Shown one piece after another: positions 1 to 64,000 of a DNA stretch of 64,000 nt. How positions within the stretch are numbered: position 1 is the first letter of the stretch; each line of letters starts with the position of its first letter. Origin of the DNA: Candidatus Saccharimonadales bacterium (GTDB taxonomy: Bacteria > Patescibacteriota > Saccharimonadia > Saccharimonadales > SZUA-47); assembly GCA_041737385.1 (NCBI GenBank), contig JBGSRU010000007.1:5552-69551 (forward strand), written 5' to 3'. The position numbers and the translations under genes were made by a program. The notes under the pieces were generated by a model. It worked only from the letters and a program-made list of their open reading frames with translations, searched no databases and had not been told where the DNA came from.

Positions 1-71
1 TAGTCGCTCTCGCACAGATTATCGTACGATTTATCGTAGGACGAGCAACGGGAACCACCACAGAAGAGTAA
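1..71 (+). CDS. C-terminal fragment (cut by the window edge) of a T4SS-pilin-like small membrane protein; tandem paralog of the next ORF
   Basis: Reading from nt 3 gives VALAQIIVRFIVGRATGTTTEE-stop (TAA 69-71). This closely matches the C-terminus VALAQVIVRFVVDRATLTGSTTTVD of ORF 182-619. Confidence 0.55.
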   Translation, partial: VALAQIIVRFIVGRATGTTTEE

Positions 72-98
72 GTAGTTTTAATTCGTTCAATCGAACTT

Positions 99-127
99 AA
101 AAGAGCGGCCTTCGGTCGCTCTTTTAA
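99..127 (+). terminator. Rho-independent-type hairpin after the truncated pilin-like gene
   Basis: AAAAGAGCGGCC-TTCG-GTCGCTCTTTT: GC-rich stem with a tetraloop, followed by a T-run. Confidence 0.6.
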
Positions 128-181
128 GTTGAAGCTAAGCTATATCTCTGTTAAACTTCAAGTTATATAAAAGGATCAAAC

Positions 182-619
182 ATGAACACGCTTAAAAGAA
201 TATCATTCACCATTGCCCTCTCACTCGGCTTCATCGCGCCGTTAGCTGCTCCGATAGCCGTTAGCGCTCAAGAAATTGAAAAGAACCTACAGTGTGGTGC
301 TAACCTAGAGTTCGTCGTACCAGAAGGCGGCTGTGCAACGGACATAAACGGTGCCAGCGCCGCAGAACGTGTTGACGAAATCGTCTCTCAGGTTATTAAC
401 ATACTATCGCTCGCAGTTGGTGTAGTAGCTGTAGTTATGATTATCGTTGGTGGCCTTCGCTACATCACTTCTGGTGGTGATTCAGGCAATGTGACTGGTG
501 CCAAAAACACAATTCTCTACGCTGTTGTAGGTCTAGTGGTCGTTGCACTCGCACAAGTCATCGTACGATTCGTTGTCGATAGGGCAACTTTGACGGGCTC
601 CACAACCACAGTTGATTAG
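182..619 (+). CDS. TrbC/VirB2-type T4SS-pilin-like protein (signal peptide plus two C-terminal TM helices)
   Basis: N-terminal signal peptide ending AVSAQ. Two hydrophobic helices (VINILSLAVGVVAVVMIIVGGL and ILYAVVGLVVVALAQVIV) are separated by a GGDSGNVTGAKN loop. This is the typical architecture of Gram-positive/CPR conjugative-type pilins. Confidence 0.6.
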   Translation: MNTLKRISFTIALSLGFIAPLAAPIAVSAQEIEKNLQCGANLEFVVPEGGCATDINGASAAERVDEIVSQVINILSLAVGVVAVVMIIVGGLRYITSGGDSGNVTGAKNTILYAVVGLVVVALAQVIVRFVVDRATLTGSTTTVD

Positions 620-640
620 GTAAATCATTACTAGTATTTA

Positions 641-670
641 AAAACCGCCTACGTGAATAGGCGGTTTTTT
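641..670 (+). terminator. Rho-independent terminator
   Basis: AAAACCGCCT-ACGTGAAT-AGGCGGTTTTTTT. Confidence 0.75.
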
Positions 671-753
671 TATAGTAACTCTACAATTAGGCATACTAGA
701 GCACTTAGAGCTTCCCCATCAGTAAGCTAGAAGCAACTACGGGGCCTAGGAAC

Positions 754-1245
754 TTATAAAACTTGGATCTTCTTCACGGTATCTTGCTTCATTTTCGTAA
801 AGCTGACGGTAAGTACACCGTCTTTTAATACGGCTTCGATCTCGTCTTCTTTGACTGGCACAGGTAGCGCAATGCTACGGCTGAATTCACCCCAGTAACA
901 TTCTTGTACAAAATAGTTCTCGACACCAGACTCTTCGCCTGCTGAAAGTGTTCCACGAATACTAAGCGTGTTGTCAGCAATGCTCACGTCGAGCTCGCTT
1001 TTATTAACGCCTGCTGTTCGTGCTTTGACAACTAGTTTCTCTTTTGTTTCAAACACGTCAACAGCTAACTGCCCAGGAACTGCTTCATCTTCTTCCCATT
1101 CATCTTGAACGGCAGTTGGCTCGTCCATACCCATATCGTCATCGTTAGGCATAACTGCCATATTTGAATTATCTTCTTCACCCAAAAACGCAGCGGTTAG
1201 CTCGTCTTCTAGTAATAGGTCGTCGTCGCGAGTCTTTCTCGCCAT
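754..1245 (-). CDS. Hsp20/alpha-crystallin small heat-shock protein with an acidic N-terminal extension
   Basis: C-terminal ACD-like sequence (AVDVFETKEKLVVKARTAGV...ADNTLSIRG...GEFSRSIALP...AVLKDGVLTV). Start moved to the ATG at 1245 (MARKTRDD), which is preceded by AAGGAGGGA. The longer 754-1401 ORF has an implausible Cys-rich leader. Confidence 0.85.
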   Translation of the reverse strand: MARKTRDDDLLLEDELTAAFLGEEDNSNMAVMPNDDDMGMDEPTAVQDEWEEDEAVPGQLAVDVFETKEKLVVKARTAGVNKSELDVSIADNTLSIRGTLSAGEESGVENYFVQECYWGEFSRSIALPVPVKEDEIEAVLKDGVLTVSFTKMKQDTVKKIQVL

Positions 1246-1411
1246 AGTTAGTTCCCTCCTTAAGCTAGTAGAGGCTTGAGAGTCAGACAATCTATTTTTG
1301 ATTGCCTTATTTTCAAGCGTTTTTATGTTATAACCAGTATAGCGGAGTATTACCGCTATGGGCAACTGTTTGCAACCATATTTACAACATATTAAACACA
1401 ACGGACGAGAT

Positions 1412-2092
1412 ATGTATCAGTTAATCGATAAAATAGTCGGATTAGTCGCACCACATACCTGCCTTTCTTGCGGCGTAGAGGGAACGACGCTCTGTCGATC
1501 CTGTATAGATAACTATCAGGAGCCAGTCCAACCACGCTGCGCTGGCTGTCGCGCGCTGATGGAAGACTTTAGAACCTGTGAAAAATGTCTCTCTTGGCTA
1601 CCAGTTAGCTCAGTTTTTGTCACGAATCACTATGAGTCCATCGGTGAACTATTAGTAAAGTCACTAAAATTCGATCATAGACGTCAGTCTATAGAGCCAA
1701 TGGCGGACAGCATGTATGACCTAGTGAAGAATTTTGAGTTCCCCGAGGGTACGGTTATCTGTGCTATCCCGAACGCGCCGTCTCGAGTCAGACAGCGAGG
1801 GTTCGATCATACTGCCCTTCTAGCCGAGCGTCTAAGTAAAAAACTAGGCATGAAGCAAGGTACCCTGCTTGGTCGTCATACCAATACAAGACAAGTGGGC
1901 TCGTCTAGAAAAGCTCGATTTGAGCATATGTCCCAAGCATTTGATCTGAGAAAGACACATCAGCAGAATAAATACGTGCTACTGGTTGATGACGTGGTGA
2001 CGACCGGAGCGACGATTAGTGCGGCAACAAAACTACTGAAACGCTCGGGTGTAAAGCGCGTCTACGCAGTGGTTTTTGCTCAAAAAAACTAA
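1412..2092 (+). CDS. comF: ComF-family phosphoribosyltransferase-domain protein (competence protein ComFC-like)
   Basis: N-terminal paired CxxC zinc-finger motifs (CLSC..CRSC, CAGC..CEKC). C-terminal PRPP-binding loop VLLVDDVVTTGATI. Confidence 0.8.
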   Translation: MYQLIDKIVGLVAPHTCLSCGVEGTTLCRSCIDNYQEPVQPRCAGCRALMEDFRTCEKCLSWLPVSSVFVTNHYESIGELLVKSLKFDHRRQSIEPMADSMYDLVKNFEFPEGTVICAIPNAPSRVRQRGFDHTALLAERLSKKLGMKQGTLLGRHTNTRQVGSSRKARFEHMSQAFDLRKTHQQNKYVLLVDDVVTTGATISAATKLLKRSGVKRVYAVVFAQKN

Positions 2093-2278
2093 TTTCGCTT
2101 CTCTTTCGCTAACGGATACGGTAAGATAGGATAGCATAAAAGTTGTTGTCTGCAGCTTCACAAATTCGAGAGAAGAATCTCGAATTTGAAGAATTGCCGG
2201 CATGATATGGTAGTTATTTTTGCCCAACAAATTTATTTTGTGGGCGGAAAAGCTACCATATCTGTACACGGCAATTCA

Positions 2279-2371
2279 GGAGAGGTACCCAAGTGGCTGA
2301 AGGGGACGGTTTGCTAAATCGTTAGTGGGGCGAAAGTTCCAGCGAGGGTTCGAATCCCTCTCTCTCCGCCA
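2279..2371 (+). tRNA. tRNA-Ser (anticodon GCU), class II with long variable arm, CCA encoded
   Basis: Manual cloverleaf: GGAGAGG/TCTCTCC acceptor, anticodon stem ACGGT/ATCGT with loop TTGCTAA, 21-nt variable arm, T-arm GAGGG-TTCGAAT-CCCTC, then G-CCA. Confidence 0.9.
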
Positions 2372-2750
2372 GAGAGAGACGCTCTGCACCATAAGGTGCG
2401 GGGCGTTTTTCTTTGTCAAAGAAAAGGATTCGAACGCCAAGGGTTCGCTCATTAGTCCTATGCCCGAATTCTATTCGGCGCATAGATTAAGGAGGTAAAC
2501 CATCCCTCTCTCTCCGCCAAAAGAAAGAACAGCCCAAAGCGGCTGTTTTTTCTTTTGGTACGGGGAGTGAGAGATTCGAACCCGAGCGGTCCAGCTGTTC
2601 TCAGCTGGAGGAAGCGAGGAGGTTCGATGACAAGTCTGTTGCCCGAGCAAGCCTCGGCGCACAGATTTATCGTGTAGCATATATCCCTCTCTCTCCGCCG
2701 TCATACGGCAGACGGGCGGATTTCCCCCCTTCCCTCTCTCTCCCCGCCAA
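2372..2750 (+). repeat. Three stacked tRNA-Ser(GCU) 3'-end cassettes (terminator hairpin, inverted pseudo-3'-end, interrupted direct pseudo-3'-end)
   Basis: ATCCCTCTCTCTCCGCCA (2354-2371) recurs at 2502-2519 (18/18), 2683-2700 (17/18) and 2731-2749 (1-nt insertion). Inverted decayed copies lie at 2414-2435 and 2556-2589. Terminator hairpins lie at about 2379-2410 and 2529-2551. Confidence 0.85.
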
Positions 2751-2808
2751 AATCCCGCATACCTCATCTATTTTTAAGTTTAGCGCCAATATTGTCTTTT
2801 GATGTACA

Positions 2809-3327
2809 ATGATGCTTATGGATGAAGGTGATAACCAAGAAGAGAATCAAGGCCAAAGTCAAAACGAAATAGCTCCGGTTTCGTGGTCTGCCTCTGAGTA
2901 CATCAATCACGAGAAATCTTCGACTTGGCACGGCATCTTATTTGTCTCTGCCGGTGCTATAACGTTTATAGTGTTTTTAATATCACGTGACATACTTGCT
3001 TCGATAGTTATATTACTCTCAGCAACTGCTATGAGTGTCTATGCACGAAAGCAGCCACAAACAAAACTGTATTCATTAGATGATCAAGGTGTTTCTGTAG
3101 ATGGTAGGTCATATCCCTATTCAATGTTTAAGTCTTTTTCTGTAGTTGAGGAAGGTAGTATAAACAGTATTTGGTTAAAACCCATACAGCGATTATCGCC
3201 AACAACAGTAATCTACTTTCCACCTGATGAAGGCGATAATATAACCGAACTTTTATCGTACTTTCTACCATTCGAGGAAAAAGGACTTGATACGATAGAT
3301 AGGCTAACAAAGCGGATACGTTTTTAG
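2809..3327 (+). CDS. Hypothetical membrane protein (two TM helices, then a small soluble domain)
   Basis: ORF with hydrophobic segments ILFVSAGAITFIVFLI and ILASIVILLSATAMSVY. No motif recognised. Confidence 0.5.
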   Translation: MMLMDEGDNQEENQGQSQNEIAPVSWSASEYINHEKSSTWHGILFVSAGAITFIVFLISRDILASIVILLSATAMSVYARKQPQTKLYSLDDQGVSVDGRSYPYSMFKSFSVVEEGSINSIWLKPIQRLSPTTVIYFPPDEGDNITELLSYFLPFEEKGLDTIDRLTKRIRF

Positions 3328-3331
3328 AGCT

Positions 3332-4147
3332 GTGAAATCTCGTTTGCACCGTTTTTTGACCTGGATAACAGCATCTTATATTGGAAGCATGTTTGGCTTG
3401 ATGGTTGTCTCGGTATTTTTTTGGGTAACTTTTTCAACTTCAGGAACGATTAATACCGTCCTTCATACTGTAGAGTTCGACTCCGCGCTTCAGGCTTATA
3501 CTTCAGAACAAAGCGGCGTAGACGTATCAAAAAGCAGTGCTGAAAATGAGCAACAAAACTTCTCTGTAGTGGTACATCAATGGATTGAAGGCCCTATAGC
3601 AGAATTTCAATACGAATCAGACTTTTCAGAGCTTAAAAACACCGATCAGATAAGCTTGATTTATTCTCCAGAAGATTCATCAGTCAAAATTAAACCTCAG
3701 AGAATATATTTCTTCGCTAAACTGTACGCAATTATCTCCTTGCCTGTTCTTAGTTTGTGTATTTTGATCATGTATTTATTGCACCGCTCGAAGTTGTATA
3801 TTGTCTATCGTCTCGAGCGCATAGCACTCCTGAGTAGTATTTCGCTGCTAACATCTCTGCCCTTTTTATTCGTTTTCTGGAAATTTACAGCAGAAAGATT
3901 ATCGACATACCCACAAGCTCATCCGATTGCTATGAAGTTAGTTGTTCCACTTGCAAACGAGCTACTTCTCCGTTACGCAATCATTTCTCTTTCTTTTTTC
4001 GCTTTCTATTTCTTGCTCTATCAGATGCTAAAACGAGTATTACGTCACTATCACTACGAACCACCCCACCAGCACAAAAAGCGAAATGACCTACTGTGGT
4101 CCTCAACTAAGCTTGGCCGCATGTACATAAAAAAAGTCTTGAAATAG
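3332..4147 (+). CDS. Hypothetical polytopic membrane protein
   Basis: GTG-initiated ORF immediately after the previous gene. Several hydrophobic helices; no motif recognised. Confidence 0.5.
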   Translation: MKSRLHRFLTWITASYIGSMFGLMVVSVFFWVTFSTSGTINTVLHTVEFDSALQAYTSEQSGVDVSKSSAENEQQNFSVVVHQWIEGPIAEFQYESDFSELKNTDQISLIYSPEDSSVKIKPQRIYFFAKLYAIISLPVLSLCILIMYLLHRSKLYIVYRLERIALLSSISLLTSLPFLFVFWKFTAERLSTYPQAHPIAMKLVVPLANELLLRYAIISLSFFAFYFLLYQMLKRVLRHYHYEPPHQHKKRNDLLWSSTKLGRMYIKKVLK

Positions 4148-4179
4148 GAAGAGTCCATCTTTGCAGATGGACTCTTCCT
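4146..4179 (+). terminator. Perfect 15-bp hairpin after ORF 3332-4147
   Basis: AGGAAGAGTCCATCT-TTGC-AGATGGACTCTTCCT. No clear T-run follows, so it may be a bidirectional or structural terminator. Confidence 0.5.
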
Positions 4180-4180
4180 A

Positions 4181-4369
4181 TGGTGGACACGGCAGGATTT
4201 GCCCACCAATGGCGACCCCGGAAAAACTTCTTAGAAAATAAATTTTCAAGAGTTTGTTCCCTTGCGGACTGCACGAATGACAGCCCTCACTTCCGACCTC
4301 ATCGGTCGTAGATTCAAATCTTCCAAGTAAAGCCAATAAAAAAGCCGGTCAGATGACCGACACTTTTAT
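4181..4369 (-). repeat. tRNA-Arg 3'-end cassette (same architecture as the tRNA-Ser cassettes)
   Basis: 4181-4201 TGGTGGACACGGCAGGATTTG matches the tRNA 3' end TGGTGAACCCGGCAGGATTTG (4370-4390) at 19/21. An opposite-strand decayed copy of the T-arm/acceptor lies at 4303-4335 (21/32). A terminator hairpin lies at about 4341-4362. Confidence 0.8.
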
Positions 4370-4446
4370 TGGTGAACCCGGCAGGATTTGAACCTGCGAC
4401 CTCTTGTACCGCAAACAAACGCTCTATCCAGCTGAGCTACGGGTCC
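4370..4446 (-). tRNA. tRNA-Arg (anticodon GCG), CCA encoded
   Basis: Reverse complement folds as GGACCCG-TA-GCTC..GAGC-G-TTTGT-TTGCGGT-ACAAG-AGGTC-GCAGG-TTCAAAT-CCTGC-CGGGTTC-A-CCA. Confidence 0.85.
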
Positions 4447-4584
4447 TAAACTTTCTTATTACGCCGGTAAAGTGCAAAGAACAGGGGTAATAGTACCAGA
4501 AAACGAAGAAAATAGCTAGTTTAATGATTGCCTTATTCACAAGCTTTCGTCGTATACTGCATCTATAACTTAAAAGGAACCGTC

Positions 4585-4755
4585 ATGGGCAATGGGTTGA
4601 TAGCGTTTTTATTTGGTATTGGAGTCGCTAGCTGGGTCGCAAACAAGTTTTATAAGCGAACGGGTGGTAACACGCTAAAAAGTATTGGCGCTGGTGCTAT
4701 TACAGGCATTTTGGTCTTCTTTTTAATACTGTCTATCTTGTGGCAGATCCCCTAG
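4585..4755 (+). CDS. Small membrane protein (two TM helices)
   Basis: ATG at 4585 preceded by AAAGGA. MGNGLIAFLFGIGVASWV...GAGAITGILVFFLILSILW. The longer ORF from 4528 lacks an RBS. Confidence 0.5.
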   Translation: MGNGLIAFLFGIGVASWVANKFYKRTGGNTLKSIGAGAITGILVFFLILSILWQIP

Positions 4756-4827
4756 ATAGTTTCATCGACTAGCCGTTTCATACTATTTTCTTCTCTTTTT
4801 TCAATAAAAACTGGTATTATGTAGCTA

Positions 4828-5679
4828 ATGGATGAGGTGGGCCTTGGAAAGGCTTTACAACGGGCGAGGAAAACAGCCGGATTGACGCAGCAAGAGTTGT
4901 GTCAGCGTGCTGGTTTATCTTATTCAACATTAGCAAAAATCGAGCGAGGAGCGATCAAGACACCTTCGGTATTTACCGTTGCGCGTGTTGCATCGGTCTT
5001 GGGCACATCGCTTGATGCATTGCTAGGAACAGTAACAACAACTGATCATATGCAGGTAGCCTCGCGTAAAAGTACATCTGGTATTTCGTTCCTGTACGTC
5101 GATATTAATGGCTGTATGGTGCACTTTTTTCACGCTGCGTTTACTCGATTGGCTTACGAAACAGGCATCGCAGCAGATGGTATTGAATCAGCCTTCTGGC
5201 ACTATAATGATGCAGTCTGTCGCGGCGAGATGACGCTTGACGAATTCAACGATGTGCTCGCGAGTCGGCTCGGGCTGCCAGCCATAGCTTGGGCAGATTA
5301 TTATCTTGAAGCAATTGAGCCAATCACAGAAATGCACGAACTTCTCATATGGGCGGCTCAGAACTTTAAAGTTGGGCTATTATCAAATATCATGCCCGGG
5401 TTTATCGACGAAATGATCAAAAACGGTAGCTTGCCAGCTATACGCTATGACGCAATTATTGATTCTTCCGAAGTCGGTGCAATTAAGCCAGAGTTAGACA
5501 TATATAAGCGAGCACAGCTCAAAGCAGGTGTCCCAGCTGATGAAATCTTGTTTGTCGACGACAGCCGTACAAACCTGATGGCAGCTGAACGTCTCGGCTG
5601 GAAAGTACTTTGGTTCAACGACATGCAGCCAACAGAATCGGTTGCACGTATCAAATCATCTTTAGAATTAGCGCCTTAG
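4828..5679 (+). CDS. XRE-family HTH domain fused to a HAD-superfamily (subfamily IA-like) hydrolase domain
   Basis: N-terminus LGKALQRARKTAGLTQQELCQRAGLSYSTLAKIERG is a Cro/C1-type HTH. C-terminus carries the HAD motifs YVDINGCMV, LLSNIMPG, K-P and FVDDSRTNL. Confidence 0.7.
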   Translation: MDEVGLGKALQRARKTAGLTQQELCQRAGLSYSTLAKIERGAIKTPSVFTVARVASVLGTSLDALLGTVTTTDHMQVASRKSTSGISFLYVDINGCMVHFFHAAFTRLAYETGIAADGIESAFWHYNDAVCRGEMTLDEFNDVLASRLGLPAIAWADYYLEAIEPITEMHELLIWAAQNFKVGLLSNIMPGFIDEMIKNGSLPAIRYDAIIDSSEVGAIKPELDIYKRAQLKAGVPADEILFVDDSRTNLMAAERLGWKVLWFNDMQPTESVARIKSSLELAP

Positions 5680-8232
5680 CTAGTCGGGTTTACTGAATCT
5701 TGTAATCTCTGTTGTCATGTTTTCAATTTGGGTAGTAATCTCCGCAAGTTGCGCTTTCGTTTCGTCTATAAGTTTTTTAGGAGCTTTACTCGTGTAATTT
5801 TTGTTGCTCAGCCGTTTCTGAAGCCCCTCAGCACGTTTTACAACCTCATCACGACTCTTAGCTAGTTTCTGCGCATATCGCTCAGCACGTTCGCGGTCAA
5901 TGTCTAGCCAGCAACGATGCGAAGTGCTGACAAGGTGCAACCCCTTCCCGTCTTCAACTTGGTGAACGCCGTCTATCCGAGCAAGTTGTGAAATAAGCTT
6001 TGCGTGCTCTTGCAAGAACGTCACACCCTTATGGTAAAGGGACGTTTTGTCCAGCTGCATCGCTGAAACAATAGTTCTGGTTTCTACGACAATATTCTTG
6101 ATCTCTTCGAACTCAGTTGCTTTTTTGACGTCGTGCTTCATTATTGATGGCCACTTTTGGGATACCAATAGTGAATCGCCAGTTATGTCTAGTGTTTGCC
6201 AGATGGTTTCCGTCACGAATGGCGCAAACGGATGTGCGAGCTTCAGCACAGACTCTAGCGCATACAGGAGTAAATCGGGGTTAAGCTCTTGTTTGCTTGC
6301 TTCAATATACCAATCAGCAAAATCATCCCACACAAAGTGGTAGAGGGTTTCATACGCTTCACTCATCCGATATTCATCTAAGTGAGAGGAAATAACAGAT
6401 ATAGTATGTTGTAATTTATTCAACATCCAATGATCAGCAGGAGTGACAGGACTCGCCTTTGCTGAATCAGGGCTTTTCTCTTCGAGCATACCTTCAACAA
6501 ATCGTGCGATATTCCATATTTTGTTACAGAAATTTCGTGCAGCAAGTGATTTTGCTGGTGCATAAGCTGAGCTATCGCCCGCGCTTCTTCCAGAAATCAT
6601 CCCCATCCGTAGCGCATCAGATCCAAATTCTTCAATGACGGTGTGTGGGCTTATGACATTTCCTAGCGACTTGCTCATCTTTCGACCATCTTCTGAGCGG
6701 ACCATTCCATGCAAATATATATCCTTGAACGGCACATCACCGGTTATATACAACCCAAGACAAATCATACGCGCACCCCACTGGTAGAGGATGTCTGTGC
6801 CCATTTCCATAAGTGTATTAGGATAGAAATCTTTGAAGTCTTTTCCGTCAGGGAAATCTAGAGTTATAAATGGCCATTGACCACTTGAGAACCACGTATC
6901 AAAAACATCAGGATCTCTTCGGTAGTTTTTACCGTCACGCTCAATCACTTCTTCGGAAACCTGCTCATCAAATATCCAATCATCAGGATCATCGACATTT
7001 TGAAATGCTGGTATTGGGATTCCCCAAGCAATTTGTCTACTTATGTTCCAGTCACGAACGTTTTCAAGGTATGTGATCGTTTGTTCTTTTTTACTTGATG
7101 GATAAAAGGTGATTTTGTTGTCTTTTATGGCTTTTATTGCAGGGCCTGCCAGTTTCTTCATATCAACAAACCACTGTTCGAGAAGCATCGGCTCAATCAC
7201 AGTGCCACATTTGTAGCATGTCCCTACCCTGTTTTGATAGGTCTCGTCGACTTTTGTGAGTAGCCCCTTTTCTTTTAGTGCCGCTACCACTGCCGTGCGT
7301 GCCTCGAGCACAGTCATTCCTTCGAACTGACCGGCTCGGTGGTTCATCGTTCCATCATGGTTGATAACTCTTATTGCTTCGAGGTTATGTCGCTTAGCAA
7401 CTTCCCAGTCATTTTGGTCGTGGGCAGGTGTTATTTTAACGACACCAGTACCAAATGTTTTGTCTACCATGTCATCGGCCAGCACTCTGATCTCGAATGG
7501 TCCGTTTATACCTTCAACTTCTATCACCTTGCCGACGTATTCGCTATAACGCTCATCGTCAGGGTGTACTGCAATGGCCGTATCGCCGAACTTTGTTTCT
7601 GGGCGGGTTGTCGCAAGCTCAAATGGGCCATATTTGAGGTAATACAGCGGGGTGGTCCTGTCGACATGAGCGACTTCAATATCTGCGAATCCAGTTCGGT
7701 GTTCGGTGCAGTAGTTTACGAGTCTTTCACCTCTGTAAATAAGCCCATCGTCCCACATTTTTTTAAAAGTGTTGTAGGCGGTTTTGACGACTTTATCTTC
7801 GAGAGTAAACGTAAACCTACTCCAATCAACACTTGCGCCAAATGAGCGAAGCTGTGACTCAAATACTCCTCGATTATTTTCTACGAATTCCCAAATCTGT
7901 TCATATAACTCTTCTCTGCTGAAATCAAATCGACTTTTACCCTCTTTTGCTAGGTGTTTTTCGTAAACAACCTGTGTTTCGAAGCCTGCATGATCAGCAC
8001 CAGGCAGAAACAGTACATTCTTACCCACTGCCCTGTTATAACGAGCCAGAATATCCATTATTGAGTAGTTTAGCGAATGACCAATATGCAGTGGTGCATT
8101 TGCATTTGGCGGTGGCATTACCATGACAAATGGTACGCCCTTCCCTGTTGGCGCAAAGGCTTCGCTTTTCTCCCAAAGTGCGTAAATATCAGCTTCGTAA
8201 GCGTTTGGTTCGTAGTTTTTGGGTAATTTCAT
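5680..8232 (-). CDS. valS: Valine--tRNA ligase
   Basis: 850 aa. HIGH-type motif PLHIGH, KMSKS motif, editing-domain sequence, C-terminal coiled coil. Confidence 0.95.
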   Translation of the reverse strand: MKLPKNYEPNAYEADIYALWEKSEAFAPTGKGVPFVMVMPPPNANAPLHIGHSLNYSIMDILARYNRAVGKNVLFLPGADHAGFETQVVYEKHLAKEGKSRFDFSREELYEQIWEFVENNRGVFESQLRSFGASVDWSRFTFTLEDKVVKTAYNTFKKMWDDGLIYRGERLVNYCTEHRTGFADIEVAHVDRTTPLYYLKYGPFELATTRPETKFGDTAIAVHPDDERYSEYVGKVIEVEGINGPFEIRVLADDMVDKTFGTGVVKITPAHDQNDWEVAKRHNLEAIRVINHDGTMNHRAGQFEGMTVLEARTAVVAALKEKGLLTKVDETYQNRVGTCYKCGTVIEPMLLEQWFVDMKKLAGPAIKAIKDNKITFYPSSKKEQTITYLENVRDWNISRQIAWGIPIPAFQNVDDPDDWIFDEQVSEEVIERDGKNYRRDPDVFDTWFSSGQWPFITLDFPDGKDFKDFYPNTLMEMGTDILYQWGARMICLGLYITGDVPFKDIYLHGMVRSEDGRKMSKSLGNVISPHTVIEEFGSDALRMGMISGRSAGDSSAYAPAKSLAARNFCNKIWNIARFVEGMLEEKSPDSAKASPVTPADHWMLNKLQHTISVISSHLDEYRMSEAYETLYHFVWDDFADWYIEASKQELNPDLLLYALESVLKLAHPFAPFVTETIWQTLDITGDSLLVSQKWPSIMKHDVKKATEFEEIKNIVVETRTIVSAMQLDKTSLYHKGVTFLQEHAKLISQLARIDGVHQVEDGKGLHLVSTSHRCWLDIDRERAERYAQKLAKSRDEVVKRAEGLQKRLSNKNYTSKAPKKLIDETKAQLAEITTQIENMTTEITRFSKPD

Positions 8233-8538
8233 TCTTATCAGTTTACAGCATATCCCCTACCTCTTAACAGGGTTGAAGGTAAAAATGTTATTATAAGGGT
8301 TATGAGCACTCTTTCACGTGAAACAGACGCGCACTAAAAAGCAGGAAGATCCTACTATCCCCTCCACTGTTTAAAAGAAAGAATTTCACATGAAACCACG
8401 AAAATCCTTTGCTAGCACAATATTTACATAAAGTGTTCGCTTTTTGTTCGAAAGAGCTATCTGGTAGTTAATCAGATACTACTTAGCCACTATTTGTTTG
8501 TAAGTCCAGTATAACGGGGGTGTGCATCATAAGCAATA

Positions 8539-8567
8539 TTGACAAAACGAGTAAAATTTGCTATTAT
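8539..8567 (+). promoter_or_regulatory. Sigma-70-type promoter for ORF 8595
   Basis: TTGACA-17 nt-TATTAT. Confidence 0.6.
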
Positions 8568-8594
8568 ATAATTTATTAACTTATAAAACAAAAA

Positions 8595-9986
8595 ATGCCA
8601 GAAACAACATCATCAGAGCCACAGCAGTCCAGTCCTAGCATCATTGTTGATGGTTCCAATCAGGTGGAACAGTTATTATCAGATTACACTGGAGATCAAG
8701 TTGCAGTATTGCCGCAACCCTCTCAAGTGATCTTAAAAATTGAAGAATTAGCTGGATCCATTGACGAAGAAGGAAGAGAGTTGCCAGCGTTAACCAGCGA
8801 GTCTAAGCTTTCGGGAAGAACAACATCAAAAACCTATAAGAATGAAAGAAATGAATATGTTGGATTTTCGCATACCGTTTTTAATGAACATACTATGCAG
8901 GCATACTTTCAGGGCATCGAGCTATCTGCTGGAGAAGGCTATGGGAGATCAGCATATCTTGAAGCTATTAGATACTCTCTTCAAAAAGGATATGATTTTC
9001 GCTCAGATACAGGGACCACTTCAGCCGAAGCTGTAAAAATGTGGAAATGGCTAGAAGAGCAGGGGATCGCAGTGTCTGTAGATGAGTTTGAGCAGCAAAA
9101 AGACATGGCTGGTCAGGCGATGGAAGACACGTACGACGGATATTACGTCGTGAACGGCAACAATCAGCCAAAGATTGCTAAGCAAGGTGTTATACACACG
9201 TCTGATCAATCGGATAAGACGAACGATCAGTTTCCCGAAAAAAAATTCCAGGATGCGTATGAGAAGCAGCGAGGGCTACTAGAAGCACAGCGACAAAGAC
9301 AAAAACAAAGGGAAGCTGAACACATACAGAAATTACAAGATTTGCCTGTTGATGCCGCACCGCGTGTACGTGGAGTCTACGAAGGAAATTTAGCTATGGT
9401 GCGCAGGGGGATGAGGCTTACTGAAGGAGATCTGGAGTTTATGCGTCCTAGCTCAGCCGATGATGTCGCTTATCGTCTCAGGGTGTATGAAACGCTGCCA
9501 AAGGCTATCAGAGAAGCAGTCCCGAAGGGCACGCCGATTCGGTTTCACGGTAGTCCATTTCCTAGAGCTAGAGACATTATAAAAAGCGGTCAGATCTCTT
9601 CATCGGTAGACAGAGAAGGGATTGAGACCAGTTATGACGTTGGTGGTCAAATATCGGTGACAATGCCAGAAGATATCAGCACAACTGTTCATGATTTTAC
9701 CGGCATATTAGCAATGGAGTGCACGGTTCCGGCCGGATGCATTTTTGTGCTTTCTCCAGCGTCTGAAGCAGATGCTCAATCTGGAAGCAGTCAGTTGATG
9801 GGGAGCGTGTATTTTGATGAACAACCAGAACGGCTGTTGGGGATTATGACGTCACCTGAAAATATACCGACAGTACAGGAGTGGGCAGAAGGAGCTGGAA
9901 TAGACACTTCAAAGGTGCACGAATTTTTCGCCTATGCTGACACGTTACGTACCGTGTATCCTCCGGTTCCAGAAGCAATTACATAG
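8595..9986 (+). CDS. Orphan hypothetical protein (463 aa)
   Basis: Long ORF with coding-like composition. Disordered S/P/Q-rich N-terminus. A possible GNAT-like GEGYGRSAYLEAI segment is a weak call. The C-terminal domain is not recognised. Confidence 0.55.
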   Translation: MPETTSSEPQQSSPSIIVDGSNQVEQLLSDYTGDQVAVLPQPSQVILKIEELAGSIDEEGRELPALTSESKLSGRTTSKTYKNERNEYVGFSHTVFNEHTMQAYFQGIELSAGEGYGRSAYLEAIRYSLQKGYDFRSDTGTTSAEAVKMWKWLEEQGIAVSVDEFEQQKDMAGQAMEDTYDGYYVVNGNNQPKIAKQGVIHTSDQSDKTNDQFPEKKFQDAYEKQRGLLEAQRQRQKQREAEHIQKLQDLPVDAAPRVRGVYEGNLAMVRRGMRLTEGDLEFMRPSSADDVAYRLRVYETLPKAIREAVPKGTPIRFHGSPFPRARDIIKSGQISSSVDREGIETSYDVGGQISVTMPEDISTTVHDFTGILAMECTVPAGCIFVLSPASEADAQSGSSQLMGSVYFDEQPERLLGIMTSPENIPTVQEWAEGAGIDTSKVHEFFAYADTLRTVYPPVPEAIT

Positions 9987-11034
9987 ATAAATTAGGGGCG
10001 ATGTCGAGAGAGTAAGGGTCGGCGGTTGGCTGGTTGAGCATCGCTTTGTAGCAACCAAGTGTCGCAATCATTGCGCCGTTGTCGGTGCAAAGTTTCATGT
10101 CGGTGTATTCGATAGCGATAGGCAATCTGTCTGACAGTTGCCGTCTCAGTTCATGATTAGCGGCCACACCACCAGCAATCACGACTGATGCTGGAGCAAA
10201 CTCCTTGTAAGCTTCAATTGTCTTGTCAACAACTGTTTCTATGGCAATACGCTGGAAGCTTGCTGCGATATCACGCTTTTGGCGCTCTGAGAGCCTGCCA
10301 GGCACTTGATGTGAGGGATAGGTGAAATCTTCCCCAATTTCACGTTGCGCAAGCCGTAGAACGGCTGTTTTAAGGCCTGAGAAGCTAAATTCGTACTTGC
10401 CGTCTAGTTTAGCTTTCGGCAGTGTGTATTTATTGGCGTCACCATGAACGGCCGACTGAGCTACTGACGGCCCACCAGGGTAGGGGAGACCGATTATTTT
10501 AGCGACCTTATCAAACGCTTCACCAATCGCGTCATCACGTTTACGGCCCAATATTTCATAGGTGAAATGATCTGTGAACAAGACCAGCTGTGTGTGGCCG
10601 CCAGAGACAATTAACGCCAGTAGCGGGAATTCAGGTTGCTTAGCGGGAAGGGAATAACCGGCCAGATTGGTTGTCGTCAAAAAGTTAGCGTAGACATGGG
10701 CTTCAACATGATTAATCCCGTAAAGTGGCTTTTGTTTCGTGATTGCAAGCGTTCGTGCGCTCATGACACCGACGAGTAGACTGCCACCCAGTCCAGCGCC
10801 GTACGTCACCGCAATAGCATCAATAGTGTCCCATCCAACAGGGTTAACAGCCGCCTCGATAACCGGTATGATGCTTTCGATATGACTACGTGCAGCTATT
10901 TCAGGCACAACACCACCGTAAACCTTATGTAGATCCATGCTTGAGTACACCGCGTTCGATAACAGTTCATTGCCATCTTTTACGACTGCAGCTGCTGTCT
11001 CGTCACAACTAGTTTCAATACCAAGTACTATCAT
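9979..11034 (-). CDS. tsaD: tRNA N6-adenosine threonylcarbamoyltransferase (Kae1/TsaD family)
   Basis: N-terminus VLGIETSCDETAAAVV, HxxxH metal site (INHVEAHV), ASKHA fold length. Confidence 0.92.
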   Translation of the reverse strand: MIVLGIETSCDETAAAVVKDGNELLSNAVYSSMDLHKVYGGVVPEIAARSHIESIIPVIEAAVNPVGWDTIDAIAVTYGAGLGGSLLVGVMSARTLAITKQKPLYGINHVEAHVYANFLTTTNLAGYSLPAKQPEFPLLALIVSGGHTQLVLFTDHFTYEILGRKRDDAIGEAFDKVAKIIGLPYPGGPSVAQSAVHGDANKYTLPKAKLDGKYEFSFSGLKTAVLRLAQREIGEDFTYPSHQVPGRLSERQKRDIAASFQRIAIETVVDKTIEAYKEFAPASVVIAGGVAANHELRRQLSDRLPIAIEYTDMKLCTDNGAMIATLGCYKAMLNQPTADPYSLDIAPNLSM

Positions 11035-11052
11035 TGTATACTTCTCATATAT

Positions 11053-11727
11053 ATGTTATCATTTGCATTAATTATGTCACAGTCTCTAGATAACTCTGGT
11101 GAGTTTCCTCGCCCAACCGAACAAATGCCTAGTGAAATCATACAGCATCAGTGTGATAGCATTTTTGGTGCAGTTCAAGAGCTATTGGAAATATTAGACT
11201 TCGATCCAGATGAAAACTATACCATTGAAGCAGCACTCTATTTTATCGAAGACGATGACGGAACGTTTGAGTTCATCAGTGCAGCTGATAGCGATCCAAC
11301 TATGAGCTTTGGTGAGGGAGATAAGGTTACCGTAATGATTGTAGGAGTTGATAGCTGCCGCGAGGTAATTGACGACGATTTATATTACGTCAGATTATAT
11401 GAGCCGGTGGCCGTGACAAATGATCATTTAGACCCGAGCACAAATCAAGGTACAGATGAGCTAGTTCCTCGAAGCGGATGGGAAAGATTTAGTGCGGAAG
11501 TTACAAAAGCAAAGTCGCTACTGCTTAGCCAAGAGGCTATAGAGGGAACATATGACAAGGAAACAATCATTCGCTCAGTAGCAGATGGCACCGCAGAAGT
11601 GTTGTTTGATTCAGAGAGAACTCTGATTAGTCCAGCTGTACTGGCTTCTGTAAATGAAAGCTTGCAATCGATGCTTGCAGATGAGAAGCATGGCAGCGAA
11701 ATCGCACAAGCCAGAGCTGCTGTTTAA
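11053..11727 (+). CDS. Acidic hypothetical protein
   Basis: ORF only. The start is uncertain (ATG 11053 or 11074). Confidence 0.45.
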   Translation: MLSFALIMSQSLDNSGEFPRPTEQMPSEIIQHQCDSIFGAVQELLEILDFDPDENYTIEAALYFIEDDDGTFEFISAADSDPTMSFGEGDKVTVMIVGVDSCREVIDDDLYYVRLYEPVAVTNDHLDPSTNQGTDELVPRSGWERFSAEVTKAKSLLLSQEAIEGTYDKETIIRSVADGTAEVLFDSERTLISPAVLASVNESLQSMLADEKHGSEIAQARAAV

Positions 11728-11882
11728 TTTGGATTTTCTACAGTTGGAATAAGCGCGGTAGACGTTGAGTACATCGACGGCGCTGTAACTGTACCGTTCG
11801 ATCGAAGCATGATTAATACATTTGCCGAGATTGCAGCGCTCAAAAAACGCCTTTCTAACAGATAAGGAAGCCATAAGTTGTA

Positions 11883-11911
11883 TTGACAAAAGTGACTATT
11901 TTTGCTATAAT
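11883..11911 (+). promoter_or_regulatory. Perfect-consensus sigma-70 promoter
   Basis: TTGACA-17 nt-TATAAT. Confidence 0.65.
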
Positions 11912-11959
11912 GCATTTGTTAATCAAAAACAAACAAAATAACTCAAGAAAATAAGAATC

Positions 11960-12085
11960 ATGACACAAAAAAATATTCCAATACAGTATGTAGACACCGA
12001 ACCGGTAGTTGTCACTTTTCGCCTCGACTTTGAAGATATCCCAGTTTTTACCACCTCTCCACGTAAAAGCAATAATACAAAATAA
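11960..12085 (+). CDS. Possible 41-aa small protein downstream of the consensus promoter
   Basis: ATG...TAA gives MTQKNIPIQYVDTEPVVVTFRLDFEDIPVFTTSPRKSNNTK. No convincing SD. It may instead be a 5' leader. Confidence 0.25.
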   Translation: MTQKNIPIQYVDTEPVVVTFRLDFEDIPVFTTSPRKSNNTK

Positions 12086-12091
12086 TAAACA

Positions 12092-12120
12092 TTGACAAAA
12101 TGTCAAATCTATGATAAGAT
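12092..12120 (+). promoter_or_regulatory. Sigma-70-type promoter for ORF 12172
   Basis: TTGACA-17 nt-TAAGAT. The -35 element is part of the palindrome TTGACAAAATGTCAA. Confidence 0.55.
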
Positions 12121-12171
12121 GTAGCCATAAGCAACATAAGTTCATAAGTACAAAGGATAAGTAAAAACACC

Positions 12172-13434
12172 ATGTCAGTAGAAGCACCAATAGCACCAAC
12201 AACAGAAGTTACAGATTTAAGATTAGTTCCTACAATGGACACTGTAAATGCTCCATGGGAAGCACCGAAAGCTGGCGACGCAGTTGAAGGCCTTAACGCG
12301 CCTGGCGCACTAGCAACCGAACAAGACGCTACTGATAATAGTGACCGATTCATGGCACGCGTTGCTTACCGTACTGCTGAGATTATGGAAAATATGGGCG
12401 ATAAGTTAGCTGCAAGCCGAACTCCACGTGAAGTACTATCTGATGTTGCCGTTAAAGCGAAGGAAGCAGCTGCTAATAGCGCTGAAAAATCTGGTGAAAC
12501 TTACGCTGCAACTAAGCAAAAGCTTAAAGGTGTAGGCGAGAAAATTACTTCAGGACTTGTCTCTACTAAAGAGAGCGTTGGTAACAAATTATCAAATGGA
12601 AAAGAACGAACTAAAGAATCTATAGCTGAAGCTAAAAAATCAGTTAAAGAGAAAGCTGAAGCAGCAGTAGCAAGTAAAAATGCTCGTAAAGCAAAGCGTG
12701 CTGATAATCGTGAAGCTCGAAAGAATGAACGTGCTAACAACAAGAACGCCAACAAACTCGCTAAAGTAAAAAGCAAGCTTGGCGACACCTCCGATGTGCC
12801 TGAAGATGCAACCGAACAAGACCTTAAAGACCTACTGGAAGCGAAGCAAAAAGAGCTTGCAGAGAAGAAAGTTGCCGACGCTGTGAAAAAAGATGCAGCT
12901 GCAGAGAAGAGAAAAATTCAGCGTAAAGAAGCCCGAACTCAGAGAATCGAAGCTGGCAAAGAACGACTTGTAAATGGTAAAAATCATGCAAAAAGTGTTG
13001 GTAAGTTTGCACTTAAGGGAATGATCGCAGTACCAATTGGCTTGACGGTTGCTGGTGTAGAAGCAGCAAAAGTAGTTGGAAAAACAACTAAACAAGCAGG
13101 ATCTGTAGCAGGAAGGGGCGTCGCTGGAGCTATGCGATCTACTGCTGAAGCCGCTGGGACTGCAGCGACTAAAACCAAAGAATACAGCAGCGCTAAAGTG
13201 CAGAGTGCTGTAGAAAAAGTGAAGGCATCCACAGATATAGCTGTTGGTGAAGTGCAACGCTTACGACTAGCGCGACTTGTGGGCCAGGCCGACAAAGAAG
13301 CAGTGAAGTTTGATAAGATCAATAGAAAAATTGAGAACTTCGATAAGAACAAAGTATATGCTGGAAAAGATGTTGATGAAATCGGTGAGAGGCAAGAAGT
13401 TACGCCGATTGATCAAGTCAATTTCACAGCGTAG
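12172..13434 (+). CDS. Lys/Ala/Glu-rich coiled-coil hypothetical protein with one hydrophobic segment
   Basis: 420-aa ORF of low complexity. The many antisense ORFs are artefacts of this composition. Confidence 0.6.
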   Translation: MSVEAPIAPTTEVTDLRLVPTMDTVNAPWEAPKAGDAVEGLNAPGALATEQDATDNSDRFMARVAYRTAEIMENMGDKLAASRTPREVLSDVAVKAKEAAANSAEKSGETYAATKQKLKGVGEKITSGLVSTKESVGNKLSNGKERTKESIAEAKKSVKEKAEAAVASKNARKAKRADNREARKNERANNKNANKLAKVKSKLGDTSDVPEDATEQDLKDLLEAKQKELAEKKVADAVKKDAAAEKRKIQRKEARTQRIEAGKERLVNGKNHAKSVGKFALKGMIAVPIGLTVAGVEAAKVVGKTTKQAGSVAGRGVAGAMRSTAEAAGTAATKTKEYSSAKVQSAVEKVKASTDIAVGEVQRLRLARLVGQADKEAVKFDKINRKIENFDKNKVYAGKDVDEIGERQEVTPIDQVNFTA

Positions 13435-13475
13435 AATAGATAATTAGAACAAAAAAATAAAAAAGGAAAAATAAA

Positions 13476-13778
13476 ATGTTACAAATCAATAAAGAATTAC
13501 TAGAAGATCTCGGCATCAAGCTACCAGAAGACGAAGCAGAGAGTTTGGTTATCGAACTCATGGAACAGCTCAACGTACGCGTTGGTGCAGAACTAATTGA
13601 CTTACTCGACGATGAGGAAGCTAAAGAGTTAATCCGACTTGAGTCAGAAGGCACACCTGAAGAGTTACAGAAGTTCTTAGACACGAATGTCCCTGACTAC
13701 AAAGATATCGTTCAAGACGAATATGATATCTTGATCGGTGAGCTTGCCGAAGGAACAGACGCCGTTAACAACAGTTAA
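13476..13778 (+). CDS. Small acidic hypothetical protein
   Basis: AAAGGA RBS before the ATG. A 100-aa helical acidic protein. Confidence 0.55.
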   Translation: MLQINKELLEDLGIKLPEDEAESLVIELMEQLNVRVGAELIDLLDDEEAKELIRLESEGTPEELQKFLDTNVPDYKDIVQDEYDILIGELAEGTDAVNNS

Positions 13779-13796
13779 TGTTTAAGTAGTTTGATA

Positions 13797-13827
13797 GAAA
13801 ACACCCGTTTTGTTTACGGGTGTTTTC
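13797..13827 (+). terminator. Rho-independent terminator
   Basis: GAAAACACCCG-TTTTGTTTA-CGGGTGTTTTC. Confidence 0.8.
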
Positions 13828-13861
13828 TATTTATAGTGCCCTCTAGCGTACAATAACAGTC

Positions 13862-15217
13862 ATGAAGAAGCTTATGAAACGACTGGTTCCTATAGGGTTA
13901 TTTAAGGCGTTGATTCCGTATTGGCATTTATCAAAAGCGGTGCTGTATCAGACGAAGGCTTGGTTCCCAGCGCGTAAAATCACCGTGATTGGGGTAACTG
14001 GTACTGATGGCAAGACGACAACCAGTACACTCATCACCAATATGCTCCGACAATCAGGCAAAAAAGTCGCTATGATGACGACGATTTCTGTCGATTACGG
14101 AGACGGAAAAGGAGCGATTCCTAATCCAACGCGTCTGACGACATTTAGTGCTGATCAGCTGGTTTCTGCCCTCAAGCAGATGAAACGTGAAGGCGTCGAA
14201 TTCCTCGTGCTTGAAGTGACCTCACATGCGCTCCACCAACGTCGTGTTTGGGGAGTGCCTTTTAGTGTCGCAGTGTTTACCAATCTTGGGCATGAACACC
14301 TTGATTATCACGGCACATTTGAAAATTACCGCGATGCTAAACGGAGATTATTCAAACTCGCAAACAAAAATCGCAGCGGTAAAAAGGTGGGTATCATCAA
14401 TGCCGATGATGGGACTGCCTCGTTTTTTGCAAGCGATATTGAGCATCCGCTGATGTATGGAACTAAACAGGGGAATCTACTTGCAAAGAACGTGAAACTC
14501 TCTCCAGCCGGCAGTAGGTACACGGCAGTCTTGGGTGATGAGACATATGATATTGAGTGTCATTTGCCGGGAAGTTTTAATATCTATAACAGCCTCGCAG
14601 CGGTTGGGGTAGGGCATACGCTTGGCTTATCAAAGGATGAAATAGAACAAGGCATAGATAGTTTAAAGGAAGTAGAAGGGCGCATGACGAGAGTAGACGA
14701 AGGACAAGATTTTGCAGTAATTGTTGACTATGCGCACACACCAGAAAGTTTTGATAAGTTGTTTGCAGAAGTGAAGCCGCTGGCAACAAATAGACTGATA
14801 GGCGTGTTTGGCTCTGCTGGAAGACGCGACGAAGAAAAGCGGAGCAAGCAAGGTGCTATCGCAGGAAAATGGTGCGATATCGTTATCGTGACTGAAGAAG
14901 ATGATCGAGATATCGATGGTGAAACGATCATGAGACAGATTGTCGCCGGCGCTGAAAGCTCAGGAAAAACACTGAATAAAGACGTGCTGATGGTGCATAA
15001 CCGTGAAGAAGCGGTGCGCATGGCGATCAACGCAGCACGTACAGGCGATCTTGTCATGTTGCTGGGTAAAGGTCACGAGAAATCAATCCTGTATAACGGT
15101 CCACAAGCCAAAGAACTGGCGCATTTACCGCAGGATGACGGTGACGAAAAACGAGTATTGAAGCGCGACTATGATGAAGTGACAGTTGCACGGGCTGCTA
15201 TCAAAAACAAACAATAG
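13862..15217 (+). CDS. murE: Mur-ligase family protein, MurE-like (UDP-MurNAc-tripeptide synthetase)
   Basis: P-loop GVTGTDGKTTT, HEHLDYH, DYAHTPES. Central and C-terminal Mur ligase domains are present. The amino-acid specificity motif is not canonical DNPR. Confidence 0.7.
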   Translation: MKKLMKRLVPIGLFKALIPYWHLSKAVLYQTKAWFPARKITVIGVTGTDGKTTTSTLITNMLRQSGKKVAMMTTISVDYGDGKGAIPNPTRLTTFSADQLVSALKQMKREGVEFLVLEVTSHALHQRRVWGVPFSVAVFTNLGHEHLDYHGTFENYRDAKRRLFKLANKNRSGKKVGIINADDGTASFFASDIEHPLMYGTKQGNLLAKNVKLSPAGSRYTAVLGDETYDIECHLPGSFNIYNSLAAVGVGHTLGLSKDEIEQGIDSLKEVEGRMTRVDEGQDFAVIVDYAHTPESFDKLFAEVKPLATNRLIGVFGSAGRRDEEKRSKQGAIAGKWCDIVIVTEEDDRDIDGETIMRQIVAGAESSGKTLNKDVLMVHNREEAVRMAINAARTGDLVMLLGKGHEKSILYNGPQAKELAHLPQDDGDEKRVLKRDYDEVTVARAAIKNKQ

Positions 15218-15256
15218 CCCCCAGCATACTACTGGAGGCACATTTCCTAGAGCTGG

Positions 15257-16132
15257 CTAAACTCGGTGCATATTATGGTTGACGGTACCACTATATATTG
15301 GTCTGATAACGTCTTCAGCTAGCTCTCTTGCTTCATACGCCGCCTCTGTATCAAACTGCCCTCTAGCAGTCCTTGATTCTACGGCAGCAATAACTTTAAC
15401 TGATTCATCGACTAGATACTCGACATCGGCTTTTTTAGCAGCTTTAAGCTCGTCTTTGTCTAGCTCGCCAGGGAATATATATGTTTCCGGGTCGATAAGC
15501 ACTGAAGTTAGTATGGGGTTTCCTCGTTCGTCGACATCGTCTTTAAACGCGTTATTTCTAGGAGCTGCGTCACCGTTAATGACGTCGGCGTTGTGGAGTG
15601 CGCCTAGTGCAGAAGCAGAGGCCGCTAACATTGTCTGAGCATCAACCCACGTGCCCTCTGGAGATAGTTGCCTGTACCTTTGCTCTAAATCATACATGCC
15701 GGGTACGAAAAGTGTTCCCATGAGCACGACTCTGCCATAATTAGCGATAATCTGCGGGCTAAGTGTTTCAAGTCCTGATCTCTTGGCGAATTCGTGAGCA
15801 GCGATTTCTCTTCGCCATATCTCTGGATCATTAACTCTATCCCATTTCTTTTTATACGTTTTGAGCGCGACTTGAATCGGATCTGCATCACCGACGGATA
15901 AGTCCGCGAAGTATATTTGGTGTTTCGTGTCCCGTTGGCTTGGTAAATCGGGGTTCAACGAAACCCTGAAGGTTTCTGCGTCTGCATGTGCAGGGAGAAG
16001 AGCGTGCTTAGGTGGCACAATAAGACTTTGCATTGTTGCTAGAGGTTCGGCACCTGCATCAAACCCGAAATCACGTTGCATTACAACAAATTCAGGTGAT
16101 GACGGTTCTCGTTGCATTACCATAGTGGACAT
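15257..16132 (-). CDS. Hypothetical protein, possible protein-kinase-like (APH/choline-kinase-type) fold
   Basis: LHNADVINGDAAPRNNAF and VLIDPETY resemble the HxDxxxxN catalytic loop and the DxE/D metal loop. Weak call. Confidence 0.4.
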   Translation of the reverse strand: MSTMVMQREPSSPEFVVMQRDFGFDAGAEPLATMQSLIVPPKHALLPAHADAETFRVSLNPDLPSQRDTKHQIYFADLSVGDADPIQVALKTYKKKWDRVNDPEIWRREIAAHEFAKRSGLETLSPQIIANYGRVVLMGTLFVPGMYDLEQRYRQLSPEGTWVDAQTMLAASASALGALHNADVINGDAAPRNNAFKDDVDERGNPILTSVLIDPETYIFPGELDKDELKAAKKADVEYLVDESVKVIAAVESRTARGQFDTEAAYEARELAEDVIRPIYSGTVNHNMHRV

Positions 16133-16223
16133 GCATTGATTATAGCATATTATTTGTGAAAAAGCAATAAGATGTTGCTAGAACTTAGCTCTTTGGTAGT
16201 GAAAGAATAGAATTACGGGTAAT

Positions 16224-17081
16224 CTATAATGAGAGGCTGGTGCAGCGGATGAAGCCGCCACCTTTCATAAGCTCCGTGACATCAGGAGCGAGGACTTTGA
16301 AGCCTCGTTTTTCTAGCGCTGTGCGAAGCAGTGGAGCACGAGCACCCATAATCACCGTCTCTCCAGTAGAGACGAGATTACAGGCGGATGCTTGCATGGC
16401 TTCTTCGATAGTGACTTCGATTTTATCTATATCATTCATGGCATGAATTCTTTCTTGGCTCTCTGGAGTGAAAGCTTCGGGGCACCAGGCGATAAGTGTT
16501 GGCGTAATAATTGAAATTGCTAAATCAAGGTCGTAGAAAAAACTATCTGGCCAACCAGTCACTGGGTTAATCACCGGCTGTAGCTGCTCGTCATAATGAG
16601 GAACAGTTTGCACGCTGATTACTTCGAGGCCTGTTTCCTTCGCGAGTATCGGATGAACCTCCGGAGCGGTTCGGTAGCCCGTGCCAACAAACAGATAACC
16701 GCCACATGGCAGAGCGTCACCCTGACCGCTAAACGGAAACTGCTTTGGTATGTGCACAATGTCATATCCAAGTTCTGAAAGTACTTTTTCTGCATATGGT
16801 TCCTCAGGCTGACGTTTGATCGGGAGGTTGCTCATAATAGCTTTATTGCCGTGGGTGAGCGCCCAGTTTGCCGTATAGACAGCGTCTTGGCAGTTTAATG
16901 GAGCAGGAACTATGCGCACTTCTATACCAGCTTCTTTAAAGGCTCGTTGAATATCACTATGTTCTTCAATCGCTTTTTGCTGGTCAACTGGTACGTTGTC
17001 ATCCATATAAGCATTAATAGCATCGTGATTATCGAAGTACTCGGCGCCTGACATGAGAACTTTAGTATTTATTTTGGTCAT
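16224..17081 (-). CDS. Guanidino-group-modifying enzyme superfamily protein (DDAH / amidinotransferase / arginine-deiminase-like)
   Basis: C-terminal GGGFIRCTSLSL carries the catalytic Cys signature. At 285 aa the length fits DDAH-like enzymes. Confidence 0.7.
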   Translation of the reverse strand: MTKINTKVLMSGAEYFDNHDAINAYMDDNVPVDQQKAIEEHSDIQRAFKEAGIEVRIVPAPLNCQDAVYTANWALTHGNKAIMSNLPIKRQPEEPYAEKVLSELGYDIVHIPKQFPFSGQGDALPCGGYLFVGTGYRTAPEVHPILAKETGLEVISVQTVPHYDEQLQPVINPVTGWPDSFFYDLDLAISIITPTLIAWCPEAFTPESQERIHAMNDIDKIEVTIEEAMQASACNLVSTGETVIMGARAPLLRTALEKRGFKVLAPDVTELMKGGGFIRCTSLSL

Positions 17082-17186
17082 AGTGGTTATAGTTTAGCCC
17101 ACCATCAGGAAAATTGTGAAAAAAACTTTTTTAATCTTATAGAAACAGGGTATATTGACAAATAATATATAAAGGAGTGACAAGTC

Positions 17187-17639
17187 ATGGGATGGTCAAA
17201 AAAACACAGAAAAGGTAGTTCAGCAAGAGTGAAGAGAGACGCAGCAGCAGCTGAGCTTGTAGCTCAAGCACCTGCGGGATACAGAGAAGAAGTGCTTGAT
17301 GCGATTACCGGAGGTTCACTTAGACACAGAAGGCGAATCGTTCAGCGCGTCGGGCAGAGAGCTATTGATCAACAACCAGAACCTGCTCCTGAAAGAACAA
17401 CTGTTGCAGCAGCTGTAAAACCAAGATTTTTACCACTCTCATTACTGGGTGGCTCTAGTGCAGCCGATGGTCGTTCCGTGTTCCCGCGTCCAATTGATGT
17501 TTGCATTCCAGATGCAGAAGCTGCTTGGGGACTCAACGAAGGAATCGCCTTTATAGGAAGTGTTAATACGGTTCGTGAAGTGCTTGATGACTTCCACGCC
17601 CCTGATTTACCAGAACAAGATTTTCCTGGCTATCTTTAA
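17187..17639 (+). CDS. Hypothetical protein (Arg/Ala-rich N-terminus)
   Basis: ORF preceded by AAAGGAG and a TTGACA promoter-like box at 17152-17157. Confidence 0.45.
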   Translation: MGWSKKHRKGSSARVKRDAAAAELVAQAPAGYREEVLDAITGGSLRHRRRIVQRVGQRAIDQQPEPAPERTTVAAAVKPRFLPLSLLGGSSAADGRSVFPRPIDVCIPDAEAAWGLNEGIAFIGSVNTVREVLDDFHAPDLPEQDFPGYL

Positions 17640-17664
17640 TCAACCACAACCCTTGACGAAGTTA

Positions 17665-17691
17665 TTAGCAGTCATGTACGATGAGTGCTAG
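17665..17691 (+). promoter_or_regulatory. CIRCE (HrcA operator) upstream of groES-groEL
   Basis: TTAGCAGTC-N9-GAGTGCTAG versus the consensus TTAGCACTC-N9-GAGTGCTAA (16/18). TTGACG lies just upstream. Confidence 0.85.
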
Positions 17692-17787
17692 AAACGGGTG
17701 TAAGTAAGCGCCAATTAACGCTGTATTACTGCGAGAACACCCGTCTCTACTTTTAGAGACTTATTTGTAAGAGGGAGTTTATAGCAC

Positions 17788-18057
17788 ATGGGAAAAGTTC
17801 CGATCACACCACTAGCGGACTATGTTGTGGTACAACAAGAAGACGCAAAAACGAAAACAGCGAGCGGGCTTTTCTTGCCAGATAGCGGAGCAGAAAAGCC
17901 AAAAATTGCCCTTGTCCTAGGCGTCGGACCACTCGTCAAAGATGTAAAAGTTGGTGACCGAGTTATTTTTGGTGGCTACAGTAATACAGACATTAAGATT
18001 GAAGGCGCTGAATACATGCTTGTCAAAAACGAAAATATCTACGCGAAAGTAAACTAG
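17788..18057 (+). CDS. groES: Co-chaperonin GroES
   Basis: 89 aa. PLADYVVVQQEDAKTKTASGLFLPD mobile-loop region. Adjacent to groEL. Confidence 0.95.
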   Translation: MGKVPITPLADYVVVQQEDAKTKTASGLFLPDSGAEKPKIALVLGVGPLVKDVKVGDRVIFGGYSNTDIKIEGAEYMLVKNENIYAKVN

Positions 18058-18060
18058 AAT

Positions 18061-18222
18061 ATGGACGTTGTATACAATTTGACGTTTAGCTTGTTGCTGG
18101 TGATTGTATTATTTGGATTATTGTATATCGTAGTTAAGAAATCAGGAATTTCACCCTACTCTTCGCGTAGAATTAATGAGCTAGAAGATAAAGTTGAAAA
18201 ATTAGAGAAGGAGAATAAGTAG
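18061..18222 (+). CDS. Candidate 53-aa membrane/coiled-coil micro-protein filling the groES-groEL spacer
   Basis: MDVVYNLTFSLLLVIVLFGLLYIVVKKSGISPYSSRRINELEDKVEKLEKENK. It starts 3 nt after the groES stop, and its TAG stop abuts the groEL ATG. The SD is weak. Confidence 0.4.
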   Translation: MDVVYNLTFSLLLVIVLFGLLYIVVKKSGISPYSSRRINELEDKVEKLEKENK

Positions 18223-19860
18223 ATGGCTAAAAAGGTATTTTATGATGAAGACGCGCGGCGAAGAGTGCTCGGCGGTGCTCAGGCGCTGTATGAAGCGGTC
18301 AAAACAACTATGGGACCAAAGGGCCGCAATGTCGTCATAAGCAAAAGTTACGGTGCTCCTACTGTGACGCATGACGGTGTAACCGTTGCTAAAAGCGTCG
18401 ATATCGCTGATGCAGACGACGAAACACTTGGCTATAAAGTTGGTGCAGAACTGATCAAAGAAGCGGCTAGTAAGATGAACGACGTCGCTGGAGATGGTAC
18501 AACGACTGTGACTGTTCTGACGTATCATATATTGAACGAAGCTAATAAATTGATCGCAGCTGGTCACAACCCGATGCAACTCCGCAAAGGTTTAGAAAAG
18601 GCCTCTGCTGATGTCATAAAACAGCTTGAGGGAATGAGTGAATCGATTACTGGCAAAAGCGACCGAGTGGCTGAAGTCGCAACAATTAGTGCAGGGGACA
18701 AAGAAATCGGTGCGCTGATCGCAGATGTGATGGCCAAAGTTGGTAGAGAAGGTATCGTTACCGTTGAAGAAGGCCAAGGATTAGAGCTAGAAAGCGAAGT
18801 TGTTGAAGGCTTTACGTTTGATCGTGGGTTTGTTAGTCCGTATATGGTTACTGATACAAACCGCATGGAGGCGGCTTTCATGAAGCCAACTGTCGTGATT
18901 ACAGACAAGAAAATCAGCAACATACAAGAAATTTCAGGGCTCATGGAGCAGCTTGCTCAAGCAGGCAAGAAAGACCTTGTGCTGATCGCAGAAGATGTTG
19001 AAGGTGAAGCGATGACCATGCTAGTACTAAATAAACTAAAAGGCGTGTTTAATACCGTTGCAGTCAAAGCTCCAAGTTTTGGTGATCGCCGCACTGATAT
19101 CTTAGAAGATATCGCGATTTTGACTGGTGCAACGGTTATCTCAGAAGAGCATGGGCATAGTTTTGATAGCGTTGATATGAATTTTGTTGGAAGTGCTCGC
19201 AAGATTATTGTCGGTAAAGACGGCACAACTATTATTGAAGGTGCAGGTCCAGCAAAAGCAATCAAAGCTCGAATCGCGCAGATAAACGAACAGATCAAAG
19301 CCACGACCAGTAAGTATGACCGAGGTGAGCTAGAGAAAAGACGCGCTGCATTGGGCGGTAAAGTTGCTGTCATCAAAGTTGGTGGAGCTTCTGAGACCGA
19401 GATTGAGGAAAAGAAATATCGTGTTGACGACGCAGTTGCAGCAGTCAAAGCTGCCATGAGTGAAGGCGTTGTCGCCGGTGGCGGAGTGACTCTGGTTAAC
19501 TTAGCAGCAACGGTTAAGACCCTGAAAGACGAAACCGAGAACGCGGGTGCGCAACTTCTTGCCCGCTCCTTAGAGCAACCGTTCAGAATACTTATGGAGA
19601 ATTCAGGAGAAAATCCGGATGAATGGCTCCCGCAAGTACGGAAAGCAGGCAAAGGTCAAGGTGTTGATGTCACAAAACCTACGAAACTCGTTGATATGAA
19701 GAAATCTGGCGTTGTTGATCCGGTACTAGTCACGAAACAAGCGGTACAGAACTCAGTATCAATAGCGGGTACAAGCATGACAATGGGCGCATTAGTTGTC
19801 GATGTTCCTGAAAAAGAAACTTCTCCTGCCTCGAGCGGCCAAATCGGCTTAGGTATGTAG
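18223..19860 (+). CDS. groEL: Chaperonin GroEL
   Basis: 545 aa. AGDGTTTVTVL, VAVKAPSFGDRR. The C-terminus lacks the classic GGM repeat but ends GLGM. Confidence 0.97.
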   Translation: MAKKVFYDEDARRRVLGGAQALYEAVKTTMGPKGRNVVISKSYGAPTVTHDGVTVAKSVDIADADDETLGYKVGAELIKEAASKMNDVAGDGTTTVTVLTYHILNEANKLIAAGHNPMQLRKGLEKASADVIKQLEGMSESITGKSDRVAEVATISAGDKEIGALIADVMAKVGREGIVTVEEGQGLELESEVVEGFTFDRGFVSPYMVTDTNRMEAAFMKPTVVITDKKISNIQEISGLMEQLAQAGKKDLVLIAEDVEGEAMTMLVLNKLKGVFNTVAVKAPSFGDRRTDILEDIAILTGATVISEEHGHSFDSVDMNFVGSARKIIVGKDGTTIIEGAGPAKAIKARIAQINEQIKATTSKYDRGELEKRRAALGGKVAVIKVGGASETEIEEKKYRVDDAVAAVKAAMSEGVVAGGGVTLVNLAATVKTLKDETENAGAQLLARSLEQPFRILMENSGENPDEWLPQVRKAGKGQGVDVTKPTKLVDMKKSGVVDPVLVTKQAVQNSVSIAGTSMTMGALVVDVPEKETSPASSGQIGLGM

Positions 19861-19941
19861 TGACAAAATAGTTGCTTTTTTGTAAAGTTTGTAGTAGAAT
19901 AGGTTAAAAGGTGGGCTTAATTCAAGGAGTTTTTAGCTATT

Positions 19942-20469
19942 ATGGCACTATTCAACCGCAAGAAGACACAGACAATTTCAGAACTAGAAGATTATTATGC
20001 AAACAAGCGTAACCGCAGTGGCATGGCTTGGTTAATGGCTTTCTTGAGTTTGCTTATAACTGTGCTCGTCATAGCTGCACTTTTCTTTGGTGGCCGTTGG
20101 TTATACCGAACAATATCTGACAGCGACAACTCTACTGATAGCCCAGTTTCAACGGTCAATACAGGAACAGTTGCTACGAGTAACGACAGGGATGATGTCA
20201 TAATTTCTGACTCACAAGTTGATAGCTCTGACTCGTCTAGTGACACAACAACTTCAACTTCAGAAGGTACTGTGTCTGACGAAGCAGCCAGCACTTCAGT
20301 ACCGAACACTGCGACCAACAATGGCCGAACTGCTGGGGCTACGACCACTCCTCCAAGCTCATCTAGCCAGATACCAAACACCGGTGCTGGTGAATTGATT
20401 ATTCTCGCTCCGCTTATCGCTGTAATTGCTGGCTACTTATTCTCTCGAAATCGACAAATACAAAGATAG
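19942..20469 (+). CDS. Ser/Thr-rich surface protein with an LPXTG-like sorting signal (IPNTG)
   Basis: N-terminal TM anchor and an S/T/D-rich spacer. C-terminal IPNTGAG plus a hydrophobic helix plus an RNRQIQR tail. Confidence 0.7.
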   Translation: MALFNRKKTQTISELEDYYANKRNRSGMAWLMAFLSLLITVLVIAALFFGGRWLYRTISDSDNSTDSPVSTVNTGTVATSNDRDDVIISDSQVDSSDSSSDTTTSTSEGTVSDEAASTSVPNTATNNGRTAGATTTPPSSSSQIPNTGAGELIILAPLIAVIAGYLFSRNRQIQR

Positions 20470-20504
20470 ATTAGTCGTTTATTATAATTTTATGATCTGA
20501 TTGT

Positions 20505-20765
20505 AAGCGTGGCTAGTGAAAGCCTCCTTCGTCGCTTTTCGCGCGACACTCGACTATCTTTTTGCTACAGATCAAAAAGATAGCAAAAACTCCGCGGCTG
20601 ACACTTCATCAGCGATGAAAACAGTACAAAAAGCGTCGTGCTTGCGGAACGCTAAAGCGGCCAAAAATGTTTATTATAATTGCTTATTTTTGACTAGTCC
20701 TCAGCAACGATTCGACGCTTTTTGTACTGTTTTCTCGGATGAAAGTGTTTTATGCCGAGAGGCCG
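20505..20765 (+). ncRNA. Candidate structured RNA / repeat element, copy 1 (homolog at 52397-52645)
   Basis: Hairpins at 20531-20547 and 20554-20583 (loop contains CTACAGAT), 20597-20613, and 20617-20638/20713-20734 (22-bp perfect). The element is alignable with the second copy, with compensatory changes. The overlapping 84-aa ORF looks non-coding. Confidence 0.45.
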
Positions 20766-20803
20766 CATAGGCTACGGATATATCGTGTTGGTATAATGAT
20801 TAT

Positions 20804-21322
20804 ATGAAGAAGTTTTGCCATTTGTGCGGTGCTCGATATGAAGAGGGAAAATCACAGCCGTGGGTTTGCTTTAGTTGTGGGAATGAATCCTACACTAACT
20901 CGGTACCATCTACAGAAATCGTGTTTTTTAATGAAAAAGGACAGCTACTCATCTGTAAGCGGGGGATTATACCTAATAAGGGGAAATATGATGTTCCGGG
21001 TGGATTCAATAATTTTAGAGAGTCTTCAGAAGATACCCTCAGAAGAGAAATCAACGAAGAACTTGGTCTTAGCGACGCAGATTACTCGGAACCACAGTTT
21101 GTAACGAGCTGGGTAGGCGAAGAAGGCTATAAGTTTAGCGTTGAAGTAATCTTTCCGCTCAACTCAGTGTTTGTTGCAAAACTATATACGACTGAATTAG
21201 TGGCTCAAGATGACGTTGAAAGCGTTGAGTTTGTAGATATGGATGAATTGGACACGGTAGATTTCTCGTTCAAAGATTACCCAATCATCATTCGAAAAGC
21301 TCACAAAGTGTTATTCGGCTAA
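20804..21322 (+). CDS. NUDIX hydrolase with an N-terminal zinc ribbon
   Basis: CHLCG...CFSCG zinc ribbon. Nudix box GGFNNFRESSEDTLRREINEELGL. TGGTATAAT extended -10 at 20787-20795. Confidence 0.85.
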   Translation: MKKFCHLCGARYEEGKSQPWVCFSCGNESYTNSVPSTEIVFFNEKGQLLICKRGIIPNKGKYDVPGGFNNFRESSEDTLRREINEELGLSDADYSEPQFVTSWVGEEGYKFSVEVIFPLNSVFVAKLYTTELVAQDDVESVEFVDMDELDTVDFSFKDYPIIIRKAHKVLFG

Positions 21323-21982
21323 ACCGGCCTGAGAGAAGTAATTGATTTCGTTGATGATATCTAGCATGGCTTGAGCACGTTCTTTATCGTCGCTGATGTC
21401 TTTTGCTGCTGCAAGTGCTTTATCAAGAAGTGTGTGGTTGTCGTTTGCCTGGATCATCATCATGGTCGTCTTGAAGGTTTCTTCAGGTGTTCCACCGACA
21501 TGATCTGCTAATGGTTCGAGGTGAGCAAGTGCTTGCTGTTTAATGTCAGCTAATTTGTCGTGATCGATTGGCCCAGCTGTATTTGTCGTGTTATCACTAT
21601 CAGATAGTGCTGCGATATAGCTCGTTTGGTCTTGCGAGTCGTCTTCGCTAACAACCGGTGGAGCAACAGGACCAGAGGAAGAACTTGCAGTAGAAGCAGG
21701 CTCTTCAGCTGTAGGCATAATTGGTGTATTATTCTCTTCCGGTGCTGCTTCGTTGGTTGCAACCTGTGCTTCAACAGGGCTTTGAACAAAAGGATTGTCG
21801 GTTGTTATGTGGTGATCGTCTGAAGTTGTGGTATTTTGGACGGGATCAGTGGGCGCAGGCGTCGTTGCCACTTGTGTTGGATCGGGCGACTGAAAATCTT
21901 GCGTTGATACATTATCAAGCATTGACGGGTTCTGTACCGTTGAGCTCCCCATTACTGCTTGATCGTCATTATGTCCGAACAT
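21311..21982 (-). CDS. Hypothetical protein with a T/P/S-rich disordered N-terminal half
   Basis: Start set at ATG 21982 (GGGGTGG RBS upstream). The C-terminal ~90 aa are helical. Confidence 0.5.
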   Translation of the reverse strand: MFGHNDDQAVMGSSTVQNPSMLDNVSTQDFQSPDPTQVATTPAPTDPVQNTTTSDDHHITTDNPFVQSPVEAQVATNEAAPEENNTPIMPTAEEPASTASSSSGPVAPPVVSEDDSQDQTSYIAALSDSDNTTNTAGPIDHDKLADIKQQALAHLEPLADHVGGTPEETFKTTMMMIQANDNHTLLDKALAAAKDISDDKERAQAMLDIINEINYFSQAGLAE

Positions 21983-22151
21983 TTCCACCCCCTGTATCGC
22001 TTCGCTCGAAATTCGAAGCGCTAAATTATAAAATCGAAATTTACTCATATTTTATCATAAGCGTTACTTATAGTGTAGCCAGTTTTTGGGTTCGTGCTTT
22101 ATACTTTGTTTAGAGTTTCTAATTTCAAAATTCGAGTTTGGAGAGTTAAAA

Positions 22152-23198
22152 ATGTTAGATGATTTGAAGTATATAAACCAAAAAGATACATATGACGCAC
22201 TAGGTGTTGTCAGTAAACAGTGGGAGCAACTGCTTCAGAAATACACCCTGCCAAAAATAGAAAACAAGTTTGAAAATATTGTTCACGCAGGTATGGGTGG
22301 TTCCGCGCTGTGGGCGATAGTTGCTCAGAGTTGGCCAGGATTTACGATTCCGTTTGAGATTACAAAAGATTACGATATTCCGTTCTATGTGAACGAAAAA
22401 ACGCTTTTTATTGCAGCTAGCGTCTCTGGAAACACCGAGGAAACGCTATCGTCGTTAGCTCAAGCTGAGGCGAAAGGTGCATTTATCGTAGTAATCGCTG
22501 CTGGAGGTAAGCTTGCGGATATCGCTAGAGAAAAAGGGTATCCATTTATTGAGCTACCTGAAGTCCGACCCCCTCGTTATGGAATGTTTAATGGTCTAAA
22601 GGGTCTGACTATTTTGGGCGAACAGCTAGGATTACTTCAACAAGAAAATGCCATCTCTGAGATTGAATCTGCTGCTGAATTTGTAAAAACTGTAATGCAA
22701 GGATGGGCTGCTGATGTGCCTGAGTCAAAAAACCTTGCTAAACAATTGGCGCATGAGTGTGCAGGTAAATCTATTGTGATTTATAGCGGTCCAATGCTTG
22801 CTCCAGCCGCACATAAATGGAAGATTGGTTTTAATGAGAATGCAAAAAATGTTGCTTGGGAATATACTTTTCCTGAGTTTAATCATAATGAATTTACCGG
22901 CTGGACGTCTCATCCTATAGAGAAACCTTATCAAATTTTCTACTTACTTTCATCTTTTGATAACGACCGAGTCAAAACCCGCTTTGACTTGAGCGAAAAA
23001 CTTTTAAGTGGACGCTGGCCTTCGCCAACAAGGCTTGAAATTAAAGGCAAAACAAAGCTAGAACAGCTGCTGTGGGCGATATCGCTTGGTGATTTTGTCA
23101 GCGTGTACACAGCACTTCTAAACGGAACTAGCCCAATTGACATGGGCAACGATGACATAATTGAAAAGTTCAAAACGGAGTTAGGTCATCCTGTATGA
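22152..23198 (+). CDS. Bifunctional phosphoglucose/phosphomannose isomerase (SIS-domain, archaeal-type PGI/PMI)
   Basis: GMGGSALWA and SVSGNTEETL SIS motifs. Start moved to ATG 22152 after GGAGAG. Confidence 0.8.
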   Translation: MLDDLKYINQKDTYDALGVVSKQWEQLLQKYTLPKIENKFENIVHAGMGGSALWAIVAQSWPGFTIPFEITKDYDIPFYVNEKTLFIAASVSGNTEETLSSLAQAEAKGAFIVVIAAGGKLADIAREKGYPFIELPEVRPPRYGMFNGLKGLTILGEQLGLLQQENAISEIESAAEFVKTVMQGWAADVPESKNLAKQLAHECAGKSIVIYSGPMLAPAAHKWKIGFNENAKNVAWEYTFPEFNHNEFTGWTSHPIEKPYQIFYLLSSFDNDRVKTRFDLSEKLLSGRWPSPTRLEIKGKTKLEQLLWAISLGDFVSVYTALLNGTSPIDMGNDDIIEKFKTELGHPV

Positions 23199-23635
23199 GT
23201 GACAAGGCACCAATTTTTGACCCAAGCGGATTTAGCAATGATTCCTATGTAAAACGAGTTGAAAAACCATGGGGTTATGAGTTGCACTTTGTCCGTGAAG
23301 GCTTGCCATACATGACAAAGCTTGAACATATAAATAAAGGTCATCGTCAAAGTATGCAAATTCATGACACAAAAGAAGAAACTTTCATCTTAATAAAGGG
23401 CCGAGGCGGAGTTATTTGGGAAAACAACAAGGGTGAACTAATAACAACAGAGTTTGAGCCATTTAAGGGATATACAATACCCATCGGTCAGAAACATCGT
23501 CTGATCTCTATAACGGATTGTGACATCATTGAAGGTTCAACGCCAGAGGCAGGAACAACATGGAGACTTGAAGACGACTATGCACGTCCAGATGAAACAC
23601 CTTCGCAACGCAAGAAAGAACGCGGTGAAGAATAG
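23195..23635 (+). CDS. Cupin-domain protein (mannose-6-phosphate-isomerase type II C-terminal-like)
   Basis: KPWGYE...QSMQIH...H cupin motifs. ATGA-type overlap with the upstream isomerase. Confidence 0.65.
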   Translation: MSDKAPIFDPSGFSNDSYVKRVEKPWGYELHFVREGLPYMTKLEHINKGHRQSMQIHDTKEETFILIKGRGGVIWENNKGELITTEFEPFKGYTIPIGQKHRLISITDCDIIEGSTPEAGTTWRLEDDYARPDETPSQRKKERGEE

Positions 23636-23684
23636 CACTATATGGCTCATGGTTATCTAACGTCTAAGTGAGATAATATAATTT

Positions 23685-24620
23685 ATGAGTGAAACAATTG
23701 AATTTGGTGTTGAGCTAGGCCTGACGCCTATTAAATCGACAATGAGAATGCAGCCTGATGCGCTGGTTTTCGATGATAACGGAATGTTTGGTGATAGAGA
23801 ATTAATGTTCGTCGAGGCTGAGGGCAAACATGTTGGTCAGTTTATCTCGCTGAGAGCTGATGGAGTTATGGCGCTTGTAGAATCTGTCATTACTGATGAT
23901 AGAGCGCTTCTCGACCATCCTGATGCTGGTTTAGAAATAGTTCCTAGACTGATAGAAACTGACGAAAATAGAATAGATGTTTCAGTACACAAATGGCACG
24001 GTGTGGGAGTTGACCAAGGGAATCAAGCAGCTGAATGGGGTAGAGCGGTTTTTGGTAGAGCTGTAAGACTTGTACGAGTGAGCGAAGAAAAACCCCGTTT
24101 TGTAGAGGACAACCAAAGACTTGGAAGAGTTGGGTTTTCAGACGGCTATCCACTGCTTGTCGTTAGTTAGGGTTCGGTCAATGCAATCAGTGATTTTATA
24201 GTTGAACAAGGCGCTGACCCTATAGAAGCGAGAAACTTTGGACCAAATATTCTTCTCGACAGCGATACACCGTTTATCGAAGACTATATAAAGTCAATTA
24301 CATTTGAATCAGAGGGTTTGCTGTGGGAGCTAATTAGAAGAAAAGCTTGCGGACGATGTGTCATGCCAAGTAGGCGCCCAGAAGACGGTGAGATGAGAAA
24401 AGGTATTACAGTTCTAGGAGCGTTGGCCGAGATGGGACGTAAGGGAACTCACGTTAATATTACTGACTTTGGAATTAGGCCTGAGCGATTTTTCGGTCAG
24501 AACTTCATAGTTAGACCACCGCAAGATTTACCTCCTAGACGAACTGGCATATTGCATGCTTCAACTCAGGTAACTGCACACATAAACGACAGCACAAACT
24601 GGGAGCCTGTTGCTGCCTAG
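23685..24620 (+). pseudogene. MOSC-domain protein interrupted by a single in-frame TAG (24168-24170)
   Basis: ORFs 23685-24170 and 24318-24620 are in the same frame. Translation between them continues as GSVNAISDF...RNFGPNILLD...CGRCVMP, a MOSC-like sequence with the conserved Cys. Confidence 0.6.
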
Positions 24621-24760
24621 AAACTGTCGACGAAGTTTTCGCTGTATTGGTTTCTGGTCCAGATGATAAAACCGATAGCGAAGATAAGTAGCAGTAGCAG
24701 GATAATTGTTCTTTGTCGTTCGCTCACCCGCCAGCTCAACAGGTTTCTCAGGTGTTTCAT
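24617..24760 (-). CDS. Candidate 47-aa single-TM protein translationally coupled to the sortase
   Basis: MKHLRNLLSWRVSERQRTIILLLLLIFAIGFIIWTRNQYSENFVDSF. Its ATG overlaps the sortase TGA (ATGA). Confidence 0.45.
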   Translation of the reverse strand: MKHLRNLLSWRVSERQRTIILLLLLIFAIGFIIWTRNQYSENFVDSF

Positions 24761-25368
24761 ATAATTTCTCCGCGTTCGTTCACCGGTTTTGCTATCAGGA
24801 CGAGTCGGTTTTTAGCGGTCCAAATCGGGTCACAGGTGTAGATAGTAAGTTGCTTTTCCGTTGTTGGTGCCTCTATATCGACGGCTGATGCATCGACTAC
24901 TTTAACTTCGACTACTTCATACACTATCTCTTCACCCTCCCAGTATATTGCGAGTTTTTTGCCTTTTAGTACTTTGTCTAGGTGATAAAACGTCGAGACA
25001 TTATTACCAAAATAACGGTGTCCGACAACCACTGAGTTGCCGTTTTCATTTGGAGCAGCTGTTTGTGGTCGTCGCCATGTGCCGCCGTCATTTATAACGC
25101 CGATTGAGCTACCTTCTTCGATTGGTTCATTTACTTGTATCGATGGTATGACAATTCGGTTATCGTTGGGTTTTTCAGTTGCAGTGCTAGAACCCTCAGA
25201 GTCAGCCAAGCTGCCGACATATGGCGCCGAAGCTTCAGCCGATTTATCGCGGAAGATAAAGCTAAGCTGTGGCAAAAACGGCGACAGGGCAATATACAGC
25301 CCAAGTGCAATCACGACTACAGAGAGGAAATTATTAAAACGTCTCAAATTCATGTACACAAGTATCAA
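24757..25368 (-). CDS. Sortase (transpeptidase)
   Basis: N-terminal TM anchor. VVGHRYF catalytic His, LTIYTCDP (TLxTC-type Cys), and a downstream R. Confidence 0.85.
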   Translation of the reverse strand: MILVYMNLRRFNNFLSVVVIALGLYIALSPFLPQLSFIFRDKSAEASAPYVGSLADSEGSSTATEKPNDNRIVIPSIQVNEPIEEGSSIGVINDGGTWRRPQTAAPNENGNSVVVGHRYFGNNVSTFYHLDKVLKGKKLAIYWEGEEIVYEVVEVKVVDASAVDIEAPTTEKQLTIYTCDPIWTAKNRLVLIAKPVNERGEII

Positions 25369-25392
25369 GTATCATAGTGAAGATATCAATAG

Positions 25393-26610
25393 TTAAGCAT
25401 CAGTTCGCAGTGAAGTAATCGGATCCTTACTTGCCGCTTTAGCTGCGGGTAGTAATCCAGAGACGATACCAGTTGCTATCGATAGTCCCCCAACAAGCAA
25501 AACGACATTTAGTGTGGTGACTGGCTGTAAGTCGGTCGTTAGTCGTATGACAGCATTTGCCAAGAACGCTATCGCGATACCGATGACACCGCCGACGACG
25601 CTCAAGACGACAGACTCCATGATAAATTGACCAAGTATTTGGGAGTAAGTTGCGCCAATTGCTTTTCTGATACCGATTTCTCTTGTGCGCTCACTAACGG
25701 TTGCGAACATGATATTCATAATGCCAATACCACCAACAATGAACGAGATGAATGCGACACCAGCAATGAACAGGGTTATTTGGTAGAAGACTTCATTGGT
25801 TGCTTCTAGGGCTTCTTCTTTTTCGAGTATGGTGAAATCTTCTTGACCAGCATGGTTTGCTTTGAGGGTTTCACGGACGCTTTTTGAAACAGTTGATACG
25901 TCTTCTGGAGAAGCTGCCTCAACATAAATCTGCATGAGCTGAATCGATCCACCGACACCGCGTGCTGCCTCGAACGGCAAGAACACAGAGTTATTAACGT
26001 TTAAAGCAGCAAAAGAACCAGATTTTTGTTGTTCGAAAATACCTTGGACGATGAAGCTTTTACCTCTAATTGTGAGTGATTTACCGACAGGAACGTTTTC
26101 TTTGAATAGTTTTTCAGCGACGTCTTTCCCGATAACTGCAATGTTTCGTGCATAATCTTTTTCAGTGAAAAACTCTCCAAATTCGACTTTTTGGTTAAGT
26201 AGCTCAGGTAATCTCTCGGTTGTTGCGACGATATTACCTCCGGCGTATTCGTCGGTTTCATAGCTCACTATCCCGCTCAATATACCGACGGGCACGGCTG
26301 AACTAACTCCTTCGACTTTCTCAGTATCACGCCAATCTTTCTCACTAAGTGAGCCGGTACTGCTAACAAACGAACGAAGTGCGTCAAGGCTAAAAGCTCT
26401 GGCTTCTGTTTGTTTGCCCGGTCGTACAACAATTAAAGCGTCTGAAACAGTATCAACTTGCGAGGAGACTTGTTGTTTAACTCCTTCACCAAGTCCAACA
26501 ATCGTGACCACAGAACTAACGCCGATGATAATCCCAAACATAGTTAGCGCGCTTCTGAACTTCGCACCTCGAATTGAGGTAAGTGCCATTTTGAAATATT
26601 CGTTAATCAT
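25393..26610 (-). CDS. ABC transporter permease, MacB/FtsX family
   Basis: 405 aa. N-terminal TM, large periplasmic-type domain, C-terminal FtsX 3-TM module (REIGIRKAIGA). Confidence 0.9.
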   Translation of the reverse strand: MINEYFKMALTSIRGAKFRSALTMFGIIIGVSSVVTIVGLGEGVKQQVSSQVDTVSDALIVVRPGKQTEARAFSLDALRSFVSSTGSLSEKDWRDTEKVEGVSSAVPVGILSGIVSYETDEYAGGNIVATTERLPELLNQKVEFGEFFTEKDYARNIAVIGKDVAEKLFKENVPVGKSLTIRGKSFIVQGIFEQQKSGSFAALNVNNSVFLPFEAARGVGGSIQLMQIYVEAASPEDVSTVSKSVRETLKANHAGQEDFTILEKEEALEATNEVFYQITLFIAGVAFISFIVGGIGIMNIMFATVSERTREIGIRKAIGATYSQILGQFIMESVVLSVVGGVIGIAIAFLANAVIRLTTDLQPVTTLNVVLLVGGLSIATGIVSGLLPAAKAASKDPITSLRTDA

Positions 26611-26615
26611 GGCGG

Positions 26616-27470
26616 TTATTTTTTACCTTTCTTTTTTTTGCTTTTGCGGCGCTTTTTTTTGCTTTTCTCTGGAGAAGCTGAATCTGGCATAGTCTCAATC
26701 ATGGCGCTGACGTTGGCGAGTTTTTCGTCGTCGTCAGATTTGCGTAGCGCACTGATAGCCTTCTGAACTCGACTTGGAACTTCCCCGACAGCGCTGGCTT
26801 CATCGTAGACGATACTACCGTCAAGCATATAAATAATTCGGTCTGCATAGCGAGTCAAGGAAGGGTTGTGAGTAACCATAATAACGGTATTACCAAGTTT
26901 ATGGACTTCGCTCAATAGCTCCATAACAACGCGGGCACTAACACTGTCTAGGTTGCCTGTTGGTTCGTCCGCGATGATAATACTCGGTCCGTTGACGAGT
27001 GCACGGGCTATAGCCGCACGTTGCAATTGACCACCAGATAGCTGTGTAGGGTAGTAATATTCGCGGTCTCTTAAGCCTACTTGCTCTAGCGCCTGCCCAG
27101 CTGCTTTGAGCCGGCGAGTTTGTGATACTCTTTTATAAAACAGGGGTAGAGCAACGTTTTCTAAGACCGTAAGTCGCGGAAGAAGGTTGAAAGATTGGAA
27201 AATAAACCCAATATTGTCTCGACGAGTTTTAGCTTGTCTTATTTTAGTGAGACGAGCAACGTTTCTGTCGTTTAATTTATAGATGCCGTGAGTTGGTCGA
27301 TCAAGAAGACCGAGTATATTCATGAGTGTTGTTTTACCAGAACCACTTGGGCCCATGACCGCAATAAACTCGCCTCGCTTCACTTCTAAACTGACTTCGT
27401 CGAGTGCGACAGTTGTCGCGTCTCCGAAACCATATACTTTGGACAATTCTTCAATTTTTATGAGTGACAT
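26616..27470 (-). CDS. ABC transporter ATP-binding protein (MacB/LolD-like) with a Lys-rich C-terminal tail
   Basis: Walker A GPSGSGKTT, signature LSGGQLQR, Walker B IIIADEPT. Tail KSKKKRRKSKKKKGKK. Confidence 0.92.
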   Translation of the reverse strand: MSLIKIEELSKVYGFGDATTVALDEVSLEVKRGEFIAVMGPSGSGKTTLMNILGLLDRPTHGIYKLNDRNVARLTKIRQAKTRRDNIGFIFQSFNLLPRLTVLENVALPLFYKRVSQTRRLKAAGQALEQVGLRDREYYYPTQLSGGQLQRAAIARALVNGPSIIIADEPTGNLDSVSARVVMELLSEVHKLGNTVIMVTHNPSLTRYADRIIYMLDGSIVYDEASAVGEVPSRVQKAISALRKSDDDEKLANVSAMIETMPDSASPEKSKKKRRKSKKKKGKK

Positions 27471-27585
27471 TAGTCTCTATTCTAATCTGTTAGAAGGGGT
27501 AACACAAGCATAAGAACGAAACTTATCTAAAGTTTAAGTCCAAAAGTGTAATAGTATATACATTTTGCTAGAATGACTATAGTAT

Positions 27586-27675
27586 GGAGAGGTGTCCGAG
27601 TGGCTTAAGGAGCACGCTTGGAAAGCGTGTAGGTCAGCAATGGTCTCGCAGGTTCGAATCCTGTTCTCTCCGCCA
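27586..27675 (+). tRNA. tRNA-Ser (anticodon GGA), CCA encoded
   Basis: GGAGAGG acceptor, anticodon stem CACGC/GCGTG with loop TTGGAAA, long variable arm, T-arm GCAGG-TTCGAAT-CCTGT. Confidence 0.9.
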
Positions 27676-27814
27676 GGAGAAGAACGGCCAGCATAAGCTG
27701 GTCTTTTTCTTTTAAGAAACAAAGGATTCGATCCGAAAAGGTTCGCTAAATAGTCTTATCACCCTGAAAGGGCTGATAGATTATTTAGGTCTCCTCATCC
27801 TGTTCTCTCCGCCA
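27676..27814 (+). repeat. tRNA-Ser(GGA) 3'-end cassette
   Basis: ATCCTGTTCTCTCCGCCA (27658-27675) repeats perfectly at 27797-27814. Terminator GGCCAGC-ATAA-GCTGGTC plus T-run. Inverted decayed copy at 27714-27734. Direct GGTTCG at 27740-27745 followed by a hairpin insert at 27752-27783. Confidence 0.85.
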
Positions 27815-27818
27815 AGTA

Positions 27819-27847
27819 TTGACTTTTATAATCATAAGTAGTATAAT
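27819..27847 (+). promoter_or_regulatory. Sigma-70 promoter giving a leaderless or near-leaderless mRNA for ORF 27857
   Basis: TTGACT-17 nt-TATAAT. The ATG lies 9 nt after the -10 element. Confidence 0.6.
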
Positions 27848-27856
27848 ATATTAATT

Positions 27857-28423
27857 ATGCTCAAATACACTCTACCGGATGTGCATATAGCGCAATCTTA
27901 TGATGAAATGATAGCTTTTAATGGTATTTCAACTTTTACAAGCCCCGAAATCGCAGAAGAGTTAATCGCTCAAGGTGATGGTCGTTACGACAGAGTAAAC
28001 TACGTTCTGCAAAATAGAGGTAGGTTCTTTACTGGTTTACCGGGTAAGAACGCTCGTACATTTGGGACAAGAGATATCGGCTTAAGTGAAGCTTCTCAAC
28101 TACATATCGATCCTGAGGGTAGAGGAGTAGCTCTTTGTGCAATGGGTGAGATGGCCGCAAAGCTTACTCAGCTTGATCTATCAGATGAACCGATAGAGCA
28201 TATTCCTTTTGATATTATGAATATCAACCAAGTTAGGTACGTACAATTAAAAGCAAGAATTGTTGATAATCCACCTTCTGACAGTGATGTATTATCTTTA
28301 ACCGCTCCAGTCGGAACATATATTGCGTTCAACGGTGGTCTTAAATGTGATCCAGCAAAGTTGAACCCTCATGGATTTTCAAGTTCAATATCTCCTAGAG
28401 CTAGTGTTTCTAGCTATCTTTAA
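27857..28423 (+). CDS. Orphan hypothetical protein (188 aa)
   Basis: ORF only. Lies between two tRNA-Ser genes. Confidence 0.45.
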   Translation: MLKYTLPDVHIAQSYDEMIAFNGISTFTSPEIAEELIAQGDGRYDRVNYVLQNRGRFFTGLPGKNARTFGTRDIGLSEASQLHIDPEGRGVALCAMGEMAAKLTQLDLSDEPIEHIPFDIMNINQVRYVQLKARIVDNPPSDSDVLSLTAPVGTYIAFNGGLKCDPAKLNPHGFSSSISPRASVSSYL

Positions 28424-28854
28424 TTTGTGGAGTTTAACAACAGTTTAATTTTATGTTCTTCTTTCGGGGTTACTGATCTACGACCGTCAAAACATTTCAT
28501 AAAAAGATATTCATCACCTTTATCATTTAGCGTATATAGCCAATCATATGCATACTTTTTCGTTTTTTTAATAACATATCCTTGAGAATTAGAATGAATT
28601 CTTCTAAGTTCAACTAACTTGCCTGAAAAGAATCTCACTTGAACTTTTTTTAATTTTCCTTCGTAATCAACCACAATATCGTAGGCTGCTGATTCTGTTA
28701 TTGGTAAAGAAACATCATACCCAGCTTTAGTAAAAGTGGCTATTGCTTGTGTGACTGCATAATCACCTTTGTGCTGAGTAGTTCTCATACACTCATAGTA
28801 CGGTATAGCATACCGTTCTTGCAAATATAATCTGTTATTGTTATAATTTGGCAA
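28420..28854 (-). CDS. PD-(D/E)xK-type nuclease-like protein (start possibly at 28788)
   Basis: GDYAVTQAIATFTKAGYDVSLPITESAAYDIVVDYEGKLKKVQVR fits the E...D...(E/Q)xK pattern of small stand-alone or intron-associated PD-(D/E)xK endonucleases. Confidence 0.5.
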   Translation of the reverse strand: MPNYNNNRLYLQERYAIPYYECMRTTQHKGDYAVTQAIATFTKAGYDVSLPITESAAYDIVVDYEGKLKKVQVRFFSGKLVELRRIHSNSQGYVIKKTKKYAYDWLYTLNDKGDEYLFMKCFDGRRSVTPKEEHKIKLLLNSTN

Positions 28855-28859
28855 GTTCT

Positions 28860-28949
28860 GGAGAGGTGTCCGAGTGGTTTAAGGAAATAGTCTTGAAAAC
28901 TATCGAGCCCGCAAGGGTTCCGAGGGTTCGAATCCCTCCCTCTCCGCCA
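28860..28949 (+). tRNA. tRNA-Ser (anticodon UGA), CCA encoded
   Basis: GGAGAGG acceptor, anticodon stem ATAGT/ACTAT with loop CTTGAAA, long variable arm, T-arm GAGGG-TTCGAAT-CCCTC. Confidence 0.9.
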
Positions 28950-29240
28950 ATAAAATAACCCCCACATGCAAAACATGTGAGGGTTTATTTTTTGGGAGAG
29001 CACAGAGACAACTTCTTGTCTCTGTGGGGATTCGAACAGCTTAAGCCTTGTTCCGCCCAATGTGCGGAACGGCGCGCCGAGCTCACGAGCATATTGCAGA
29101 GCAATATGACTTGGGAGGTGGAAATCCCTCCCTCTCTGCCAGAGAGAATCGCCTGGGTCTTTTTACGCAGGCGTTTTTCTTTTGCTAAAGAAAAAGGATT
29201 CGAATCACAGGTTCATGAGGTAAAGCATCCCTCCCTCTCC
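28950..29240 (+). repeat. Two stacked tRNA-Ser(UGA) 3'-end cassettes
   Basis: AATCCCTCCCTCTCCGCCA (28931-28949) recurs at 29123-29141 (18/19), and as ATCCCTCCCTCTCC at 29227-29240. Inverted decayed copies at 28993-29036 and 29183-29206. Terminator hairpins after each CCA. Confidence 0.8.
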
Positions 29241-29274
29241 TTGAATATAAAATAACTACTGTACAATAGCGTTT

Positions 29275-29589
29275 ATGGTAATGCACAAAAAACACCATCA
29301 CATATACACGAGAGCGCTAAAATCATTTGATCAAATGACGACATTCGAGAAAATAGTAACTACAGTCGGATCTATAGAGCCAATAACTTCAATTCCTCAG
29401 GTTACTCTTGTTTATTCTTTAAAGTCCGCAGAAGAACTATCTTTATTTAGCTGGGCTTTTGGAATTTTTGGGACTGTATTATGGCTCATATATGCAATAA
29501 AGAAAAAGAGCTGGCCACTGATAGTATCTAGCTTATTATGGTTGCTCATATATATTCCTATAGTTGTAGCTATAGTCCTCTACGGCTAA
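29275..29589 (+). CDS. PQ-loop / SemiSWEET-like 3-TM membrane protein
   Basis: About 100 aa with three hydrophobic helices and a PQ motif (SIPQVTLVY) in the first. Confidence 0.5.
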   Translation: MVMHKKHHHIYTRALKSFDQMTTFEKIVTTVGSIEPITSIPQVTLVYSLKSAEELSLFSWAFGIFGTVLWLIYAIKKKSWPLIVSSLLWLLIYIPIVVAIVLYG

Positions 29590-29655
29590 TCTATCTAATT
29601 TACTTTGAATCCACTAAGCACGTTGCGTATACTTGAAACATAAAGAGGAGATAGT

Positions 29656-30573
29656 ATGGGTTTTTTAGCTGTAGTTATAGTAGTTCTAGTTTTAGTAGCT
29701 CTCACGGGGTTATTTACAGTAACGCAGCAGACCTCTGCGATAATTGAGAGATTTGGTAAATTCAAGCGAATTGCGGGCGCAGGCTTGAACTTCAAGATTC
29801 CACTCATAGACAGAGTCGCTGGTCGGCTTTCACTCCGCGTACGACAACTCGATGTACGGGTTGAGACAAAGACGAAAGATAATGTGTTCGTGTTTGTGAT
29901 TGTTAGCGTGCAGTATTTTGTTATTCCAGAAAAAGTTATTGATGCGTTTTATAAATTGCAGAACGCAGAAGCGCAGATTACTAGTTATGTATATGATGTC
30001 GTTCGAGCGAGAGTGCCAAACGTTATATTGGATCAGGTGTTCGAGACGAAAGATGACATCGCTCAGGCGGTAAAAGTCGAGCTAGAGCAAATTATGGATG
30101 ATTTTGGGTATGGGATTCTGAAAGCATTGGTAACGGACATTGATCCAGATGCAAAAGTAAAAGAAAGTATGAATGAGATAAACGCCGCTCAAAGATTGCG
30201 TGTTGCCGCCGTTGAGCAAGCCGAAGCCGATAAAATCCGTGTTGTCAAAGCCGCAGAAGCTGAAGCAGAGAGTAAAGCACTGCAGGGTAAAGGTATCGCT
30301 GACCAGAGAACCGCTATCGTTAACGGACTAAAAGAAAGCGTCACAGAGTTCCAAAACGACGTCGACGGTACAAGTGCTCAGGATGTAATGAACCTAGTGC
30401 TCATGACACAGTATTTTGACACCCTAAAAGATGTGGGGCTCAGTTCAAACAGCAACACAATCATGATCCCGCACAGTCCATCTGGAATGAACGATATTTC
30501 TGAACAACTTCGTAACGCGATGATTACTGCCAACGAAGTCAGTAAAAAATCTGGCCACAGGCCAACGGCTTAA
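29656..30573 (+). CDS. SPFH/band-7 (stomatin/prohibitin-like) membrane protein
   Basis: N-terminal TM, SPFH core (IIERFGKF...LDVRVETKTKDNV), Ala/Glu-rich coiled coil. Confidence 0.88.
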   Translation: MGFLAVVIVVLVLVALTGLFTVTQQTSAIIERFGKFKRIAGAGLNFKIPLIDRVAGRLSLRVRQLDVRVETKTKDNVFVFVIVSVQYFVIPEKVIDAFYKLQNAEAQITSYVYDVVRARVPNVILDQVFETKDDIAQAVKVELEQIMDDFGYGILKALVTDIDPDAKVKESMNEINAAQRLRVAAVEQAEADKIRVVKAAEAEAESKALQGKGIADQRTAIVNGLKESVTEFQNDVDGTSAQDVMNLVLMTQYFDTLKDVGLSSNSNTIMIPHSPSGMNDISEQLRNAMITANEVSKKSGHRPTA

Positions 30574-30581
30574 ATCTAAGA

Positions 30582-31151
30582 ATGCAAAAAAGTAGATGTG
30601 AATGGGTGGGGGATGACCCTATCTATATTCAGTATCACGATACTGAGTGGGGAGTACCGGTTCACGACGATACAAAACAGTTTGAGTTTCTGACACTTGA
30701 GAGCGCACAAGCGGGACTGAGCTGGGTCACTATACTAAAACGTCGAGAAGGCTACAGGCGAATATTCAAAGATTTTAACCCTCACGCTGTTGCAGAAATG
30801 ACCGAGTCAGAAATTCAGGTTGCCCTTCAAGATACTGGCATCATTCGAAACAAGTTAAAAGTGCGAGCAGCCGTAAAAAATGCACAGGTATTTCTAGAGT
30901 TACAGGCTGAGTTTGGTAGTTTTAGTAAGTATATCTGGGGGTTTGTGGACGGCAAGACGGTGCAGAACAGCTTGAAAGAGCTAAACGCTGTACCAGCAAC
31001 ATCGGTCGAGTCAGATAGCTTAAGCAAAGATCTCAAAAAACGAGGTATGAGCTTTGTTGGATCGACAATTATATATGCACACATGCAAGCAACTGGCTTA
31101 GTGAATGACCACACAACTGATTGCTTCAGGTACAATATAAGTTATGAATGA
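30582..31151 (+). CDS. tag: DNA-3-methyladenine glycosylase I
   Basis: CEW...YHDTEWGVPVHDD...FEFLTLE signature. 189 aa. Confidence 0.9.
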   Translation: MQKSRCEWVGDDPIYIQYHDTEWGVPVHDDTKQFEFLTLESAQAGLSWVTILKRREGYRRIFKDFNPHAVAEMTESEIQVALQDTGIIRNKLKVRAAVKNAQVFLELQAEFGSFSKYIWGFVDGKTVQNSLKELNAVPATSVESDSLSKDLKKRGMSFVGSTIIYAHMQATGLVNDHTTDCFRYNISYE

Positions 31152-31785
31152 TAGATTTACGGTAATATTTGATTTCGATGGAACGCTGGGTGATACAATC
31201 GAGCTCGTATCGCGTATTTATAACGAAAATGCTCATTTATATGGTGCTTTACCAGTAAGTAAAGATGAGTTCCCGGAACTCCGAAAACTCGGCTATAAAA
31301 AGGCCATGAAAGCAAAAAAAATCCGTTGGTCTGTTCTCCCAAAACTTGTGCTATTTGTGAGCCGAGAAATGAAACAGCATATGGGAGAAGTGAAACCATA
31401 TCCGGGGGTAGTGTCGATGCTTAAAGAACTACAAGCATCCGGAATTTCTATCGGAGTATTGACGTCTAACGATGGAGCTTTGGTGCAAGACTTCTTGAAC
31501 AGTAACAATTTCCCTGTATTTGACTTTGTGGTGAGCGAGAAAACGATGTTCGGTAAAGAAAAAGCACTAAAGCGTATTATGAAGCGGCATAAACTAATCA
31601 AAGAAAAAGTCATCTATGTCGGTGATGAGTCGCGGGATGTCGTTGCCTGCAAAAAAGCCGGTATAAAAATAATCGGGGTGACATGGGGCGCTGGTGGCAA
31701 AGAGTCGTTTATTGCAACGCCGCCAGATAGACAAGTTGATACAGCTGGTGAGCTAAAAGCAGCCATCATTGAAGCAAGACAGTAG
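31144..31785 (+). CDS. HAD-superfamily hydrolase (phosphoglycolate-phosphatase/PpaX-like)
   Basis: FDFDGTLGDT, LTSN, VGDESRDV motifs. Confidence 0.8.
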   Translation: MNDRFTVIFDFDGTLGDTIELVSRIYNENAHLYGALPVSKDEFPELRKLGYKKAMKAKKIRWSVLPKLVLFVSREMKQHMGEVKPYPGVVSMLKELQASGISIGVLTSNDGALVQDFLNSNNFPVFDFVVSEKTMFGKEKALKRIMKRHKLIKEKVIYVGDESRDVVACKKAGIKIIGVTWGAGGKESFIATPPDRQVDTAGELKAAIIEARQ

Positions 31786-31791
31786 TAGCGG

Positions 31792-32241
31792 TTATGGGTG
31801 GTGGTAAGGATGGCCAGTATGGATGCTGTAAGCTCGGTATAGCTGTTCAGCGATAATAATACGAACAAGTTGGTGCGGATAGACAAGCTTTCCTAGAGAC
31901 CAGACGAGTTTTGCTTCTTTTCTGACAGTTTCATCCACTCCGTAAGCTCCACCAATAATAAAAGTGATATCGTGCCCTTTATCAAACACCTCATTTGCAA
32001 GTTGTGGTGAGCTTAGTTGCGTGCCATTCTCGTCGAGTAATATGACTCGACTCTTTGGTGCTATCGCTCTCAGGATTAACTCAGCTTCATGCTTTTTACT
32101 TAGAGCTGGTGTTCCTTGACCATGTTTTATATAGTGCCAATCTACGTGAACATGGGAAGGAAGCCGTTTTACAAAGTCGTTCATGAGTGACGAAGTTTCT
32201 TGTTTTGGTCGAGTACCAACTGACAGGATTCGTAGGTTCAT
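31792..32241 (-). CDS. rlmH: 23S rRNA (pseudouridine1915-N3)-methyltransferase (SPOUT)
   Basis: 149 aa. FIIGGAYG and the C-terminal PHQLVRIIIAEQLYRAYSI..GHPYHH signature. Confidence 0.88.
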   Translation of the reverse strand: MNLRILSVGTRPKQETSSLMNDFVKRLPSHVHVDWHYIKHGQGTPALSKKHEAELILRAIAPKSRVILLDENGTQLSSPQLANEVFDKGHDITFIIGGAYGVDETVRKEAKLVWSLGKLVYPHQLVRIIIAEQLYRAYSIHTGHPYHHP

Positions 32242-32275
32242 CAGTATATTATAACAGATACAGATGTTGTAGAAA

Positions 32276-32302
32276 TTAGCACTCTCGTATGGCTATTGCT
32301 AA
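32276..32302 (+). promoter_or_regulatory. CIRCE-like inverted repeat
   Basis: TTAGCACTC-N9-TATTGCTAA: left half 9/9, right half 7/9 against the consensus. Confidence 0.45.
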
Positions 32303-32373
32303 TCAAAACAATGTCATGTATCATGAATTAACGACCAACCATATACATAGGTTAAACAACAAGGAGGGAATAT

Positions 32374-32814
32374 ATGTATTCAGCAGCAGTTAACGCCCAC
32401 ATTCGAGAATTGATTGAACAAGTTATGGAGTATAGAGATCAAGGACAATGGGGTAAATTAGAACAATTATTTACCGAAACTCCATACATCGACGAAAGCG
32501 TATTCACTAAAGAAGCACCCGGCAAAAAAGCCGCATCGAGTGTTCTTTATGGATGGCGACGTATGATTCGTGATCTGTATTACAGCGCACGACACAAACT
32601 TGGTGCAATGGATATCGAACGAACAGGCAAAAAAGAAGTCGCAGCAACAAGTGAAATTGAAGCGCGATACTACACGCTAAAAGACGGTGAACGATATGTG
32701 CATAAAATGAACGGTAGCTACGAATATAATTTTCGTAAAGTAGCTGGTCGTTGGAAGATTGACAGCTTAAAGCTTAAAATCAACAAACAGTCATTTGAAC
32801 CAATTGGTTCGTAA
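32374..32814 (+). CDS. SnoaL/NTF2-like fold protein
   Basis: 146 aa. Strong AAGGAGGGA RBS. C-terminal GRWKIDSLKL is typical of NTF2-like proteins. Weak family call. Confidence 0.5.
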   Translation: MYSAAVNAHIRELIEQVMEYRDQGQWGKLEQLFTETPYIDESVFTKEAPGKKAASSVLYGWRRMIRDLYYSARHKLGAMDIERTGKKEVAATSEIEARYYTLKDGERYVHKMNGSYEYNFRKVAGRWKIDSLKLKINKQSFEPIGS

Positions 32815-32864
32815 AGTACCACGCAAAGTTTAAGCATAAGCTCTAGCTATGCGATAATGCATGC

Positions 32865-33545
32865 ATGAATGTTTTGTTTGTCTATGCGCACGAAGATCCA
32901 AAGTCTTTTGGTGCAGCTATGCATAACCGTGCGCTGAGTTATTTTGAGCGCGGAGGACACACGACCATCGTGTCTGATTTATATGGCTCAGGCTTTCATG
33001 CGGTTGCGGCTAAATGGGATTTTAAGGTCTCAGGTGGTGCTCACCAAAATTATATGCTTGAACAGAACCGTGCGGCATCTGAAGAAGAGTTTAGCGCCTT
33101 CGCTGAGGATATTAAGTCTGAGATAGCTAAGGTCCGCGCAGCAGATTTGCTACTTATTGAGTTCCCACTATGGTGGAGCGCTCCACCAGCTATTTTAAAG
33201 GGTTGGTTCGATAAAGTCTTCGCAATGGGAGTGACGTGGGATGGAAATCATAGGTACGAGAGCGGATTATTACGGGGTAAAAAGGTTCTCGTTGTTGCTG
33301 GCGCTGGCGATCCAGAAAGTTACTATACAGCAGAAGGCCTACACGGCGCGACGGTAACGCAACATTTGTATCCCTTGCTCCATAGTACTTTAGCGCACGC
33401 TGGACTTGACGTTGTTACTCCTTTCATAGCAGCTGGGTTAACTTCAGCCAATGACGAAGATAGACAGAATTTATTAGAAGACGTCGAGAGACATCTTGAA
33501 AAAGTCGTGTCATCACCTGAATTTATTTATAAACACTCAAAGTAG
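32865..33545 (+). CDS. Flavodoxin-like-fold NAD(P)H dehydrogenase (quinone) family protein
   Basis: MNVLFVYAHEDPKSF... and FPLWWSAPPAILKGWFDKVF are typical of the NQO1/MdaB-type Flavodoxin_2 family. Confidence 0.8.
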   Translation: MNVLFVYAHEDPKSFGAAMHNRALSYFERGGHTTIVSDLYGSGFHAVAAKWDFKVSGGAHQNYMLEQNRAASEEEFSAFAEDIKSEIAKVRAADLLLIEFPLWWSAPPAILKGWFDKVFAMGVTWDGNHRYESGLLRGKKVLVVAGAGDPESYYTAEGLHGATVTQHLYPLLHSTLAHAGLDVVTPFIAAGLTSANDEDRQNLLEDVERHLEKVVSSPEFIYKHSK

Positions 33546-33551
33546 AACCAT

Positions 33552-34106
33552 CTAGTATGGTTTTTCTTGCAAGCGAAGCAGCCACGCGAGTATGTTGAAC
33601 GTCGGATGAAGCACCAAAGCAATTATCACTCCAAGCAGGTATTTATCGAGTGGCAAACTAAGAAATGGCAGCGATGTTAGCATGCCTCCTATAACAAAAT
33701 CTAACTGATCAAATGGTACCCAACTTTTACCTGGAGCTATCCCTATTTGCCGTTTAAAAAAGCTTTCAACAGCGTCTCCTGCAACCGCGCCAAATCCCAT
33801 ACTCATGCCCATAACAATAACAATCGCTGAGCGATAGTCTACGAACAGAGAATAGGTATCAAACAAAGAATAATTCCGGGCAAGTAGTAGTTGTATCGCT
33901 CCGACAATTCCTCCCATAACGATGCCCGCTAATATGCCCCTAATTGTTTTGTGCTCGCCGAATATACGCTTTCCACGAAATGTTTTATTGAAATCAAGTG
34001 GCTGATTATAGCGAGTAATATAGGGTAGGTTATTGGCGATGACTGGCGCCATGTTTGCCACTCCGAGCGGGAGGAATAACCAAAGTAATGTTAAGACATC
34101 TTGCAC
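33552..34106 (-). CDS. CDP-archaeol-synthase-like (CarS / DUF46 family) membrane cytidylyltransferase
   Basis: LFLPLGVANMAPVI...PLDFNKTFRGKRIFGEHKTIRG...GAVAGDAVESFFKRQIG...DQLDF parallels the conserved blocks of archaeal CarS. Confidence 0.65.
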   Translation of the reverse strand: MQDVLTLLWLFLPLGVANMAPVIANNLPYITRYNQPLDFNKTFRGKRIFGEHKTIRGILAGIVMGGIVGAIQLLLARNYSLFDTYSLFVDYRSAIVIVMGMSMGFGAVAGDAVESFFKRQIGIAPGKSWVPFDQLDFVIGGMLTSLPFLSLPLDKYLLGVIIALVLHPTFNILAWLLRLQEKPY

Positions 34107-34112
34107 CTTAGA

Positions 34113-34820
34113 TTACGGCCTTTGTATTAGTTTTTTAAAGCGATTAAGTTTCGGAGCTAGCATATCAGCAAGTGTAGGTCGCGTATAAATCTTACGCGCA
34201 GTACGAGCAAGGCTAATTAGTTGCTGTTTATCAGGAATTTCGTTGAGTATACTGTATGTTTTACCAAGCGCTTTCGCGTGGTGTGCATCACTACTAGCGA
34301 GGACTGGTACACTCTGTACGCGCGCCCATGTATGCGCTTCTGGACCTCGGTTTTGAAAATATGCACGTCCGTTTGCACTTTCAACTATGTCTATTTGGTC
34401 TCTTATTCGATCTAGCGAAATACGCGAAACGCCGCTCCTTACAGTTTCAAAAGGGTGAGGGATGTAGACAATAGCATCTTGGGCCTTAATATCTTTTATC
34501 GTCGATTCTAGAGACCGGTTTGGTTCTACTCGTCTAGTGAGGAACAAACCAATAACTTCGCCGTCTAAGGTCATTATCTCTTCGCCAACAATTACTTTAT
34601 CCGGTCCAAGTTTTTCTTGAAGTGATTGTGCGAAATCGATGCGATTATGATCAGTAACTGCGACACAATCAAGCTGGCCATTGTTAAGCACCTCTTCATA
34701 TTGTTGTGCAGTTATAGAACCGTCGGGTGAAGCTATTGAGTGAGTGTGTAAGTCTACTTTGTACAAATCAGCTATATCATTTCTTTTTTGTATTACTTTT
34801 CGCTGTATAATCTTCAGCAC
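34113..34820 (-). CDS. PHP-domain phosphoesterase
   Basis: VDLHTHS..SPDG, AVTDHN, HPF, SDAH metal-ligand motifs. Confidence 0.8.
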   Translation of the reverse strand: MLKIIQRKVIQKRNDIADLYKVDLHTHSIASPDGSITAQQYEEVLNNGQLDCVAVTDHNRIDFAQSLQEKLGPDKVIVGEEIMTLDGEVIGLFLTRRVEPNRSLESTIKDIKAQDAIVYIPHPFETVRSGVSRISLDRIRDQIDIVESANGRAYFQNRGPEAHTWARVQSVPVLASSDAHHAKALGKTYSILNEIPDKQQLISLARTARKIYTRPTLADMLAPKLNRFKKLIQRP

Positions 34821-35439
34821 TGAGTAACCGCGAAACCTCTAAAAAGCGCATAGCGGCAGTGATGAGGTTAATAGCAATAATCAGATTTAGGATAGATGGA
34901 ACAAAACCGGATACAAGCCCAATAATCAGTAGCGACATTCGTATCTCATAACTTGCAACTCCTTGGGAGAAAGCTCGGTTTAAAAGCTGTTTGTCATGAG
35001 CGTCTGTAGAAATTGCCATTTCTCCTTTGGCTTTGACGTAACTTACCAATAAACTCGTACCAACAACCGCTGGAACGACCCATGGACCAATGATAGGCAG
35101 ATCATTGTTCACGTAGACGGCAAGCGCACTGTAGATGAGTACTTCTTTTAGTCGATCTGTCGTTGCGTCAAAGAACATCCCCATCTTTGAGGCAGATTTT
35201 TGCTCACGCGCTAATGCACCGTCTAACGCATCCATGAGCCCGAACACTGCAATTAACAGAGCACCTAAGACTGGCTGACCAGTCCAAAGTGCCCAAGCTG
35301 CAGGGAAGTGACCGAGCAGAGACAAGGTTGTTATGTGGGCTGGTTTAATTTTGCCTTTACTCACTTTGTTAAGATACGTTGCAAGCTTGGCCATCAGTAT
35401 CTTAATAGTGTTTGTGATGCTTTCGACGGGATCATTCAT
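34777..35439 (-). CDS. CDP-alcohol phosphatidyltransferase family protein
   Basis: Complete DGx2ARx8Gx3Dx3D motif (DALDGALAREQKSASKMGMFFDATTD). Polytopic. Confidence 0.88.
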   Translation of the reverse strand: MNDPVESITNTIKILMAKLATYLNKVSKGKIKPAHITTLSLLGHFPAAWALWTGQPVLGALLIAVFGLMDALDGALAREQKSASKMGMFFDATTDRLKEVLIYSALAVYVNNDLPIIGPWVVPAVVGTSLLVSYVKAKGEMAISTDAHDKQLLNRAFSQGVASYEIRMSLLIIGLVSGFVPSILNLIIAINLITAAMRFLEVSRLLSAEDYTAKSNTKKK

Positions 35440-35577
35440 AATAAGTAGTATATAGAAATCACGTGTGCGTATCTAGTAAGTGCTTCAGGTAAGTGCCTGA
35501 AGCAGAAGATGTGTTATATTAGAACATAATACGTAATTAATTAAAGCGAGACGACTACAGAACACATAGAACCAGTT

Positions 35578-36072
35578 TTGGAGCAATTTATCAGCCCTCC
35601 AATCCCATATGAACTATTGCATGGCCCATTGACTGCACCTGATATAGCCAGTGCAAGACAAAATGGAGCTAATTGTTATGCTTTGTATCGTCTTGCGCGT
35701 AAAGCGTTAGGCGTAGAAGAGAACTTGCCGAGTGAAGGGTTGTATGAGGCCGTTTTAGCGGTTCCGTCTTTAGGTGCAGAAGATAGAACTGGAGATCTTA
35801 GAGTGGGTGACGGTATATCGTTCGGTCCCCAAGCTCCAAAGATAGCGATTGATAGGTTCATGCCTGAGTTTGATGAGCAAGGATATCTTATGAATTGGAG
35901 AGATTTTCCAATTCGTCATATAGGAATTGTTGCTTCGGTTGGCGGAGATACGGGTCCGCAAATTCTTCATGCAAGTCAGTACGATGGTAAAAGTACAATT
36001 TGGCCGCTTGACATGTTTCAAAACTTTCCTCGTTACGCTAGACAATTCGGCACACATCGCACAGAAGTATAA
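35578..36072 (+). CDS. NlpC/P60-like (papain-fold) hydrolase candidate
   Basis: GANCYALY (Cys), VGDGISFG, RHIGIVAS...ILHAS follows the C...GD.hF...HhGIh...hHA pattern. The TTG start is uncertain. Confidence 0.5.
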   Translation: MEQFISPPIPYELLHGPLTAPDIASARQNGANCYALYRLARKALGVEENLPSEGLYEAVLAVPSLGAEDRTGDLRVGDGISFGPQAPKIAIDRFMPEFDEQGYLMNWRDFPIRHIGIVASVGGDTGPQILHASQYDGKSTIWPLDMFQNFPRYARQFGTHRTEV

Positions 36073-36149
36073 AATATAAGCTATAAATTTGACATATAAC
36101 CATAGGAGTGTTTTAATCATAGTATGATACTTATTGCAATTTCAGTTCA

Positions 36150-36246
36150 AAACCGCCGCCGCTCACGTATATATGGGAGCGATGCTTGTAGTTGTTAAAT
36201 AATAAAACTTAAATGCCTTTCATCGCTCCGACAACGGGGCGTTTTT
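36150..36246 (+). promoter_or_regulatory. Structured leader / possible attenuator upstream of argH-argG-argS
   Basis: 9-bp stem GGAGCGATG/CATCGCTCC (36176-36184 / 36231-36239). GGGGCGTTTTT follows immediately before the argH RBS. TTGACA lies at 36099-36104. Confidence 0.3.
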
Positions 36247-36263
36247 AATTGAAAAGGATTTAC

Positions 36264-37484
36264 ATGAAACATTTAAAAAAACAAACTCTCACGACTAAAT
36301 TATGGGGAGAATACGATACTGACGAGCTTATATCGTCGTTTACGATTGGCGATGACCTAAAATACGATGCACTGTTACTCAAATACGACATTGTTGCAAC
36401 TAAAGCTCACATTAGGATGCTTGAGAATATTGATATTCTCACGAATATAGAGGTTGAGAAATTAGATATTGCACTAGATGAACTAGAAAAGAAGTTAACA
36501 GATAATAGTTTCATGATACCTGCTGTTTTTGAGGATGGTCATAGCTTCTTAGAAGCATTTTTAGTTGATAAATGCGGAGAAGTTGGTAAAAAAATACATT
36601 TTTTAAGAAGTAGAAATGATCAATCACTGGTTATGATGAGATTGTTTATGAAGCAAAAACTCGACGATATTCATGCTCTGACAGCAGAAGTTATTGGTGC
36701 ACTAGAAAAACAAGCAGAGAAAAATAAAGAAATGTTGATGCCGGGGTATACACATATGCAGAAAGCCATGCCGACGAGAGTAGATACTTGGTTGCTTTCT
36801 TTTGCTGCAGGGCTTACTGACGCACTTTTATTGGTTAATGCTTCAAAGCAGATAGTTAATCAAAACCCACTTGGTTCAGGTGCTGGTTTTGGATTTATCG
36901 GTCAGCAAGTTATACCAAATCGCGAAATAACAACACAACTTCTCGGCTTTAAGAAGACTCAGCAGAATCCTATGTATTGTGGATTGAGTAGAGGGCTATA
37001 CGAGCTCATGATTCTGCAATCTATTCAGCCAGTTTTATCGTTAATGAGCCAGCATGCGTCTGATCTACTGCTGTATACCATGAAAGAGCTAAGCTACTTT
37101 TCTTTGCCCAAAAATTTGACGACTGGGTCTTCGATAATGCCACAAAAGCATAACTATGATGTATTTGAACTCATGAGGGGAAGTGAAAGTGTATTCAACT
37201 CATATGTTACGCAAATTTACGGAATTATTTCGCACAGGACCAGTGGTTATCAGCGAGATTTGCAACTGACTAAAAAACCATTCATCGAAGCGATCGCATT
37301 AGTTGAAGAAGTGCTAAATGTTTGGATTTTGACTATTAATAGTTTGAAGACAAATAAAAGAACTCTAAGTCGAGCTGTAAGTCCCGAACTTTACGCCACT
37401 CAAAAAGCGAATGAAAAAGTTATGCAGGGAATGAGCTTTAGAGATGCTTATATAGAAATTAAACAAGAACTGGAGCAATTATAA
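36264..37484 (+). CDS. argH: Argininosuccinate lyase
   Basis: Fumarate-lyase family (GYTHMQKAMP, GSSIMPQKHN). Start at ATG 36264 after AAAGGA. Confidence 0.9.
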   Translation: MKHLKKQTLTTKLWGEYDTDELISSFTIGDDLKYDALLLKYDIVATKAHIRMLENIDILTNIEVEKLDIALDELEKKLTDNSFMIPAVFEDGHSFLEAFLVDKCGEVGKKIHFLRSRNDQSLVMMRLFMKQKLDDIHALTAEVIGALEKQAEKNKEMLMPGYTHMQKAMPTRVDTWLLSFAAGLTDALLLVNASKQIVNQNPLGSGAGFGFIGQQVIPNREITTQLLGFKKTQQNPMYCGLSRGLYELMILQSIQPVLSLMSQHASDLLLYTMKELSYFSLPKNLTTGSSIMPQKHNYDVFELMRGSESVFNSYVTQIYGIISHRTSGYQRDLQLTKKPFIEAIALVEEVLNVWILTINSLKTNKRTLSRAVSPELYATQKANEKVMQGMSFRDAYIEIKQELEQL

Positions 37485-38749
37485 TGAATAAGCAAACGTC
37501 CTATCTAAAAATAGGGTCACACGAAGCTAGCAAGGGAGAATTTGACACCTGTCTACTGCTTTATTCAGGAGGATTAGATACGAGTGTTATGCTCAAATGG
37601 ATTCAGGAAGAATATTCTTGCAATGTCATAACACTAACACTTGATATAGGCCAGAAATCCGATGATCTCGAAGAAATTAAACAAAAAGCGCTCAAGCTTG
37701 GAGCAATAAAAGCAATTGTATACGAGGCTAAAGAAAGATTCGCAAATGAATTATTGAGCATAGCTATTAAAGCAAACGCAGACTATCAGGGCGGTTACGC
37801 ACTAAGCACACCACTCGGGAGAGTAATAATTAGTGAAGTTGCTGTGCAAATAGCTAATGAAAACGACTGCCAGGTCATCGCCCATGGTTGTACTGGTAAG
37901 GGCAATGATCAAATTAGATTTGAAACATATATTACGACGCTCAATCCAGAACTAAAGATAATTGCACCAGTAAGAGAGTGGTCAATGGGCCGTGATGAGG
38001 AAATTAACTATGCTAAAAAGCACAATATTCCAGTGAAGCAAACGGCTGAAAAGCCATATAGCTATGATGAGAACATGTGGGGAAGCACTGCTGAAGGTGG
38101 AGCGATAGAAGATCCATCAAAGATTCCAGTATTGGAGGATATACTACAATGGTCACATTCGCCATTTGCCAGTTCAGTCAATCCTACTGATTTGACGATA
38201 CAGTTTAGTAAAGGGCTGCCAACCCATTTGAATGGAAATAAAAAATCACTTGTTGCAATAATCATGGAGCTGAACAGATTGGGAGGTGAACATGGAGTTG
38301 GTGTTTTTAATCTAATAGAAGACAGAATGGTCGGCTTAAAAGTAAGAGGTATTTATGAAAATCCTGCTGCAACAATACTAATTACTGCCCATAAAAAATT
38401 AGAGATGCTAGTTAGCACGAGACAAGAGAACGAACTAAAATCATTCATTGATACGAAGTGGGCATATCTGACCTATGCTGCGCACTGGTATGATCCTGTT
38501 ATGAATAATCTAAAGGCATTTATTGAAATGCAGAATCAAAAAGTTTCAGGATCGGTCACTGTAAGAATAGGAAGTGGAAACGTATCAGTTGCAGCGCTTG
38601 ATTCTAAAAACTCATTGTTTGATGCAAGTTTTGCCACGTTTAATAGTGACGCGTCTTTTAACCAGAATGCGGCGGCAGGGTTTATAGAAATACATGCGTT
38701 GCCTCAAAAAACAGCTTACAATGTTGTATTGACGTATAATAGGAAGTAA
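37484..38749 (+). CDS. argG: Argininosuccinate synthase
   Basis: LLYSGGLDTSV PP-loop, AHGCTGKGNDQIRFE. Confidence 0.93.
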   Translation: MNKQTSYLKIGSHEASKGEFDTCLLLYSGGLDTSVMLKWIQEEYSCNVITLTLDIGQKSDDLEEIKQKALKLGAIKAIVYEAKERFANELLSIAIKANADYQGGYALSTPLGRVIISEVAVQIANENDCQVIAHGCTGKGNDQIRFETYITTLNPELKIIAPVREWSMGRDEEINYAKKHNIPVKQTAEKPYSYDENMWGSTAEGGAIEDPSKIPVLEDILQWSHSPFASSVNPTDLTIQFSKGLPTHLNGNKKSLVAIIMELNRLGGEHGVGVFNLIEDRMVGLKVRGIYENPAATILITAHKKLEMLVSTRQENELKSFIDTKWAYLTYAAHWYDPVMNNLKAFIEMQNQKVSGSVTVRIGSGNVSVAALDSKNSLFDASFATFNSDASFNQNAAAGFIEIHALPQKTAYNVVLTYNRK

Positions 38750-38751
38750 TT

Positions 38752-40410
38752 ATGGATGAAGAAATTAAAAAGATAGTCAAAGAGCTATTTGATATAGATG
38801 TTGCTCCAAGCGTTTCTATCCCTGAAGAGCAGTTCGGCGATGTGGCGACCAATGTTGCGATGCAACTAGCAAAGCAGCTCGGCCAAAATCCCCGTGATAT
38901 AGCGGATCAAATTGCGACAAAACTGCAAAATGCACCATTTGTATCAGAGGTGAGTGTCGCAGGTCCGGGGTTCATTAATATCAAACTCACCGACGCGAGT
39001 TTGATAGAACAAGCTTATTCAGCACCAAAAAAGATACTTGAAGGCAAAAAGGTGCTTGTTGAATATTCGGATCCTAACCCATTTAAGCCGCTACATGCAG
39101 GCCATCTATACACAACGTTAGTTGGCGATGTTCTCGCTCGACTCGTGCAGAACGCAGGCGCTGAGACAATTAGATTGAACTTCGGTGGTGATGTTGGAAT
39201 GCACGTCGGTAAAACAATGTGGGCGGTCGTAAAGACGCTAGGCGGGGAAGATGCTGCAGCAGTACAAGCACTACCCGTCGATACACTAGGCGAATGGATG
39301 GGTGCACGTTACGTTGAAGGAAACAATGCTTACGAGGATGACGAGCAAGCTCAGGCCGAAATTAGAGAAGTGAACAAACATGTGTATCAACTGCACAATG
39401 ACAACGATCACGAGTCAACGTTTGCGCAAATATACTGGTATCTACGCGACCAAAGCTATGAGTTTTTTAAGAAACTGTATACAGAACTACAAGTCGTTGA
39501 GTTCGATAGGTTCATGCCCGAGAGCGAAGTTGCTAACCCTGGACTAGAAGCGGTCAAAGCACATATTGGAGACGTTTTTACAGAGAGCGAAGGCGCGGTT
39601 ATTTTTGAAGGCGAGCAGTATGGACTGCACACTCGTGTATTCATAAATAAAGAGGGATTACCGACGTATGAAGCAAAAGATGTTGGATTATCGCTGACCA
39701 AGTGGAACGATTATCACTTTGACGAATCGATAATTATCACAGCAACTGAACAAGCACAGTACATGGAAGTCGTCATCAAGGCTATTGAACAATTTGCGCC
39801 TGAGCCTGCTCACAAAACCCGTCATTTGACGCACGGTGTCGTCAAGCTAAGTGGTGGAGTTAAAATGAGCTCCCGAAAAGGCAATATCCTGAGTGCTTTT
39901 GATATCTTACAAGCCGCTCGAGATGCTGGTGAAATATCTGGACAAGCAACGCAGGAAAACGTCATGCTGGCGGCAGTGAAATACGCATTGGTGAAGAACA
40001 GACTGGGCGGTGATGTTGTCTATGATCCAAAAGAATCGATAGCTACAGAAGGCAACAGCGGTCCGTATCTACAATACGCACACGCTCGTGCAAGAAGCAT
40101 CTTGCGGAAGTCCGAAACTCGAAACTCGAAACTCGAAACAAATCAGAAATTAGAACATGGCGAAAGAACACTTGTTCGGAAAATGGCAGAGTATTCAAGC
40201 GCAGTCGAGCTGGCGACCCGCGAACTTGCACCGCATCATATCTGTACATATTTATATGAACTTGCCCAAACATTTAATAGGTTCTACGAAAACAACAAAG
40301 TTATCGGTGACGATCGTGAAGCAATCCGCCTGAGTTTAGTCACACTATACACAGATATACTCAAAAAAGGCTTAACCCTACTCGGAATCACCGCCCCAGA
40401 GAAGATGTAA
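38752..40410 (+). CDS. argS: Arginine--tRNA ligase
   Basis: YSDPNPFKPLHAGH (HIGH-type), MSSRKG (KMSK-type), C-terminal DALR anticodon-binding domain. Confidence 0.93.
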   Translation: MDEEIKKIVKELFDIDVAPSVSIPEEQFGDVATNVAMQLAKQLGQNPRDIADQIATKLQNAPFVSEVSVAGPGFINIKLTDASLIEQAYSAPKKILEGKKVLVEYSDPNPFKPLHAGHLYTTLVGDVLARLVQNAGAETIRLNFGGDVGMHVGKTMWAVVKTLGGEDAAAVQALPVDTLGEWMGARYVEGNNAYEDDEQAQAEIREVNKHVYQLHNDNDHESTFAQIYWYLRDQSYEFFKKLYTELQVVEFDRFMPESEVANPGLEAVKAHIGDVFTESEGAVIFEGEQYGLHTRVFINKEGLPTYEAKDVGLSLTKWNDYHFDESIIITATEQAQYMEVVIKAIEQFAPEPAHKTRHLTHGVVKLSGGVKMSSRKGNILSAFDILQAARDAGEISGQATQENVMLAAVKYALVKNRLGGDVVYDPKESIATEGNSGPYLQYAHARARSILRKSETRNSKLETNQKLEHGERTLVRKMAEYSSAVELATRELAPHHICTYLYELAQTFNRFYENNKVIGDDREAIRLSLVTLYTDILKKGLTLLGITAPEKM

Positions 40411-40468
40411 ACTTGCTTTTTTATCGTTTTTATGCTATATTCATATAGTTAACCAAAAATAAATAACT

Positions 40469-41827
40469 ATGACACTAGCTCAAACTGAAATCGACACACT
40501 AATTGTTCCGCTTCTTCCTGAGTCTTCTCCGATTACTGAGCGGCGAGTGTTCAATGCCGAAATTGGTGTTGAACATGCGCTCGGTGCTCAAGTAGTGCGA
40601 AATATAGAAATAGATAGCCTAGCAACCAGTATAATAGATGATTCAGCTAGACTTATAATCCCTGATCCAAATATAGGACGAATAACTCGTGCAGTTGGTT
40701 TTGTTAACCGACATTTTGTTCCTGGCTCCGTTGAAGCGGTGATAGCAGCACGGGCAGCAGAAGACGCTGAAACAGCGAGAGTTGCCAAAACACTTGCTGG
40801 ATATAAGATTGAGAACGGCCTTGATGACGCTAGGGCTAAGTTGGCACACAAGGCAAAAGACATAGATATGGTGTTTAACAGAGTATATGAACGTGATTTG
40901 CCTGAAGATTTGCAGACTGATTATAGTAGGCATGTCAGAGAAGATTCAGGACTACCTAAAGATGTTCAAGATTGGATTACTGAAGAAACACCAGAAGGGA
41001 ATAATAGACTGCGTGCTTATTTAGAGCACCAAGTCACTGGTAGAGAAGAGGTACAAGATCATGAAACTTTAAATAGAGCGCTCGAAACTCAAAAGCGACT
41101 TTGGCTTCAAGCTACGAAAAAATCTATTAATGCAGGCTGGAATAGCGGTGATATGCAAAGAGCCGAGCGTGGAATGCAAGAGTTAACTACCGTATTCGGT
41201 GATTATTTTGATCTATATATGCATGAATTAGGCGGTTACGCATATATTGACAAGAACTACATTGTTCTAGGAGCTTCAGAGAATGAAATTGATTCATTAG
41301 CGATGCATGAATTTAACCACGTACGTTTTGGTAAACTTGAAGGAAAGTGGGCAGATGAAGCAATCACTGAACACGTTGCTCAAGTCTTCAAGGGCTTACG
41401 AGGCATAGAAAATATATCTGGAGGACAGATTGACCCCGAAACTCAACGTGTACTAAAAAGTAGATCAGATCGGACATACAGGGCTGCTCGACACATAGTA
41501 GGAAACTTGATTTGGATGGCGCGAGATAATTTGACAGTTTCAGATTTCACTAGAGCAAGTAGCAAGAATGTTGGTGACAGCAACGTAGGTCAAATAGAAA
41601 TCGAACAATTACTAGATGATTTGTTCGGTGTTGAGGGAGTATATAAATCTATAACGAAGTATGTTAAAAAAGCAGAAAATTCATATAGGCTGCTTGGACA
41701 AGGCCGCACTAAAGCATTTAATAATGCATGTGAAGACGTTTCACACTTGCTACAAAATGATCCTATTTCCATTTTTGGTGAAGGATTTAGACTTCCAGAA
41801 GTTGGCGCACGTTACATTCAAGTATAG
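40469..41827 (+). CDS. Orphan protein with an HEXXH zinc-metallopeptidase motif
   Basis: AMHEFNHVRFG followed by EAITEH. No signal peptide. AT-rich leader. Confidence 0.5.
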   Translation: MTLAQTEIDTLIVPLLPESSPITERRVFNAEIGVEHALGAQVVRNIEIDSLATSIIDDSARLIIPDPNIGRITRAVGFVNRHFVPGSVEAVIAARAAEDAETARVAKTLAGYKIENGLDDARAKLAHKAKDIDMVFNRVYERDLPEDLQTDYSRHVREDSGLPKDVQDWITEETPEGNNRLRAYLEHQVTGREEVQDHETLNRALETQKRLWLQATKKSINAGWNSGDMQRAERGMQELTTVFGDYFDLYMHELGGYAYIDKNYIVLGASENEIDSLAMHEFNHVRFGKLEGKWADEAITEHVAQVFKGLRGIENISGGQIDPETQRVLKSRSDRTYRAARHIVGNLIWMARDNLTVSDFTRASSKNVGDSNVGQIEIEQLLDDLFGVEGVYKSITKYVKKAENSYRLLGQGRTKAFNNACEDVSHLLQNDPISIFGEGFRLPEVGARYIQV

Positions 41828-41890
41828 ATTCTGCTTGTGCTAAATCTCGCGTACTGGCACAATAGAGGATAGTAAATGTGGGAAAAATAA

Positions 41891-43405
41891 ATGTCACAAA
41901 GTCAAAACGTATTATTATTGTATCCGCATCAGCTGTATGCTGCTGATTTGCTGCCGAGAGAGGTTGATCAAGTCTATCTAATTGAGGACCCTTTATTGTT
42001 TGGACGTGATGCTCAATATCCGCTCTATCTGCATAAGCAGAAGCTCGTGCTTCACCGTTCGTCAATGCGCCGCTATGTCGAAGAGGTGTTATGGCCCGCC
42101 GGCTACCAAGTTGAATACATAGAATTCCATCACATGAATGAGACGGGCGATATCGTTAATAAACTTTCTCATGCGGCTAGAGTTGAATATTTTGATCCTA
42201 CTGATGATGTACTGTGTCGTCGATTGACTGAGGCGCTACAAGGCTTAGAGAATCAACCAGAAATTAGACAACTCGATTCACCCAACTTTTATCTGACTCG
42301 CTCAGAGGTAAAGTCTTTTTTTGCAAAGAAAGATAAAGCCAGCTTTACGAGTTTTTATCAATGGCAACGTGAGCGGTTCAACGTGCTTATAAATCAAGAA
42401 ACCTATAAACCGCTTGGCGGTAAGCTGAGCTTTGATGCCGATAACCGTAAAAGGCTCCCGAAGGATCATGTTTCACCAAGCTTCCAAGTATATGGTTCAA
42501 ACAAATATGTTGATGAAGCAAAAGAGTATGTTCAACACCATTTCACCGATAATCCTGGCAGTATCGATGAATTCCCATGGCCAACGAATCACGAAGAAGC
42601 CGCTGCATGGCTTGATGAGTTTGTCGAAACGCGCCTAGAAAAGTTTGGTCCATACGAAGACGCTATAGATGGTGAAGCACCTTGGGTGTATCACAGTGCA
42701 CTATCTCCGGTGATTAACATTGGTCTCATAAGTCCAATGGAAGTGGTGAATAGAGCAGTTGCGTACAGCGAAAAGAAAGAAATACCAATCGCAAGCTTAG
42801 AAGGTTTTATAAGGCAAATACTAGGTTGGCGTGAATACATGCGGGGAATGTATATCGATCGACATGTACAGCTTCGAACAACGAACACATTTTCGCACCG
42901 TCGTGGTCTCACTAACGACTGGTACGCTGGTACAACTGGTGTTGTGCCACTCGATGACGTTATCAAAAAAACACTCGCAAGGGGATATGCACATCATATA
43001 GAGCGGCTGATGGTGGTTGGCAATATGATGTTTTTATCCGAAATTCACCCGACAGAAGTTTACCGCTGGTTTATGGAAATGTATGTTGATGCCTATGATT
43101 GGGTGATGGTGCCAAACGTCTACGGTATGAGTCAATATTCAGACGGTGGCAGTATGACAACCAAGCCGTATGTAAGCAGTAGCAACTATATTCTGAGCAT
43201 GAGTCACTACGAAAAATCTGGCTGGTGCGATGTGTGGGACGGACTATATTGGCAGTTTATCGAAAAGAACAGTGAGCGTTTCGCTAAAAACCCACGCATG
43301 CGAATGATGGTGTCGCAACTTGGTCGTTTACAGGAGAATCGTAAGCGAGTGATTAGCTATAGAGCGCAAGATTTTATCGCTGAAAAAACCTCCGAACCAT
43401 CCTAA
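41891..43405 (+). CDS. Cryptochrome/photolyase-related protein (COG3046, PhrB/CryB-like lineage)
   Basis: N-terminus LLLYPHQLY..., GWREYMRGMY, HHIERLMVVGN, KPYVSSSNYILSMS blocks. Confidence 0.75.
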   Translation: MSQSQNVLLLYPHQLYAADLLPREVDQVYLIEDPLLFGRDAQYPLYLHKQKLVLHRSSMRRYVEEVLWPAGYQVEYIEFHHMNETGDIVNKLSHAARVEYFDPTDDVLCRRLTEALQGLENQPEIRQLDSPNFYLTRSEVKSFFAKKDKASFTSFYQWQRERFNVLINQETYKPLGGKLSFDADNRKRLPKDHVSPSFQVYGSNKYVDEAKEYVQHHFTDNPGSIDEFPWPTNHEEAAAWLDEFVETRLEKFGPYEDAIDGEAPWVYHSALSPVINIGLISPMEVVNRAVAYSEKKEIPIASLEGFIRQILGWREYMRGMYIDRHVQLRTTNTFSHRRGLTNDWYAGTTGVVPLDDVIKKTLARGYAHHIERLMVVGNMMFLSEIHPTEVYRWFMEMYVDAYDWVMVPNVYGMSQYSDGGSMTTKPYVSSSNYILSMSHYEKSGWCDVWDGLYWQFIEKNSERFAKNPRMRMMVSQLGRLQENRKRVISYRAQDFIAEKTSEPS

Positions 43406-43490
43406 ATAGCCGTAATCTATAGTTGCTGAAGTCTGCCTGCGTAGCGTACTGTTGAAGTAGTCACTTAAAGTAAAATTGAGGTATAAAATC

Positions 43491-44705
43491 ATGCTTGAAA
43501 CAGCACAAAACGCAATCAAAGCAGCAGCCGTAACGCTCGGTCTTTCGCAGACAGACACTGATGAGTTACTAACTGTTAATGAGGCCCACGAATTTGAAAT
43601 TGAACTAAAGAATGGTAAAAAGTTCCATGGGTTTCGGTTGCAGCACAATAACGCCAGAGGTCCGTATAAAGGAGGTGTTCGATTTCATCCTGAAGTCGAC
43701 TTGGATGAGGTGAAAGCTCTTGCAACACTCATGAGTCTAAAGACAGCCCTTGTCGATATCCCTCTTGGTGGCGGAAAGGGCGGAGTACAAGTGAACCCTA
43801 AAGAGCTGTCTTCCGAAGAGCTGGAGGAGTTATCTCGAGAGTATGTGAGGCACCTTGTTGATCATATTGGTCCAGACAAAGACATTCCAGCGCCAGACGT
43901 CAATACTACACCGCAGATAATGGATTGGTTTGTCGATGAGTACAGTACACTAACGGGTGACACAACAAAAGGAAGCTTTACCGGAAAAAGTCTCGATAAA
44001 GGTGGCAGTGAAGGCCGTGGTCAAGCAACCGGAAGAGGTGGTCTATACGTACTCGATGAAATCTTCGAAGCAGATAAACAATCAGGTGAGCCAATTACCT
44101 ATGCAATACAGGGATTCGGAAATGCTGGTTCGGTATTTGCTGAACTTGTGTCTGAGCAACATCCTGAATGGAAGCTCATTGCTGCGACAGATTCAGGTGG
44201 TGGAGTCCAAAGTCACGAAGGCTTAGACGTGGCTGATTTGGTTGAGTTTAAGAAGAATAAGGGGAGCTTTAGGGACTATTCGAAAGACGGCGTCAGCAGT
44301 ATCGACGGGAAAGCGGTTATTGCCCAAGAAGTGACTGTTTTAGTGTTAGCCGCACTCGGCGGTGCAGTGGATGAGTCTAACCAGTCGCAGGTAAAAGCGA
44401 AAATGATACTTGAGCTTGCAAATGGTCCCGTAACGACAGAAGCACAGAACGAACTGGTTGCAAGAAATATCCAAGTTATTCCTGATTTTCTCTCAAATGC
44501 TGGCGGTGTTGTCGTGAGTTATTTTGAGTGGCAACAAAACATGAGCGGTGAGCACTGGGAGCTTGATGCCGTGAACAACAAATTAGAACAAGTCATGAAA
44601 TCGGCAACGAAAGCCGTACTCTCTAAGTCAAAAGAGACGGAAACGAGCCTTAAGCAGGCCGCTTTTATCATTGCCGTTGATAGATTACACAACGCGATGC
44701 ACTAG
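43491..44705 (+). CDS. gdh: Glutamate dehydrogenase (Glu/Leu/Phe/Val dehydrogenase family)
   Basis: RGPYKGGVRFHP, PLGGGKGG, GFGNAG Rossmann motif. Start at ATG 43491 after GAGG. Confidence 0.9.
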   Translation: MLETAQNAIKAAAVTLGLSQTDTDELLTVNEAHEFEIELKNGKKFHGFRLQHNNARGPYKGGVRFHPEVDLDEVKALATLMSLKTALVDIPLGGGKGGVQVNPKELSSEELEELSREYVRHLVDHIGPDKDIPAPDVNTTPQIMDWFVDEYSTLTGDTTKGSFTGKSLDKGGSEGRGQATGRGGLYVLDEIFEADKQSGEPITYAIQGFGNAGSVFAELVSEQHPEWKLIAATDSGGGVQSHEGLDVADLVEFKKNKGSFRDYSKDGVSSIDGKAVIAQEVTVLVLAALGGAVDESNQSQVKAKMILELANGPVTTEAQNELVARNIQVIPDFLSNAGGVVVSYFEWQQNMSGEHWELDAVNNKLEQVMKSATKAVLSKSKETETSLKQAAFIIAVDRLHNAMH

Positions 44706-44770
44706 GGTTATTTGCCTTTTTATAAAAGATTGGTATACGATTCAACCATAAATAAACGGAGAGCAGGTCA

Positions 44771-45097
44771 ATGTACAGTTATATTAAAGGATTTTCTGAT
44801 TTCGTAAGAGAACAAGGCATTGTTGGTTTAGCGGTTGGACTAGCAATCGGTGTGCAAGCAGGTAGTACTGTATCAGCGCTTGTGAAGAATTTTATCGATC
44901 CTATTGTTGGATTTATACTTGGTGGAGCTGACCTTAGCAATCTTGTCTGGGAAACTGGTCTAGAGCGCGGTGGAAACGAACTCGTGTTCGGTTGGGGTGC
45001 AATCGTGAGCGCGATTATCACACTTCTCGCAACAGCATTCGTCGTCTACTTTATCGTCGAAAAAGCAGGGCTAACAAAGCTCGATAAAAAGAAATAG
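44771..45097 (+). CDS. mscL: Large-conductance mechanosensitive channel
   Basis: FSDFVREQGIVGLAVGLAIG N-terminus and a 108-aa two-TM layout. Confidence 0.88.
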   Translation: MYSYIKGFSDFVREQGIVGLAVGLAIGVQAGSTVSALVKNFIDPIVGFILGGADLSNLVWETGLERGGNELVFGWGAIVSAIITLLATAFVVYFIVEKAGLTKLDKKK

Positions 45098-45121
45098 TAT
45101 ATCTTGCAAAAGTTTTAAACA

Positions 45122-45154
45122 AAAACTGCCCTTATAAAAATGGAGGCAGTTTTT
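45122..45154 (+). terminator. Rho-independent terminator after mscL
   Basis: AAAACTGCC-14 nt-GGCAGTTTTT. Confidence 0.55.
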
Positions 45155-45167
45155 GTATACTAGTAGT

Positions 45168-45545
45168 ATGACTAAACAACTCAACCCAGATTTATCAGAA
45201 GAGCAAAAGAACGTGCTATTAAACAAGGCAACGGAAACACCTTTTAGTGGAGAATTACTTCATAATGATGAAGATGGTGACTATCTTTGTGCGAACTGTG
45301 GCACAGCTGTGTTTGGTGCTGAGACAAAATTTGATTCAGGTTCAGGTTGGCCGAGTTTCTATGACGTTAAGAACACAAAAGCCGTTAAGTTGATAACCGA
45401 TACGTCACTTGGTATGGAGCGTGTTGAGGTGACTTGCGCCACTTGCGGCGGCCATTTAGGACATGTATTTCATGACGGTCATGATCAGCCAACGGGTATG
45501 CGATTTTGTATCAACTCCGTGTCGCTTGATTTCAAGAAGAAGTGA
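45168..45545 (+). CDS. msrB: Peptide-methionine (R)-S-oxide reductase
   Basis: CANCG...GWPSF...CATCGGHLGHVF...RFCINS signature. Confidence 0.92.
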   Translation: MTKQLNPDLSEEQKNVLLNKATETPFSGELLHNDEDGDYLCANCGTAVFGAETKFDSGSGWPSFYDVKNTKAVKLITDTSLGMERVEVTCATCGGHLGHVFHDGHDQPTGMRFCINSVSLDFKKK

Positions 45546-45602
45546 TGTAATTCACTAGAACAATCGACTCAGGTGCTTCATACTAAGGAGTAGTAAATAT
45601 GA

Positions 45603-45986
45603 GGTGAGATTATCTACTACACACTGACTAACAACACACTAGCGTTTATTCTTGAAGGAACCGAACAGATCGCAGCTTTGCGCGCTAAAATAAGTATCGC
45701 CAAAGAGGATATTACATCTATTGAGTGGCATGAAGTTTTTTCCCAATGGAACACGCTGTCTGTGCGTATGCCCGGAAGCTATTTACCGCGATGGATTATG
45801 GCCGGCAGCTATTGGTCTGATGATGGATGGGATTTTGTCTACGCCAAGAAGCCTCGAGGTATGCTGAAGCCAATTCTCCATAACGTTCTGGTAGTGACCA
45901 CAACTAAAGATCGCTATAAAAGAATTATTGTCGAAATAACGAAAGAGAATGCAAACGAAATTACGCACTGGTTAAATGAAAAATGA
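45603..45986 (+). CDS. PH-like-domain hypothetical protein with an unresolved start
   Basis: The open frame begins right after TGA 45600-45602 and encodes a conserved-looking N-terminus (IIYYTLTNNTLAFILEG). The first canonical starts are CTG 45624 and TTG 45678. An SD-preceded ATG at 45599 is out of frame. Confidence 0.45.
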   Translation, partial: GEIIYYTLTNNTLAFILEGTEQIAALRAKISIAKEDITSIEWHEVFSQWNTLSVRMPGSYLPRWIMAGSYWSDDGWDFVYAKKPRGMLKPILHNVLVVTTTKDRYKRIIVEITKENANEITHWLNEK

Positions 45987-47209
45987 TTCCTTATCCGCGT
46001 AGTTCTAGAAAAGGCTGGTCACTAATCAAGCTGGTTCTCCTCGCACTTGTCATTTCGGCTGGAGTGTATTTCTCGATTGCACTAGTCGTGTCTGGACGCG
46101 AGTCAGCAGTGGTGATTCAGGAAACAACACTTACAACAGAATCTGTGGCTCCAAAAGAGCTAAAAGGAACACTTGAAAGTCGGTTCATGTTCAGTGGTAC
46201 GGTCGTGACCGCTCGAGCCGTCGAAAACGAAGCTCGAGATTCTAGCGGTACGGTTAATTGGGCATCTGTTTTTAGTCAGTTTGCAAGCTTTCAACCAGAA
46301 AAGTATTCAGAATGGTTTATCGATATGGAGTGTCCTGTAACGACGAACACGATTCCGTATCGTACACAGGTAGAAAACACCGTATTTAACTGTCCGCCAA
46401 GTGTATTTCCTGAGATGTCAAAGTTTATTACTGTTGCGAATATCGCGAACAACCATACACGTGACCAAGGGGATGATGGCTTCACCGAGACAAGGAAAAA
46501 CGTACTGGAAGGTGGACTTCAGGCAGTCGGCAACTGGGATCCTCGCGAGAAAGATGACCTATGTGAAGTAATGGGGCTTACCTATACACTGACGATCGAA
46601 GCCACCGAACCGCGCGATGTCGAAGTGCCAATTGCAGTTTGTGCATTTCATTACTTTGAGAAAGAGCCTCGGGATGACGAGCTAGACGAAGTCAGTCAGT
46701 ACTCAGATATAATGCCGGTGATTGGGCTCATGCAGGTTGGTGTAGAATACCGACCAAATGCTGATGATCGTCAGATTGAGGTTGGACGCGCGTTGATTGA
46801 TCGAGGTGTAGATTTTGTGGTGGGTAACTCGCCACACTGGGTGCAAAATACTGAAGTCTATAAAGATAAACTGATTGTATATTCAACGGGAAACTTCATA
46901 TTTGACCAACTAGATGATGAAACGAACAGGGGATTGAACCTCGATGTGCAGGCCGTGGCGGAATATAATGAAAATCTTGAATCTTGGATTGAACTTGGCA
47001 AGAACTGTAAGCCAGAAGTATTTAAAGATGATTGTTTCCAGCAAGCCAAGCAAAACAATTTAGAGAAAGTAAACTTTTCGTATAACTTCTCTATTGTTGC
47101 CAGCACAGGTGGGTTTGGAGAGATTACTGCTAGAGCAGATTCAGTGACACAAGCCGCTGTAGAAGTCCGCGCAAATTGGGCACAGTCACTAAGCGCACTA
47201 GGGCAATAG
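45983..47209 (+). CDS. CapA-family (PGA_cap) metallophosphatase-like protein
   Basis: N-terminal TM. ANIANNHTRDQG, GNSPHWVQ, STGNFIFDQ motifs. Confidence 0.8.
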   Translation: MIPYPRSSRKGWSLIKLVLLALVISAGVYFSIALVVSGRESAVVIQETTLTTESVAPKELKGTLESRFMFSGTVVTARAVENEARDSSGTVNWASVFSQFASFQPEKYSEWFIDMECPVTTNTIPYRTQVENTVFNCPPSVFPEMSKFITVANIANNHTRDQGDDGFTETRKNVLEGGLQAVGNWDPREKDDLCEVMGLTYTLTIEATEPRDVEVPIAVCAFHYFEKEPRDDELDEVSQYSDIMPVIGLMQVGVEYRPNADDRQIEVGRALIDRGVDFVVGNSPHWVQNTEVYKDKLIVYSTGNFIFDQLDDETNRGLNLDVQAVAEYNENLESWIELGKNCKPEVFKDDCFQQAKQNNLEKVNFSYNFSIVASTGGFGEITARADSVTQAAVEVRANWAQSLSALGQ

Positions 47210-47231
47210 ATACAGTGATATACTGTGTTCA

Positions 47232-47792
47232 ATGAAAAAACCGAAATTTAAGCCTACCAAATATCTATGGCTCGACCTTGAAATGACAGGACTTGTTCCT
47301 GAGCTAGATGTTATCTTAGAGGTCTCTGCTGAGATAACAGGTACAGATCTAGAGACAATCGACTCTTATGAGGCGACTATTCAGCATGACCGCGATTTGG
47401 TTCTGAGACGCATGCAAGAAAACCCTTGGTGGAAAGATTATCCAGAGAACAGAGATGCTTTCATGGAGGGACTTTCTAAGTCCAAGTCACTGGCTGCGGT
47501 CGAAAAAGAGTTGATAGCTGTTGTTGATCATCATTTTAAAAACGAACCAGCTGTTCTTGCGGGTAACTCAATTCAGAGTGATCGAGCATTTATAAAGCAA
47601 TGGATGCCAGAGCTGGAGCTTCGGTTGCACTATCGTATGCTAGACGTGACGTCATGGAAGATAGTTATGGAAACTATGTACGATGTTGAGTTTGAGAAAC
47701 CTGAAGTGCATCGTGCCTATGAAGACATACAAGCAAGTATTGCTGAACTTCAGTACTACTTAGAATGGTTCAAAAAGAATGCAGAATCGTAA
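47232..47792 (+). CDS. orn: Oligoribonuclease (DEDDh exonuclease)
   Basis: YLWLDLEMTGL, GNSIQSDRAFI, HRAYEDI. Confidence 0.88.
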   Translation: MKKPKFKPTKYLWLDLEMTGLVPELDVILEVSAEITGTDLETIDSYEATIQHDRDLVLRRMQENPWWKDYPENRDAFMEGLSKSKSLAAVEKELIAVVDHHFKNEPAVLAGNSIQSDRAFIKQWMPELELRLHYRMLDVTSWKIVMETMYDVEFEKPEVHRAYEDIQASIAELQYYLEWFKKNAES

Positions 47793-48138
47793 GGAAATAG
47801 AAGATTATATTTTGAGCCTACCAAACACTCGGCTCGACTATCCATTTGGTGAAGATGTCGCGGTCTACAAGGTGAGTAATGGTGAAGATAAAATGTTTGC
47901 GTTAATACCAGAAAACAAAGAGCCGATACACTTGAGTCTAAAATGTGATCCAACACTTGCGGTGACGCTAAGAGATAAATACGAGTCGATCATGGAAGGC
48001 TATCACCTCAACAAAAAGCATTGGAACACGATGCTCATGACTGGACAGTTAGAAGATCAGGATGTCAAAGATCTCATCCTCCACAGTTATCAGCTTGTAC
48101 TTGGCGTACCCGGTCACGTACCAACTTTCAAAAAATAG
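47779..48138 (+). CDS. MmcQ/YjbR-family protein
   Basis: YPFGEDVAVYKV..KMFAL...LKCDP...HLNKKHWNT. Confidence 0.75.
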   Translation: MQNRKEIEDYILSLPNTRLDYPFGEDVAVYKVSNGEDKMFALIPENKEPIHLSLKCDPTLAVTLRDKYESIMEGYHLNKKHWNTMLMTGQLEDQDVKDLILHSYQLVLGVPGHVPTFKK

Positions 48139-48141
48139 CAC

Positions 48142-48720
48142 TTATTGAATTGTTGTTTCTAGATTCTCGATTGCAGTTTTGAGCAGTTGTTTTTCTTTAG
48201 CAGTCGATGCTTCGGCAAAAGATGTTTTGAGCGCGCTATAATATTTGTTGCTTCTTGAGCTGACCGCTTCTTGAACGACGGCGTCATATGTCCCATCCTG
48301 TCGTGCCGACTCAAAAGATGCATCAATATCTTTATCGGTGAGAGCATTTAATTGCAGTTTTGTGACTATTTCTTTACGGGTTGTTAACAGATCGCTCACC
48401 TGTTTTTCATCAGTAGTGACTATAGCATCTAAAGTAGCCAGTTTATTTTTTACTGTTATATCACTCAGGTTTTTTTGTCCAAGATTTATAATACGAAGCA
48501 GTTCTGTCTGCTGAGCCTGTACATTGATAAGATCTTGATTGTTTGTTTTTCCAATCGAGGAAAGTAGCGAAAAAGCGACAATAATAGCGGTGATAATGAA
48601 TACGAGAAAAAGCGCAATAGGAATAAACTTTTGTTTTAGAGCCCCAGCAGGAGAAAGCGGAGCATTACGTTTTTGAGCCGGATCCATAATGAAATCATAG
48701 GGCGTTTTTTCGGGATTCAT
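48142..48720 (-). CDS. Membrane-anchored hypothetical protein
   Basis: Single TM (FIPIALFLVFIITAIIVAFSLL) followed by a helical domain. Confidence 0.5.
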   Translation of the reverse strand: MNPEKTPYDFIMDPAQKRNAPLSPAGALKQKFIPIALFLVFIITAIIVAFSLLSSIGKTNNQDLINVQAQQTELLRIINLGQKNLSDITVKNKLATLDAIVTTDEKQVSDLLTTRKEIVTKLQLNALTDKDIDASFESARQDGTYDAVVQEAVSSRSNKYYSALKTSFAEASTAKEKQLLKTAIENLETTIQ

Positions 48721-48786
48721 GACTATAATAATAACTCATAACGCTTATACTAGCTACTACAGGCTTTTTGCGAGATAATGTAGTTC

Positions 48787-50511
48787 ATGACGGATGCAGT
48801 AACAGAAATAAAAGCAAAGCTCGGTATTGAAGACATTGTGAGTGAATATGTCCAGTTAAAGCGTTCAGGTAGGAATTTTAAGGGCCTCAGCCCATTTACC
48901 AATGAAAAGTCACCAAGCTTCATAGTGAGTCCAGAAAAACAGATCTGGCACGACTTTAGCTCAGGAAAAGGCGGCGATATGTTTAGCTTTATCCAAGAAG
49001 TTGAGGGCTTAGATTTTAAGGGTTCGCTGGAGTTACTTGCGAGGAAGTCCGGTATAGACCTTGCTGATTTTCAGACAACAAAAACAAGTGGAGATGGAGA
49101 CAGAAAAGCAAAAGATAGATTATTTGAAGCAGTAGAGCACGCTGTCAAATTCTACCAAGTACAACTGACAAAACACACTCCTTCGCTAAAGTATTTACGT
49201 GAACACCGAGGGTACGAAAAGCAGACATTACTTGATTTTCGTTTTGGCTACTCACCGAGTAGTGGTAAAGCGCTCAGTAATTACTTAGCGACAAAAGGCT
49301 ACAGTACTTCAGAGCTGCAGAAAGCTGGACTCATTTCAAGCCGCGGCAATGATACCTATGATATGTTCCGTGACCGAATCATGATTCCATTATTAGATCC
49401 ACAGGGAAGGGCAGTCGGATTCACTGCTCGACTTCTTACGGAAGATAAAAATGCTCCAAAATACATCAATACCCCAAGCACGCCACTGTACGATAAGGGT
49501 CGCCAAGTATTTGGGCTCTCACAAGCCAAAGAAACCATAAGAAAGACCGGTTACGTAGTTGTCGTTGAAGGTAATCTAGATGTTGTTGCAAGCCATCAGG
49601 CTGGTGTTGCTCAAGTTGTTGCATCTGCAGGCACCGCCTTAACCACGTATCACCTGAAATCACTGCAGCGGTTCACTGGAGATATACGCTTAGCGTTTGA
49701 TGATGACAGAGCAGGGCAAGATGCCGCGGAACGTGCAATCCCGCTGGCTCAAACGCTTGGACTGGAGCTCAGCATCGTGAGGTTGCCAAATGGTAAAGAC
49801 CCAGATGACCTTATTAAACAAGACGTATCAGCATGGCAGAAAACAGTCGACTCGTCTCAGTATATGGTTGACTGGCTTATTGATAGGATTGCAGAAACTG
49901 TTGATCTATCGAGTGCTCAAGGTAAAAGGCAGTTTACACAGAGAATTTTGGTGCTGGTCAGGCAGCTGAAAGATACGGTTGAACAGGAACATTATGCACG
50001 AGTTATTGCCGAGAAAACCCACACCAGTTATGAAACGATACAGTCAAAACTATCAGAACAACCAGCGGTGCAAACACGACTGAAATCTGTCAAAGTCGAT
50101 ACAGACGAGCCAAAGACGAATAAAGAGCAACGAGTGAGGGAGCAACACTTGCTCGCAATGAGCATGCACTCAAGCAATATCGGCCAAAATTTAGCAAAAT
50201 TACCGCTTGATGTATTCTCGGCAGAAGCGCAAGAAACAGCAAGCTACATACAACAGCATCCAGGTGTCTCGCCAACAGAGTCAGAATATGGTACAATGTT
50301 GCTACTTCTATTTGAGGAATATTACCAGCATACTGACGAAGACGAGCTTGCCTATCAGGCAAAACAGCTTCTCACCAGACTGGTAACAACGTACACGAAA
50401 CTAAAAAAACAAGCTCTCGCCAACGAACTGGCAGAAGCTGATGATGAAAAACAGAAAACATTATTACAAGCAGTTAAACAGCTAGATGATCTAGTTGTGC
50501 AATTTTCATAG
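48787..50511 (+). CDS. dnaG: DNA primase
   Basis: Zinc-binding N-terminus (region [13 protein letters not shown]), TOPRIM ([16 protein letters not shown]). Confidence 0.92.
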
Positions 50512-50533
50512 AATTTTTAAAAGGAGTCTATTC

Positions 50534-51697
50534 GTGGCGAAGAACCCATCTAAAAAAGCAGAAACTAAACCTGCAAAGAACAACAAAGCTGACAAGGAAC
50601 ATCCAATGGAGGAAGTTGCTAAAGATTTGCTTGAGAAAGCAATAAAGTCAGGCAAGATTGACCAAAAAGAGATAGTGAAGCACATTTCTGAGAAGCCAGA
50701 AAATCTCGATATCTTAGATAAACTATATGGTGACTTAGCAGAAGCTGATGTAGAGATAACAGGTGCTACTGAACCAAACCCAGCGCTGTTTACCGATGAA
50801 TGGGGCGACGACGATGAAGAAGAAGAAAAGACAACCATCAAACAAGATACAAGCTATCTTGACGATGTTGCTGACGACTCAGTACGTCTATACCTACGGG
50901 AAATTGGTAAGATTCCACTTTTGACTTCTGAAGAAGAACTAGCATTAGCGCACCGCGTCGTAGCAGGTGAAAAGCGTGCAAAAGACAAAATGGCAGAAGC
51001 AAACATGCGCCTTGTGGTGTCTATTGCAAAGCGCTACGTTGGTCGTGGGCTAGATTTACTCGACCTAATCCAAGAGGGAAACACAGGACTGCTTCGCGCA
51101 GTAGAAAAGTTCGATCCAGACAAAGGATTTAAGTTTTCAACATACGCAACATGGTGGATTCGACAAGCTATTACGCGTGCTATTGCTGACCAAGCCCGAA
51201 CTATCCGTATCCCTGTACATATGGTTGAGACAATCAACAAACTCCTTAGAACTCAACGTCGACTTACACAAGACCTGAACCGTGAACCAACTAACGAAGA
51301 GATTGCTGAAGAAATGGAGCTTGACGTCGAAAAAGTTGAGCACATCATGAAGATCAAGCAAGACATCAGCTCTCTTGACGCTTCTGTGCGCGACGATGAA
51401 GAAGATTCAGTATTGCAAGATTTTATCGAAGACGAGGACACGGTCACTCCTGAAGAATCAGCGACAGGGCAGCTACTAAAAGAACAGGTAAAAGGTTTGC
51501 TTGGGAGTTTGAGTGAGCGCGAGCAAAAGATTCTGCGCCTCCGATTCGGCCTAGAAGATGGCAAAAATCACACGTTAGAAGAAGTAGGACAAGAGTTTAG
51601 CGTGACTCGTGAGCGAATTAGACAGATTGAAGCTAAGGCGCTTGCTAAGCTAAAAAAGCACAAAGATTCTCGTAAATTTATGGAATACCTAAAGTAA
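50534..51697 (+). CDS. rpoD: RNA polymerase primary sigma factor
   Basis: GTG start after AAGGAG. Regions 1.2-4.2 are present ([40 protein letters not shown]). Confidence 0.93.
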
Positions 51698-51805
51698 CCC
51701 TGTAGGGCTACTAAATCTGATAATTGATAGAAAATATCTAAGGATAGCTCCAGCTAAGAACCCCTCAAGTATCAAGTATTAGGTATTTACTATATAATTT
51801 CAGAT

Positions 51806-52387
51806 ATGAAGTTAATTGGATTATCTGGAACGAATGGCAGCGGTAAAGATACGGTTGCTGAATTATTAGCAAAACGACACAATTTTTTGTTCATTTCTGT
51901 CAGTGACTTACTCCGCGATGAAGCGAGAACAAGAGAGTTATCAAATGAACGTGAAATACTTCGAATGATTAGTGCTGAATGGCGCCGTGAGCACGGGCTA
52001 GGGGCACTTATTGACAAAGCCGTCGAACTCTACAACGAAAAAGGCGGCGACAATGAATTTAACGGCCTTGTAGTCTCAAGTATTCGTAATACTGGTGAGA
52101 TAGAGCGCATACATGAATACGGTGGAGAGCTTATATGGATAGATGCGGATCCGCAGATTCGCTATGATCGTATCAACTCGCGGGGACGAGAAGACGATAA
52201 AATTTCATTCGAAGAGTTTCAAGCACAAGAAAAGGTTGAGATGGAGCGAAGTGGTGACGCGGCAACACTGAACATGGCTGATGTTAAAAAAGGTGCAGAT
52301 AGAACATTCATGAATAATCATGTAGATATCGAATCTCTCGATAAAACAGTTATGGATGATTTAAAGCATCTCCGGTCAGGAAACTAG
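51806..52387 (+). CDS. P-loop nucleotide/nucleoside kinase-like protein (CoaE/dNMP-kinase-like)
   Basis: IGLSGTNGSGKDTV Walker A. About 190 aa. Substrate not assignable. Confidence 0.5.
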   Translation: MKLIGLSGTNGSGKDTVAELLAKRHNFLFISVSDLLRDEARTRELSNEREILRMISAEWRREHGLGALIDKAVELYNEKGGDNEFNGLVVSSIRNTGEIERIHEYGGELIWIDADPQIRYDRINSRGREDDKISFEEFQAQEKVEMERSGDAATLNMADVKKGADRTFMNNHVDIESLDKTVMDDLKHLRSGN

Positions 52388-52396
52388 ATGCATTAT

Positions 52397-52645
52397 GTGG
52401 CTTTGCGCGCCACACCTCGCCTCACTTTTACCTACAGATGCAAAAGTAAGCAAAAGATCCGCGCCCGGCTGACAAGAACATGATTGAAGCAAGATACTAG
52501 GTACGGCTTGCGCAGTGAGGACGCAAGCGGTCCTCGGTTGTTTCCTTAGTTACTTACCTCGGACTAACTCACTGCTTTACTCAAGCCATACCTGATTTAC
52601 TTCATCAGTTTCGCAGAGGGTGGCCGAACACATAAGGGCCACCTG
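52397..52645 (+). ncRNA. Candidate structured RNA / repeat element, copy 2 (homolog of 20505-20765)
   Basis: GTGGC-TTTGCGC-GCCAC hairpin. A second hairpin has a CTACAGAT loop. Shared GGCTGACA...ACTTCATCAG, with about 125 nt inserted relative to copy 1. Terminal hairpin GGTGGCC/GGCCACC. No ORF. Confidence 0.45.
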
Positions 52646-52669
52646 TAAAGATTATTCCTAAAGATATTG

Positions 52670-52698
52670 TTGACAAAAAATACATTATATGCTAAGAT
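52670..52698 (+). promoter_or_regulatory. Sigma-70-type promoter for ORF 52772
   Basis: TTGACA-17 nt-TAAGAT. Confidence 0.55.
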
Positions 52699-52771
52699 TC
52701 ATACAAGTTATTAAAACAAAAAGATAACAAAAACATAAAATAAAAACAGTACGTAAGAAAAAGGAAATAAT

Positions 52772-53674
52772 ATGTCAGCAACAGGCGAAGCACCAGCACC
52801 ACAGCCATTACCAACAGAAGGAACAGTCTCAAATATTCCAGGAGAAGCATTAGCAAATTTTGATGAAAATCCTGTTGATCCGAATACAGTTAAGAATACA
52901 GGCTCGTTTATGCTTGATGCTTCAAAACTGAAATCATTTACTAGTGAGACTGAAGCAACTAATTTTGACGCTAAAATTGATGCTGATGACAGAGAAGCTA
53001 ATGCTAGATTAATAGAAGAGATTGAAACAACGACCGGTTCTGGCCCAGACGATATATTGAGACTATTAACAAAATATAGCCATAATCAGGCAGGTGCTTT
53101 AGTGGATGCTGACGGAAATACTGCTTCAGATAGGATGGCAGCAACAAGAGCAAGTGCGATAAAGACTCTCAAGCTTGATCCAATGAAGTTTGAGGCGCTT
53201 GAGAGATATGGCATTACAAAAGTGCGAGAGGAAGATGGTGCTGATTTTGTAGAAAATGCACGTATAAATCTGGCTGAATTAGATCTTGATCCTGCAACCG
53301 TGGACAAGATGACTAAAACCATAGTAGAGCTCGGAGATAAATTAGATAAAATTTACACTACACCAAAACCTACGGGTATTAAAGATACTGAAATGTATCC
53401 ACCAAAAATGTATAGTGCAGGTGGAATAGAAAACGCCGTTAAAGATAGACTTCCACAAGGTAATGCTGATGAGCTACGCTCAATGGAAGAGATTACCGGA
53501 ACTGGTCCAGATACGATGATTAGAGTCTTGAACGACCAAGAAGTAGAAGGAGTCTCAGACGAACAAAAAGCTCTAATTAAAGAGGCTTTAAGAAATCCTA
53601 ACGTGATAGCAGCTCTAAGAGCTTACGACCGCATAAAAACAAAACCTGAGGCTAGCTCAGAAGAAAGCAACTAA
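52772..53674 (+). CDS. Orphan protein with an internal duplicated motif
   Basis: EEIETTTGSGPDDILRLL and MEEITGTGPDTMIRVL repeat. Disordered P/E/T N-terminus. Confidence 0.5.
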   Translation: MSATGEAPAPQPLPTEGTVSNIPGEALANFDENPVDPNTVKNTGSFMLDASKLKSFTSETEATNFDAKIDADDREANARLIEEIETTTGSGPDDILRLLTKYSHNQAGALVDADGNTASDRMAATRASAIKTLKLDPMKFEALERYGITKVREEDGADFVENARINLAELDLDPATVDKMTKTIVELGDKLDKIYTTPKPTGIKDTEMYPPKMYSAGGIENAVKDRLPQGNADELRSMEEITGTGPDTMIRVLNDQEVEGVSDEQKALIKEALRNPNVIAALRAYDRIKTKPEASSEESN

Positions 53675-53702
53675 CGAGAAGTTGTAAAATACTTCAAAAA
53701 CA

Positions 53703-54599
53703 ATGTCAGATACGTTGCCACCACCACATCTACCAGATCCAAACACACCTCGACCGGATGTTAAGGCAATTGGTTCGCCTCACGCAACAATAAGAGATGA
53801 GTTTATGGATGGTTTGAGACTCCTCACAGATGCTGCTGAATATACTGATACGGTATTTGCCAGTTCTTCAGACCTGAAGCGACTCGGTGAGCTAGGCGTA
53901 ATGCTAGCTCATGATCATGAGCGCCTCGAGTCAACGACAAAGATTGACCATAAGACAGGCCTCATTAACTTTGGAACCGCTCAGCTTGAAGTTGAACGAG
54001 CGACAAATGATAGGCAGCGTCAAGTAGAGAAAAATCCAGAACTTGCTGATATACCTTTCGGATTCTATGCATTTTTAGACATTGACAATTTCAAGCAAGT
54101 TAATAAAGTTCTAACTAATCCGGTTGTGGATTCCATAATCCTTAAACAAGTTGGTGCTAGCTTAAACCGGAGTATGGAAAATTCTCGAATGGGTGACATG
54201 GCTATGAGACACGGAGGAGATGAATTCGGTCTGTGGTTCAATAACGTGCTTGGTTCAGCTGAAGATGCTAGGCCAACAACACAAACACAGTTTGAAAAAG
54301 TCGTCGAAATAGCAAGGAAACTACAAGCAGATGTTAACGCAGGGTTGCGAGAGCCTATGCGAGGGTTATCGATGGCTCAGCTTGAAGAACTTGGAGAAGT
54401 AACTTTCTCGTTTGGTTTTGTTTTTCCGACAATAAGACAAGTTAGACAAGTGCAAGCAGAGAGTGGACTATCCGCTTCAGACGCTATATTTACATTAGCA
54501 ACTCGCCAAGAACAAATAGCTAAAGTTGATAAAACTACGACCACAATCGCAGTTAATGGTGCTGTTTATGATGTTATGACAAACCAAAAGGTGGCTTAA
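53703..54599 (+). CDS. GGDEF-domain protein (putative diguanylate cyclase) with an intact I-site
   Basis: FLDIDNFKQVN, and RMGD-x5-GGDEF (RxxD I-site spaced as in PleD-type cyclases). The N-terminal ~110 aa are unassigned. Confidence 0.75.
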   Translation: MSDTLPPPHLPDPNTPRPDVKAIGSPHATIRDEFMDGLRLLTDAAEYTDTVFASSSDLKRLGELGVMLAHDHERLESTTKIDHKTGLINFGTAQLEVERATNDRQRQVEKNPELADIPFGFYAFLDIDNFKQVNKVLTNPVVDSIILKQVGASLNRSMENSRMGDMAMRHGGDEFGLWFNNVLGSAEDARPTTQTQFEKVVEIARKLQADVNAGLREPMRGLSMAQLEELGEVTFSFGFVFPTIRQVRQVQAESGLSASDAIFTLATRQEQIAKVDKTTTTIAVNGAVYDVMTNQKVA

Positions 54600-55186
54600 T
54601 CAAAATCAGTGAAGCCTAGTACTTTCTGCCAGGAGTCATAGTAGGGTTTTAGTTCTTTGCGGATGTCGTCGTGAAAGATTTTTTGCGCGTAGTCGCGCTC
54701 AATCTTTTTACGCGCCCATTCTAGCATCCATTCGTAATCACCAAACCCTGAACCATTTCTGAATGCGTGAAAGTAGAAGTCAGTCATGTAATGCGACGCT
54801 GCATCAGCCGCAACCATCAGTTTACCTTCTTCGGATTCTGGCACTACTCCGTCATGGCAACTGTGTTTTAGAGCAATATCATCAATTATCGCAGTTATAT
54901 CCTCAGTAGAATAGCCTGCTTGGCTGCACAGGTCTCTACCTATTTCTAAGCTTTTTTGTTCGTGCCCTGCTTCTTCGCGTTGCATTATGCTATCGGCGAT
55001 ATCGTGAACTAGCGCAGCAGCAACTGCAATATTCTTGTATGTACCAAACCGGTCGCAGTATTCTTCGGTTTTGTTTGCTACCCACAGCACATGATTTTCA
55101 TAGAGCCAATCTGCCCAGTCATCACGCTTTGGATGCTGCTGCTTATATTGCTGCTCAACTAGATTTCGTAGTTTTTCTAAGTTCAT
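54596..55186 (-). CDS. HD-domain metal-dependent phosphohydrolase
   Basis: AALVHDIAD HD signature. No GYP motif. Confidence 0.7.
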   Translation of the reverse strand: MNLEKLRNLVEQQYKQQHPKRDDWADWLYENHVLWVANKTEEYCDRFGTYKNIAVAAALVHDIADSIMQREEAGHEQKSLEIGRDLCSQAGYSTEDITAIIDDIALKHSCHDGVVPESEEGKLMVAADAASHYMTDFYFHAFRNGSGFGDYEWMLEWARKKIERDYAQKIFHDDIRKELKPYYDSWQKVLGFTDFD

Positions 55187-55242
55187 AGATGTAGTATAGC
55201 GCAGGGATTGTATTGTTTCGGGGTAGATGACACTATTAATTT

Positions 55243-55764
55243 ATGGACAAAAAACTTATTCGCGAGAAAATGCTTGCAGTTCGAGCGAGTATGTCTGATC
55301 ATGATGTAAGGCGAGCAAGTGACGTTATCCAACAAAAAGTCATAGATTATTTAAAAAATCTTAAGGAGAGTCCTTTTACAGATAGGGCAAAGGTACACAT
55401 CTATACGCCGATAGCAAAAAACAAAGAAGTTTCTACAGATGAGATAATTAACTATCTGAAGATGGCTAGTTACGTTTCGGTGCTTCATACTTTTATACAA
55501 ATAAACGGCGCTTGGCAGAACACCTCACTAAAAAAACAGGACACCGTGATAGAAGAGTTTGTGAACTATGATCTGATTATTGTGCCAATGCTGGCGGGCG
55601 ACCAAGAACTAAACAGACTTGGCTACGGCAGCGGGTTCTATGATAAATTTCTGAGCAGTCAGCCTAAAGCAGTGAAACTTGGTCTTTGCTTCCAAGAAAA
55701 TATCGTAGATAAGCTTTTGATTGAACCTCACGACATGACTATGGACCTAATAGTTTCTGCATAA
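55243..55764 (+). CDS. 5-formyltetrahydrofolate cyclo-ligase
   Basis: KKLIREKMLAVR..., IVPMLAGDQELNRLGYGSGFYDKFL, HDMTMDLIVS. Confidence 0.8.
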   Translation: MDKKLIREKMLAVRASMSDHDVRRASDVIQQKVIDYLKNLKESPFTDRAKVHIYTPIAKNKEVSTDEIINYLKMASYVSVLHTFIQINGAWQNTSLKKQDTVIEEFVNYDLIIVPMLAGDQELNRLGYGSGFYDKFLSSQPKAVKLGLCFQENIVDKLLIEPHDMTMDLIVSA

Positions 55765-55807
55765 GAAGATTTGACTTAATAGATATACTACATCATAATA
55801 TATTTAT

Positions 55808-56662
55808 ATGAGTTTAGATAGACTACGAGCAATACACGCAAATCCTTTGCAAGCAGAGCGAATAGCACAGCCTTTTACTTTTGAGACGGGGGTTGAGGCT
55901 TCTATGGCAAGGGATCCGAATGCATATATTGATCAAGTGAGAATGATCGATCCACGATATGCGAGTAGCACTGGCGAAAAAAGAAACATCTCAAGGCAGC
56001 AAGCGCAAACGGGCCACCTAGCAATGAGTGAGTTACTTATACCAGCATTAATGAATACTTGTGATGAGCTGGGCATTACGGAGCCAGAATATCCGTTTGA
56101 ACATAACGCTGAATTCGATATCGAACTGGATGCAATCTTGGTTACCGGAGGTGCATTGACAGCTTATGATGATAGAATCAGCTTCGCATATGAAGGACCC
56201 GAGGTCGATACCTTTATTGTTGGTGGAACTAGACCGTTAGAAGTGAGCGAAATTGAGGCACTAGTAGCAGAGGGTTTTAAAAGAGATGATTTTAAAACAG
56301 AAAGTGATATTGCAACTCTTAGAGCAGAGCAGCAGTGGGCATCGTCTTTAAGAGACATTTTGCCATTTATCCCTAGAACATTTAATCCAGATAACAGAGA
56401 TGTAATCCGAGAATTTATACTACGATTGCCTGCCATCAAGCGCATTGGTGTTGTTACAACAGCCTTGTATGTACCCTTCACATCTTATGATGCGGGTGCA
56501 GTTTCTGCTGAATTTGATGGTGCAGTTGACCTAAGTGTGTATGCAGGCGCATCAGATCCGGCCAAGGTCGCAAAGAGAAATCAAAATACCTATCGCAGTG
56601 AGCTAGCTCGAACGCTGGTTGGCGCAGCTAGAATGTATCAAGAACAAGAACGCCGACGCTAA
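55808..56662 (+). CDS. Hypothetical protein (possible DUF218/YdcF-like Rossmann core)
   Basis: AILVTGGALTAYDDRI resembles the ILVLGG block of DUF218. Weak call. Confidence 0.35.
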   Translation: MSLDRLRAIHANPLQAERIAQPFTFETGVEASMARDPNAYIDQVRMIDPRYASSTGEKRNISRQQAQTGHLAMSELLIPALMNTCDELGITEPEYPFEHNAEFDIELDAILVTGGALTAYDDRISFAYEGPEVDTFIVGGTRPLEVSEIEALVAEGFKRDDFKTESDIATLRAEQQWASSLRDILPFIPRTFNPDNRDVIREFILRLPAIKRIGVVTTALYVPFTSYDAGAVSAEFDGAVDLSVYAGASDPAKVAKRNQNTYRSELARTLVGAARMYQEQERRR

Positions 56663-56755
56663 AAAAGTATTTATATTGTAAATTTTCTCTGTATGTATTT
56701 ATAAACATTAGCACTTTGTTTTTTATGTTCGTTACTAAAAGTAGGTACAACATTA

Positions 56756-56784
56756 TTGACAATTAAGCATAAGTGTGATAAAAT
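56756..56784 (+). promoter_or_regulatory. Sigma-70-type promoter for ORF 56833
   Basis: TTGACA-17 nt-TAAAAT. Confidence 0.55.
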
Positions 56785-56832
56785 TAAAGAGTAAATTTAA
56801 AATCAAAAAAGCTAAAAAAATAAAGAACAATA

Positions 56833-58611
56833 ATGCCTGCACCAGAGTCTTTACATGATACAATCCCGACTCAACAAGTAGTTAGTCACATAGAGGGTAA
56901 CGAGTTAGGAAGGTATTTGCCTCCTGATATAGTTGAATTTTCGCTTGATTCTCGAAATAAAAGACTGTCTAATGATATTGTTATTGACGCAGAGAGACCC
57001 TTACTGAAAGGAGTCGTACTCAATGAGGACGGGGTTCATAGTGAAGTAGATGTTCTGGCTAGAGTTAGGTGTGGGGATAATGGCGAGACAAAAGATATTT
57101 TTATTCAACGTCAAAAGGGTAAGGTAAGCTTAGGAATCGGCCATCTGTCATTATCAGAGCAAGGCGAATTGCAGGTCATTCGCTCTAACGATGAACCCAC
57201 TACCCGAAGAAGTAAAAGACGCGGTCTAAAGATAATTGATTTTGCGACAAAAGACTTTTCATTTAAGTTATATCGAGATAAAGACCGAAGCGTAAGTGCT
57301 ATCACAATGTATTCAGACGAGGACACTACGATAATGTACTCGAAGCCGTCTGAAGGCTCTAAAGAGAAATTAGAAGAGTGCTTTAATAGAGAATATGTAC
57401 CTAAAAGTAGAGATTATTCAAAAATTAAAAAAGCATTGGCGAGAGTAGGACTTGCATCTTTAGCATTAACTGCAAATAACGGTCCTGTAAACGAAATATT
57501 TGATGTCTTTCACACTCCTGACAAAAAAGTCGAGCAAGTCATGGATGATATGTTGCGCTGGAATCCTGATCAATCTGTTGAAGAGCAAACTTCAGCATCT
57601 CCTGACTATCCACTAAGCTCTTACGAAAGAGATCAAAAATTTGTTGACGACATGAAAGAGCTGATGCAGACGAGGGACAATGGTGAAAATGAAATAATTC
57701 ATGAACAAGCCCAAGAGTACAGACAAGCAGTAGTAGATGCTGGAGGTTTTAATGAAACAGACATTAAGCAACTGCAAGAGGCAATTAATACGGCGACAAG
57801 TCAAAGTGAACTGATTACTGTTACTAAACGTTTTTTTGAAACATATGGAGTGGAATTGCAGTTCGATTTACGAGAAGGTGATGCTCCACCCAAAACTACA
57901 CCATTGGTTGGAGAGATTGGCAACTCCCGTGAAGTTGTTTCTGCATTTATAGATTTTGCTAGTATTTTTCCTCCCAATTTTTTTGATTCAGAATTTAAGA
58001 TTAATAGGCTGGTTCCTGTAAAAAGTCAATCCTACGGACTTGTTGGTGGAGTAGCAAATTTAAGTTCAAATACAATATTCATATCCACAGAAGGCTTATT
58101 CCCATTACTCAGTAATACAAAAGAAAGCGTTATTCATGAATCTCAGCACACAAGGCATGGACGCTATAGTCCTATAGAATCATCTAACAGCCTAGTCAAG
58201 ACAGCTCTATTAAGCCCGTCCAGTTGGGTAGGCCTCGATACGCAGACATCTTATTACGGTGCCATGGACGACAACGAACAGGCGCCCGAAATATTACGAA
58301 ATCTATTTAAGGAGGGTCCTCCAAATCCAGATTATGCATTTGGTTTTGAGCACTCTCCTCTCCAAAGAGATATGCTATCAATGATGTTTGGTATTGAGCA
58401 TGAAATGAGAACAAGTTCAGGGCCAGAAGGTTTCTCTGCCTTTATGGTTTCGCAGCAAATAGACAAAGGCTATGATATCATTCCTTTTCCTATCTCTTTT
58501 AGCGCATTAAACGACTCTGATTTCCAAAGACTATTGATTGCGGGTCTTTTATTCAAAAGAGCTTTTCCAGATGGAATCAAGGGTGACAAACGTAGAAAAT
58601 CAATTAAATAG
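56833..58611 (+). CDS. Orphan 592-aa protein with an HEXXH motif
   Basis: VIHESQHTRHG. No signal peptide. AT-rich leader. Confidence 0.5.
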   Translation: MPAPESLHDTIPTQQVVSHIEGNELGRYLPPDIVEFSLDSRNKRLSNDIVIDAERPLLKGVVLNEDGVHSEVDVLARVRCGDNGETKDIFIQRQKGKVSLGIGHLSLSEQGELQVIRSNDEPTTRRSKRRGLKIIDFATKDFSFKLYRDKDRSVSAITMYSDEDTTIMYSKPSEGSKEKLEECFNREYVPKSRDYSKIKKALARVGLASLALTANNGPVNEIFDVFHTPDKKVEQVMDDMLRWNPDQSVEEQTSASPDYPLSSYERDQKFVDDMKELMQTRDNGENEIIHEQAQEYRQAVVDAGGFNETDIKQLQEAINTATSQSELITVTKRFFETYGVELQFDLREGDAPPKTTPLVGEIGNSREVVSAFIDFASIFPPNFFDSEFKINRLVPVKSQSYGLVGGVANLSSNTIFISTEGLFPLLSNTKESVIHESQHTRHGRYSPIESSNSLVKTALLSPSSWVGLDTQTSYYGAMDDNEQAPEILRNLFKEGPPNPDYAFGFEHSPLQRDMLSMMFGIEHEMRTSSGPEGFSAFMVSQQIDKGYDIIPFPISFSALNDSDFQRLLIAGLLFKRAFPDGIKGDKRRKSIK

Positions 58612-58727
58612 CGTTTTCTCTGAATTTCTCCTGAGCTTGTAAACTATGCCTTCTTGGGCGTAAAGGGGAATCTTACCTCTATACTTAAGCAGTATTATCT
58701 TCAGTTATATAACGCTATACTGTCTGT

Positions 58728-61427
58728 ATGAGTGAGCGGAAAAAGTTGGCAATTATCGATGGGAAGAGCGTTTTCTATAGAGGCTATTATGCTATGCCGA
58801 ACCTCAGCACTAAAGACGGCACGCCGACTGGTGGGGTGTATGGATTTTGTGCGTTGTCGCTGGAACTGATTAAGAGATTGAAGCCCGACTATGTCTGTGT
58901 AGCGTGGGACAAACCAAAGACAAATATCCGTAAACGATTAGAAATATTCCCTGACTATAAAGCAGGGCGTAAACCGGCTCCACCTGATTTCTACGCGCAG
59001 ATTCCGATACTCCATGAGGTACTGCAAGCGTTTAACTGGCCGTTGTATGAGTTTGATGATTATGAAGCCGACGATATTATGTGCACATTAGCCAAAAAGG
59101 CGGCTAGTGAAGATATAGAAACGATGCTGATCAGCAGCGATCTCGATATGTTGCAGTGCGTTGGTCCGCTGACGCACATGTATGCGCTAAAAAAAGGCCT
59201 CACCAACATCGAGCGCTTTGATATCGAAGCCTTTGAGACGAAGTACGGTATACGGGTTGATCAATTTTTGGATTCAAAAGCGCTTAAAGGCGATAGTTCT
59301 GACAATATCCCGGGTGTTCCGGGCATTGGCGAGAAAGGTGCGTCACAGTTACTGCAAGAATACGAAACGCTTGATGGCATCTATGATAACCTAGCGCTTA
59401 TTAAACAAACGCTCGCAAAAAAGCTGGAAGCGGGCAAAGATTCTGCCTACATGAGTAAGGAAGTTGCACGGTTGTTCGACGATGCGCCGATGAGCCTCGA
59501 CCTTGAACAAATGGATGTGAATAAGCTTGATGTGAACGAGCTGGCTGCTATACTAAAACGACTAGAGTTCAAGAGTTTACTCAGAAATCTTCCTGAAGGA
59601 ATGCGCACCATTAACATCGATAATGTAGCACCAGCGAGTGCAACGCACGAACTACACGTACCGGATGTTGTTCACGTTTCAAATAACTCTGATCTCAAGA
59701 AAATACAGCTAGATGGCGACATTGTTATCCATGGCCGCAGCGCAGGAAAGCACGGCAAAGAGCCAACGACGCTACTGCTTAGCGACGCGCAGACCTGCTA
59801 CGTGATTGATCTGCATAAAATATCAAACCTCAAACCCCATCTATCAAATATCCAAGCAGTCATCGGTTATGATCTCAAAAACTCCCTTAAAATATTGTTA
59901 GAGCTTGGTGTTGAAGATTTACCTAGGGTTAGCCATGACTGCTTGATTGGCGCATTCATCGTTAATGCACTTAGGCGTGACCAGTCACTCAGTGAACAAG
60001 CGAGCAATGATCTCGGCTATGAAGTCGAGCTCGAAGACTTAGATAATGATGAATTTATACGAAAAGCTGGTGAGATTGTGGCCGTGATACGAGAACTTGC
60101 AAATTTGCAGGGTGAGCAAATGAGTGAAGTGACGAGCCTGATTAAAATGGCAGAGATAGTTGATTGGCCAGTCATACCGGTACTCGCTCGATTAGAGCGA
60201 ACAGGCATGAAACTAGATCCAGCATTCTTTGCAAAGTTATCTGAGCAACTAGGTGATCAAATAAGTGACGTTGAGCAAACGATTTACGGCTATGCTGACC
60301 AAGAATTCAACATTTCGAGTCCATCACAATTGAGCGAAATATTGTTTGTGCAACTTGAGCTTCCGACAAATGTCACGAAGAAAGGCAAGTCAGGCCACTA
60401 CAGCACAGCGAGTAACGTACTAGGCAAGCTCAAAGGCCTGCACCCAATCATTGAAGAGATTGAAAAGTACCGCGAATATACAAAGCTGAAGAGCACCTAT
60501 GTCGACCCGTTGCCAAAGATGGTTGATAGCAATGACCGCGTGCACAGCACGTTGAACCTAACGGTTGCTGCAACAGGTAGGTTGTCGAGCATTGATCCAA
60601 ACTTACAGAACATCCCAGTGCGAACTGAACTTGGTCGAGAGATACGCAAGGGCTTCATCGCAGAGAAGGGTAATGTCATAATTAGCGCGGATTATAGCCA
60701 GTTTGAGCTACGAATAGCTGCTGCGATGAGTAATGACGAACCGATGATAAAAGCATTCAACGAAAACCGCGACATCCACACCGAGACGGCAGCGTTAATT
60801 CAGGGAGTGCCGGCGGAAGAGGTCACAAAAGAAATGCGCTACGCGGCTAAGGCGGTGAACTTTGGCATACTCTACGGCCAAGGTGTGCATGGTCTAGCTG
60901 AAGGTTCAGGGATAAGCTATAAAGATGCAAAAGAGTTTATTGATAAGTATTTTGAAGTGCGCCCCAGTTTGAAAGCGATGATAGACCGGTTCCGTGATGA
61001 AGCCAAGAACAAAGGCTACGTCGAAACGGTCATGGGGCGCAGACGGCCAACGCCAGATGTGCAGTCGAGCAATTTTATTGTGCGCGAGGGCGCATACCGT
61101 GCTGCTATCAACATGCCGATTCAGGGCAGTGCTGCTGATCTTACTAAAATGGCAATGTCTAAATTGGATGAACAATTTAGGCAGAATTATGAATCTAGAA
61201 TTACGAATAATGAAAAGAAGCAAGATTCAAAAAACAAGATTCAAGATTCTTTTGACGTTCCTCGTCAAATCATGCAGATCCATGACTCCATTATGGTTGA
61301 GTGCAAGCAAGCAGATGCAGAAAAAGTAAGTAAAATGATGGTAGAAACAATGGAGTCAATCAAGCCAGACCTCGGCGTAAACCTAAAAGTGGATGTGAGC
61401 ATAGGAAAAAACTGGAGCGAGCTGTAA
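58728..61427 (+). CDS. polA: DNA polymerase I (5'-nuclease, 3'-5' exo-like and polymerase domains)
   Basis: 899 aa. N-terminal FEN-like DGKSVFYRGYYA, polymerase motifs DYSQFELRI, RYAAKAVNFGILYG, QIHDSIMVE. Confidence 0.95.
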   Translation: MSERKKLAIIDGKSVFYRGYYAMPNLSTKDGTPTGGVYGFCALSLELIKRLKPDYVCVAWDKPKTNIRKRLEIFPDYKAGRKPAPPDFYAQIPILHEVLQAFNWPLYEFDDYEADDIMCTLAKKAASEDIETMLISSDLDMLQCVGPLTHMYALKKGLTNIERFDIEAFETKYGIRVDQFLDSKALKGDSSDNIPGVPGIGEKGASQLLQEYETLDGIYDNLALIKQTLAKKLEAGKDSAYMSKEVARLFDDAPMSLDLEQMDVNKLDVNELAAILKRLEFKSLLRNLPEGMRTINIDNVAPASATHELHVPDVVHVSNNSDLKKIQLDGDIVIHGRSAGKHGKEPTTLLLSDAQTCYVIDLHKISNLKPHLSNIQAVIGYDLKNSLKILLELGVEDLPRVSHDCLIGAFIVNALRRDQSLSEQASNDLGYEVELEDLDNDEFIRKAGEIVAVIRELANLQGEQMSEVTSLIKMAEIVDWPVIPVLARLERTGMKLDPAFFAKLSEQLGDQISDVEQTIYGYADQEFNISSPSQLSEILFVQLELPTNVTKKGKSGHYSTASNVLGKLKGLHPIIEEIEKYREYTKLKSTYVDPLPKMVDSNDRVHSTLNLTVAATGRLSSIDPNLQNIPVRTELGREIRKGFIAEKGNVIISADYSQFELRIAAAMSNDEPMIKAFNENRDIHTETAALIQGVPAEEVTKEMRYAAKAVNFGILYGQGVHGLAEGSGISYKDAKEFIDKYFEVRPSLKAMIDRFRDEAKNKGYVETVMGRRRPTPDVQSSNFIVREGAYRAAINMPIQGSAADLTKMAMSKLDEQFRQNYESRITNNEKKQDSKNKIQDSFDVPRQIMQIHDSIMVECKQADAEKVSKMMVETMESIKPDLGVNLKVDVSIGKNWSEL

Positions 61428-61430
61428 AAA

Positions 61431-61964
61431 ATGCTCCTTCTGTTATTGGTTTCATTCTTAGGCACCAACGGGACAATGTACTATATTCTGTTTAGACATA
61501 GGTTTGACCGAAAATCATCTGTTAGTTTACACGCAGCAATTGACAACCATTCGCACGCTACATTTGCTATTGGCCACTTTATAGGAGGAATGTTATTTTT
61601 ATATATTGCCTACGAATATTTCTACGTAGATAATGAATCATTACTTTTATTGACATTAGCCTGTCTTGGCGTACTAGCTGAGCAGCTCCAAGCTTTCCTG
61701 CCGGATAGAAAAGATTTCAAGAAAATACATAAAGTTGCTGCGGCTTCTATGGCCGGGTTTATCTTGCTTATAGTACTTACCGCCCCGTTTATTATTAAGC
61801 TCGGTACCGCAGGGTTGATTGCCTATATAGGTTTAATAGCACTACTTTGTATATCAGGCGTGTATGCAGTTTTTAATAGGAAAAAATTTTATATAATACA
61901 AATGCTGTTTTTCACTTCTTTTTACCTTTTCTTACTAATACTGCTTTACGGTACGGTAGACTAA
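61431..61964 (+). CDS. Polytopic membrane protein (paralog of 62905-63444)
   Basis: Five or six hydrophobic helices. Shared block IHKVAAASMAGFILL versus IHRLAAFSMATLFL. Confidence 0.5.
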   Translation: MLLLLLVSFLGTNGTMYYILFRHRFDRKSSVSLHAAIDNHSHATFAIGHFIGGMLFLYIAYEYFYVDNESLLLLTLACLGVLAEQLQAFLPDRKDFKKIHKVAAASMAGFILLIVLTAPFIIKLGTAGLIAYIGLIALLCISGVYAVFNRKKFYIIQMLFFTSFYLFLLILLYGTVD

Positions 61965-61975
61965 GTGTTTATATG

Positions 61976-62000
61976 AAATGCACTTCAAGTGCATTTTTTG
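61976..62000 (+). terminator. Rho-independent terminator
   Basis: AAATGCACT-TCA-AGTGCATTTTTT. Confidence 0.75.
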
Positions 62001-62074
62001 TTAGTATTGATGAAGTTAAAGGAATAATATTGATTAAAAAGGAGCCGATGGCTGAATAAAAGAAATGAACGTTT

Positions 62075-62899
62075 ATGAAAACGAGTGAAGTTAAAAACGG
62101 TAGAATTGCTGGAATAAAGTTTTCAAAAGACTTGAGTGATGAAGTGTGTTTTGTTGTCTGGAATCAGTGGCGGAGTGGGGCCAAATCATTATTTTCTAAG
62201 TACTTAGCAGAGCAATTAGTCTCAAATAAAAAAGTTGGCGCCGTTTACTGTCTAGATAGGATAGCTTCTGGTGGCATGAGCGACAACGCACTTACGAAAA
62301 CTGAACTAAAAAATATGCAAAATAAAGCTGATCTACAGTTTATGGAAGACTATACAGATGCTGTAATTAAGCTCACCAAAAACTATAAAAAAGTGGTAAT
62401 TGTTGGATCCTCGGGTGGTACATTGGCAGTTCAGGCGTGCATTGAAGGTTTACAAAAAGTTAGTAACAACAAAAAATATAGTGCCGTTATGGTTGAACCA
62501 ACTGGCCTGCGGCCTCACGGAGTATACGGGAATAAACATACATCACTTGTACACGGGTTTGGAAGACACGTATTTGCTTATCGACACAGGGTCGGAAGAG
62601 GCTGGTGGACACCGATGAATAGAGAGCAATATTTTACTAAAGGAGCTATGCTAGAAAAGAGAGGCATATATTATGCTTCTGGGAAATCTTTGAATGAGTT
62701 AGTTGATTTAGTTGAAATCAATAACCTTGAGCTAGAAATTTATATATCAGACGATAGTCATATGCACTCAGCAAAAGAAAGAGAAATATTGAAAGCTTTG
62801 AGTGCCGGATCTACTACAATTCATGTGATACACGGAAATCACGACAAAATCTGCCAGCCTGTCCCGTTAGCAAAACTGTACTTGAAAGGAACTAAGTAA
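62075..62899 (+). CDS. Alpha/beta-hydrolase-like hypothetical protein
   Basis: VVIVGSSGGTLAV contains a GxSxG nucleophile elbow. A His lies near the C-terminus (HGNHDKI). Confidence 0.4.
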   Translation: MKTSEVKNGRIAGIKFSKDLSDEVCFVVWNQWRSGAKSLFSKYLAEQLVSNKKVGAVYCLDRIASGGMSDNALTKTELKNMQNKADLQFMEDYTDAVIKLTKNYKKVVIVGSSGGTLAVQACIEGLQKVSNNKKYSAVMVEPTGLRPHGVYGNKHTSLVHGFGRHVFAYRHRVGRGWWTPMNREQYFTKGAMLEKRGIYYASGKSLNELVDLVEINNLELEIYISDDSHMHSAKEREILKALSAGSTTIHVIHGNHDKICQPVPLAKLYLKGTK

Positions 62900-62904
62900 C
62901 AGCA

Positions 62905-63444
62905 ATGGATCATTTAGGCTTATTTACGATTATTATTTCCTGGGCTGGACTAATGTTTTTGATTTGTAGATGGAAGGGAAATAGCAGCATGACATTTAGT
63001 CAACATGCTGCTCAGCATAAGTCATCAAGCGCGTACTATTTGCTGCTTTGGGTGCTAATTTTACCGCCACTTTACCGGTTTCTGATTACTGATTTCTACG
63101 ATGAGTTATCTTTAACGCCTTTGTTTATTTTGCTTTCTACTGCTACTTGTCTGTTGATGCTTATTGCGGCAGCAGTACCTGAAACTGGCGGGACAAAAAC
63201 TACCATTCACCGTTTGGCTGCATTTAGTATGGCCACTTTATTTCTCCCAGCCGTTTTACTGATAGCACTAACTGGCGACGTCAGTAGTTTTGCTAAGGTT
63301 ACTTTACTACTATCCGCAGCGGTTATGTTGACAGAAATCATTGTTCTAACCGTATATAAACGCAAACATCCCAAGATGCTATGGATACAGGGCTCCTACA
63401 TAGCTATTTTTTATATATCAATATTGATAGCGTATTATTTATAA
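62905..63444 (+). CDS. Polytopic membrane protein (paralog of 61431-61964)
   Basis: Hydrophobic helices and the shared motif noted for 61431-61964. Confidence 0.5.
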   Translation: MDHLGLFTIIISWAGLMFLICRWKGNSSMTFSQHAAQHKSSSAYYLLLWVLILPPLYRFLITDFYDELSLTPLFILLSTATCLLMLIAAAVPETGGTKTTIHRLAAFSMATLFLPAVLLIALTGDVSSFAKVTLLLSAAVMLTEIIVLTVYKRKHPKMLWIQGSYIAIFYISILIAYYL

Positions 63445-63445
63445 G

Positions 63446-63997
63446 ATGACTAAATTTTATTTTGTAAGACACGGACAGAGCACAGCAAACGCAGCATTAA
63501 TAGTTGCCGATAGTACGGCATTATTGACAGATGATGGCATTGAACAGGCTAAACGAACAGGCAAAGAACTTAAAGATATAAATATAAAGCTAATTGTTAC
63601 GTCTCCGTATATTCGTGCACAACAAACTGCAGAAACGATTGCTGGAGAAATAGGTATTCCAGTAACTAACATAGAAATAGTCGAAGAACTTAAAGAGCGA
63701 TTTCTCGGTGAGTGTGAAGGCAAGCTAAAAGATATGGAAAGTGAGCGATTTTTTGAAATAGATACTGAACGTGGTTTTGAATCTCAGAAAATTTTAGTAC
63801 TACGTATGAAAAAAGCCTTAAACATAATCAGTAAATCAGTAAATTGTATTGATGGTGGGGTTGTCGTCGTAGGCCATGCGATTTCTGGATTTTATCTGCG
63901 ACAAGTTGCAAAAGGCTTCACAAACGTTTCTGATTTTGAAGATTATCACCATATGAACAACGCGGACTTTACAGAAGTTGAGATTATGAATGATTAA
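63446..63997 (+). CDS. Histidine-phosphatase (phosphoglycerate-mutase-like) family protein
   Basis: FYFVRHGQSTAN (RHG catalytic motif), and a downstream VVVGHA His. Confidence 0.82.
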   Translation: MTKFYFVRHGQSTANAALIVADSTALLTDDGIEQAKRTGKELKDINIKLIVTSPYIRAQQTAETIAGEIGIPVTNIEIVEELKERFLGECEGKLKDMESERFFEIDTERGFESQKILVLRMKKALNIISKSVNCIDGGVVVVGHAISGFYLRQVAKGFTNVSDFEDYHHMNNADFTEVEIMND

Positions 63998-64000
63998 AGC

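Follow-up and report, generated by a model that had tools for sequence, protein, structure and literature searches.

In integron arrays, the units are lined up beside a fixed anchor, and the attC site is an imperfect palindrome of about 60-150 nt whose structure is conserved over its sequence and which folds in a strand-specific manner. New units enter beside the anchor, and empty cassettes exist. REP/BIME and MITE-type repeats are families of small non-coding hairpins which are located at gene 3' ends near terminators and are non-autonomous. Among the tRNA-like RNAs are the plant mitochondrial t-elements, which act as processing signals, as well as mascRNA and the viral tRNA-like structures. 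Finally, prokaryotes commonly contain tRNA gene fragments that were produced when mobile elements integrated (PMC9897764).

Here, a window of 64,000 nt from a Candidatus Saccharimonadales genome (the whole stretch of DNA that was analyzed) was examined, in which a tRNA-Ser(GCU) gene and the array downstream of it occupy positions 2279-2750. The array consists of cassettes with a fixed order of parts: an intrinsic terminator, an inverted copy of the T-arm and acceptor 3' strand of the tRNA, a small hairpin or turn, the 5' half of a pseudo T-stem followed by a core, and a direct copy of the tRNA 3' end, termed tail. The inverted copy and the tRNA end form a palindrome centered on the terminator, the outer part of which decays freely. 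The original prediction for this locus described this anatomy and knew of no described element with such a layout; both statements stand up.

As in att repeats and tandem accretion, a direct repeat of a tRNA 3' segment bounds the insert, the functional tRNA is left intact, older copies lie farther out, and a terminator is supplied beside the tRNA. However, the cassettes are tiny, contain an inverted tRNA copy and a conserved structured core instead of recombinase and cargo, and also exist in a 5' mirror form; no parent element, full-length or free, with the same attP was found in viral contigs searched with three core patterns, nor does the L010 element described below qualify. With integrons, the cassettes share the arrays beside an anchor, a terminal imperfect palindrome, structure conserved over variable sequence, strand-specific folding (as seen from covariation and the ratio of G·T to A·C pairs), empty units, a proposed anchor-proximal entry and one possible gene-carrying unit (L127). 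Their arms, in contrast, copy the neighboring tRNA end and not R'/R'' sites, and nearly all of them are ORF-less; neither an integron integrase nor attI was seen beside the arrays in the 64-kb window. Like REP/BIME and MITE-type repeats, the cassettes are small, non-coding and non-autonomous hairpin units that form families at gene 3' ends near terminators. They differ in that the arms copy the adjacent tRNA and not a family consensus, the cores match only beside tRNAs and are not dispersed, and an 18-19-nt direct repeat is present. No DDE or Y1/RAYT transposase is encoded within the 64-kb window, the part of the genome covered. Inverted triplications (ODIRA; PMC10766183) likewise run direct-inverted-direct, and their two junctions also fall on sequences that form hairpins, but the cassettes measure tens of nucleotides rather than kilobases, possess conserved cores and include one non-local terminator. 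The likeness to t-elements, mascRNA and viral tRNA-like structures consists in a partial acceptor/T-arm mimic beside a gene, with a 3' end identical to that of the tRNA. In the cassettes, by contrast, the CCA is also paired with the 5' arm, decay affects the outer arm, and a terminator usually lies ahead.

Anatomy of the arrays in the window

The tRNA-Ser(GCU) array is composed of the following features:

2279..2371, + strand: tRNA-Ser(GCU) (ARAGORN; Rfam RF00005, 52.8 bits)
2354-2371, + strand: the repeated tail ATCCCTCTCTCTCCGCCA, the last 18 nt of tRNA-Ser(GCU) (tRNA positions 59-76)
2372..2415, + strand: cassette 1, part A, with purine run 2372-2379, GC hairpin 2380-2405 and T-run 2406-2415 (sequence, fold)
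2414..2435, + strand: cassette 1, part B, T-loop and acceptor 3' strand in inverted, decayed copy, TGTCAAAGAAAAGGATTCGAAC (repeat search)
2441..2501, + strand: cassette 1, direct pseudo T-stem 5' half GGGTTCG (2441-2447), then an H-type core (fold, H-family alignment)
2502..2519, + strand: cassette 1, direct tail copy, 18/18
2520..2555, + strand: cassette 2, part A, a second terminator-type hairpin with A-run and T-run (repeat search, terminator scan)
2556..2589, + strand: cassette 2, part B, T-arm and acceptor 3' strand in inverted copy, starting with TGG (repeat search)
2590..2682, + strand: cassette 2, interior with apical hairpin 2590-2609, GGTTCGA 2621-2627 and an H-type core (hairpin 2633-2669)
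2683..2700, + strand: cassette 2, direct tail copy, 17/18
2701..2749, + strand: the oldest remnant, a flank beginning with TCATACGGCA and a decayed tail copy (2730-2749) with one extra C

The threefold recurrence of the last 18 nt of the tRNA was thus read correctly from the sequence at the outset, and the quality of the copies falls with distance from the tRNA. Allowing up to 3 mismatches, the 18-nt tail has 7 matches in the window, while 0.03 would be expected by chance. The two inverted copies that had been reported are also present: positions 2348-2363 and 2420-2435 (16 nt) are 88% complementary, and positions 2346-2368 and 2561-2583 (23 nt) are 87% complementary. Their description as "transition-decayed" holds insofar as most changes are transitions, although these are not the only changes. 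Terminators consisting of a hairpin and a T-run are located at about 2380-2415 and 2530-2555. The first of them, part A of cassette 1, is an intrinsic terminator whose stem continues outward as a palindrome (sequence, fold), and the arms of the second, CCAAAAGAAAGAACAGCC and GGCTGTTTTTTCTTTTGG, are 94% complementary.

The T-stem motif GGTTCG was found, as predicted, at 2442-2447 and 2621-2626, and the inserts that follow are homologous, with 73% ungapped identity between 2442-2467 and 2621-2646. The H hairpin of cassette 1 (2454-2489) has the form AGTC..GATT; the hairpin stems of cassette 2 are identical to those of a tRNA-Met cassette (L186). Cassette 2 folds with a z-score of -4.8, and its region 2556-2700 is weakly matched by the E-type model R1. 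The flank TCATACGGCA at the outer end of the array is common to the orthologous L109 locus.

The other three tRNAs of the window show the architecture anticipated for all four, each with one or two tail copies:

4370-4446, - strand: tRNA-Arg(GCG)
4181..4369, - strand: tRNA-Arg(GCG) cassette with terminator, inverted copy, G-type core (about 4201-4307) and tail copy (4181-4198, 16/18)
27586-27675, + strand: tRNA-Ser(GGA)
27676..27814, + strand: tRNA-Ser(GGA) cassette with terminator, inverted copy (27723-27734), GGTTCG, H-type hairpin (27752-27783) and tail (27797-27814, 18/18)
28860-28949, + strand: tRNA-Ser(UGA)
28950..29244, + strand: two tRNA-Ser(UGA) cassettes with tails at 29124-29141 (17/18) and 29227-29244 (15/18, truncated)

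At tRNA-Arg(GCG), a 48-nt palindrome is centered on the terminator loop, its arms being 71% complementary and 2 nt apart, and the G core is homologous to the cores of L009 and L045. Cassette folds are more stable than shuffled sequences (z from -2.6 to -5.1), the lowest value belonging to the tRNA-Ser(UGA) cassette region. Pfam scans of 61 window ORFs detected no integrase, transposase, HUH nuclease or reverse transcriptase anywhere in the 64 kb, and no tyrosine recombinase near any of the four arrays, which agrees with the initial reading of the sequence.

Core families and their distribution among Saccharibacteria

Among about 130 Candidatus Saccharibacteria loci, a downstream tail copy was identified at 38 of 267 tRNAs (Ser, Arg, Met and Gly), as against 2 with an upstream copy; the layout is common in this group. 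Further examples at Met and Trp tRNAs are located on metagenome contigs. Copies of the first 18 nt of a tRNA were found upstream of 8 of 258 tRNAs and downstream of none, revealing mirror-image 5' cassettes that pivot on the D-arm and carry, as read from the sequence, a promoter-like element between inverted copy and tRNA in place of the terminator. The non-coding arrays beside the tRNAs measure 150-470 bp and their ORF-less units about 75-195 bp, with a full span of 49-195 bp, each bounded by a tail repeat of 18-19 nt. A strong terminator precedes most cassettes, and no promoter-like site was detected inside them (terminator/promoter scan). At L082 and L043, however, no terminator lies between tRNA and cassette, and in L082 one follows the cassette. 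Inverted copies begin exactly at TGG, beside the terminator; they and the tails are always specific to the local tRNA, and of the two the tails are by far the better preserved. The second terminator often directly copies the first (L109, L133, L095), and L109 has two loci with a near-identical terminator and inverted part.

The presence of cassettes is patchy, at about 10-25% of loci, and the nearest relatives either have none or carry the tRNA in inverted orientation. Flips of tRNA orientation between close relatives mark the cassette loci as rearrangement hot spots. It is whole units, with the 18-19-nt tail repeat at their borders, that are gained or lost. L124 differs from L127 by an additional 125-nt unit, which adjoins the tRNA and is bounded by the tail repeat; this is the single clean filled/empty pair (n = 1), and a precise deletion in L127 would account for it equally well. 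The two loci have an orthologous older terminator, while the new terminator and core of L124 are unrelated to the local older cassette. L127 itself harbors a pilin-like gene between two copies of core end and tail. In comparisons of close relatives, the indels at L027/L052/L071/L084 and L054/L100 turned out to be coding repeats or a gene insertion, none of them cassettes, and a neighboring ComF-like protein used as query had no relatives in the genome-contig scan.

The cores form several families, H, E, G and P among them, in the same orientation as the tRNA. With the exception of one 5' cassette, every core match in 1.04 Mb lay on the strand of a tRNA, 39-274 nt downstream of it. One core family can recur beside different tRNAs, the flanks then being specific to each tRNA. 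This is so even within a single genome: the Ser-GCU and Ser-UGA cores of L133 are 99% identical, while the inverted copies and tails around them are tRNA-specific. Cassettes with the H core follow Ser-GCU, Ser-GGA, Met and Trp tRNAs, the core being near-identical across Met, Trp and Ser cassettes of different samples; the G core was found with Arg and Ser tRNAs as well as in one 5' cassette.

In the E-family model (n = 18), 89.5% of cells are paired as against 73.8% in shuffles, and the covariation score is 0.42 as against 0.16, with none of 500 shuffles reaching it. The foot of the H hairpin carries an invariant G·T. In helices 1-3, G·U pairs outnumber A·C by 30:4, and a model-free census yielded 22:6 (p = 0.004), the preference lying on the tRNA-sense strand. 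In helix 4, the outer inverted arm, the sense strand instead exhibits 14 A·C versus 9 G·U. The sense strand has a folding-energy advantage when the terminator is included (p = 7e-7), but this is no longer significant after terminator removal (p = 0.12). Consequently, the claim of a strand preference rests on the symmetric G·T versus A·C census. A search of the window and of the L003, L009 and L103 cassettes with Rfam 15, including its tRNA, tmRNA and tRNA-like families, at gathering and permissive thresholds scored only the four true window tRNAs, the cassettes remaining at noise level.

Possible origins of the cassettes

The cassettes appear to be a widespread, undescribed kind of tRNA-anchored insertion, for which the mechanism given here is a proposal. 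Our leading explanation, to which we assign a tentative probability of roughly 0.4, is that they are non-autonomous and gained beside the tRNA through the shared tRNA end. Of the three readings offered originally, that of a non-autonomous foldback element copying its target comes closest. New cassettes would enter beside the tRNA and push older ones outward, by in-trans recombination at the duplicated tRNA end, with the conserved tRNA body serving as one arm and the tail (or head) copy as the other. The agent might be the homologous recombination of the host acting on DNA that was taken up, ectopic conversion between tRNA loci or a site-specific recombinase that is not linked to the locus. Because a terminator or promoter is carried along, the tRNA could still be expressed and the insertion would be tolerated. 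Template switching at the terminator and T-arm palindromes probably gave rise to the first units, with the inverted copy left as a relic, and the cores may be selected to fold on the tRNA-sense strand, whether in read-through RNA or in single-stranded DNA.

The analysis revealed neither a recombinase nor an excised form or a donor molecule. In viral contigs, the H-core pattern had 0 matches, and the E and G patterns gave only chance matches in GC-rich coding DNA. Three observations sit uneasily with an insertion model: homology of 18-19 nt is short for RecA, and neither the sense-strand structure and conservation of the cores nor the near-universal retention of the inverted copy is explained by it. 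The H cassettes following tRNA-Ser(GCU) in the window and at L003 (interior 2441..2501 in the window) are about 81% identical, whereas the neighboring proteins are only 72% identical. Judged by these identities, purifying selection for a host function would fit as well as repeated invasion.

The cassettes might alternatively be structured small RNA genes or processing signals co-transcribed with the tRNA, their DNA dynamics being secondary. The product would be a minihelix-like or tRNA-scaffolded molecule ending in the 3' 18 nt of the tRNA and acting as a decoy, processing signal or stabilizer. This we consider unlikely, although several features speak for it: the co-orientation with the tRNA within about 40-270 nt, the covarying hairpins with their sense-strand G·U preference and the invariant G·T, the folds that surpass shuffles, the near-identical H core in different samples, the good preservation of the tails, and the placement of terminators at L082 and L043. 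Most cassettes, however, lie behind a strong terminator without an internal promoter-like site, and the outer cassettes of the arrays decay. The CCA is itself paired with the TGG of the inverted arm and so leaves no free NCCA end; the acceptor-like stem on a T-arm with single-stranded NCCA that would characterize a tRNA minihelix mimic is not formed, the outer arm also being often too decayed and rich in sense-strand A·C mismatches. Mirror 5' cassettes cannot end in CCA at all. The patchy presence, the relatives that lack cassettes, the absence of an Rfam match and the loss of the energy bias upon terminator removal likewise count against it. Of the tRNA-like or decoy RNA suggested initially, the bias of the hairpins toward folding on the tRNA-sense strand is what stands.

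A further view is that of an integron-attC-like, tRNA-anchored system with an enzyme acting in trans, or of a new class of small RNAs scaffolded on a tRNA end. Either would be a new kind of system, and we regard this as doubtful. In the attC-like version, folding on one strand (as single-stranded DNA or RNA), the tRNA end as anchor, stacking beside the tRNA and the occasional carriage of a gene (L127) would find their counterparts.

Somewhat more doubtful still is a mutational by-product with neither mobility nor function, in which template switching at the terminator hairpin and the T-arm yields a direct-inverted-direct triplication that is afterwards modified by unequal crossing-over and decay. 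It would resemble a tandem inversion duplication or an ODIRA-type inverted triplication, and an analogous mechanism is documented in yeast (PMC10766183). The order of parts carries this signature, both junctions falling on pre-existing palindromes (the second at the T-arm/hairpin), and the nearly contiguous arms at tRNA-Arg, the exact start at TGG beside the terminator, the local specificity of inverted copy and tail, the copied second terminators and the D-arm pivot of the 5' version are all as expected. A wholly local origin, however, does not apply to the new unit of L124, whose terminator is unrelated to the local one. Nor would a by-product readily account for conserved core families common to different tRNAs and species, for tails kept far better than inverted copies of supposedly equal age, for covariation and sense-strand G·U bias, or for retention in very compact genomes.

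An origin as ordinary attL/attR scars, with large integrative elements (prophages; tyrosine/serine recombinases) having been lost by internal deletion, is improbable. The commonness of tRNA gene fragments from integration, the gene enclosed in L127 and the direct repeats of a tRNA segment bounding each unit are in its favor, as is L010, where the tRNA-Arg 3' end holds a 5-kb large-serine-recombinase element flanked by GGGTGTACCA that is missing from L011. This element, however, lacks both foldback and core, its repeat measures only 10 nt, and the core patterns are absent from viral contigs. A uniform compact layout with conserved families is not expected from independent deletions, and remnants of recombinase or cargo between the repeats were found in none of about 60 cassettes examined. 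The units are thus not ordinary scars of large elements, as they are small, lack recombinase and cargo and belong to conserved families. What survives of the stacked att scars proposed at first is the gain or loss of blocks bounded by the tail repeat (L124 versus L127) and the better preservation of tRNA-proximal copies.

An assembly artefact from collapsed or duplicated reads can be dismissed: the repeats are short and short-read contigs break at the tRNA T-arm, but contigs of the independent Logan assembly (SRR28170464) are 100% identical to window positions 2343-10078 and 27646-28949 and across all three tRNA-Ser(GCU) cassettes, and the same architecture is present in dozens of unrelated NCBI, JGI and ENA assemblies.

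Several other identities were rejected. A group I or archaeal-type tRNA intron in the T-loop is contradicted by the absence of a ribozyme core, and a paper on tRNA introns of Patescibacteria deals with position 35/36. The length of 18 nt is that of a retroviral primer-binding site; no reverse transcriptase was found, however, and the inverted copy extends past position 58. The components required for T-box-like sensing and for homing of CRISPR-associated transposons are absent, and the substitutions are not adenine-specific, as they would be in DGR mutagenesis.

Implications for Saccharibacteria

Since Saccharibacteria genomes are tiny and tightly packed, recurrent non-coding arrays in them need explaining. 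Programs for tRNA annotation and for the detection of islands can be misled by the tail copies and pseudo T-arms, which also interrupt short-read assemblies at tRNA genes. Mobile cassettes, if that is what they are, would represent a minimal route for the spread of DNA, in which a universally conserved gene end serves as portable homology or attachment site and a carried terminator or promoter keeps the host gene working. Should the cores instead be functional RNAs, they would constitute several new families that Rfam does not contain. The attC-like or small-RNA reading, if true, would describe a system of a new kind, in a phylum whose mobile-element biology is almost uncharacterized. As the same loci are rearrangement hot spots, the cassettes may help to explain genome plasticity in these episymbionts.

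Repeats and cassettes at the tRNA genes of the window

The window belongs to a chromosome of Candidatus Saccharibacteria (TM7), the name that relatives of its proteins bear. It is a housekeeping region with a GC content of 38-47% in 2-kb bins. Pfam scans of 61 ORFs identified, among others, ValRS, TsaD, Mur ligase, ArgRS, DnaG, sigma-70 and PolA, and T4SS pilin genes are also present. Four tRNA genes were detected by both ARAGORN and Rfam:

2279-2371, plus strand, tRNA-Ser(GCU)
4370-4446, minus strand, tRNA-Arg(GCG)
27586-27675, plus strand, tRNA-Ser(GGA)
28860-28949, plus strand, tRNA-Ser(UGA)

The last 18 nt of tRNA-Ser(GCU), termed the tail, correspond to tRNA positions 59-76 and extend from the T-loop through CCA. 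As originally predicted, they recur three times in the same orientation, at 2502-2519 (18/18), 2683-2700 (17/18) and 2730-2749 (with one extra C). With up to three mismatches allowed, seven matches to the tail were found in the window against 0.03 expected, the remaining ones being the tails and tail copies of the other two tRNA-Ser loci. The inverted copies, terminator hairpins, direct GGTTCG and homologous inserts were likewise located where they had been predicted. Logan contigs of run SRR28170464 are 100% identical to positions 2343-10078 and 27646-28949, so that the repeats do not represent an assembly artefact, a possibility that the original prediction had itself raised.

The proposal that all four tRNA loci share one architecture was borne out, as the layout was found at each of them. 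The tRNA CCA is followed by a terminator (A-run, GC hairpin, T-run), an inverted copy of the T-arm and acceptor 3' strand that begins with TGG, a turn or small hairpin, a direct T-stem 5' half, a structured core and a direct copy of positions 59-76, after which a further terminator is often found. A single cassette with an 18/18 tail copy is present at tRNA-Ser(GGA) and two cassettes at tRNA-Ser(UGA). At tRNA-Arg(GCG), the tail copy (16/18) is located 174 nt downstream, and a 48-nt palindrome (71% complementary) is centred on the terminator loop, with the T-arm and tail of the tRNA as one arm and the inverted copy as the other.

Upstream of tRNA-Ser(GCU), a palindrome, CAAATTCGAGA...TCTCGAATTTG, extends over about 2160-2187, and a 15-nt inverted repeat joins 2204-2218 and 2248-2262; a similar motif, CAAATTC...GAATTTG, adjoins the tRNA 5' end in the comparison loci L190 and L192. 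The GC skew of the window is zero or negative to ~8 kb and positive over the remainder of the 64 kb, which places the cumulative skew minimum near 6-8 kb. This minimum may mark a replication origin or a strand-switch point in the vicinity of the tRNA-Ser(GCU) and tRNA-Arg loci.

Distribution and core families in Saccharibacteria

In GTDB representative genomes, a scan anchored on a 24-nt piece of tRNA-Ser(GCU) provided 120 loci, almost all of them from Saccharibacteria. In these and a few loci fetched through proteins, tail copies were counted as matches to the last 16 nt with at most two errors, no more than 600 nt from the tRNA and outside other tRNAs. Downstream copies were found at 38/267 tRNAs and upstream copies, serving as control, at 2/267. 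The downstream copies belong to Ser-GCU (18/112), Arg-GCG (7/49), Ser-UGA (6/58), Ser-CGA (3/33), Ser-GGA (2/5), Met (1/4) and Gly (1/1), with 0/5 for Asp, His and Pro. The observation is confirmed and reaches well beyond the window. Spacings between tRNA and tail copy group at 60-85, 100-125 and 140-195 nt, and the smallest units, of 75-84 nt (L021, L022, L043 and L082), consist of no more than a hairpin between the inverted and the direct tail copy; in L082, the cassette comes before the terminator, not after it.

A mirror 5' form also exists, in which the first 18 nt of the tRNA are repeated 69-159 nt upstream (8/258 tRNAs; none downstream). Here, the head copy is followed by small hairpins, an inverted copy of an adjacent D-arm or anticodon-stem piece, promoter-like sequence and the tRNA. 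No Rfam family matches any cassette, and literature searches returned no description of an element with this layout, in agreement with the original prediction.

Cassette interiors sort into families. The E core is the most numerous, and P cores are hairpins with a GCC-WGT-GGC apex. The H core (hairpin AGTC...GATT) occurs in the first and second cassettes after tRNA-Ser(GCU) (c1 and c2), the Ser-GGA cassette and L003, and the G core in the Arg cassette of the window, L045, L095, L191 and a 5' cassette in L009. In BLAST searches of 1.04 Mb of loci, all core matches were located on the same strand as a tRNA and 39-274 nt downstream of it, with the L009 5' cassette as the single exception. This cassette (L009:7811-7990, at tRNA-Ser(CGA)) carries a G-type core as in the tRNA-Arg 3' cassette of the window, indicating that one core family fits either side of a tRNA. 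A metagenome scan with the H pattern revealed three further H cassettes, at tRNA-Met (twice) and tRNA-Trp, whose hairpin stems are identical or nearly so to those of c2 and whose flanks are tRNA-specific. In L186, an E cassette lies behind the H cassette.

Folding and apparent strand preference of the cores

With the E-family covariance model, 18 cassettes (E < 1e-4) were detected in 14 species. Standard pairs fill 89.5% of cells against 73.8% in shuffles, and the covariation score is 0.42 against 0.16 in shuffles and at most 0.124 in slid registers, with 0/500 shuffles attaining the observed value, though the alignment had been fitted to the model and the covariation of helix 1 partly stems from different tRNAs copied into both arms. 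Double changes affect 6/6 pairs of the apical hairpin and 7/9 pairs of the central AT-rich hairpin. The outer inverted arm, the would-be partner of the tail, is poorly preserved (helix 4: 79% paired, A·C 14 vs G·U 9).

Helices 1-3 contain 30 G·U and 4 A·C, and a model-free census of cassette bodies minus the terminator, which handles both mismatch types alike, gave 22 G·U and 6 A·C (p = 0.004). The foot of the H hairpin is an invariant G·T. GCGAAGC, present in many loci (e.g., L035, L103, L109, L129 and L133), occurs 10 times in tRNA-sense orientation and once in antisense in 6.7 kb of cassettes, about 16-fold over background. Judged by the G·U excess, the invariant G·T and this orientation bias, the hairpins appear to be adapted for folding of the tRNA-sense strand, be it in the form of RNA or of single-stranded DNA. 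A comparison of MFE between strands was significant only with the terminator included. GCGAAGC, CTTG and TTTA loops are classical compact DNA mini-hairpins, and CTTG and TTTA make up most of the apex loops in the E family, which hints at a role of single-stranded DNA.

Proposed movement and nature of the cassettes

Compared with L127, L124 contains one additional 125-nt unit immediately 3' of the tRNA, with an 18-19-nt tail repeat at its borders. Behind it lies the older cassette, which has its homologue in L127 (terminators about 90% identical), and the terminator of the extra unit is unrelated to the older one, resembling those of tRNA-Ser cassettes of other species. In L133, the Ser-GCU and Ser-UGA cassettes share an 87-nt core at 99% identity, the identity beginning at GGTTCG and ending just short of the tail, while inverted copies and tails differ. 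L109 shows a duplication of terminator and inverted part (100% identity) and a near-identical copy at a second tRNA; the flank TCATACGGCA follows the outermost tail in both L109 and the window. Within arrays, tails are better preserved closer to the tRNA.

Small non-autonomous cassettes represent the best fit to these data, a reading held with low-to-moderate confidence. Cassettes are gained or lost as units bordered by the duplicated tRNA end; new ones would enter next to the tRNA, and each would supply a terminator, or in the 5' form a promoter, so that the tRNA stays expressible. This would account for the 5'/3' mirror symmetry, the age gradient within arrays, a terminator in L124 that is foreign to the locus, the cores common to different tRNAs and the retention of the tail while the inverted copy decays. 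The tail may be kept either as the functional tRNA end up to the latest insertion or as homology required for unit movement. Together, the inverted copy and the two junctions centred on hairpins bear the signature of a direct-inverted-direct triplication. Such a triplication, produced through template switching at the palindromes of the terminator and the T-arm, is the likely origin of the first units but not of each later copy.

Candidate agents of movement are recombination by the host once DNA has been taken up, ectopic conversion from one tRNA locus to another, and an unlinked recombinase. Consistent with the original prediction, neither an integrase nor a transposase or HUH nuclease was identified in Pfam scans of 61 ORFs of the window, and the scans showed no reverse transcriptase either; the sole nuclease-like ORF encodes a PD-(D/E)XK endonuclease (PF11645, 28420-28854). 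It is one of two ORFs at 27857-28854, between the tRNA-Ser(GGA) cassette and tRNA-Ser(UGA), the other encoding 188 aa without Pfam match; this stretch could be a small island or a nuclease tied to tRNA loci. At L127:520-1545, a gene for a prepilin-like protein of 178 aa, equipped with a promoter and terminator of its own, is located between two copies of a block made up of E-core 3' end plus tRNA-Ser tail, and may constitute a gene-carrying cassette. A genuine element was found at L010:3054-8058, a 5-kb insertion at the 3' end of tRNA-Arg(GCG) that encodes a large serine recombinase (Resolvase, Recombinase and Zn_ribbon_recom domains), is flanked by GGGTGTACCA and is missing from the otherwise near-identical L011. 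Unlike the cassettes, it has a mere 10-nt repeat and no cassette features.

The chief part left unaccounted for by the cassette reading is the conserved, sense-strand-structured cores. They leave room for two less likely readings, a role as functional RNA and, as the more novel of the two, integron-like single-strand recombination. An assembly artefact, a known RNA family and an ordinary prophage scar were each rejected.

Among the closest relatives of the gene downstream of the array, tRNA-Ser(GCU) is reversed or replaced by a different tRNA-Ser, and the tRNA-Arg/tRNA-Ser pair is inverted between L009 and L010/L011, which have an identical neighbouring protein in common and occur with and without cassettes. 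Among close relatives (L003-L011 and L189-L192 vs window 2279-4446), tRNA-Ser and tRNA-Arg genes switch orientation and neighbours, and L189, L190 and L192 carry tRNA-Ser(GCU) on the strand opposite to that of the window. The tRNA genes of this group look like rearrangement breakpoints. The cassettes are classed with duplications of tRNA ends at sites of insertion and with intergenic palindromic repeats, with a realistic chance that they are something more distinct than these known kinds.

Follow-up and report, generated by a model that had tools for sequence, protein, structure and literature searches.

Saccharibacteria (TM7, Patescibacteria) have tightly packed genomes of about 1 Mb, yet 100 to 400 nt of structured non-coding DNA lie behind many of their tRNA genes, and the locus described here raises the question of what such DNA is and how it came to stand there. 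The locus is part of a 64-kb stretch of a Saccharibacteria genome (referred to below as the window) that contains four tRNA genes, Ser-GCT, Arg-GCG, Ser-GGA and Ser-TGA, as called by ARAGORN and the Rfam tRNA model, and all four have at least one cassette of the kind considered below downstream. A first-pass annotation of the window had noticed that the 3' end of the tRNA-Arg gene is repeated downstream of it, once directly and once in inverted orientation, and had argued that each cassette derives from its own tRNA, by a templated or target-copying process or by local foldback duplication, and not from one mobile consensus. The observation is confirmed and the interpretation is partly supported. 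Nearly every kind of tRNA gene in related bacteria is followed by a cassette of this sort; the region from 4181 to 4335 represents a single copy of this cassette, which contains no ORF and is widespread behind Saccharibacteria tRNA genes, and in which a fixed core moves or spreads and the target-derived part is limited to the flanks.

The tRNA-Arg gene itself (4370..4446, minus strand, anticodon GCG) is intact, encodes its CCA and scores 65 bits with the Rfam tRNA model. Flush with this CCA is an intrinsic terminator (4336..4369) made up of an A-tract, a GC stem and a T-tract. Its hairpin, GTCGGTCATCTGACCGGC followed by a T-run, had been recorded in the first pass and was found again by the terminator scan, which matches it on both strands, and it is therefore bidirectional; cassette-free relatives have terminators of this style behind tRNA-Arg. 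TGG comes next and opens the left arm (4304..4335, minus strand), an inverted pseudo-copy of the 3' part of tRNA-Arg that comprises the T-arm, a degenerate acceptor and the TGG; the identity reported for it (21/32) holds, while its start had been placed one position too far out, at 4303. An apex hairpin (4294..4308, minus strand) is formed by CGACC, with which the inverted arm ends, and GGTCG, with which the direct arm starts; its loop reads GATGA in tRNA orientation, and the hairpin is also present in the minimum-free-energy fold. The stem of the turn that had been proposed at this point thus exists, but its coordinates were off by one and it consists of 5 bp, CGACC (4294-4298) with GGTCG (4304-4308), around a 5-nt loop. 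The direct arm begins with a copy of the variable loop and the 5' strand of the T-stem of the tRNA (4290..4298, minus strand; GGTCGGAAG versus GGTCGCAGG, 7/9, helix 1 of alignment A2), and this copy is the 5' half of a pseudo T-stem that closes an 88-nt module (4202..4289, minus strand), a conserved three-hairpin domain in the T-loop position that is termed type IV and is recognized by the covariance model R1 (see below). The right arm, a direct copy of tRNA-Arg from the T-loop to the CCA (CAAATCCTGCCGTGTCCACCA, 4181..4201, minus strand), completes the cassette, and a second hairpin (4147..4180), evident from the sequence and the ORF list, adjoins the stop codon of a convergent ORF (3332-4147). 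No ORF is present within the window cassette (189 nt), and no recombinase Pfam domain was found in the ORFs that flank it.

The sister cassettes of the window are all on the plus strand. Two of type a form an array behind tRNA-Ser(GCT), the first (2372..2519) ending with an 18/18 copy of the tRNA 3' end and the second (2520..2700) being followed by a third, degenerate 3'-end copy (2730-2749). Another of type a, also with an 18/18 copy, stands behind tRNA-Ser(GGA) (27676..27814), and two more are found behind tRNA-Ser(TGA) (28950..29240), the first of an unclassified type and the second truncated and type a-like.

The two arms of the Arg cassette differ in how closely they resemble the tRNA. 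The direct copy at 4181-4201 agrees with the last 21 nt of tRNA-Arg at 19 positions, as had been reported, and it is the sole other match to them in the 64-kb window at up to three mismatches, where none is expected (100 shuffles). The inverted copy is more diverged, and its 21/32 identities compare with a best ungapped score of 14.9 on average (sd 1.16) in 5000 dinucleotide shuffles of the 189-nt trailer, giving P(≥21) = 4e-4. When other tRNAs are aligned to the inverted piece, 56 Arg-GCG tRNAs score 20.6/32 on average and Ser tRNAs score 15.2 to 16.7, which is the level of the null. A shuffle probability near 4e-4 together with these cognate scores means that the piece is not a random match or one to unrelated tRNAs. 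Thr-TGT, Trp and Gln tRNAs, which have similar T-arms, nevertheless reach 20 to 21, so the piece is Arg-like without being uniquely diagnostic of Arg. It is also homologous to the equivalent piece in the cassettes of four other loci (L024, L028, L042 and L068). The remark that several of the differences in the inverted copy are transitions is weak, as transitions account for just 5 of the 11 (GC-to-AT changes for 7 of 11), and adenine mutagenesis of the inverted copy of the kind carried out by diversity-generating (DGR-like) systems was rejected, because only 1 of the 11 differences is at an A. The contrast between ATTTGAA in the Arg cassette and ATTCGAA in the Ser cassettes, which had been taken as a sign of cognate origin, holds in the window, but the inverted piece elsewhere sometimes has the other variant (L028, L047). 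The cognate origin of the arms itself is well borne out by metagenomic cassettes, 63 of 68 of which, among the matches listed, have an inverted piece that fits their own tRNA best. Among these listed matches the inverted piece scores 22.0 with its own tRNA and 14.8 with non-cognate tRNAs; the similarity is concentrated at T-arm positions 50-65, the acceptor part of the arm showing a match of 19-44% only.

What lies between the arms is a different matter. The proposition that the cassettes have no mobile consensus in common fails at the 88 nt from 4202 to 4289, which belong to a conserved family of structured modules. The first 100 nt of the window Arg cassette align with cassettes of ArgF, an Arg-linked family with the marker motif GTTTTCCTT, from L024, L028, L042 and L068. 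The type IV alignment has eight members of about 113 nt each, with 30 invariant columns, taken from cassettes at Arg-GCG, Arg-TCG, Arg-TCT, Met, Glu and Ser-CGA and from a copy of tRNA-Pro. RNAalifold folds these into a pseudo T-stem that closes three hairpins, with 40 pairs, 25 of which show compensatory two-sided changes, and 95.3% of the cells of the alignment that should pair do so, versus 75.4% after shuffling (none of 500 as high) and 31-49% with slid partners. One G.U pair is invariant in all eight sequences. The covariance model R1, built from this alignment, matches the window at 4187-4300 with 92.5 bits (E = 1.4e-23) and adds type IV members in L051, L011, L017, L006 (three), L068 (three), L152 and L111. 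It finds type IV at Ser, Met, Glu, Pro, Lys and other Arg tRNAs, which contradicts the denial of a fixed core. Of 16 members, nine are found 55-276 nt downstream of a tRNA on the same strand, with seven tRNA species represented, and two of the 16 are inside a 5'-complete tRNA copy that stands 23-37 nt upstream of the intact cognate tRNA. The type IV core is a real conserved fold.

Cassettes of this kind are not peculiar to the window. The window ValRS (valyl-tRNA synthetase, 5680-8232, minus strand) shares no more than 76% identity with the ValRS proteins of 80 Saccharibacteria genome loci (L001-L080) that were fetched around the orthologous gene, and ARAGORN gave 170 tRNAs, 169 of them scorable, in these loci and the window together. 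A copy of the 3' end (last 16 nt, up to two mismatches, within 450 nt) is present downstream on the same strand of 24 of the 169, upstream of one, and on the opposite strand of none, while in metagenome loci 54 of 146 tRNAs have such a downstream copy. Its left edge is sharp and always falls within the T-loop (CGAATCC, AATCC or ATCC in the different cassette types), and its right edge is usually exactly at the CCA; 52 of 122 copies show no mismatch to the neighbouring tRNA, and many 3' copies are truncated or decayed. Most orthologous tRNAs in other species have the terminator alone, an outcome of the comparison of orthologous loci that the first-pass annotation had called for, and hence the cassettes occur in some species and not in others. 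In tRNA orientation the usual order of parts is the tRNA to its CCA, a bidirectional terminator, often with TTGG after it, an inverted T-arm copy with a degenerate acceptor part, a short apex hairpin, a direct copy of the T-stem 5' strand plus TTCG, the structured module, and a direct copy that starts on the 3' side of the T-loop and runs through the CCA. With a T-stem 5' copy on one side and a T-loop-to-CCA copy on the other, the module occupies the place of the T-loop in a partial tRNA copy. Several unrelated module families fill this one slot, and they are told apart by conserved motifs as type a (GTTCG..AGTC..GATT, the type of the Ser cassettes of the window), type b (CGCRCAG-hairpin-CGAGCAT), type III, ArgF and type IV; these motifs are almost confined to the 450 nt downstream of a same-strand tRNA.

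Type b shows that one module family can be at home with many tRNAs. When metagenome contigs were scanned with a strict pattern for type b, at least 120 of them matched, and among the matches listed 79 of 124 type b motifs are within 400 nt downstream of a same-strand tRNA, at least 29 tRNA species being involved, and many of the remaining ones are at contig ends or have an island inserted between tRNA and motif. At the free pattern positions of its helix H2, again among the matches listed, 349 of 357 cells are Watson-Crick pairs, formed by seven stem variants. A Ser-CGA cassette in L093 and a Met cassette in L139 have type b modules with 97% identity over 71 nt. The shared stretch has GGTTCG as its left and TCC as its right boundary, and outside it the terminators, inverted arms and 3' copies of the two cassettes are unrelated; this, too, stands against the claim that there is no shared core. 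The module types are scattered across the ValRS tree, yet tRNAs of the same genome often share a type (type a twice in L077, type b twice in both L047 and L056, type III twice in L026, and type a in the Ser-GCT and Ser-GGA cassettes of the window). Tandem arrays are present in the window, L006, L068, L112, L119, L170 and L186.

Could such cassettes have arisen at each tRNA by local copying, with no mobile component at all? A foldback or template switch has been considered for this, in which the nascent strand snaps back at the palindromic terminator (CCA and A-tract on one side, T-tract and TGG on the other), copies the tRNA 3' end backwards and returns by a second switch through T-stem complementarity, leaving a direct-inverted-direct series. 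The orientation of the three copies does alternate, and the inverted piece begins with TGG, flush with the T-tract of a perfect palindrome. In addition, two loci carry repeats that begin in the T-loop, include the terminator and extend into the first nucleotides of the inverted arm. In one of them (L018) the repeat is perfect over 60 bp, from the T-loop to the CCA and through the terminator plus 8 nt, and surrounds a unique segment of 128 nt that starts with an inverted T-arm; in the other (L024) it is 83 bp long. Both are fresh events. The second terminator of these two loci, however, keeps the orientation of its loop, unlike what backward copying of the same strand would give, and self-primed snap-back from the terminator was for that reason rejected as the full mechanism. 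Nor does foldback explain why different tRNAs and genomes have cores in common, and the shared modules refute it as a complete explanation. Purely local duplication is accordingly very unlikely, while foldback at the palindromic terminator may contribute to the formation of the arms. The idea of a templated or target-copying process is to that extent a fair one for the origin of the arms and falls short, in its foldback form, for the core.

An intact tRNA followed by a displaced part of its 3' end also recalls the genomic islands that integrate into tRNA genes, and the cassettes might be scars of such islands, reduced to the parts next to the att sites. As in islands of the Islander type, which use tyrosine or serine integrases, an intact tRNA is followed by a direct 3' repeat that starts in the T-loop, and a regenerated tRNA with a displaced fragment is an established principle (PMC4383910). 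The same tRNAs are proven hot spots of integration and can, like those targeted by islands, carry tandem arrays at one gene. In L096, L176 and L197 large serine recombinase islands (Resolvase, Recombinase and Zn_ribbon_recom domains) directly adjoin the 3' end of the tRNA, further cases or remnants are found in L018, L058, L181 and L065 (a remnant), and L033, with a 1.6-kb island and then a 65-nt tRNA fragment, has a classical island remnant. While the cassettes have the regenerated tRNA and, at the far end, the displaced 3' fragment as a direct repeat, they encode no integrase (tyrosine or serine recombinase) within the element. Unlike tRNA-targeting islands they measure 100-250 bp, carry no cargo, add an inverted T-arm copy and a structured core in the T-loop position, and in some versions duplicate the 5' part of the tRNA instead. 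At their right junction the serine recombinase islands have just the final 5-10 nt in common with the tRNA and do not repeat it from T-loop to CCA. Modules are absent from their ends, and no full-length island with these modules in its arm regions was seen; the islands therefore use the hot spot independently of the cassettes, and a remnant of a large serine recombinase island was rejected as an identity on the basis of the module-free right ends in L096, L176 and L197. Random deletion would not yield conserved folds with compensatory changes, and the scar explanation also fails for one module between T-loop halves at 29 or more tRNA species and for 5'-complete copies upstream of a tRNA. It is considered quite improbable.

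Those upstream copies are informative in their own right. In L162 (tRNA-Thr, type b), L134 (tRNA-Pro, type IV) and L017 (tRNA-Ser-CGA, type IV) the T-loop that contains the module belongs to a copy with a complete 5' part, which stands just upstream of the intact tRNA gene, and what is constant across all cases is a module within a T-loop and an intact tRNA adjoining it. The reading preferred here, to which a probability of about 0.5 is given, is that non-autonomous structured modules home to tRNA T-loop contexts, with arms derived from the target and a putative trans-acting enzyme. The module would be a non-autonomous mobile element that homes to the T-loop context of a tRNA gene or of a tRNA-derived copy, and the arms would be copied from, or recombined with, the target. 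With arms taken from the target, each event is proposed to leave an intact tRNA beside a module-bearing partial copy, and repeated events would build the tandem arrays. Spread would be by active transposition or recombination, the active form probably being a folded single strand of tRNA sense, either RNA or single-stranded DNA, and the work would presumably be performed by an enzyme encoded elsewhere. A core shared between tRNAs with unrelated arms, its conservation and covariation, the cognate arms in a recurrent anatomy, the patchy phylogenetic distribution, the tandem arrays and the fresh events with perfect long repeats are the observations from which this reading is drawn. It does not explain how an inverted and a direct cognate arm are made at each new site, and this counts against it, as do the heterogeneous structure of the cassettes and the fact that no enzyme, excised form or pair of empty and filled sites was found. 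If the modules are mobile, they would be the smallest known elements that target tRNA genes, and they would have a new route into an essential gene without killing it, an intact copy always being left beside the insertion. More tentative is the proposal that they make up a new class, with at least four module families, homing to T-loops across Patescibacteria, a folded tRNA-sense strand, an enzyme in trans or intrinsic catalysis, and tRNA-derived arms.

The main rival of a mobile module is an RNA of use to the host. Here the cassettes would be non-mobile genes for structured non-coding RNAs that arose from tRNA duplicates, with the T-stem as a scaffold, an expanded 'T-loop' and a tRNA-like CCA tail, and their transcripts would arise together with that of the tRNA or by read-through from it. 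The strong covariation and the invariant loop nucleotides would fit such an RNA equally well, the G.U evidence and the fold of the window cassette considered below point to the tRNA-sense strand, and the 5'-complete versions in L162, L134 and L017 lie behind promoter-like sequence, upstream of an intact tRNA. Most copies, however, come after canonical terminators, and a scan revealed no sigma-70-like promoter inside the window cassettes. The distribution is patchy and the majority of orthologous tRNAs are without a cassette, several unrelated families share one slot, and there are tandem arrays and many truncated or decayed 3' copies. Overall a host RNA is considered unlikely; if the cassettes do specify RNAs, these would represent several new conserved folds on a tRNA T-stem scaffold.

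Which strand folds bears on both of these explanations. The window Arg cassette gives -50.6 kcal/mol in tRNA sense versus -37.9 kcal/mol in antisense, and its 3' tail folds on itself. Over 25 cassettes, though, folding energies show no strand asymmetry overall (13/25, p = 0.83), which speaks against a host RNA. The invariant G.U pair of type IV and, in helix H2 of type b, seven G.T cells to one A.C cell among the matches listed point to the tRNA-sense strand, and this evidence fits a folded RNA as well as a folded single strand of DNA. A small RNA from the opposite strand with a 5' antisense guide was rejected, because the arrays are too tight to accommodate a promoter and because the sense strand folds better.

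The cassettes match no described RNA family or mobile element. At the Rfam gathering score only the four tRNAs of the window pass, a permissive search of 2000-4700 (E up to 10) gave nothing credible, a search of the type b loci matched no family, and literature searches turned up no description of these cassettes. A tblastn search with an approximate XerD query found no Xer-like tyrosine recombinase in the window or the 80 loci, no transposase partner for the modules was found (the inspection for TnpA covered 64 kb of the genome), and scans of viral contigs for the type a and b motifs gave nothing or chance matches inside genes, the relatives of the serine recombinases on viral contigs being only distant. 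No pair of empty and filled sites and no excised form came to light; the locus occurs on just one other contig, the sequence of which is identical to the window, and the next relative has 75% protein identity.

Several known systems resemble the cassettes in part. MITEs and palindrome-associated non-autonomous elements (PATEs) are small, hairpin-rich and ORF-less, with many diverged copies per lineage. A MITE is defined by terminal inverted repeats that are fixed and by a short target-site duplication whose length is constant, and a PATE of the IS200/IS605 type has subterminal hairpins, a fixed short target and a Y1 transposase (TnpA) in the genome, IS200/IS605 elements inserting without target duplication. 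The cassettes are likewise small, ORF-less and hairpin-rich, with numerous diverged copies in a lineage and near-identical cores at different sites, and the junctions of the hairpin-rich module (GGTTCG, module, ATCC) are without duplication, as in IS200/IS605. Unlike in MITEs and PATEs, however, the 'terminal repeats' are copies of the neighbouring tRNA and the flanking duplication ranges from 17 to 83 bp, and a MITE was rejected because the arms are cognate, site-specific tRNA copies and not a fixed terminal inverted repeat and target-site duplication. An integron has the integrase IntI, an attI site and R''/R' core sites (RYYYAAC / GTTRRRY). The cassettes share with attC sites and the attP hairpin of CTX-phi a structure that is conserved where sequence is not, and with the former also the arrangement in ORF-less arrays, and their inverted and direct arms are predicted to fold into a duplex that would mimic a double-stranded target. 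They differ from both in that no IntI and no Xer sites were found, in that R or L boxes are absent and in that the target is a tRNA T-arm, and an integron cassette or attC site was rejected, there being no tyrosine recombinase nearby and the arms being T-arm sequence and not R boxes.

Fujishima et al. are said to have described, in 2010, transposing tRNA introns at non-canonical positions in archaea of the Thermoproteales. Those introns resemble the modules as related short insertions at one position, the T-loop included, in many tRNA genes; unlike them, the cassettes are in a bacterial host, evidence of splicing is absent, and the module-bearing copies are partial or non-functional beside an intact gene. 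The guide RNAs of TIGR-Tas and IS110 systems go with an adjacent gene for a Nop-domain or DEDD protein, tandem spacers of about 9 nt and box C/D flanks. Dual-strand guides of these kinds were rejected for the cassettes, which have no adjacent ORF, arms of 20-30 nt and a unit of about 150 nt; TIGR-Tas arrays have 36-nt units (PMC12045711). The group I introns in tRNA genes of Patescibacteria are unrelated to the cassettes (PMC13011429). A tRNA-like cloverleaf or minihelix, in which the 3' acceptor strand would join a 5' partner in a 7-bp stem beside NCCA, was rejected as well, since the acceptor pairing is missing in most cassettes.

Whatever their nature, the cassettes mark recombination hot spots in an uncultivated phylum and create pseudo-tRNA fragments that confuse the annotation of tRNAs and islands. 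In a check on whether the distal copy is the displaced original, 45 of its differences preserve pairing with the tRNA 5' strand and 60 break it. The structure of the cassettes is also heterogeneous: the second repeat may include the terminator, the proximal terminator being duplicated in L018, L024 and L170, the cassette of L044 precedes the terminator, and in L040 the terminator was gained together with the cassette, as judged from cassette-free relatives.

Large serine recombinase genes were found in three metagenome loci (L096:280-1932, L176:1268-2809 and L197:2709-3968) and in one of the Saccharibacteria genome loci around the orthologue of the valyl-tRNA synthetase (ValRS) gene (L065:15772-16332), and each of them heads an island of 4-7 kb. 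All of these islands are placed with a tRNA on one side and, on the other, an older type b cassette, an ORF-less unit in which tRNA-derived arms surround a structured module. The recombinase genes of L096, L065 and L176 are antisense and run into the 3' end of a tRNA-Arg or tRNA-Glu gene, and that of L197 lies ~770 nt downstream of tRNA-Gln. Another genome locus (L033:14795-16508) contains a 1.6-kb island 3' of tRNA-Arg that lacks an integrase and terminates in a 65-nt copy of this tRNA. Its products are a PP2C-like phosphatase and, judging by the translations, a putative antitoxin and a putative PIN-toxin.

In the window, two ORFs (27857-28854) are flanked by the Ser-GGA cassette on one side and tRNA-Ser-TGA on the other. 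One encodes a 188-aa protein without a Pfam match, the other, which ends 6 nt short of tRNA-Ser-TGA, encodes a PD-(D/E)XK endonuclease (PDDEXK_5), and the two may together represent a small inserted island. The first cassette 3' of tRNA-Ser-TGA (28950-29141) has the usual arms around a core that matches none of the defined module families.

Modules are also found away from tRNA genes. The type b core motif (CGCRCAG-hairpin-CGAGCAT) occurs with no tRNA detected nearby at L097:1127-1150, L118:9144-9167 and L192:7267-7290, all metagenome loci, where it is embedded in a larger conserved context, TTTGYTCATGAGGAGCA ... GTGACGAAATGG, that has no match to an Rfam family. Likewise, two three-hairpin type IV modules are arranged back to back on opposite strands at L068:17355-17575, far from any annotated tRNA. 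The order of tRNA, terminator and inverted pseudo-copy seen in cassettes is identical in geometry to that of two genuine convergent genes, tRNA-Ser-CGA and tRNA-Arg, which share a single 34-nt bidirectional terminator at L011:6853-7056.

Within region 1-9000 of the window, cumulative GC skew is lowest at ~6-8 kb and climbs steadily from there on, a pattern that points to a replication origin, or else a strand switch, close to the ValRS gene (5680-8232, minus strand). The ValRS-adjacent tRNA-Arg (4370-4446, minus strand) has the anticodon GCG, as it does in 50 of the 50 related loci (among L003-L080) in which this gene was detected, whereas the usual anticodon of bacterial tRNA-Arg is ACG.

Follow-up and report, generated by a model that had tools for sequence, protein, structure and literature searches.

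The 64,000-nt stretch of DNA analysed here (hereafter, the window) is a core chromosomal segment of Candidatus Saccharibacteria that encodes GroES/EL, ValRS, ArgRS, DnaG, RpoD, PolA, and a sortase. The sources of proteins homologous to its own bear this name, and the nearest relatives in the protein collection display only 61-76% protein identity. Two intergenic spacers of the window carry copies of a shared module. At locus 1, an LPXTG-type protein gene ends at 20469 and the ATG of a leaderless Nudix gene follows at 20804, leaving a spacer of 334 nt. At locus 2, the spacer measures 384 nt, from the end of a kinase gene at 52387 to the start of a gene for a 300-aa protein at 52772. The module is found at 20531-20603 and 52397-52474, and nowhere else in the window. 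The copies, 32 kb from each other, have the same orientation. Both contain the hairpins P1 and P2, an identical 8-nt P2 loop, and conserved linkers. In both, the module is followed by a hairpin of ~140 nt, which is homologous yet heavily diverged, and then by a terminal region. The features of the two copies are as follows:

20508-20526, minus strand: copy 1, left distal segment CGTGGCTAGTGAAAGCCTC, partly complementary to 20759-20776 in the fold
20531-20547, minus strand: copy 1, P1 hairpin, 5-bp stem GTCGC/GCGAC with a 7-nt loop
20554-20583, minus strand: copy 1, P2 hairpin, 11-bp stem with the 8-nt loop CTACAGAT (minus strand AUCUGUAG)
20584-20603, minus strand: copy 1, conserved linker CAAAAACTCCGCGGCTGACA
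20602-20747, minus strand: copy 1, long hairpin, outer helix formed by 20602-20610 with 20738-20747
20617-20638 with 20713-20734, minus strand: copy 1, perfect 22-bp helix within the long hairpin, no wobble pair
20649-20654, minus strand: copy 1, ACGCTA (minus strand TAGCGT, the CS-6 motif) in the apical region of the long hairpin
20730-20738, minus strand: copy 1, TTTTCTCGG (minus strand CCGAGAAAA, the RSB core) at the foot of the long hairpin
20748-20776, no strand assigned: copy 1, terminal region, in which TTTTATGCCGAGA at 20748-20760 is an exact 13-mer of the ssoA RSB on the plus strand
20759-20776, no strand assigned: copy 1, weak terminal hairpin, 3' of TTTTATGCCGAGA
20777-20790, no strand assigned: copy 1, right terminus GATATATCGTGTTG, adjoining the TGgTATAAT promoter of the leaderless Nudix gene
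52397-52413, minus strand: copy 2, P1 hairpin GTGGC/GCCAC
52421-52450, minus strand: copy 2, P2 hairpin, 11 bp on the minus strand only (2 G-U pairs), 8-nt loop equal to that of copy 1
52451-52474, minus strand: copy 2, conserved linker CAAAAGATCCGCGCCCGGCTGACA
52475-52610, minus strand: copy 2, long imperfect hairpin, with the island GCTTGCG..GGACGCAAGCGGTCC at 52506-52533
52619-52643, minus strand: copy 2, terminal hairpin GGTGGCC/GGCCACC, whose stem repeats that of P1 of copy 2
52663-52672, no strand assigned: copy 2, right terminus GATATTGTTG, overlapping the -35 box TTGACA (52670-52675) of the downstream gene's promoter

An earlier note on this DNA had claimed that two similar intergenic regions exist here, and their similarity indeed greatly exceeds what chance would give. 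In the window, both the P1 pattern and the P2-loop-linker pattern matched nowhere but at the two copies, against 0.06 and 0.00 expected matches, respectively. Within the window, blastn yielded 76% identity over 78 nt (E=9e-10). R1, a covariance model built from the two-copy module, scored 98 and 96 bits on the copies, with a runner-up of 16 bits in the window scan. The runner-up, at 24948-25020, is a chance match inside the sortase gene. A Logan contig of the same genome has an identical sequence and breaks within copy 2. The earlier coordinates are right for P1 and P2 as well as for the linker CAAAA..TCCGCG..GGCTGACA and the core of the loop, CTACAGAT.

The homology had been described for the 5' parts of the regions, where it does hold, but it runs on through the long hairpins to the right ends. 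The long hairpins share the island GCTTGCG..GGA(A)CGC(TA)AAGCGG(C/T)C (20640-20662 and 52506-52533), which lies at a similar distance from GGCTGACA in both copies. The regions after the hairpins are alignable (GTTTTATGCCGAGAGGCCG.. against GTTTC..GCAGAGGGTGGCCG...), and the right ends have GATAT(n)TGTTG in common (20777-20790 and 52663-52672). Because the islands, the post-hairpin regions, and the right ends align, the whole units of ~260-290 nt are homologous. On the left side, the copies end at positions that do not match. Divergence is very uneven along the units: loops and linkers are identical, stems are compensated, and the long helices are almost completely rewritten, with pairing still kept. 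Two further helices of the earlier description fared less well. A P3 had been proposed to close on ACTTCATCAG in both copies. Within the long hairpins, copy 1 has this 10-mer in the 5' arm (20603-20612), whereas copy 2 has it in the 3' arm (52599-52608). Being on opposite arms of two long hairpins, these positions are not homologous, and the shared 10-mer reflects a repeated GATGAA/TTCATC motif instead of a homologous P3 closure. Likewise, the terminal hairpin assigned to each copy is strong in copy 2 (52619-52643) but weak in copy 1.

Both regions are non-coding. The 84-aa ORF at 20516-20770, regarded from the start as non-protein-like, has no homologue among 1.84 billion representative proteins. 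No peptide is kept between the copies and indels break the frame, and a coding role was rejected. The two regions also fall outside known RNA classes, as the earlier reading by eye had suggested. Only four tRNAs passed the gathering threshold of Rfam 15 in the window, with neither copy matching, and E-value mode returned only chance-level snoRNA and sRNA matches in the two regions (E of at least 0.07). IS605-orfB and HEARO had no Rfam match in either region. Several classes viewed by eye (tmRNA, SRP, 6S, RNase P, T-box, and C/D-box/K-turn) were set aside without model support, as was a hammerhead, whose CUGAUGA sits within a helix. A pseudoknot between the P1 loop and the UUUUUGC linker was discarded: copy 1 forms it with 7 bp, but the changes seen in copy 2 do not compensate one another. 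A retron ncRNA (msr-msd) was rejected as well, with no adjacent RT: the neighbours are Nudix, PGI, a kinase, the 300-aa hypothetical protein, and a GGDEF protein.

Searches for relatives of the element returned the same pair. R1 and nhmmer detected only the two copies in the 64-kb window, and R1, nhmmer, and blastn detected no copy in ~90 kb of DNA from relatives. Searches by blastn against phage and plasmid collections yielded no match. Pattern scans over GTDB (185,579 species genomes), JGI metagenomes, and IMG/VR gave nothing beyond chance matches of high GC without hairpins, an absence that is weak evidence, as these patterns fixed 18-20 bases and were probably too strict for members that are 24% apart. 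No further member of the proposed RNA or repeat family turned up in any of these sets. The earlier interpretation is partly supported, and what we describe is not a demonstrated RNA family.

The hairpins of the module are conserved as structures. P1 and P2 together comprise 17 pairs, and read on the minus strand each is a standard pair in both copies. Five of them (four in P2, one in P1) differ between the copies at both positions, and one differs at a single position. Every stem substitution in P1 and P2 preserves pairing, with loop and linkers unchanged between the copies. The same pairing was reached by 11 out of 500 shuffles, and slid partners paired at 35-56%. This shows that the P1 and P2 hairpins are under constraint. 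The earlier description of covarying helices is thus borne out as far as compensatory changes and conserved loops are concerned, though pairing counts from two sequences are no statistical covariation test.

Both copies fold into a long hairpin, in agreement with the structure claimed for them, but the best-folding strand is the minus strand and not the plus strand on which they had been read. The P2 stems had been said to differ and still pair. This is the case on the minus strand, where P2 of copy 2 forms 11 bp (-12.2 kcal/mol against -2.9 on the plus strand), while on the plus strand it has two C-A mismatches, at positions that form G-U pairs in the minus-strand reading. The same direction is seen for the long hairpin of copy 2 (-52.8 minus against -44.1 plus) and for the whole copy 2, both in the RNA fold (-97.2 kcal/mol, z -3.9, against -77.4, z -1.8) and with DNA parameters (-42.6 against -36.8). 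The fold of copy 1 is nearly strand-symmetric (-103.8 plus against -104.0 minus, with a minus-strand z of -7.3). DNA parameters agree in direction with the RNA folds, the minus strand being better, most of all in copy 2. Comparing arm against arm, there were nine wobble pairs on the minus strand against two on the plus strand (binomial two-sided p ~0.065, own calculation). GC skew is positive across the whole window, suggesting that the plus strand is the leading strand. Since leading-strand C-to-T pressure would give the opposite bias, we infer that the wobble pairs reflect selection for folding of the minus strand. On this strand P1 of copy 1 is also lengthened by one U-G pair.

Comparison with syntenic relatives provided insights into the origin of both copies. 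Relatives whose Nudix protein is 53-61% identical retain the order GroES-GroEL-172aa-Nudix-(minus-strand gene), and in these genomes ~20 nt separate the stop of the 172-aa gene from the Nudix ATG, against 334 nt in the window. The spacer between these two genes in relatives consists of the stop, 5-15 nt, TATAAT, 6-8 nt, and ATG. The left flank of copy 1 still reads stop, 13 nt, TATAAT, 3 nt, ATGA (20483-20495), while a second TATAAT-6-ATGA (20792-20807) serves the real Nudix gene. At locus 2, the kinase gene of relatives overlaps a polyprenyl-synthase gene. Copy 2 was rejected as a remnant of that gene, which is absent from the window and of which tblastn finds no trace. Rearrangement breakpoints were rejected too, as the gene order around both copies is collinear with that of relatives. 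In comparison with the syntenic relatives, each copy is an insertion specific to this lineage. What was inserted at the two sites is a real element with two members, restricted to one lineage, non-coding, and folding on the minus strand.

Weak flanking repeats are seen in copy 1 as TATAAT..ATGA (20483-20495 and 20792-20807), and in copy 2 as AT(G/A)CATTAT(G/A)TG at 52388 and 52680, with 10 of 12 positions matching; individually they are within chance, at roughly p=0.1-0.3 each by our own estimate. A GTGGC(n)GCCAC hairpin occurs exactly twice in the 64 kb, at both ends of copy 2 (52397-52413 and 52620-52642; 0.17 expected), while the left and right end hairpins of copy 1 do not match each other. 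The left distal segment CGTGGCTAGTGAAAGCCTC of copy 1 has no counterpart in copy 2. By our own comparison, about 12-14 of its 19-20 positions are complementary to 20759-20776, and this pairing of 20508-20526 with 20759-20776 could be either a long-range contact or an imperfect terminal inverted repeat. Classical MITEs have terminal inverted repeats at their very ends, target-site duplications, and many similar copies; what the window offers is the imperfect repeat of copy 1, the chance-level flank repeats, and only two copies in 64 kb. The earlier note had named a MITE as a finding that would speak against its own reading. The insertions, the weak flank repeats, and the ends of copy 2 with the same hairpin go part of the way in that direction, and a MITE is not proven by them.

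Based on these findings, we tentatively postulate that the two regions are diverged copies of a gene-less, hairpin-dependent, non-autonomous insertion element of ~260-290 bp, an explanation that we rank as the best although we place it somewhat below an even chance. This reading is supported by the insertion at locus 1, the change at locus 2, and the absence of the element from ~90 kb of relatives, and also from the selection on hairpins, the strand bias, the same-hairpin ends of copy 2, the minus-strand motifs of copy 1, and the weak flank repeats. The element would have entered two intergenic spacers of this lineage of Saccharibacteria, as opposed to being an ancestral RNA gene. Its conserved parts would act when the minus strand is single-stranded and folded, the acting parts being the end hairpin P1, P2 with its invariant 8-nt loop, the long hairpin, and, in copy 2, the P1-like second end hairpin. 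HUH/Y1-transposases and rolling-circle Reps recognise hairpins and loop sequences in single-stranded DNA. The hairpins of the element may be cis sites for a trans-acting enzyme encoded elsewhere, possibly one resembling HUH/Y1-transposases or rolling-circle Reps. In copy 1, the long hairpin might work like the plasmid ssoA, i.e., as a folded promoter mimic at which RNA polymerase primes the complementary strand. Its perfect 22-bp stem fits a DNA palindrome better than an RNA. Meanwhile, copy 2 looks like an older, decayed copy. Against an insertion element, there are only two copies in the 64 kb and no mobility enzyme: Pfam detected no transposase, Rep, relaxase, integrase, or reverse transcriptase in the window.

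The resemblance to ssoA concerns copy 1 in particular. Rolling-circle plasmids carry this strand-specific hairpin of ~160 nt, which contains the motifs RSB (TTATGCCGAGAAAATTT) and CS-6 (TAGCGT) (PMC4598088, PMC8860593). We compared the element with seven ssoAs, from pE194, pT181, and five other plasmids. All seven display ATTTATGCCGAGAAAAC, a stem of ~15 bp, TAGCG(T/A) in the apical loop, and then GGAAATTGGAATAAA. Like ssoA (palA; pE194, pT181, and pMV158 family), the element is non-coding and forms a strand-specific, long, imperfect hairpin of about 150-160 nt. The hairpin of copy 1 spans about 145-160 nt against ~160 nt in real ssoAs. On its minus strand, CTTTCATCCGAGAAAAC matches 13 of 17 positions of the RSB TTTATGCCGAGAAAAC, with the 10-nt core exact. 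This segment lies at the hairpin foot, so that the RSB core CCGAGAAAAC occupies the 5' foot, the long perfect stem of 22 bp comes directly after it, and TAGCGT (CS-6) is found in the apical part. The plus strand of copy 1 also carries an exact RSB 13-mer, TTTTATGCCGAGA (20748-20760), and another exact RSB 13-mer occurs in dnaG by chance.

Other observations set the element apart from ssoA. The CS-6 of copy 1 lies 3' of the apex, unlike that of ssoA, which is in the terminal loop, and TAGCGT hexamers are found in the window at a frequency of about one per 3.6 kb. The conserved 3' partner of the RSB in ssoAs, GGAAATTGGAATAAA, is absent from copy 1, and copy 2 has the ssoA motifs only in degenerate form (TGCGAAAC and TTGCGT). 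An nhmmer profile of ssoA gave a non-significant E=6. R2, a covariance model of the seven ssoAs, gave 12 bits (E=1.3) at 20744-20801 on the plus strand and did not match the minus-strand hairpin. Unlike ssoA, the element is part of a chromosome and has neither a Rep gene nor a double-strand origin in its vicinity; Pfam found no rolling-circle Rep and no relaxase in the 64-kb window. Membership in ssoA was rejected, as the profile and the covariance model are not significant and the 3' partner is missing. The likeness is one of layout and motifs, not of membership. A more specific form of the insertion-element reading would join these parts into a gene-less miniature element of a candidate-phyla-radiation bacterium that moves or replicates via single-stranded DNA, with an ssoA-like priming hairpin, P2 as the loop-specific nick or recognition hairpin, a parasitised Rep or Y1-transposase encoded elsewhere, and promoter parts supplied to downstream genes. 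We regard this full scheme as improbable. The likeness that P2 and P1 presumably bear to the nick sites of MOBV, MOBQ, and MOBP is too weak to use.

Among mobile elements, the ends of IS200/IS605 and of PATEs provide the closest terms of comparison. As in these, the element lacks clean terminal inverted repeats and folds in a strand-specific manner. In copy 2, as in them, subterminal hairpins sharing one stem occur at both ends, while copy 1 does not show this. It is also small, gene-less, and intergenic, like PATEs. Unlike IS200/IS605, no TnpA (Y1) or TnpB is encoded in the 64-kb window according to Pfam, and the end hairpins of copy 1 are mismatched to each other. The right ends of IS608-type elements run about 10 nt past the hairpin. 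In contrast, the homology between our copies stops at the foot of P1, which speaks against an insertion element with ends of that type. So does the folding strand, given that the minus strand is the leading-strand template, which is not the usual active strand of IS200/IS605. The left flanks of the two copies on the minus strand are CCAAC in one and TCAAC in the other, and are only suggestive as a target sequence.

Palindromic repeats offer a second comparison. ERIC/RU-1, the RPE of Rickettsia, the MITEs of Coxiella, and the Correia elements of Neisseria are intergenic insertions of 100-300 bp with long hairpins (PMC10969869, PMC5896051, PMC2229807). They are often co-transcribed, and some supply promoter parts or become sRNAs (PMC10969869, PMC5896051, PMC2229807). 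The element resembles them in that the TTG of its right terminus joins the -10 or -35 element downstream. However, such repeats exist in tens to hundreds of similar copies with terminal inverted repeats and target duplications, against two copies here that are 76% alike in their best part, whose terminal repeats are imperfect and restricted to copy 1, and whose flank repeats are doubtful.

Conserved loops and compensated stems are equally expected of a functional RNA, and this speaks against the insertion element. The two loci could be sibling structured sRNA genes, encoding RNAs of ~230-290 nt on the minus strand, divergent from the promoter of the downstream gene. In such RNAs, the hairpins would provide stability, and binding of a protein or pairing with targets would fall to the P2 loop AUCUGUAG and the linkers UGUCAGCC/GCGGA/UUUUGC. 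We consider this main rival possible, if on balance unlikely. All P1 and P2 pairs are kept, with five double changes and conserved loops and linkers; G-U pairs are found on the minus strand; and the minus-strand folds have z -7.3 and -3.9 in copies 1 and 2. A perfect minus-strand TATAAT is located upstream of both (ATTATA at 20799-20804 and 52684-52689), and, the regions being non-coding and free of Rfam matches, the RNAs would be new. Paralogous non-coding loci with conserved single-stranded motifs and diverged, compensated helices are also displayed by sibling sRNAs such as GlmY/GlmZ, 6S-1/6S-2, and OmrA/OmrB. The element differs from these in lacking a terminator, orthologues in related genomes, a known partner, and an Rfam family.

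A typical sRNA gene is not what we see, because neither strand carries an intrinsic terminator in a genome that uses canonical ones. The minus strand lacks a -35 box as well. Orthologous loci are empty and the element is missing from ~90 kb of relatives, while copy 2 looks decayed instead of maintained. A perfect 22-bp duplex with no wobble pair would be unusual for a stable RNA. The twin end hairpins of copy 2 and the ssoA-like motifs would have to be coincidences, and two sequences provide no statistical covariation.

If the regions act on the plus strand, they could be a cis-acting block of 3'-UTR or inter-cistronic hairpins, used in a way similar to REP/ERIC. This block would stabilise or terminate the upstream mRNAs, from the LPXTG-protein and kinase genes, and insulate them from the downstream promoters. 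The position of both copies is compatible with this, each lying between the end of a plus-strand gene and the next plus-strand promoter, with no other terminator following either upstream gene. In copy 1, which folds equally well on both strands, TTTTAT comes after the long hairpin in the plus-strand reading. Yet P2 of copy 2 loses two plus-strand pairs (-2.9 kcal/mol), the whole copy has a plus-strand z=-1.8, and no T-run follows any of its hairpins. The conserved sequences of loop and linkers would also go unexplained, and we find this role quite improbable.

Just as little credit is given to neutral leftovers of an old duplication or rearrangement, in which the structure would be residual palindromy with no present function. 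The existence of only two copies, the many mismatches of the long hairpin of copy 2, and the absence of detected relatives would be in line with such a remnant. Evidence against neutral decay comes from the uneven divergence, with identical loops and linkers, compensated stems, and long helices that were rewritten yet still pair, and from the perfect 22-bp helix of copy 1. The wobble bias, as interpreted above, opposes the mutational bias expected on the leading strand. Finally, P2 as a double-stranded DNA site, either an operator or the core site of a tyrosine recombinase (lox/FRT/dif-like), is highly improbable despite its layout of 11+8+11 bp, with the asymmetric spacer CTACAGAT identical in two directly oriented copies 32 kb apart, because the arms differ at 4 of 11 positions with the partner arm matched, preserving a hairpin and not a protein-recognition sequence, two pairs are wobble-complementary on one strand only, no recombinase is encoded in the window, and the 32 kb between the copies hold the essential genes rpoD, dnaG, and argS in the same order as in relatives.

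Saccharibacteria are episymbionts with genomes of ~1 Mb that are thought to hold little repetitive DNA. If the insertion element that we favor is indeed a mobile hairpin element, it would be among the first small non-autonomous elements described in this group. To our knowledge, almost no non-coding RNAs are known from Saccharibacteria; if the copies were instead a pair of sRNAs, they would represent a lineage-specific regulatory RNA in these organisms. With the element confined to one lineage and two known copies, its general significance is for now limited in either case. A mobile element would also illustrate how insertions can rebuild promoters, with the TTG of the right end becoming part of a -10 or -35 element downstream. 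In both copies, the TTG at the right end contributes to the promoter that follows, providing the TG of TGgTATAAT in copy 1 and the TTG of TTGACA in copy 2.

The -10 box of the Nudix gene, directly downstream of copy 1, lies 6-8 nt upstream of the ATG both in the window, where it takes the extended form TGgTATAAT, and in the relatives. The regions concerned are:
window 20792-20806
L018 (a relative's Nudix locus) 762-775
L019 (a relative's Nudix locus) 3712-3729
Because so short a distance separates the -10 box from the ATG, the Nudix mRNA is probably leaderless, and translated as such, in the window and the relatives.

Thirteen nucleotides of the RSB core of plasmid ssoA origins, TGCCGAGAAAACC, recur exactly within dnaG (window 50007-50019). 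This occurrence is a chance match, and it lowers the weight that copy 1's RSB match can carry.

Near the start of the window is a TrbC/VirB2-like pilin gene of type IV secretion (182-619), and relatives carry DUF87/TrwB-like ATPase genes near the kinase locus (L004 7502-8576; L008 7229-8567). Together, these genes indicate that conjugation-type machinery handling single-stranded DNA exists in this group. At the kinase locus itself, a polyprenyl-synthase gene overlaps the kinase gene in every relative examined, whereas the window lacks this gene throughout and shows no detectable remnant of it. The stretches compared are:
window 52388-52771
L004 4569-5648
L005 1228-2328
L008 4564-5637

Fragments of the tRNA-Ser 3′ end, in direct and inverted copies, adjoin all three tRNA-Ser genes of the window, two of which are also followed on their 3′ side by a 56-nt repeat. 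An imperfect palindrome of 48 nt overlaps tRNA-Arg. These repeats and the palindrome, which may be old integration scars, are located jointly at:
window 2406-2583
window 4304-4401
window 27704-27759
window 29113-29244

Two genes that lack Pfam domains (12172-13434 and 52772-53674) each have a strong TTGACA-17-TA(T/A)(A/G)AT promoter upstream, followed by a long A-rich leader. The proteins of the two genes display no mutual similarity. The promoter and leader regions are:
window 11880-12171
window 52670-52771
Another promoter of this type, with a small ORF, is present at 11885-12100.

The MOSC-domain gene (window 23685-24620) is ended by an in-frame TAG at 24168-24170, past which 150 more codons remain open in the same frame, with protein-like sequence. 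The gene could be a pseudogene; alternatively, the TAG could stem from a sequencing error or be read through.

Follow-up and report, generated by a model that had tools for sequence, protein, structure and literature searches.

A miniature, gene-less cassette bounded by copies of the tRNA 3' end behind tRNA-Ser(GGA) in a Saccharibacteria genome

The tRNA-Ser(GGA) gene in a 64,000-nt stretch of Candidatus Saccharimonadales DNA (contig JBGSRU010000007.1; "the window" in what follows) is trailed by a cassette that ends in a perfect second copy of the last 18 nucleotides of the tRNA gene. The cassette interior between the two tails measures 121 nt and contains no ORF; the spacing of the repeats is 139 nt. 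Cassette and displaced tail together constitute one insertion/deletion unit whose boundaries lie in the tRNA tail. An att-type repeat at a tRNA 3' end is a known thing; what is new here is the miniature size, the lack of any gene and a folded interior that appears to be under selection. The explanation that we prefer, and to which we give an even chance, is that the cassette is a miniature att-bounded unit of the class that integrates in the T-loop region of tRNA genes, recombined in trans and perhaps in the form of folded single strands. The locus is composed as follows (with the basis of each assignment in parentheses):

27586-27675, plus strand: tRNA-Ser(GGA), intact (ARAGORN; Rfam RF00005, 50.5 bits)
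27658-27675, plus strand: tail copy 1, tRNA positions 59-76, ATCCTGTTCTCTCCGCCA; left copy of the att-type repeat (exact 18-mer match)
27676-27685, plus strand: A-rich arm GGAGAAGAAC, directly 3' of the first CCA (sequence)
27676-27713, plus strand: intrinsic terminator, made up of the A-rich arm, a stem-loop at 27686-27703 and a T-run (terminator scan; consensus fold)
27714-27734, plus strand: inverted, decayed tRNA 3' end, AAGAAACAAAGGATTCGATCC (local alignment)
27739-27745, plus strand: direct partial T-arm, AGG (the 5' strand of the T-stem) followed by TTCG (sequence)
27746-27788, plus strand: structure-conserved hairpin, 43 nt (alignment A1; covariance model)
27789-27796, plus strand: 8-nt linker GTCTCCTC between hairpin and junction; GTCTTCTC in the related locus L332 (sequence comparison)
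27797-27814, plus strand: tail copy 2, the displaced tRNA 3' end, exact; right copy of the repeat (18-mer match)
27815-27856, plus strand: original tRNA-downstream DNA with a promoter, outside the cassette (promoter scan; filled versus empty sites)

The original prediction had described a single cassette bounded by a perfect 18-nt repeat, with a terminator, an inverted tail copy and a direct GGTTCG (27740-27745) between the two copies, and that description stands: both repeats match exactly, the internal pieces lie at the coordinates given for them, and a single discrete cassette with the tRNA 3' end at its bounds is supported. ATCCTGTTCTCTCCGCCA starts just past the T-loop TTCGA and stops with CCA; as a search pattern allowing up to 3 mismatches it returned 4 matches, compared with 0.04 expected from shuffles, the remaining 2 of the 4 being tails of tRNA-Ser(GCU). 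The terminator stem-loop is followed by TTTTTCTTTT, and its consensus fold has G-U pairs and compensatory changes. AAGAAACAAAGGATTCGATCC corresponds to the reverse complement of the T-arm and part of the acceptor strand: aligned with the reverse-complemented tRNA 3' end, this segment scores 22 (shuffle mean 14.1; equalled or exceeded in 4 of 500 shuffles). The AGG of the direct T-arm piece can pair with CCT at 27799-27801 in the second tail, and in the consensus fold the pair formed by columns 86 and 153 covaries with the local tRNA (A-U versus G-C). Tail and inverted copy make up a long decayed palindrome with the terminator at its center, a feature absent from the original prediction. The proposal that GGAGAAG, which does sit directly after the first CCA, forms one strand of an acceptor-like stem fares less well: RNAfold closes the cassette with it (GGAGA(A)GAAC/GUUCUCUCC, with GCCA left free and z = -4.67 for the fold as a whole), but the A-tract arm of the terminator is built from these very bases, and the motif is missing from many cassettes.

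Comparison with relatives establishes the unit. The upstream neighbor of the locus is an ABC transporter (its MacB-type permease is 62-78% identical to those of the closest Saccharibacteria (TM7) species representatives), and tRNA-Ser(GGA) adjoins an ABC transporter in about 30 Saccharibacteria loci. In the empty sites among these--L333, with 88% identity of the ABC ATPase, and L336-L343, with 85%--tRNA-Ser(GGA) is followed by a mere 40-42 nt, containing the promoter of tRNA-Ser(UGA), and then by tRNA-Ser(UGA) itself. In the filled site L332 (87% identity) the order is tRNA-Ser(GGA), a homologous cassette of 127 nt, an exact tail, a 46-nt spacer with the UGA promoter, and tRNA-Ser(UGA). The 3' side of tRNA-Ser(UGA) offers a second instance: contigs encoding identical ABC proteins come in two haplotypes, only one of which has a unit of 208 nt consisting of a cassette and its tail; this indel, bounded by the 13-nt repeat AATCCCTCCCTCT, separates L336 from L337. 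Indels between direct repeats also arise by homologous deletion, and the polymorphism gives no direction of the event. Within the contigs of the source sample (the only sample returned by exact-protein look-ups) neither an empty-site variant nor a circle junction was seen; these contigs break at tRNA 3' ends.

Locus L001 carries the matching cassette and, beyond it, a unit of 3.4 kb with a single ORF of 1029 amino acids (no Pfam match), which ends just as the small cassettes do: with a terminator, an inverted T-arm, GGTTCG, a hairpin and an exact third GGA tail, 47 nt upstream of tRNA-Ser(UGA). The interval between tRNA-Ser(GGA) and tRNA-Ser(UGA) thus amounts to 40 nt, 191 nt, 1.2 kb (in the window), 1.4-1.6 kb or 3.6 kb, and because of this wide range we regard it as a hotspot. 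The tails differ between genomes, though in every genome they match the local tRNA. The internal motifs of the cassette, predicted from the window, are conserved in L001, L332 and L297. The alternative that had been set against them was a larger island, with the 18-mer as its far att site, extending over ORFs 27857-28854; those ORFs lie outside the repeat pair, and the loci at the same position in relatives present the cassette as a self-contained unit.

Does the downstream promoter belong to the cassette? A TTGACT-17-TATAAT promoter is indeed found at 27819-27847 (11 of 12 matches in the promoter scan), 4 nt past the repeat and 9 nt before the ATG of ORF 27857-28423, and it had been suggested that cassette ends may supply or respect promoter positions. 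As a property of the cassette this link does not survive comparison. In L001 the DNA past the matching cassette is unrelated to the window promoter and to ORF188, and in L332 the tail copy precedes the promoter spacer of tRNA-Ser(UGA) just as the tRNA does in empty sites, at the same distance. Supply of the promoter by the cassette is ruled out by these two comparisons, which likewise indicate that the cassette does not position it. The promoter lies 4 nt after the repeat because the tail copy carries the original junction between the tRNA and its downstream DNA. Filled and empty sites, set side by side, show the DNA after the last tail to be the flank that the tRNA had before insertion, and the cassette "respects" the promoter in a trivial sense.

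Cassettes of this kind are not confined to tRNA-Ser(GGA): the window contains at least eight, behind four tRNA genes. The units that have been itemised number one for tRNA-Ser(GGA), three for tRNA-Ser(GCU), two for tRNA-Ser(UGA) and one for tRNA-Arg(GCG). Those outside the GGA locus share its build:

2372-2750, plus strand: array of three units behind tRNA-Ser(GCU) (2279-2371)
2502-2519, 2683-2700 and about 2731-2750, plus strand: tails of the GCU array; exact, with 1 mismatch, and decayed, respectively
28950-29244, plus strand: array of two units behind tRNA-Ser(UGA) (28860-28949)
29124-29141 and 29227-29244, plus strand: tails of the UGA array; with 1 mismatch and 3'-truncated, respectively
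4181-4369, minus strand: one cassette behind tRNA-Arg(GCG) (4370-4446, minus strand)

Each unit consists of a terminator, an inverted partial 3' end of the local tRNA, the 5' strand of the T-stem with TTCG, one or more hairpin inserts, and a tail. The predicted homology of the GGA cassette with those at the Ser-GCU and Ser-UGA loci is borne out, as is that of the hairpin at 27746-27788 with the hairpins at the Ser-GCU locus (alignment A1). The tRNA-Arg(GCG) cassette, with its terminator, its inverted T-arm GATTTGAATC and its tail copy at 4181-4198 (2 mismatches), had been missed in the original prediction. The inverted piece tracks, or derives from, the local tRNA, since it reads ATTTGAA wherever the T-loop of the tRNA is TTCAAAT; for the mirror image in the second GCU unit, the expected sequence is GGCTGTTCTTTCTTTTGGCGGAGAGAGAGGGATTCGAACC and the observed one GGCTGTTTTTTCTTTTGGTACGGGGAGTGAGAGATTCGAACC. 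Units stack in arrays in which decay grows with distance from the tRNA, and the terminal tails of arrays often lack their last 4-6 nt.

The cassette appears to be maintained rather than decaying, a view that rests on the extent of its conservation and on the covariation of its hairpin. Cassette and tail are 84%, 74% and 69% identical in comparisons among the window, L001 and L332 (unrelated flanks aligned with the same settings yield about 57-62%), and tail copies retain 17-18 of 18 positions, even though the four-fold sites of the adjacent ABC gene are saturated, at 33-38% identity, in the same three sources. Alignment A1 brings together six hairpins from three tRNA-Ser isoacceptors and four sequence sources. 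Three elements are invariant in it: AGTC (27752-27755) faces GATT (27779-27782), a G.T pair included; CC faces GG; and the C at 27773 is bulged. Of its cells, 92.5% are paired, with compensatory changes in 10 of 18 pairs, a degree of pairing that none of 500 shuffles reached (33-41% in slid controls). The L332 hairpin supplies extra compensatory pairs. A covariance model finds matches of 79-91 bits, at tRNA-Ser loci exclusively. In its apical hairpin the L001 GGA cassette is almost the same as a window GCU cassette and differs from the window GGA cassette at the matching position, from which we infer that apical hairpins have been exchanged between tRNA loci. The type of loop is also distinctive: triloop hairpins are enriched (40, compared with a shuffle value of 14.8 +/- 3.7), a C-GNA-G closing is present in 24 of the 40, and none of the loops is GNRA or UUCG. 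The L332 and L297 hairpins both have GCGAAGC at their apex; GNA triloops of the d(GCGAAGC) type are unusually stable in DNA. The invariant G.T pair is on the tRNA-sense strand, which by GC skew is the lagging-strand template.

Metagenomes permit a glance at the wider prevalence of this architecture. A scan for two tRNA-Ser tails 115-145 nt apart yielded 120 loci. Tandem pairs of true tRNA-Ser genes account for 65 of these, and a CRISPR array (L217) and coding repeats (L225, L326) are false positives; the cases of tRNA plus cassette plus tail number 25, on contigs of 35-69% GC. The block of identity measures exactly 19 nt (A58 to A76) in 15 of the 25, and a significant inverted copy is present in 11 of the 25 (1.25 expected by chance). 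Tandem cassette copies are common, and identical in L287; many high-GC cassettes have no terminator between tRNA and cassette. One cassette family occurs at both GCU and UGA isoacceptors, with the tail and the inverted piece (GGGGAT versus GGAGAT) matching the local tRNA in each case. Among 197 non-Ser tRNAs in the fetched loci one, a tRNA-Leu, has a cassette, a ratio biased by the design of a scan built on Ser tails. Altogether the same architecture and size are found in about 30 independent loci.

The resemblance to genomic islands in tRNA genes is close. Islander lists a "T-stem region attP site" class; it applies a length filter of 2-200 kb and rejects candidates shorter than 2 kb or devoid of an integrase (PMC4383910). 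As in such islands, the tRNA is regenerated, its 3' fragment is displaced in direct orientation and a new terminator is supplied; the stretch of identity begins in the T-loop and extends through the gene's 3' end, with the left boundary of phage attP tail copies; and presence or absence between related genomes (L332 compared with L333 and L336-L343; the 208-nt indel) is delimited by the repeat. The copies of tRNA-Ser attP on phage contigs read ...GA|ATCC...CCA, and the 18-nt repeat is best read as an att-type duplication, generated by site-specific recombination at the 3' end of the tRNA gene, because its boundaries (57-59; CCA) equal those of these copies and agree with the T-stem class of Islander. 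The differences are an interior of 121 nt without integrase or any other gene, below the length that defines an island, and the conservation of structure in that interior, with its inverted copy of the tRNA end.

Arrays of partial tRNAs have been attributed to serial integration in the tycheposon islands of Prochlorococcus (bioRxiv 10.1101/2020.12.28.424599) and in the ssrA islands of Dehalococcoides (PMC3146451). Those arrays and the ones described here both have several tails behind one tRNA, the newest next to it and the older ones decayed further out, in a hotspot that varies between strains; theirs are kilobase-sized elements or gene-bearing remnants, in contrast to cassettes of 60-190 nt with a shared fold that is conserved across species. 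The small hairpin-bearing cassettes at tRNA genes are not described in the literature that was searched, which may be because standard pipelines reject intervals below 2 kb or without an integrase. The sublocations at which integration into tRNA genes takes place were reportedly set out by Williams in 2002.

The folded interior calls integrons to mind, in which ORF-less cassettes and attC clusters without an integrase are known to exist. The likenesses to attC are arrays at one fixed site, an imperfect palindrome that is conserved in structure and has an extrahelical base, a short conserved sequence at every junction, optional cargo (ORF1029 of L001) and a folding strand on the lagging-strand template. 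There are equally clear differences: the tRNA cassettes have AGTC/GATT as their invariants instead of the core sites R'' RYYYAAC and R' GTTRRRY; they come without attI site or Pc promoter and, in the scanned ORFs, without an IntI gene; and their junction repeat is an 18-19-nt tRNA tail, with the crossover placed at the apex of the paired region, not at its base.

Under the reading as a miniature att-bounded unit, the 121-nt gene-less cassette would have inserted at the T-loop-to-CCA segment of tRNA-Ser(GGA). In the sequences themselves the tRNA is intact and has gained the cassette's own terminator, and the old 3' end, with the old downstream DNA including the promoter, is displaced by 139 nt. 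A site-specific recombinase of the class that acts on the T-loop of tRNA genes, encoded elsewhere, would move the cassettes. The hairpin with its bulge, located 8 nt from the junction, would form the cis-acting arms of the recombination site together with the T-arm pieces, inverted and direct, that pair; these arms probably act in folded, single-stranded form, on the tRNA-sense strand, as integron attC sites do. Such a mode of action would account for conservation at the level of structure and not of sequence, and folding of a DNA strand is hinted at by the GNA triloops, the sense-strand G.T pair and the skew that assigns this strand to the lagging-strand template. Several considerations weigh against this reading. 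At 140-210 bp, the circle would be very small by the standard of classical double-strand attP x attB recombination; the classical model leaves the inverted copy, and the exact match of both tails to the local tRNA across isoacceptors, unexplained; the polymorphism gives no direction, and the contigs of the source sample contain neither an empty site nor a circle junction; no recombinase has been found near the tRNA loci of the window; and phage and viral collections have yielded no homologue of the cassette.

The searches behind these last two statements were of several kinds. A Pfam scan of about 28 of the roughly 70 ORFs of the window, including those neighboring its tRNA loci, detected no integrase or recombinase, and an HMM for P4-type integrases (a narrow one) matched nothing in the window and nothing in some 40 loci of Saccharibacteria; an integrase is encoded by one of 54 ORFs downstream of metagenome cassettes. 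BLAST of the cassette against phage records returned nothing, and in viral contigs the pattern scans picked up nothing beyond genuine tRNA-Ser genes, ordinary attP sites and chance matches. At L204 the end of a prophage is followed by two cassettes; no annotated relative of this prophage end was found, and a scan with the L204 tail led solely to enterobacterial serU prophages, which have the classical long identity block starting in the anticodon loop.

If the interior is selected for its fold, it could be for the sake of an RNA. A structured 3' trailer, co-transcribed with the tRNA or read through from it, might by means of its T-arm/acceptor-like end and GCCA recruit tRNA end-processing or CCA-adding enzymes and be kept for that host function. 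The compensatory changes in hairpin and terminator, the conserved unpaired stretches, the G-U pairs on the sense strand, the RNAfold result with its free GCCA, the conservation of same-position cassettes far beyond neutral expectation and the many high-GC cassettes without a terminator after the tRNA all suit such a role, which we nevertheless consider unlikely: in the window the structured part lies behind a strong terminator, with no internal promoter in evidence, ARAGORN calls no tRNA or tmRNA inside the cassette, Rfam has no match at the gathering score or even at E <= 10, the loops are GNA triloops rather than the GNRA and UNCG loops usual in RNA, and presence/absence units, arrays and the identity of the tail with the local tRNA are left unexplained. 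A different way to dispense with recombination of the cassette as such is to see it as an inert scar, the decaying ends of a phage or integrative element in the tRNA gene with the interior deleted. Degenerated elements are well known to leave partial tRNAs behind (bioRxiv 10.1101/2020.12.28.424599), the att signature is classical, arrays decay away from the tRNA, and at L204 a prophage end does precede the cassettes. Scars would hardly retain 69-84% identity across species with saturated synonymous sites, tails at 17-18 of 18 matches and compensatory pairs, share one architecture and one size at about 30 independent loci, or exchange apical hairpins between different tRNA loci; we judge this reading distinctly unlikely.

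Single-strand movement has precedents of another kind. Miniatures of IS200/IS605 elements and REPINs are gene-less, measure about 100-200 nt, have irregular DNA hairpins and are moved in trans as single strands, and in the first three respects the cassette is like them. It might accordingly be supposed that a HUH-type miniature element is inserted 3' of the T-loop TTCGA and moved by a Y1 transposase encoded elsewhere, with tail and hairpin about 10-28 nt from the cut at its left end and the bulged hairpin about 8-12 nt from the cut at its right end; this reading strikes us as improbable. The placement of both subterminal hairpins relative to the junctions does fit, as do the conserved irregularity (the bulged C), the DNA-type GNA loops and the TTCG, complementary to the CGAA of the palindromic T-loop, that abuts the 5' side of the foot of the right hairpin. 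Such families, however, are dispersed extragenically, are not tied to tRNA 3' ends, generate no target duplication and have end hairpins that are alike; in the cassette there is an 18-nt duplication, and the terminator and right-end hairpins are unlike. A tail borne by the element would mismatch other isoacceptors, whereas the tails always match locally, and the Pfam scan (of the same 28 or so ORFs out of roughly 70 in 64 kb) revealed no Y1 transposase. Most improbable to our minds is a by-product of replication or repair, that is, template switching or fold-back at the palindromic T-arm and terminator giving a direct-inverted-direct triplication, followed by unequal exchange between tails. 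It accounts for the direct-inverted-direct order, for the terminator at the center of the first palindrome and for identical tandem cassettes as in L287; it also predicts the same terminator after each tail and no foreign insert, whereas the terminators differ, a conserved hairpin family sits between TTCG and ATCC and recurs at different tRNAs and in different genomes, and conservation and covariation indicate selection.

Several further candidates were rejected outright. As a degenerate tandem duplicate of the tRNA the cassette would have to align to the tRNA body, which it does not, and an insert splits its T-loop; a casposon- or CRISPR-like insertion is at odds with the lack of terminal inverted repeats and with interiors that are homologous and structured, not random; the guide of a TnpB-type guide RNA would match the filled allele too; and for a MITE (a DDE derivative) the cassette ends would have to be mutual inverted repeats and the duplication a short one of 2-10 bp, rather than 18 nt.

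The reading as miniature att-bounded units can be taken further, into territory where we are doubtful of it. In this extended form, tRNA 3' ends would anchor arrays of small, mostly gene-less cassettes as attI does, each ending in a folded single-strand site that mimics the T-arm/acceptor helix of the local tRNA by means of the inverted copy, the direct copy and the bulged hairpin. Their insertion and excision would be the work of a recombinase encoded elsewhere. Such a system would range widely, Saccharibacteria and high-GC bacteria included, and would have escaped notice since island finders demand an integrase and a length above 2 kb.

Displaced 3' fragments of tRNAs are the standard marker of integrative elements, and intervals shorter than 2 kb or without an integrase are discarded by design. 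If the mini-cassettes are real and maintained, a whole size class has been missed in the census of site-specific insertions. At the level of annotation, cassettes account for the tRNA-like fragments, the terminators and the seemingly "positioned" promoters that are met behind tRNA genes; tRNA loci that bear them may also be breakpoints of metagenome assembly. Cassettes mark the entry points of cargo, as in the variable interval between tRNA-Ser(GGA) and tRNA-Ser(UGA). And if the proposal is true, gene-less elements or recombination sites persist in reduced genomes, such as those of Saccharibacteria, which seem to be almost free of mobile DNA.

The interval between tRNA-Ser(GGA) and tRNA-Ser(UGA), a variable hotspot in relatives, is occupied in the window by two genes, and assembly contigs of the same organism break at the 3' ends of these tRNA genes:

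window 27857-28423, plus strand: ORF188, no Pfam match
window 28420-28854, minus strand: PD-(D/E)XK family ORF (PF11645, E = 5e-14)
window 22616-27675: contig L207
window 27646-28949: contig L208
window 28922-34573: contig L209

ORF188, which was seen only in the source organism's sample, starts so close to a consensus promoter (its ATG lies only 9 nt past it) that its mRNA is probably leaderless. The convergent PD-(D/E)XK gene overlaps ORF188 by 4 nt and directly adjoins the tRNA-Ser(UGA) promoter. The PF11645 family has among its members a tRNA-intron-encoded homing endonuclease. The PD-(D/E)XK gene is present at the equivalent place in two relatives, L334 and L335, and missing from L333 and L336-L343, in which the interval is empty. 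Possibly this is a free-standing homing-type nuclease inside the tRNA hotspot.

L207, L208 and L209 are independent Logan contigs (SRR28170464). The breaks between them coincide exactly with the 3' end of tRNA-Ser(GGA) in one case and of tRNA-Ser(UGA) in the other, a sign that the graph branches at both tRNA ends; this could stem from heterogeneity within the population or, alternatively, from tRNA segments that related species share. Comparing L334 with L335 discloses additional strain-level variation at the hotspot: the intervals measure 1611 and 1444 nt, respectively (a difference of 167 nt), despite an identical ABC protein. DUF1361 and NUDIX genes are called in the L334 interval and not in that of L335, though the start of the latter is nearly equal in sequence.

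Cassettes, or likenesses to them, were also encountered elsewhere, and a pilin-like gene near one cassette array is listed with them:

window 4181-4446, minus strand: tRNA-Arg(GCG) and its cassette
L287 (metagenome-scan contig) 3385-4142: cassette behind tRNA-Leu(GAG) and tandem pair behind the neighbouring tRNA-Ser(CGA)
L204 (viral contig) 12494-12900: prophage end, then two cassettes (direct-inverted-direct)
L217 (metagenome-scan contig) 6574-7706: CRISPR array, repeat GTTTCAATCCACTCTCCGCCACGCGGGCGGAGAGAAT
window 182-619, plus strand: type IV secretion pilin-like ORF (PF18895, E = 9.5e-14), close to the tRNA-Ser(GCU) array

The L217 repeat includes a tRNA-Ser-like tail followed by the inverted complement of that tail, a palindromic arrangement also present in the minimal cassettes; the likeness is probably coincidental. 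In the phage arm of L204 itself, a GGTTCG precedes the T-arm/tail copy by 34 nt, which suggests that the right end of the cassette is similar to a phage attP arm. The two tandem cassettes at tRNA-Ser(CGA) of L287 are identical, 118 nt each, and GCGAAG motifs abound in all three cassettes of that contig. The tRNA-Arg(GCG) cassette has its own terminator and a tail copy that differs at 2 positions; its inverted T-arm, GATTTGAATC, agrees with the TTCAAAT loop of tRNA-Arg(GCG). Its build is that of the tRNA-Ser cassettes, and the phenomenon therefore extends beyond tRNA-Ser.
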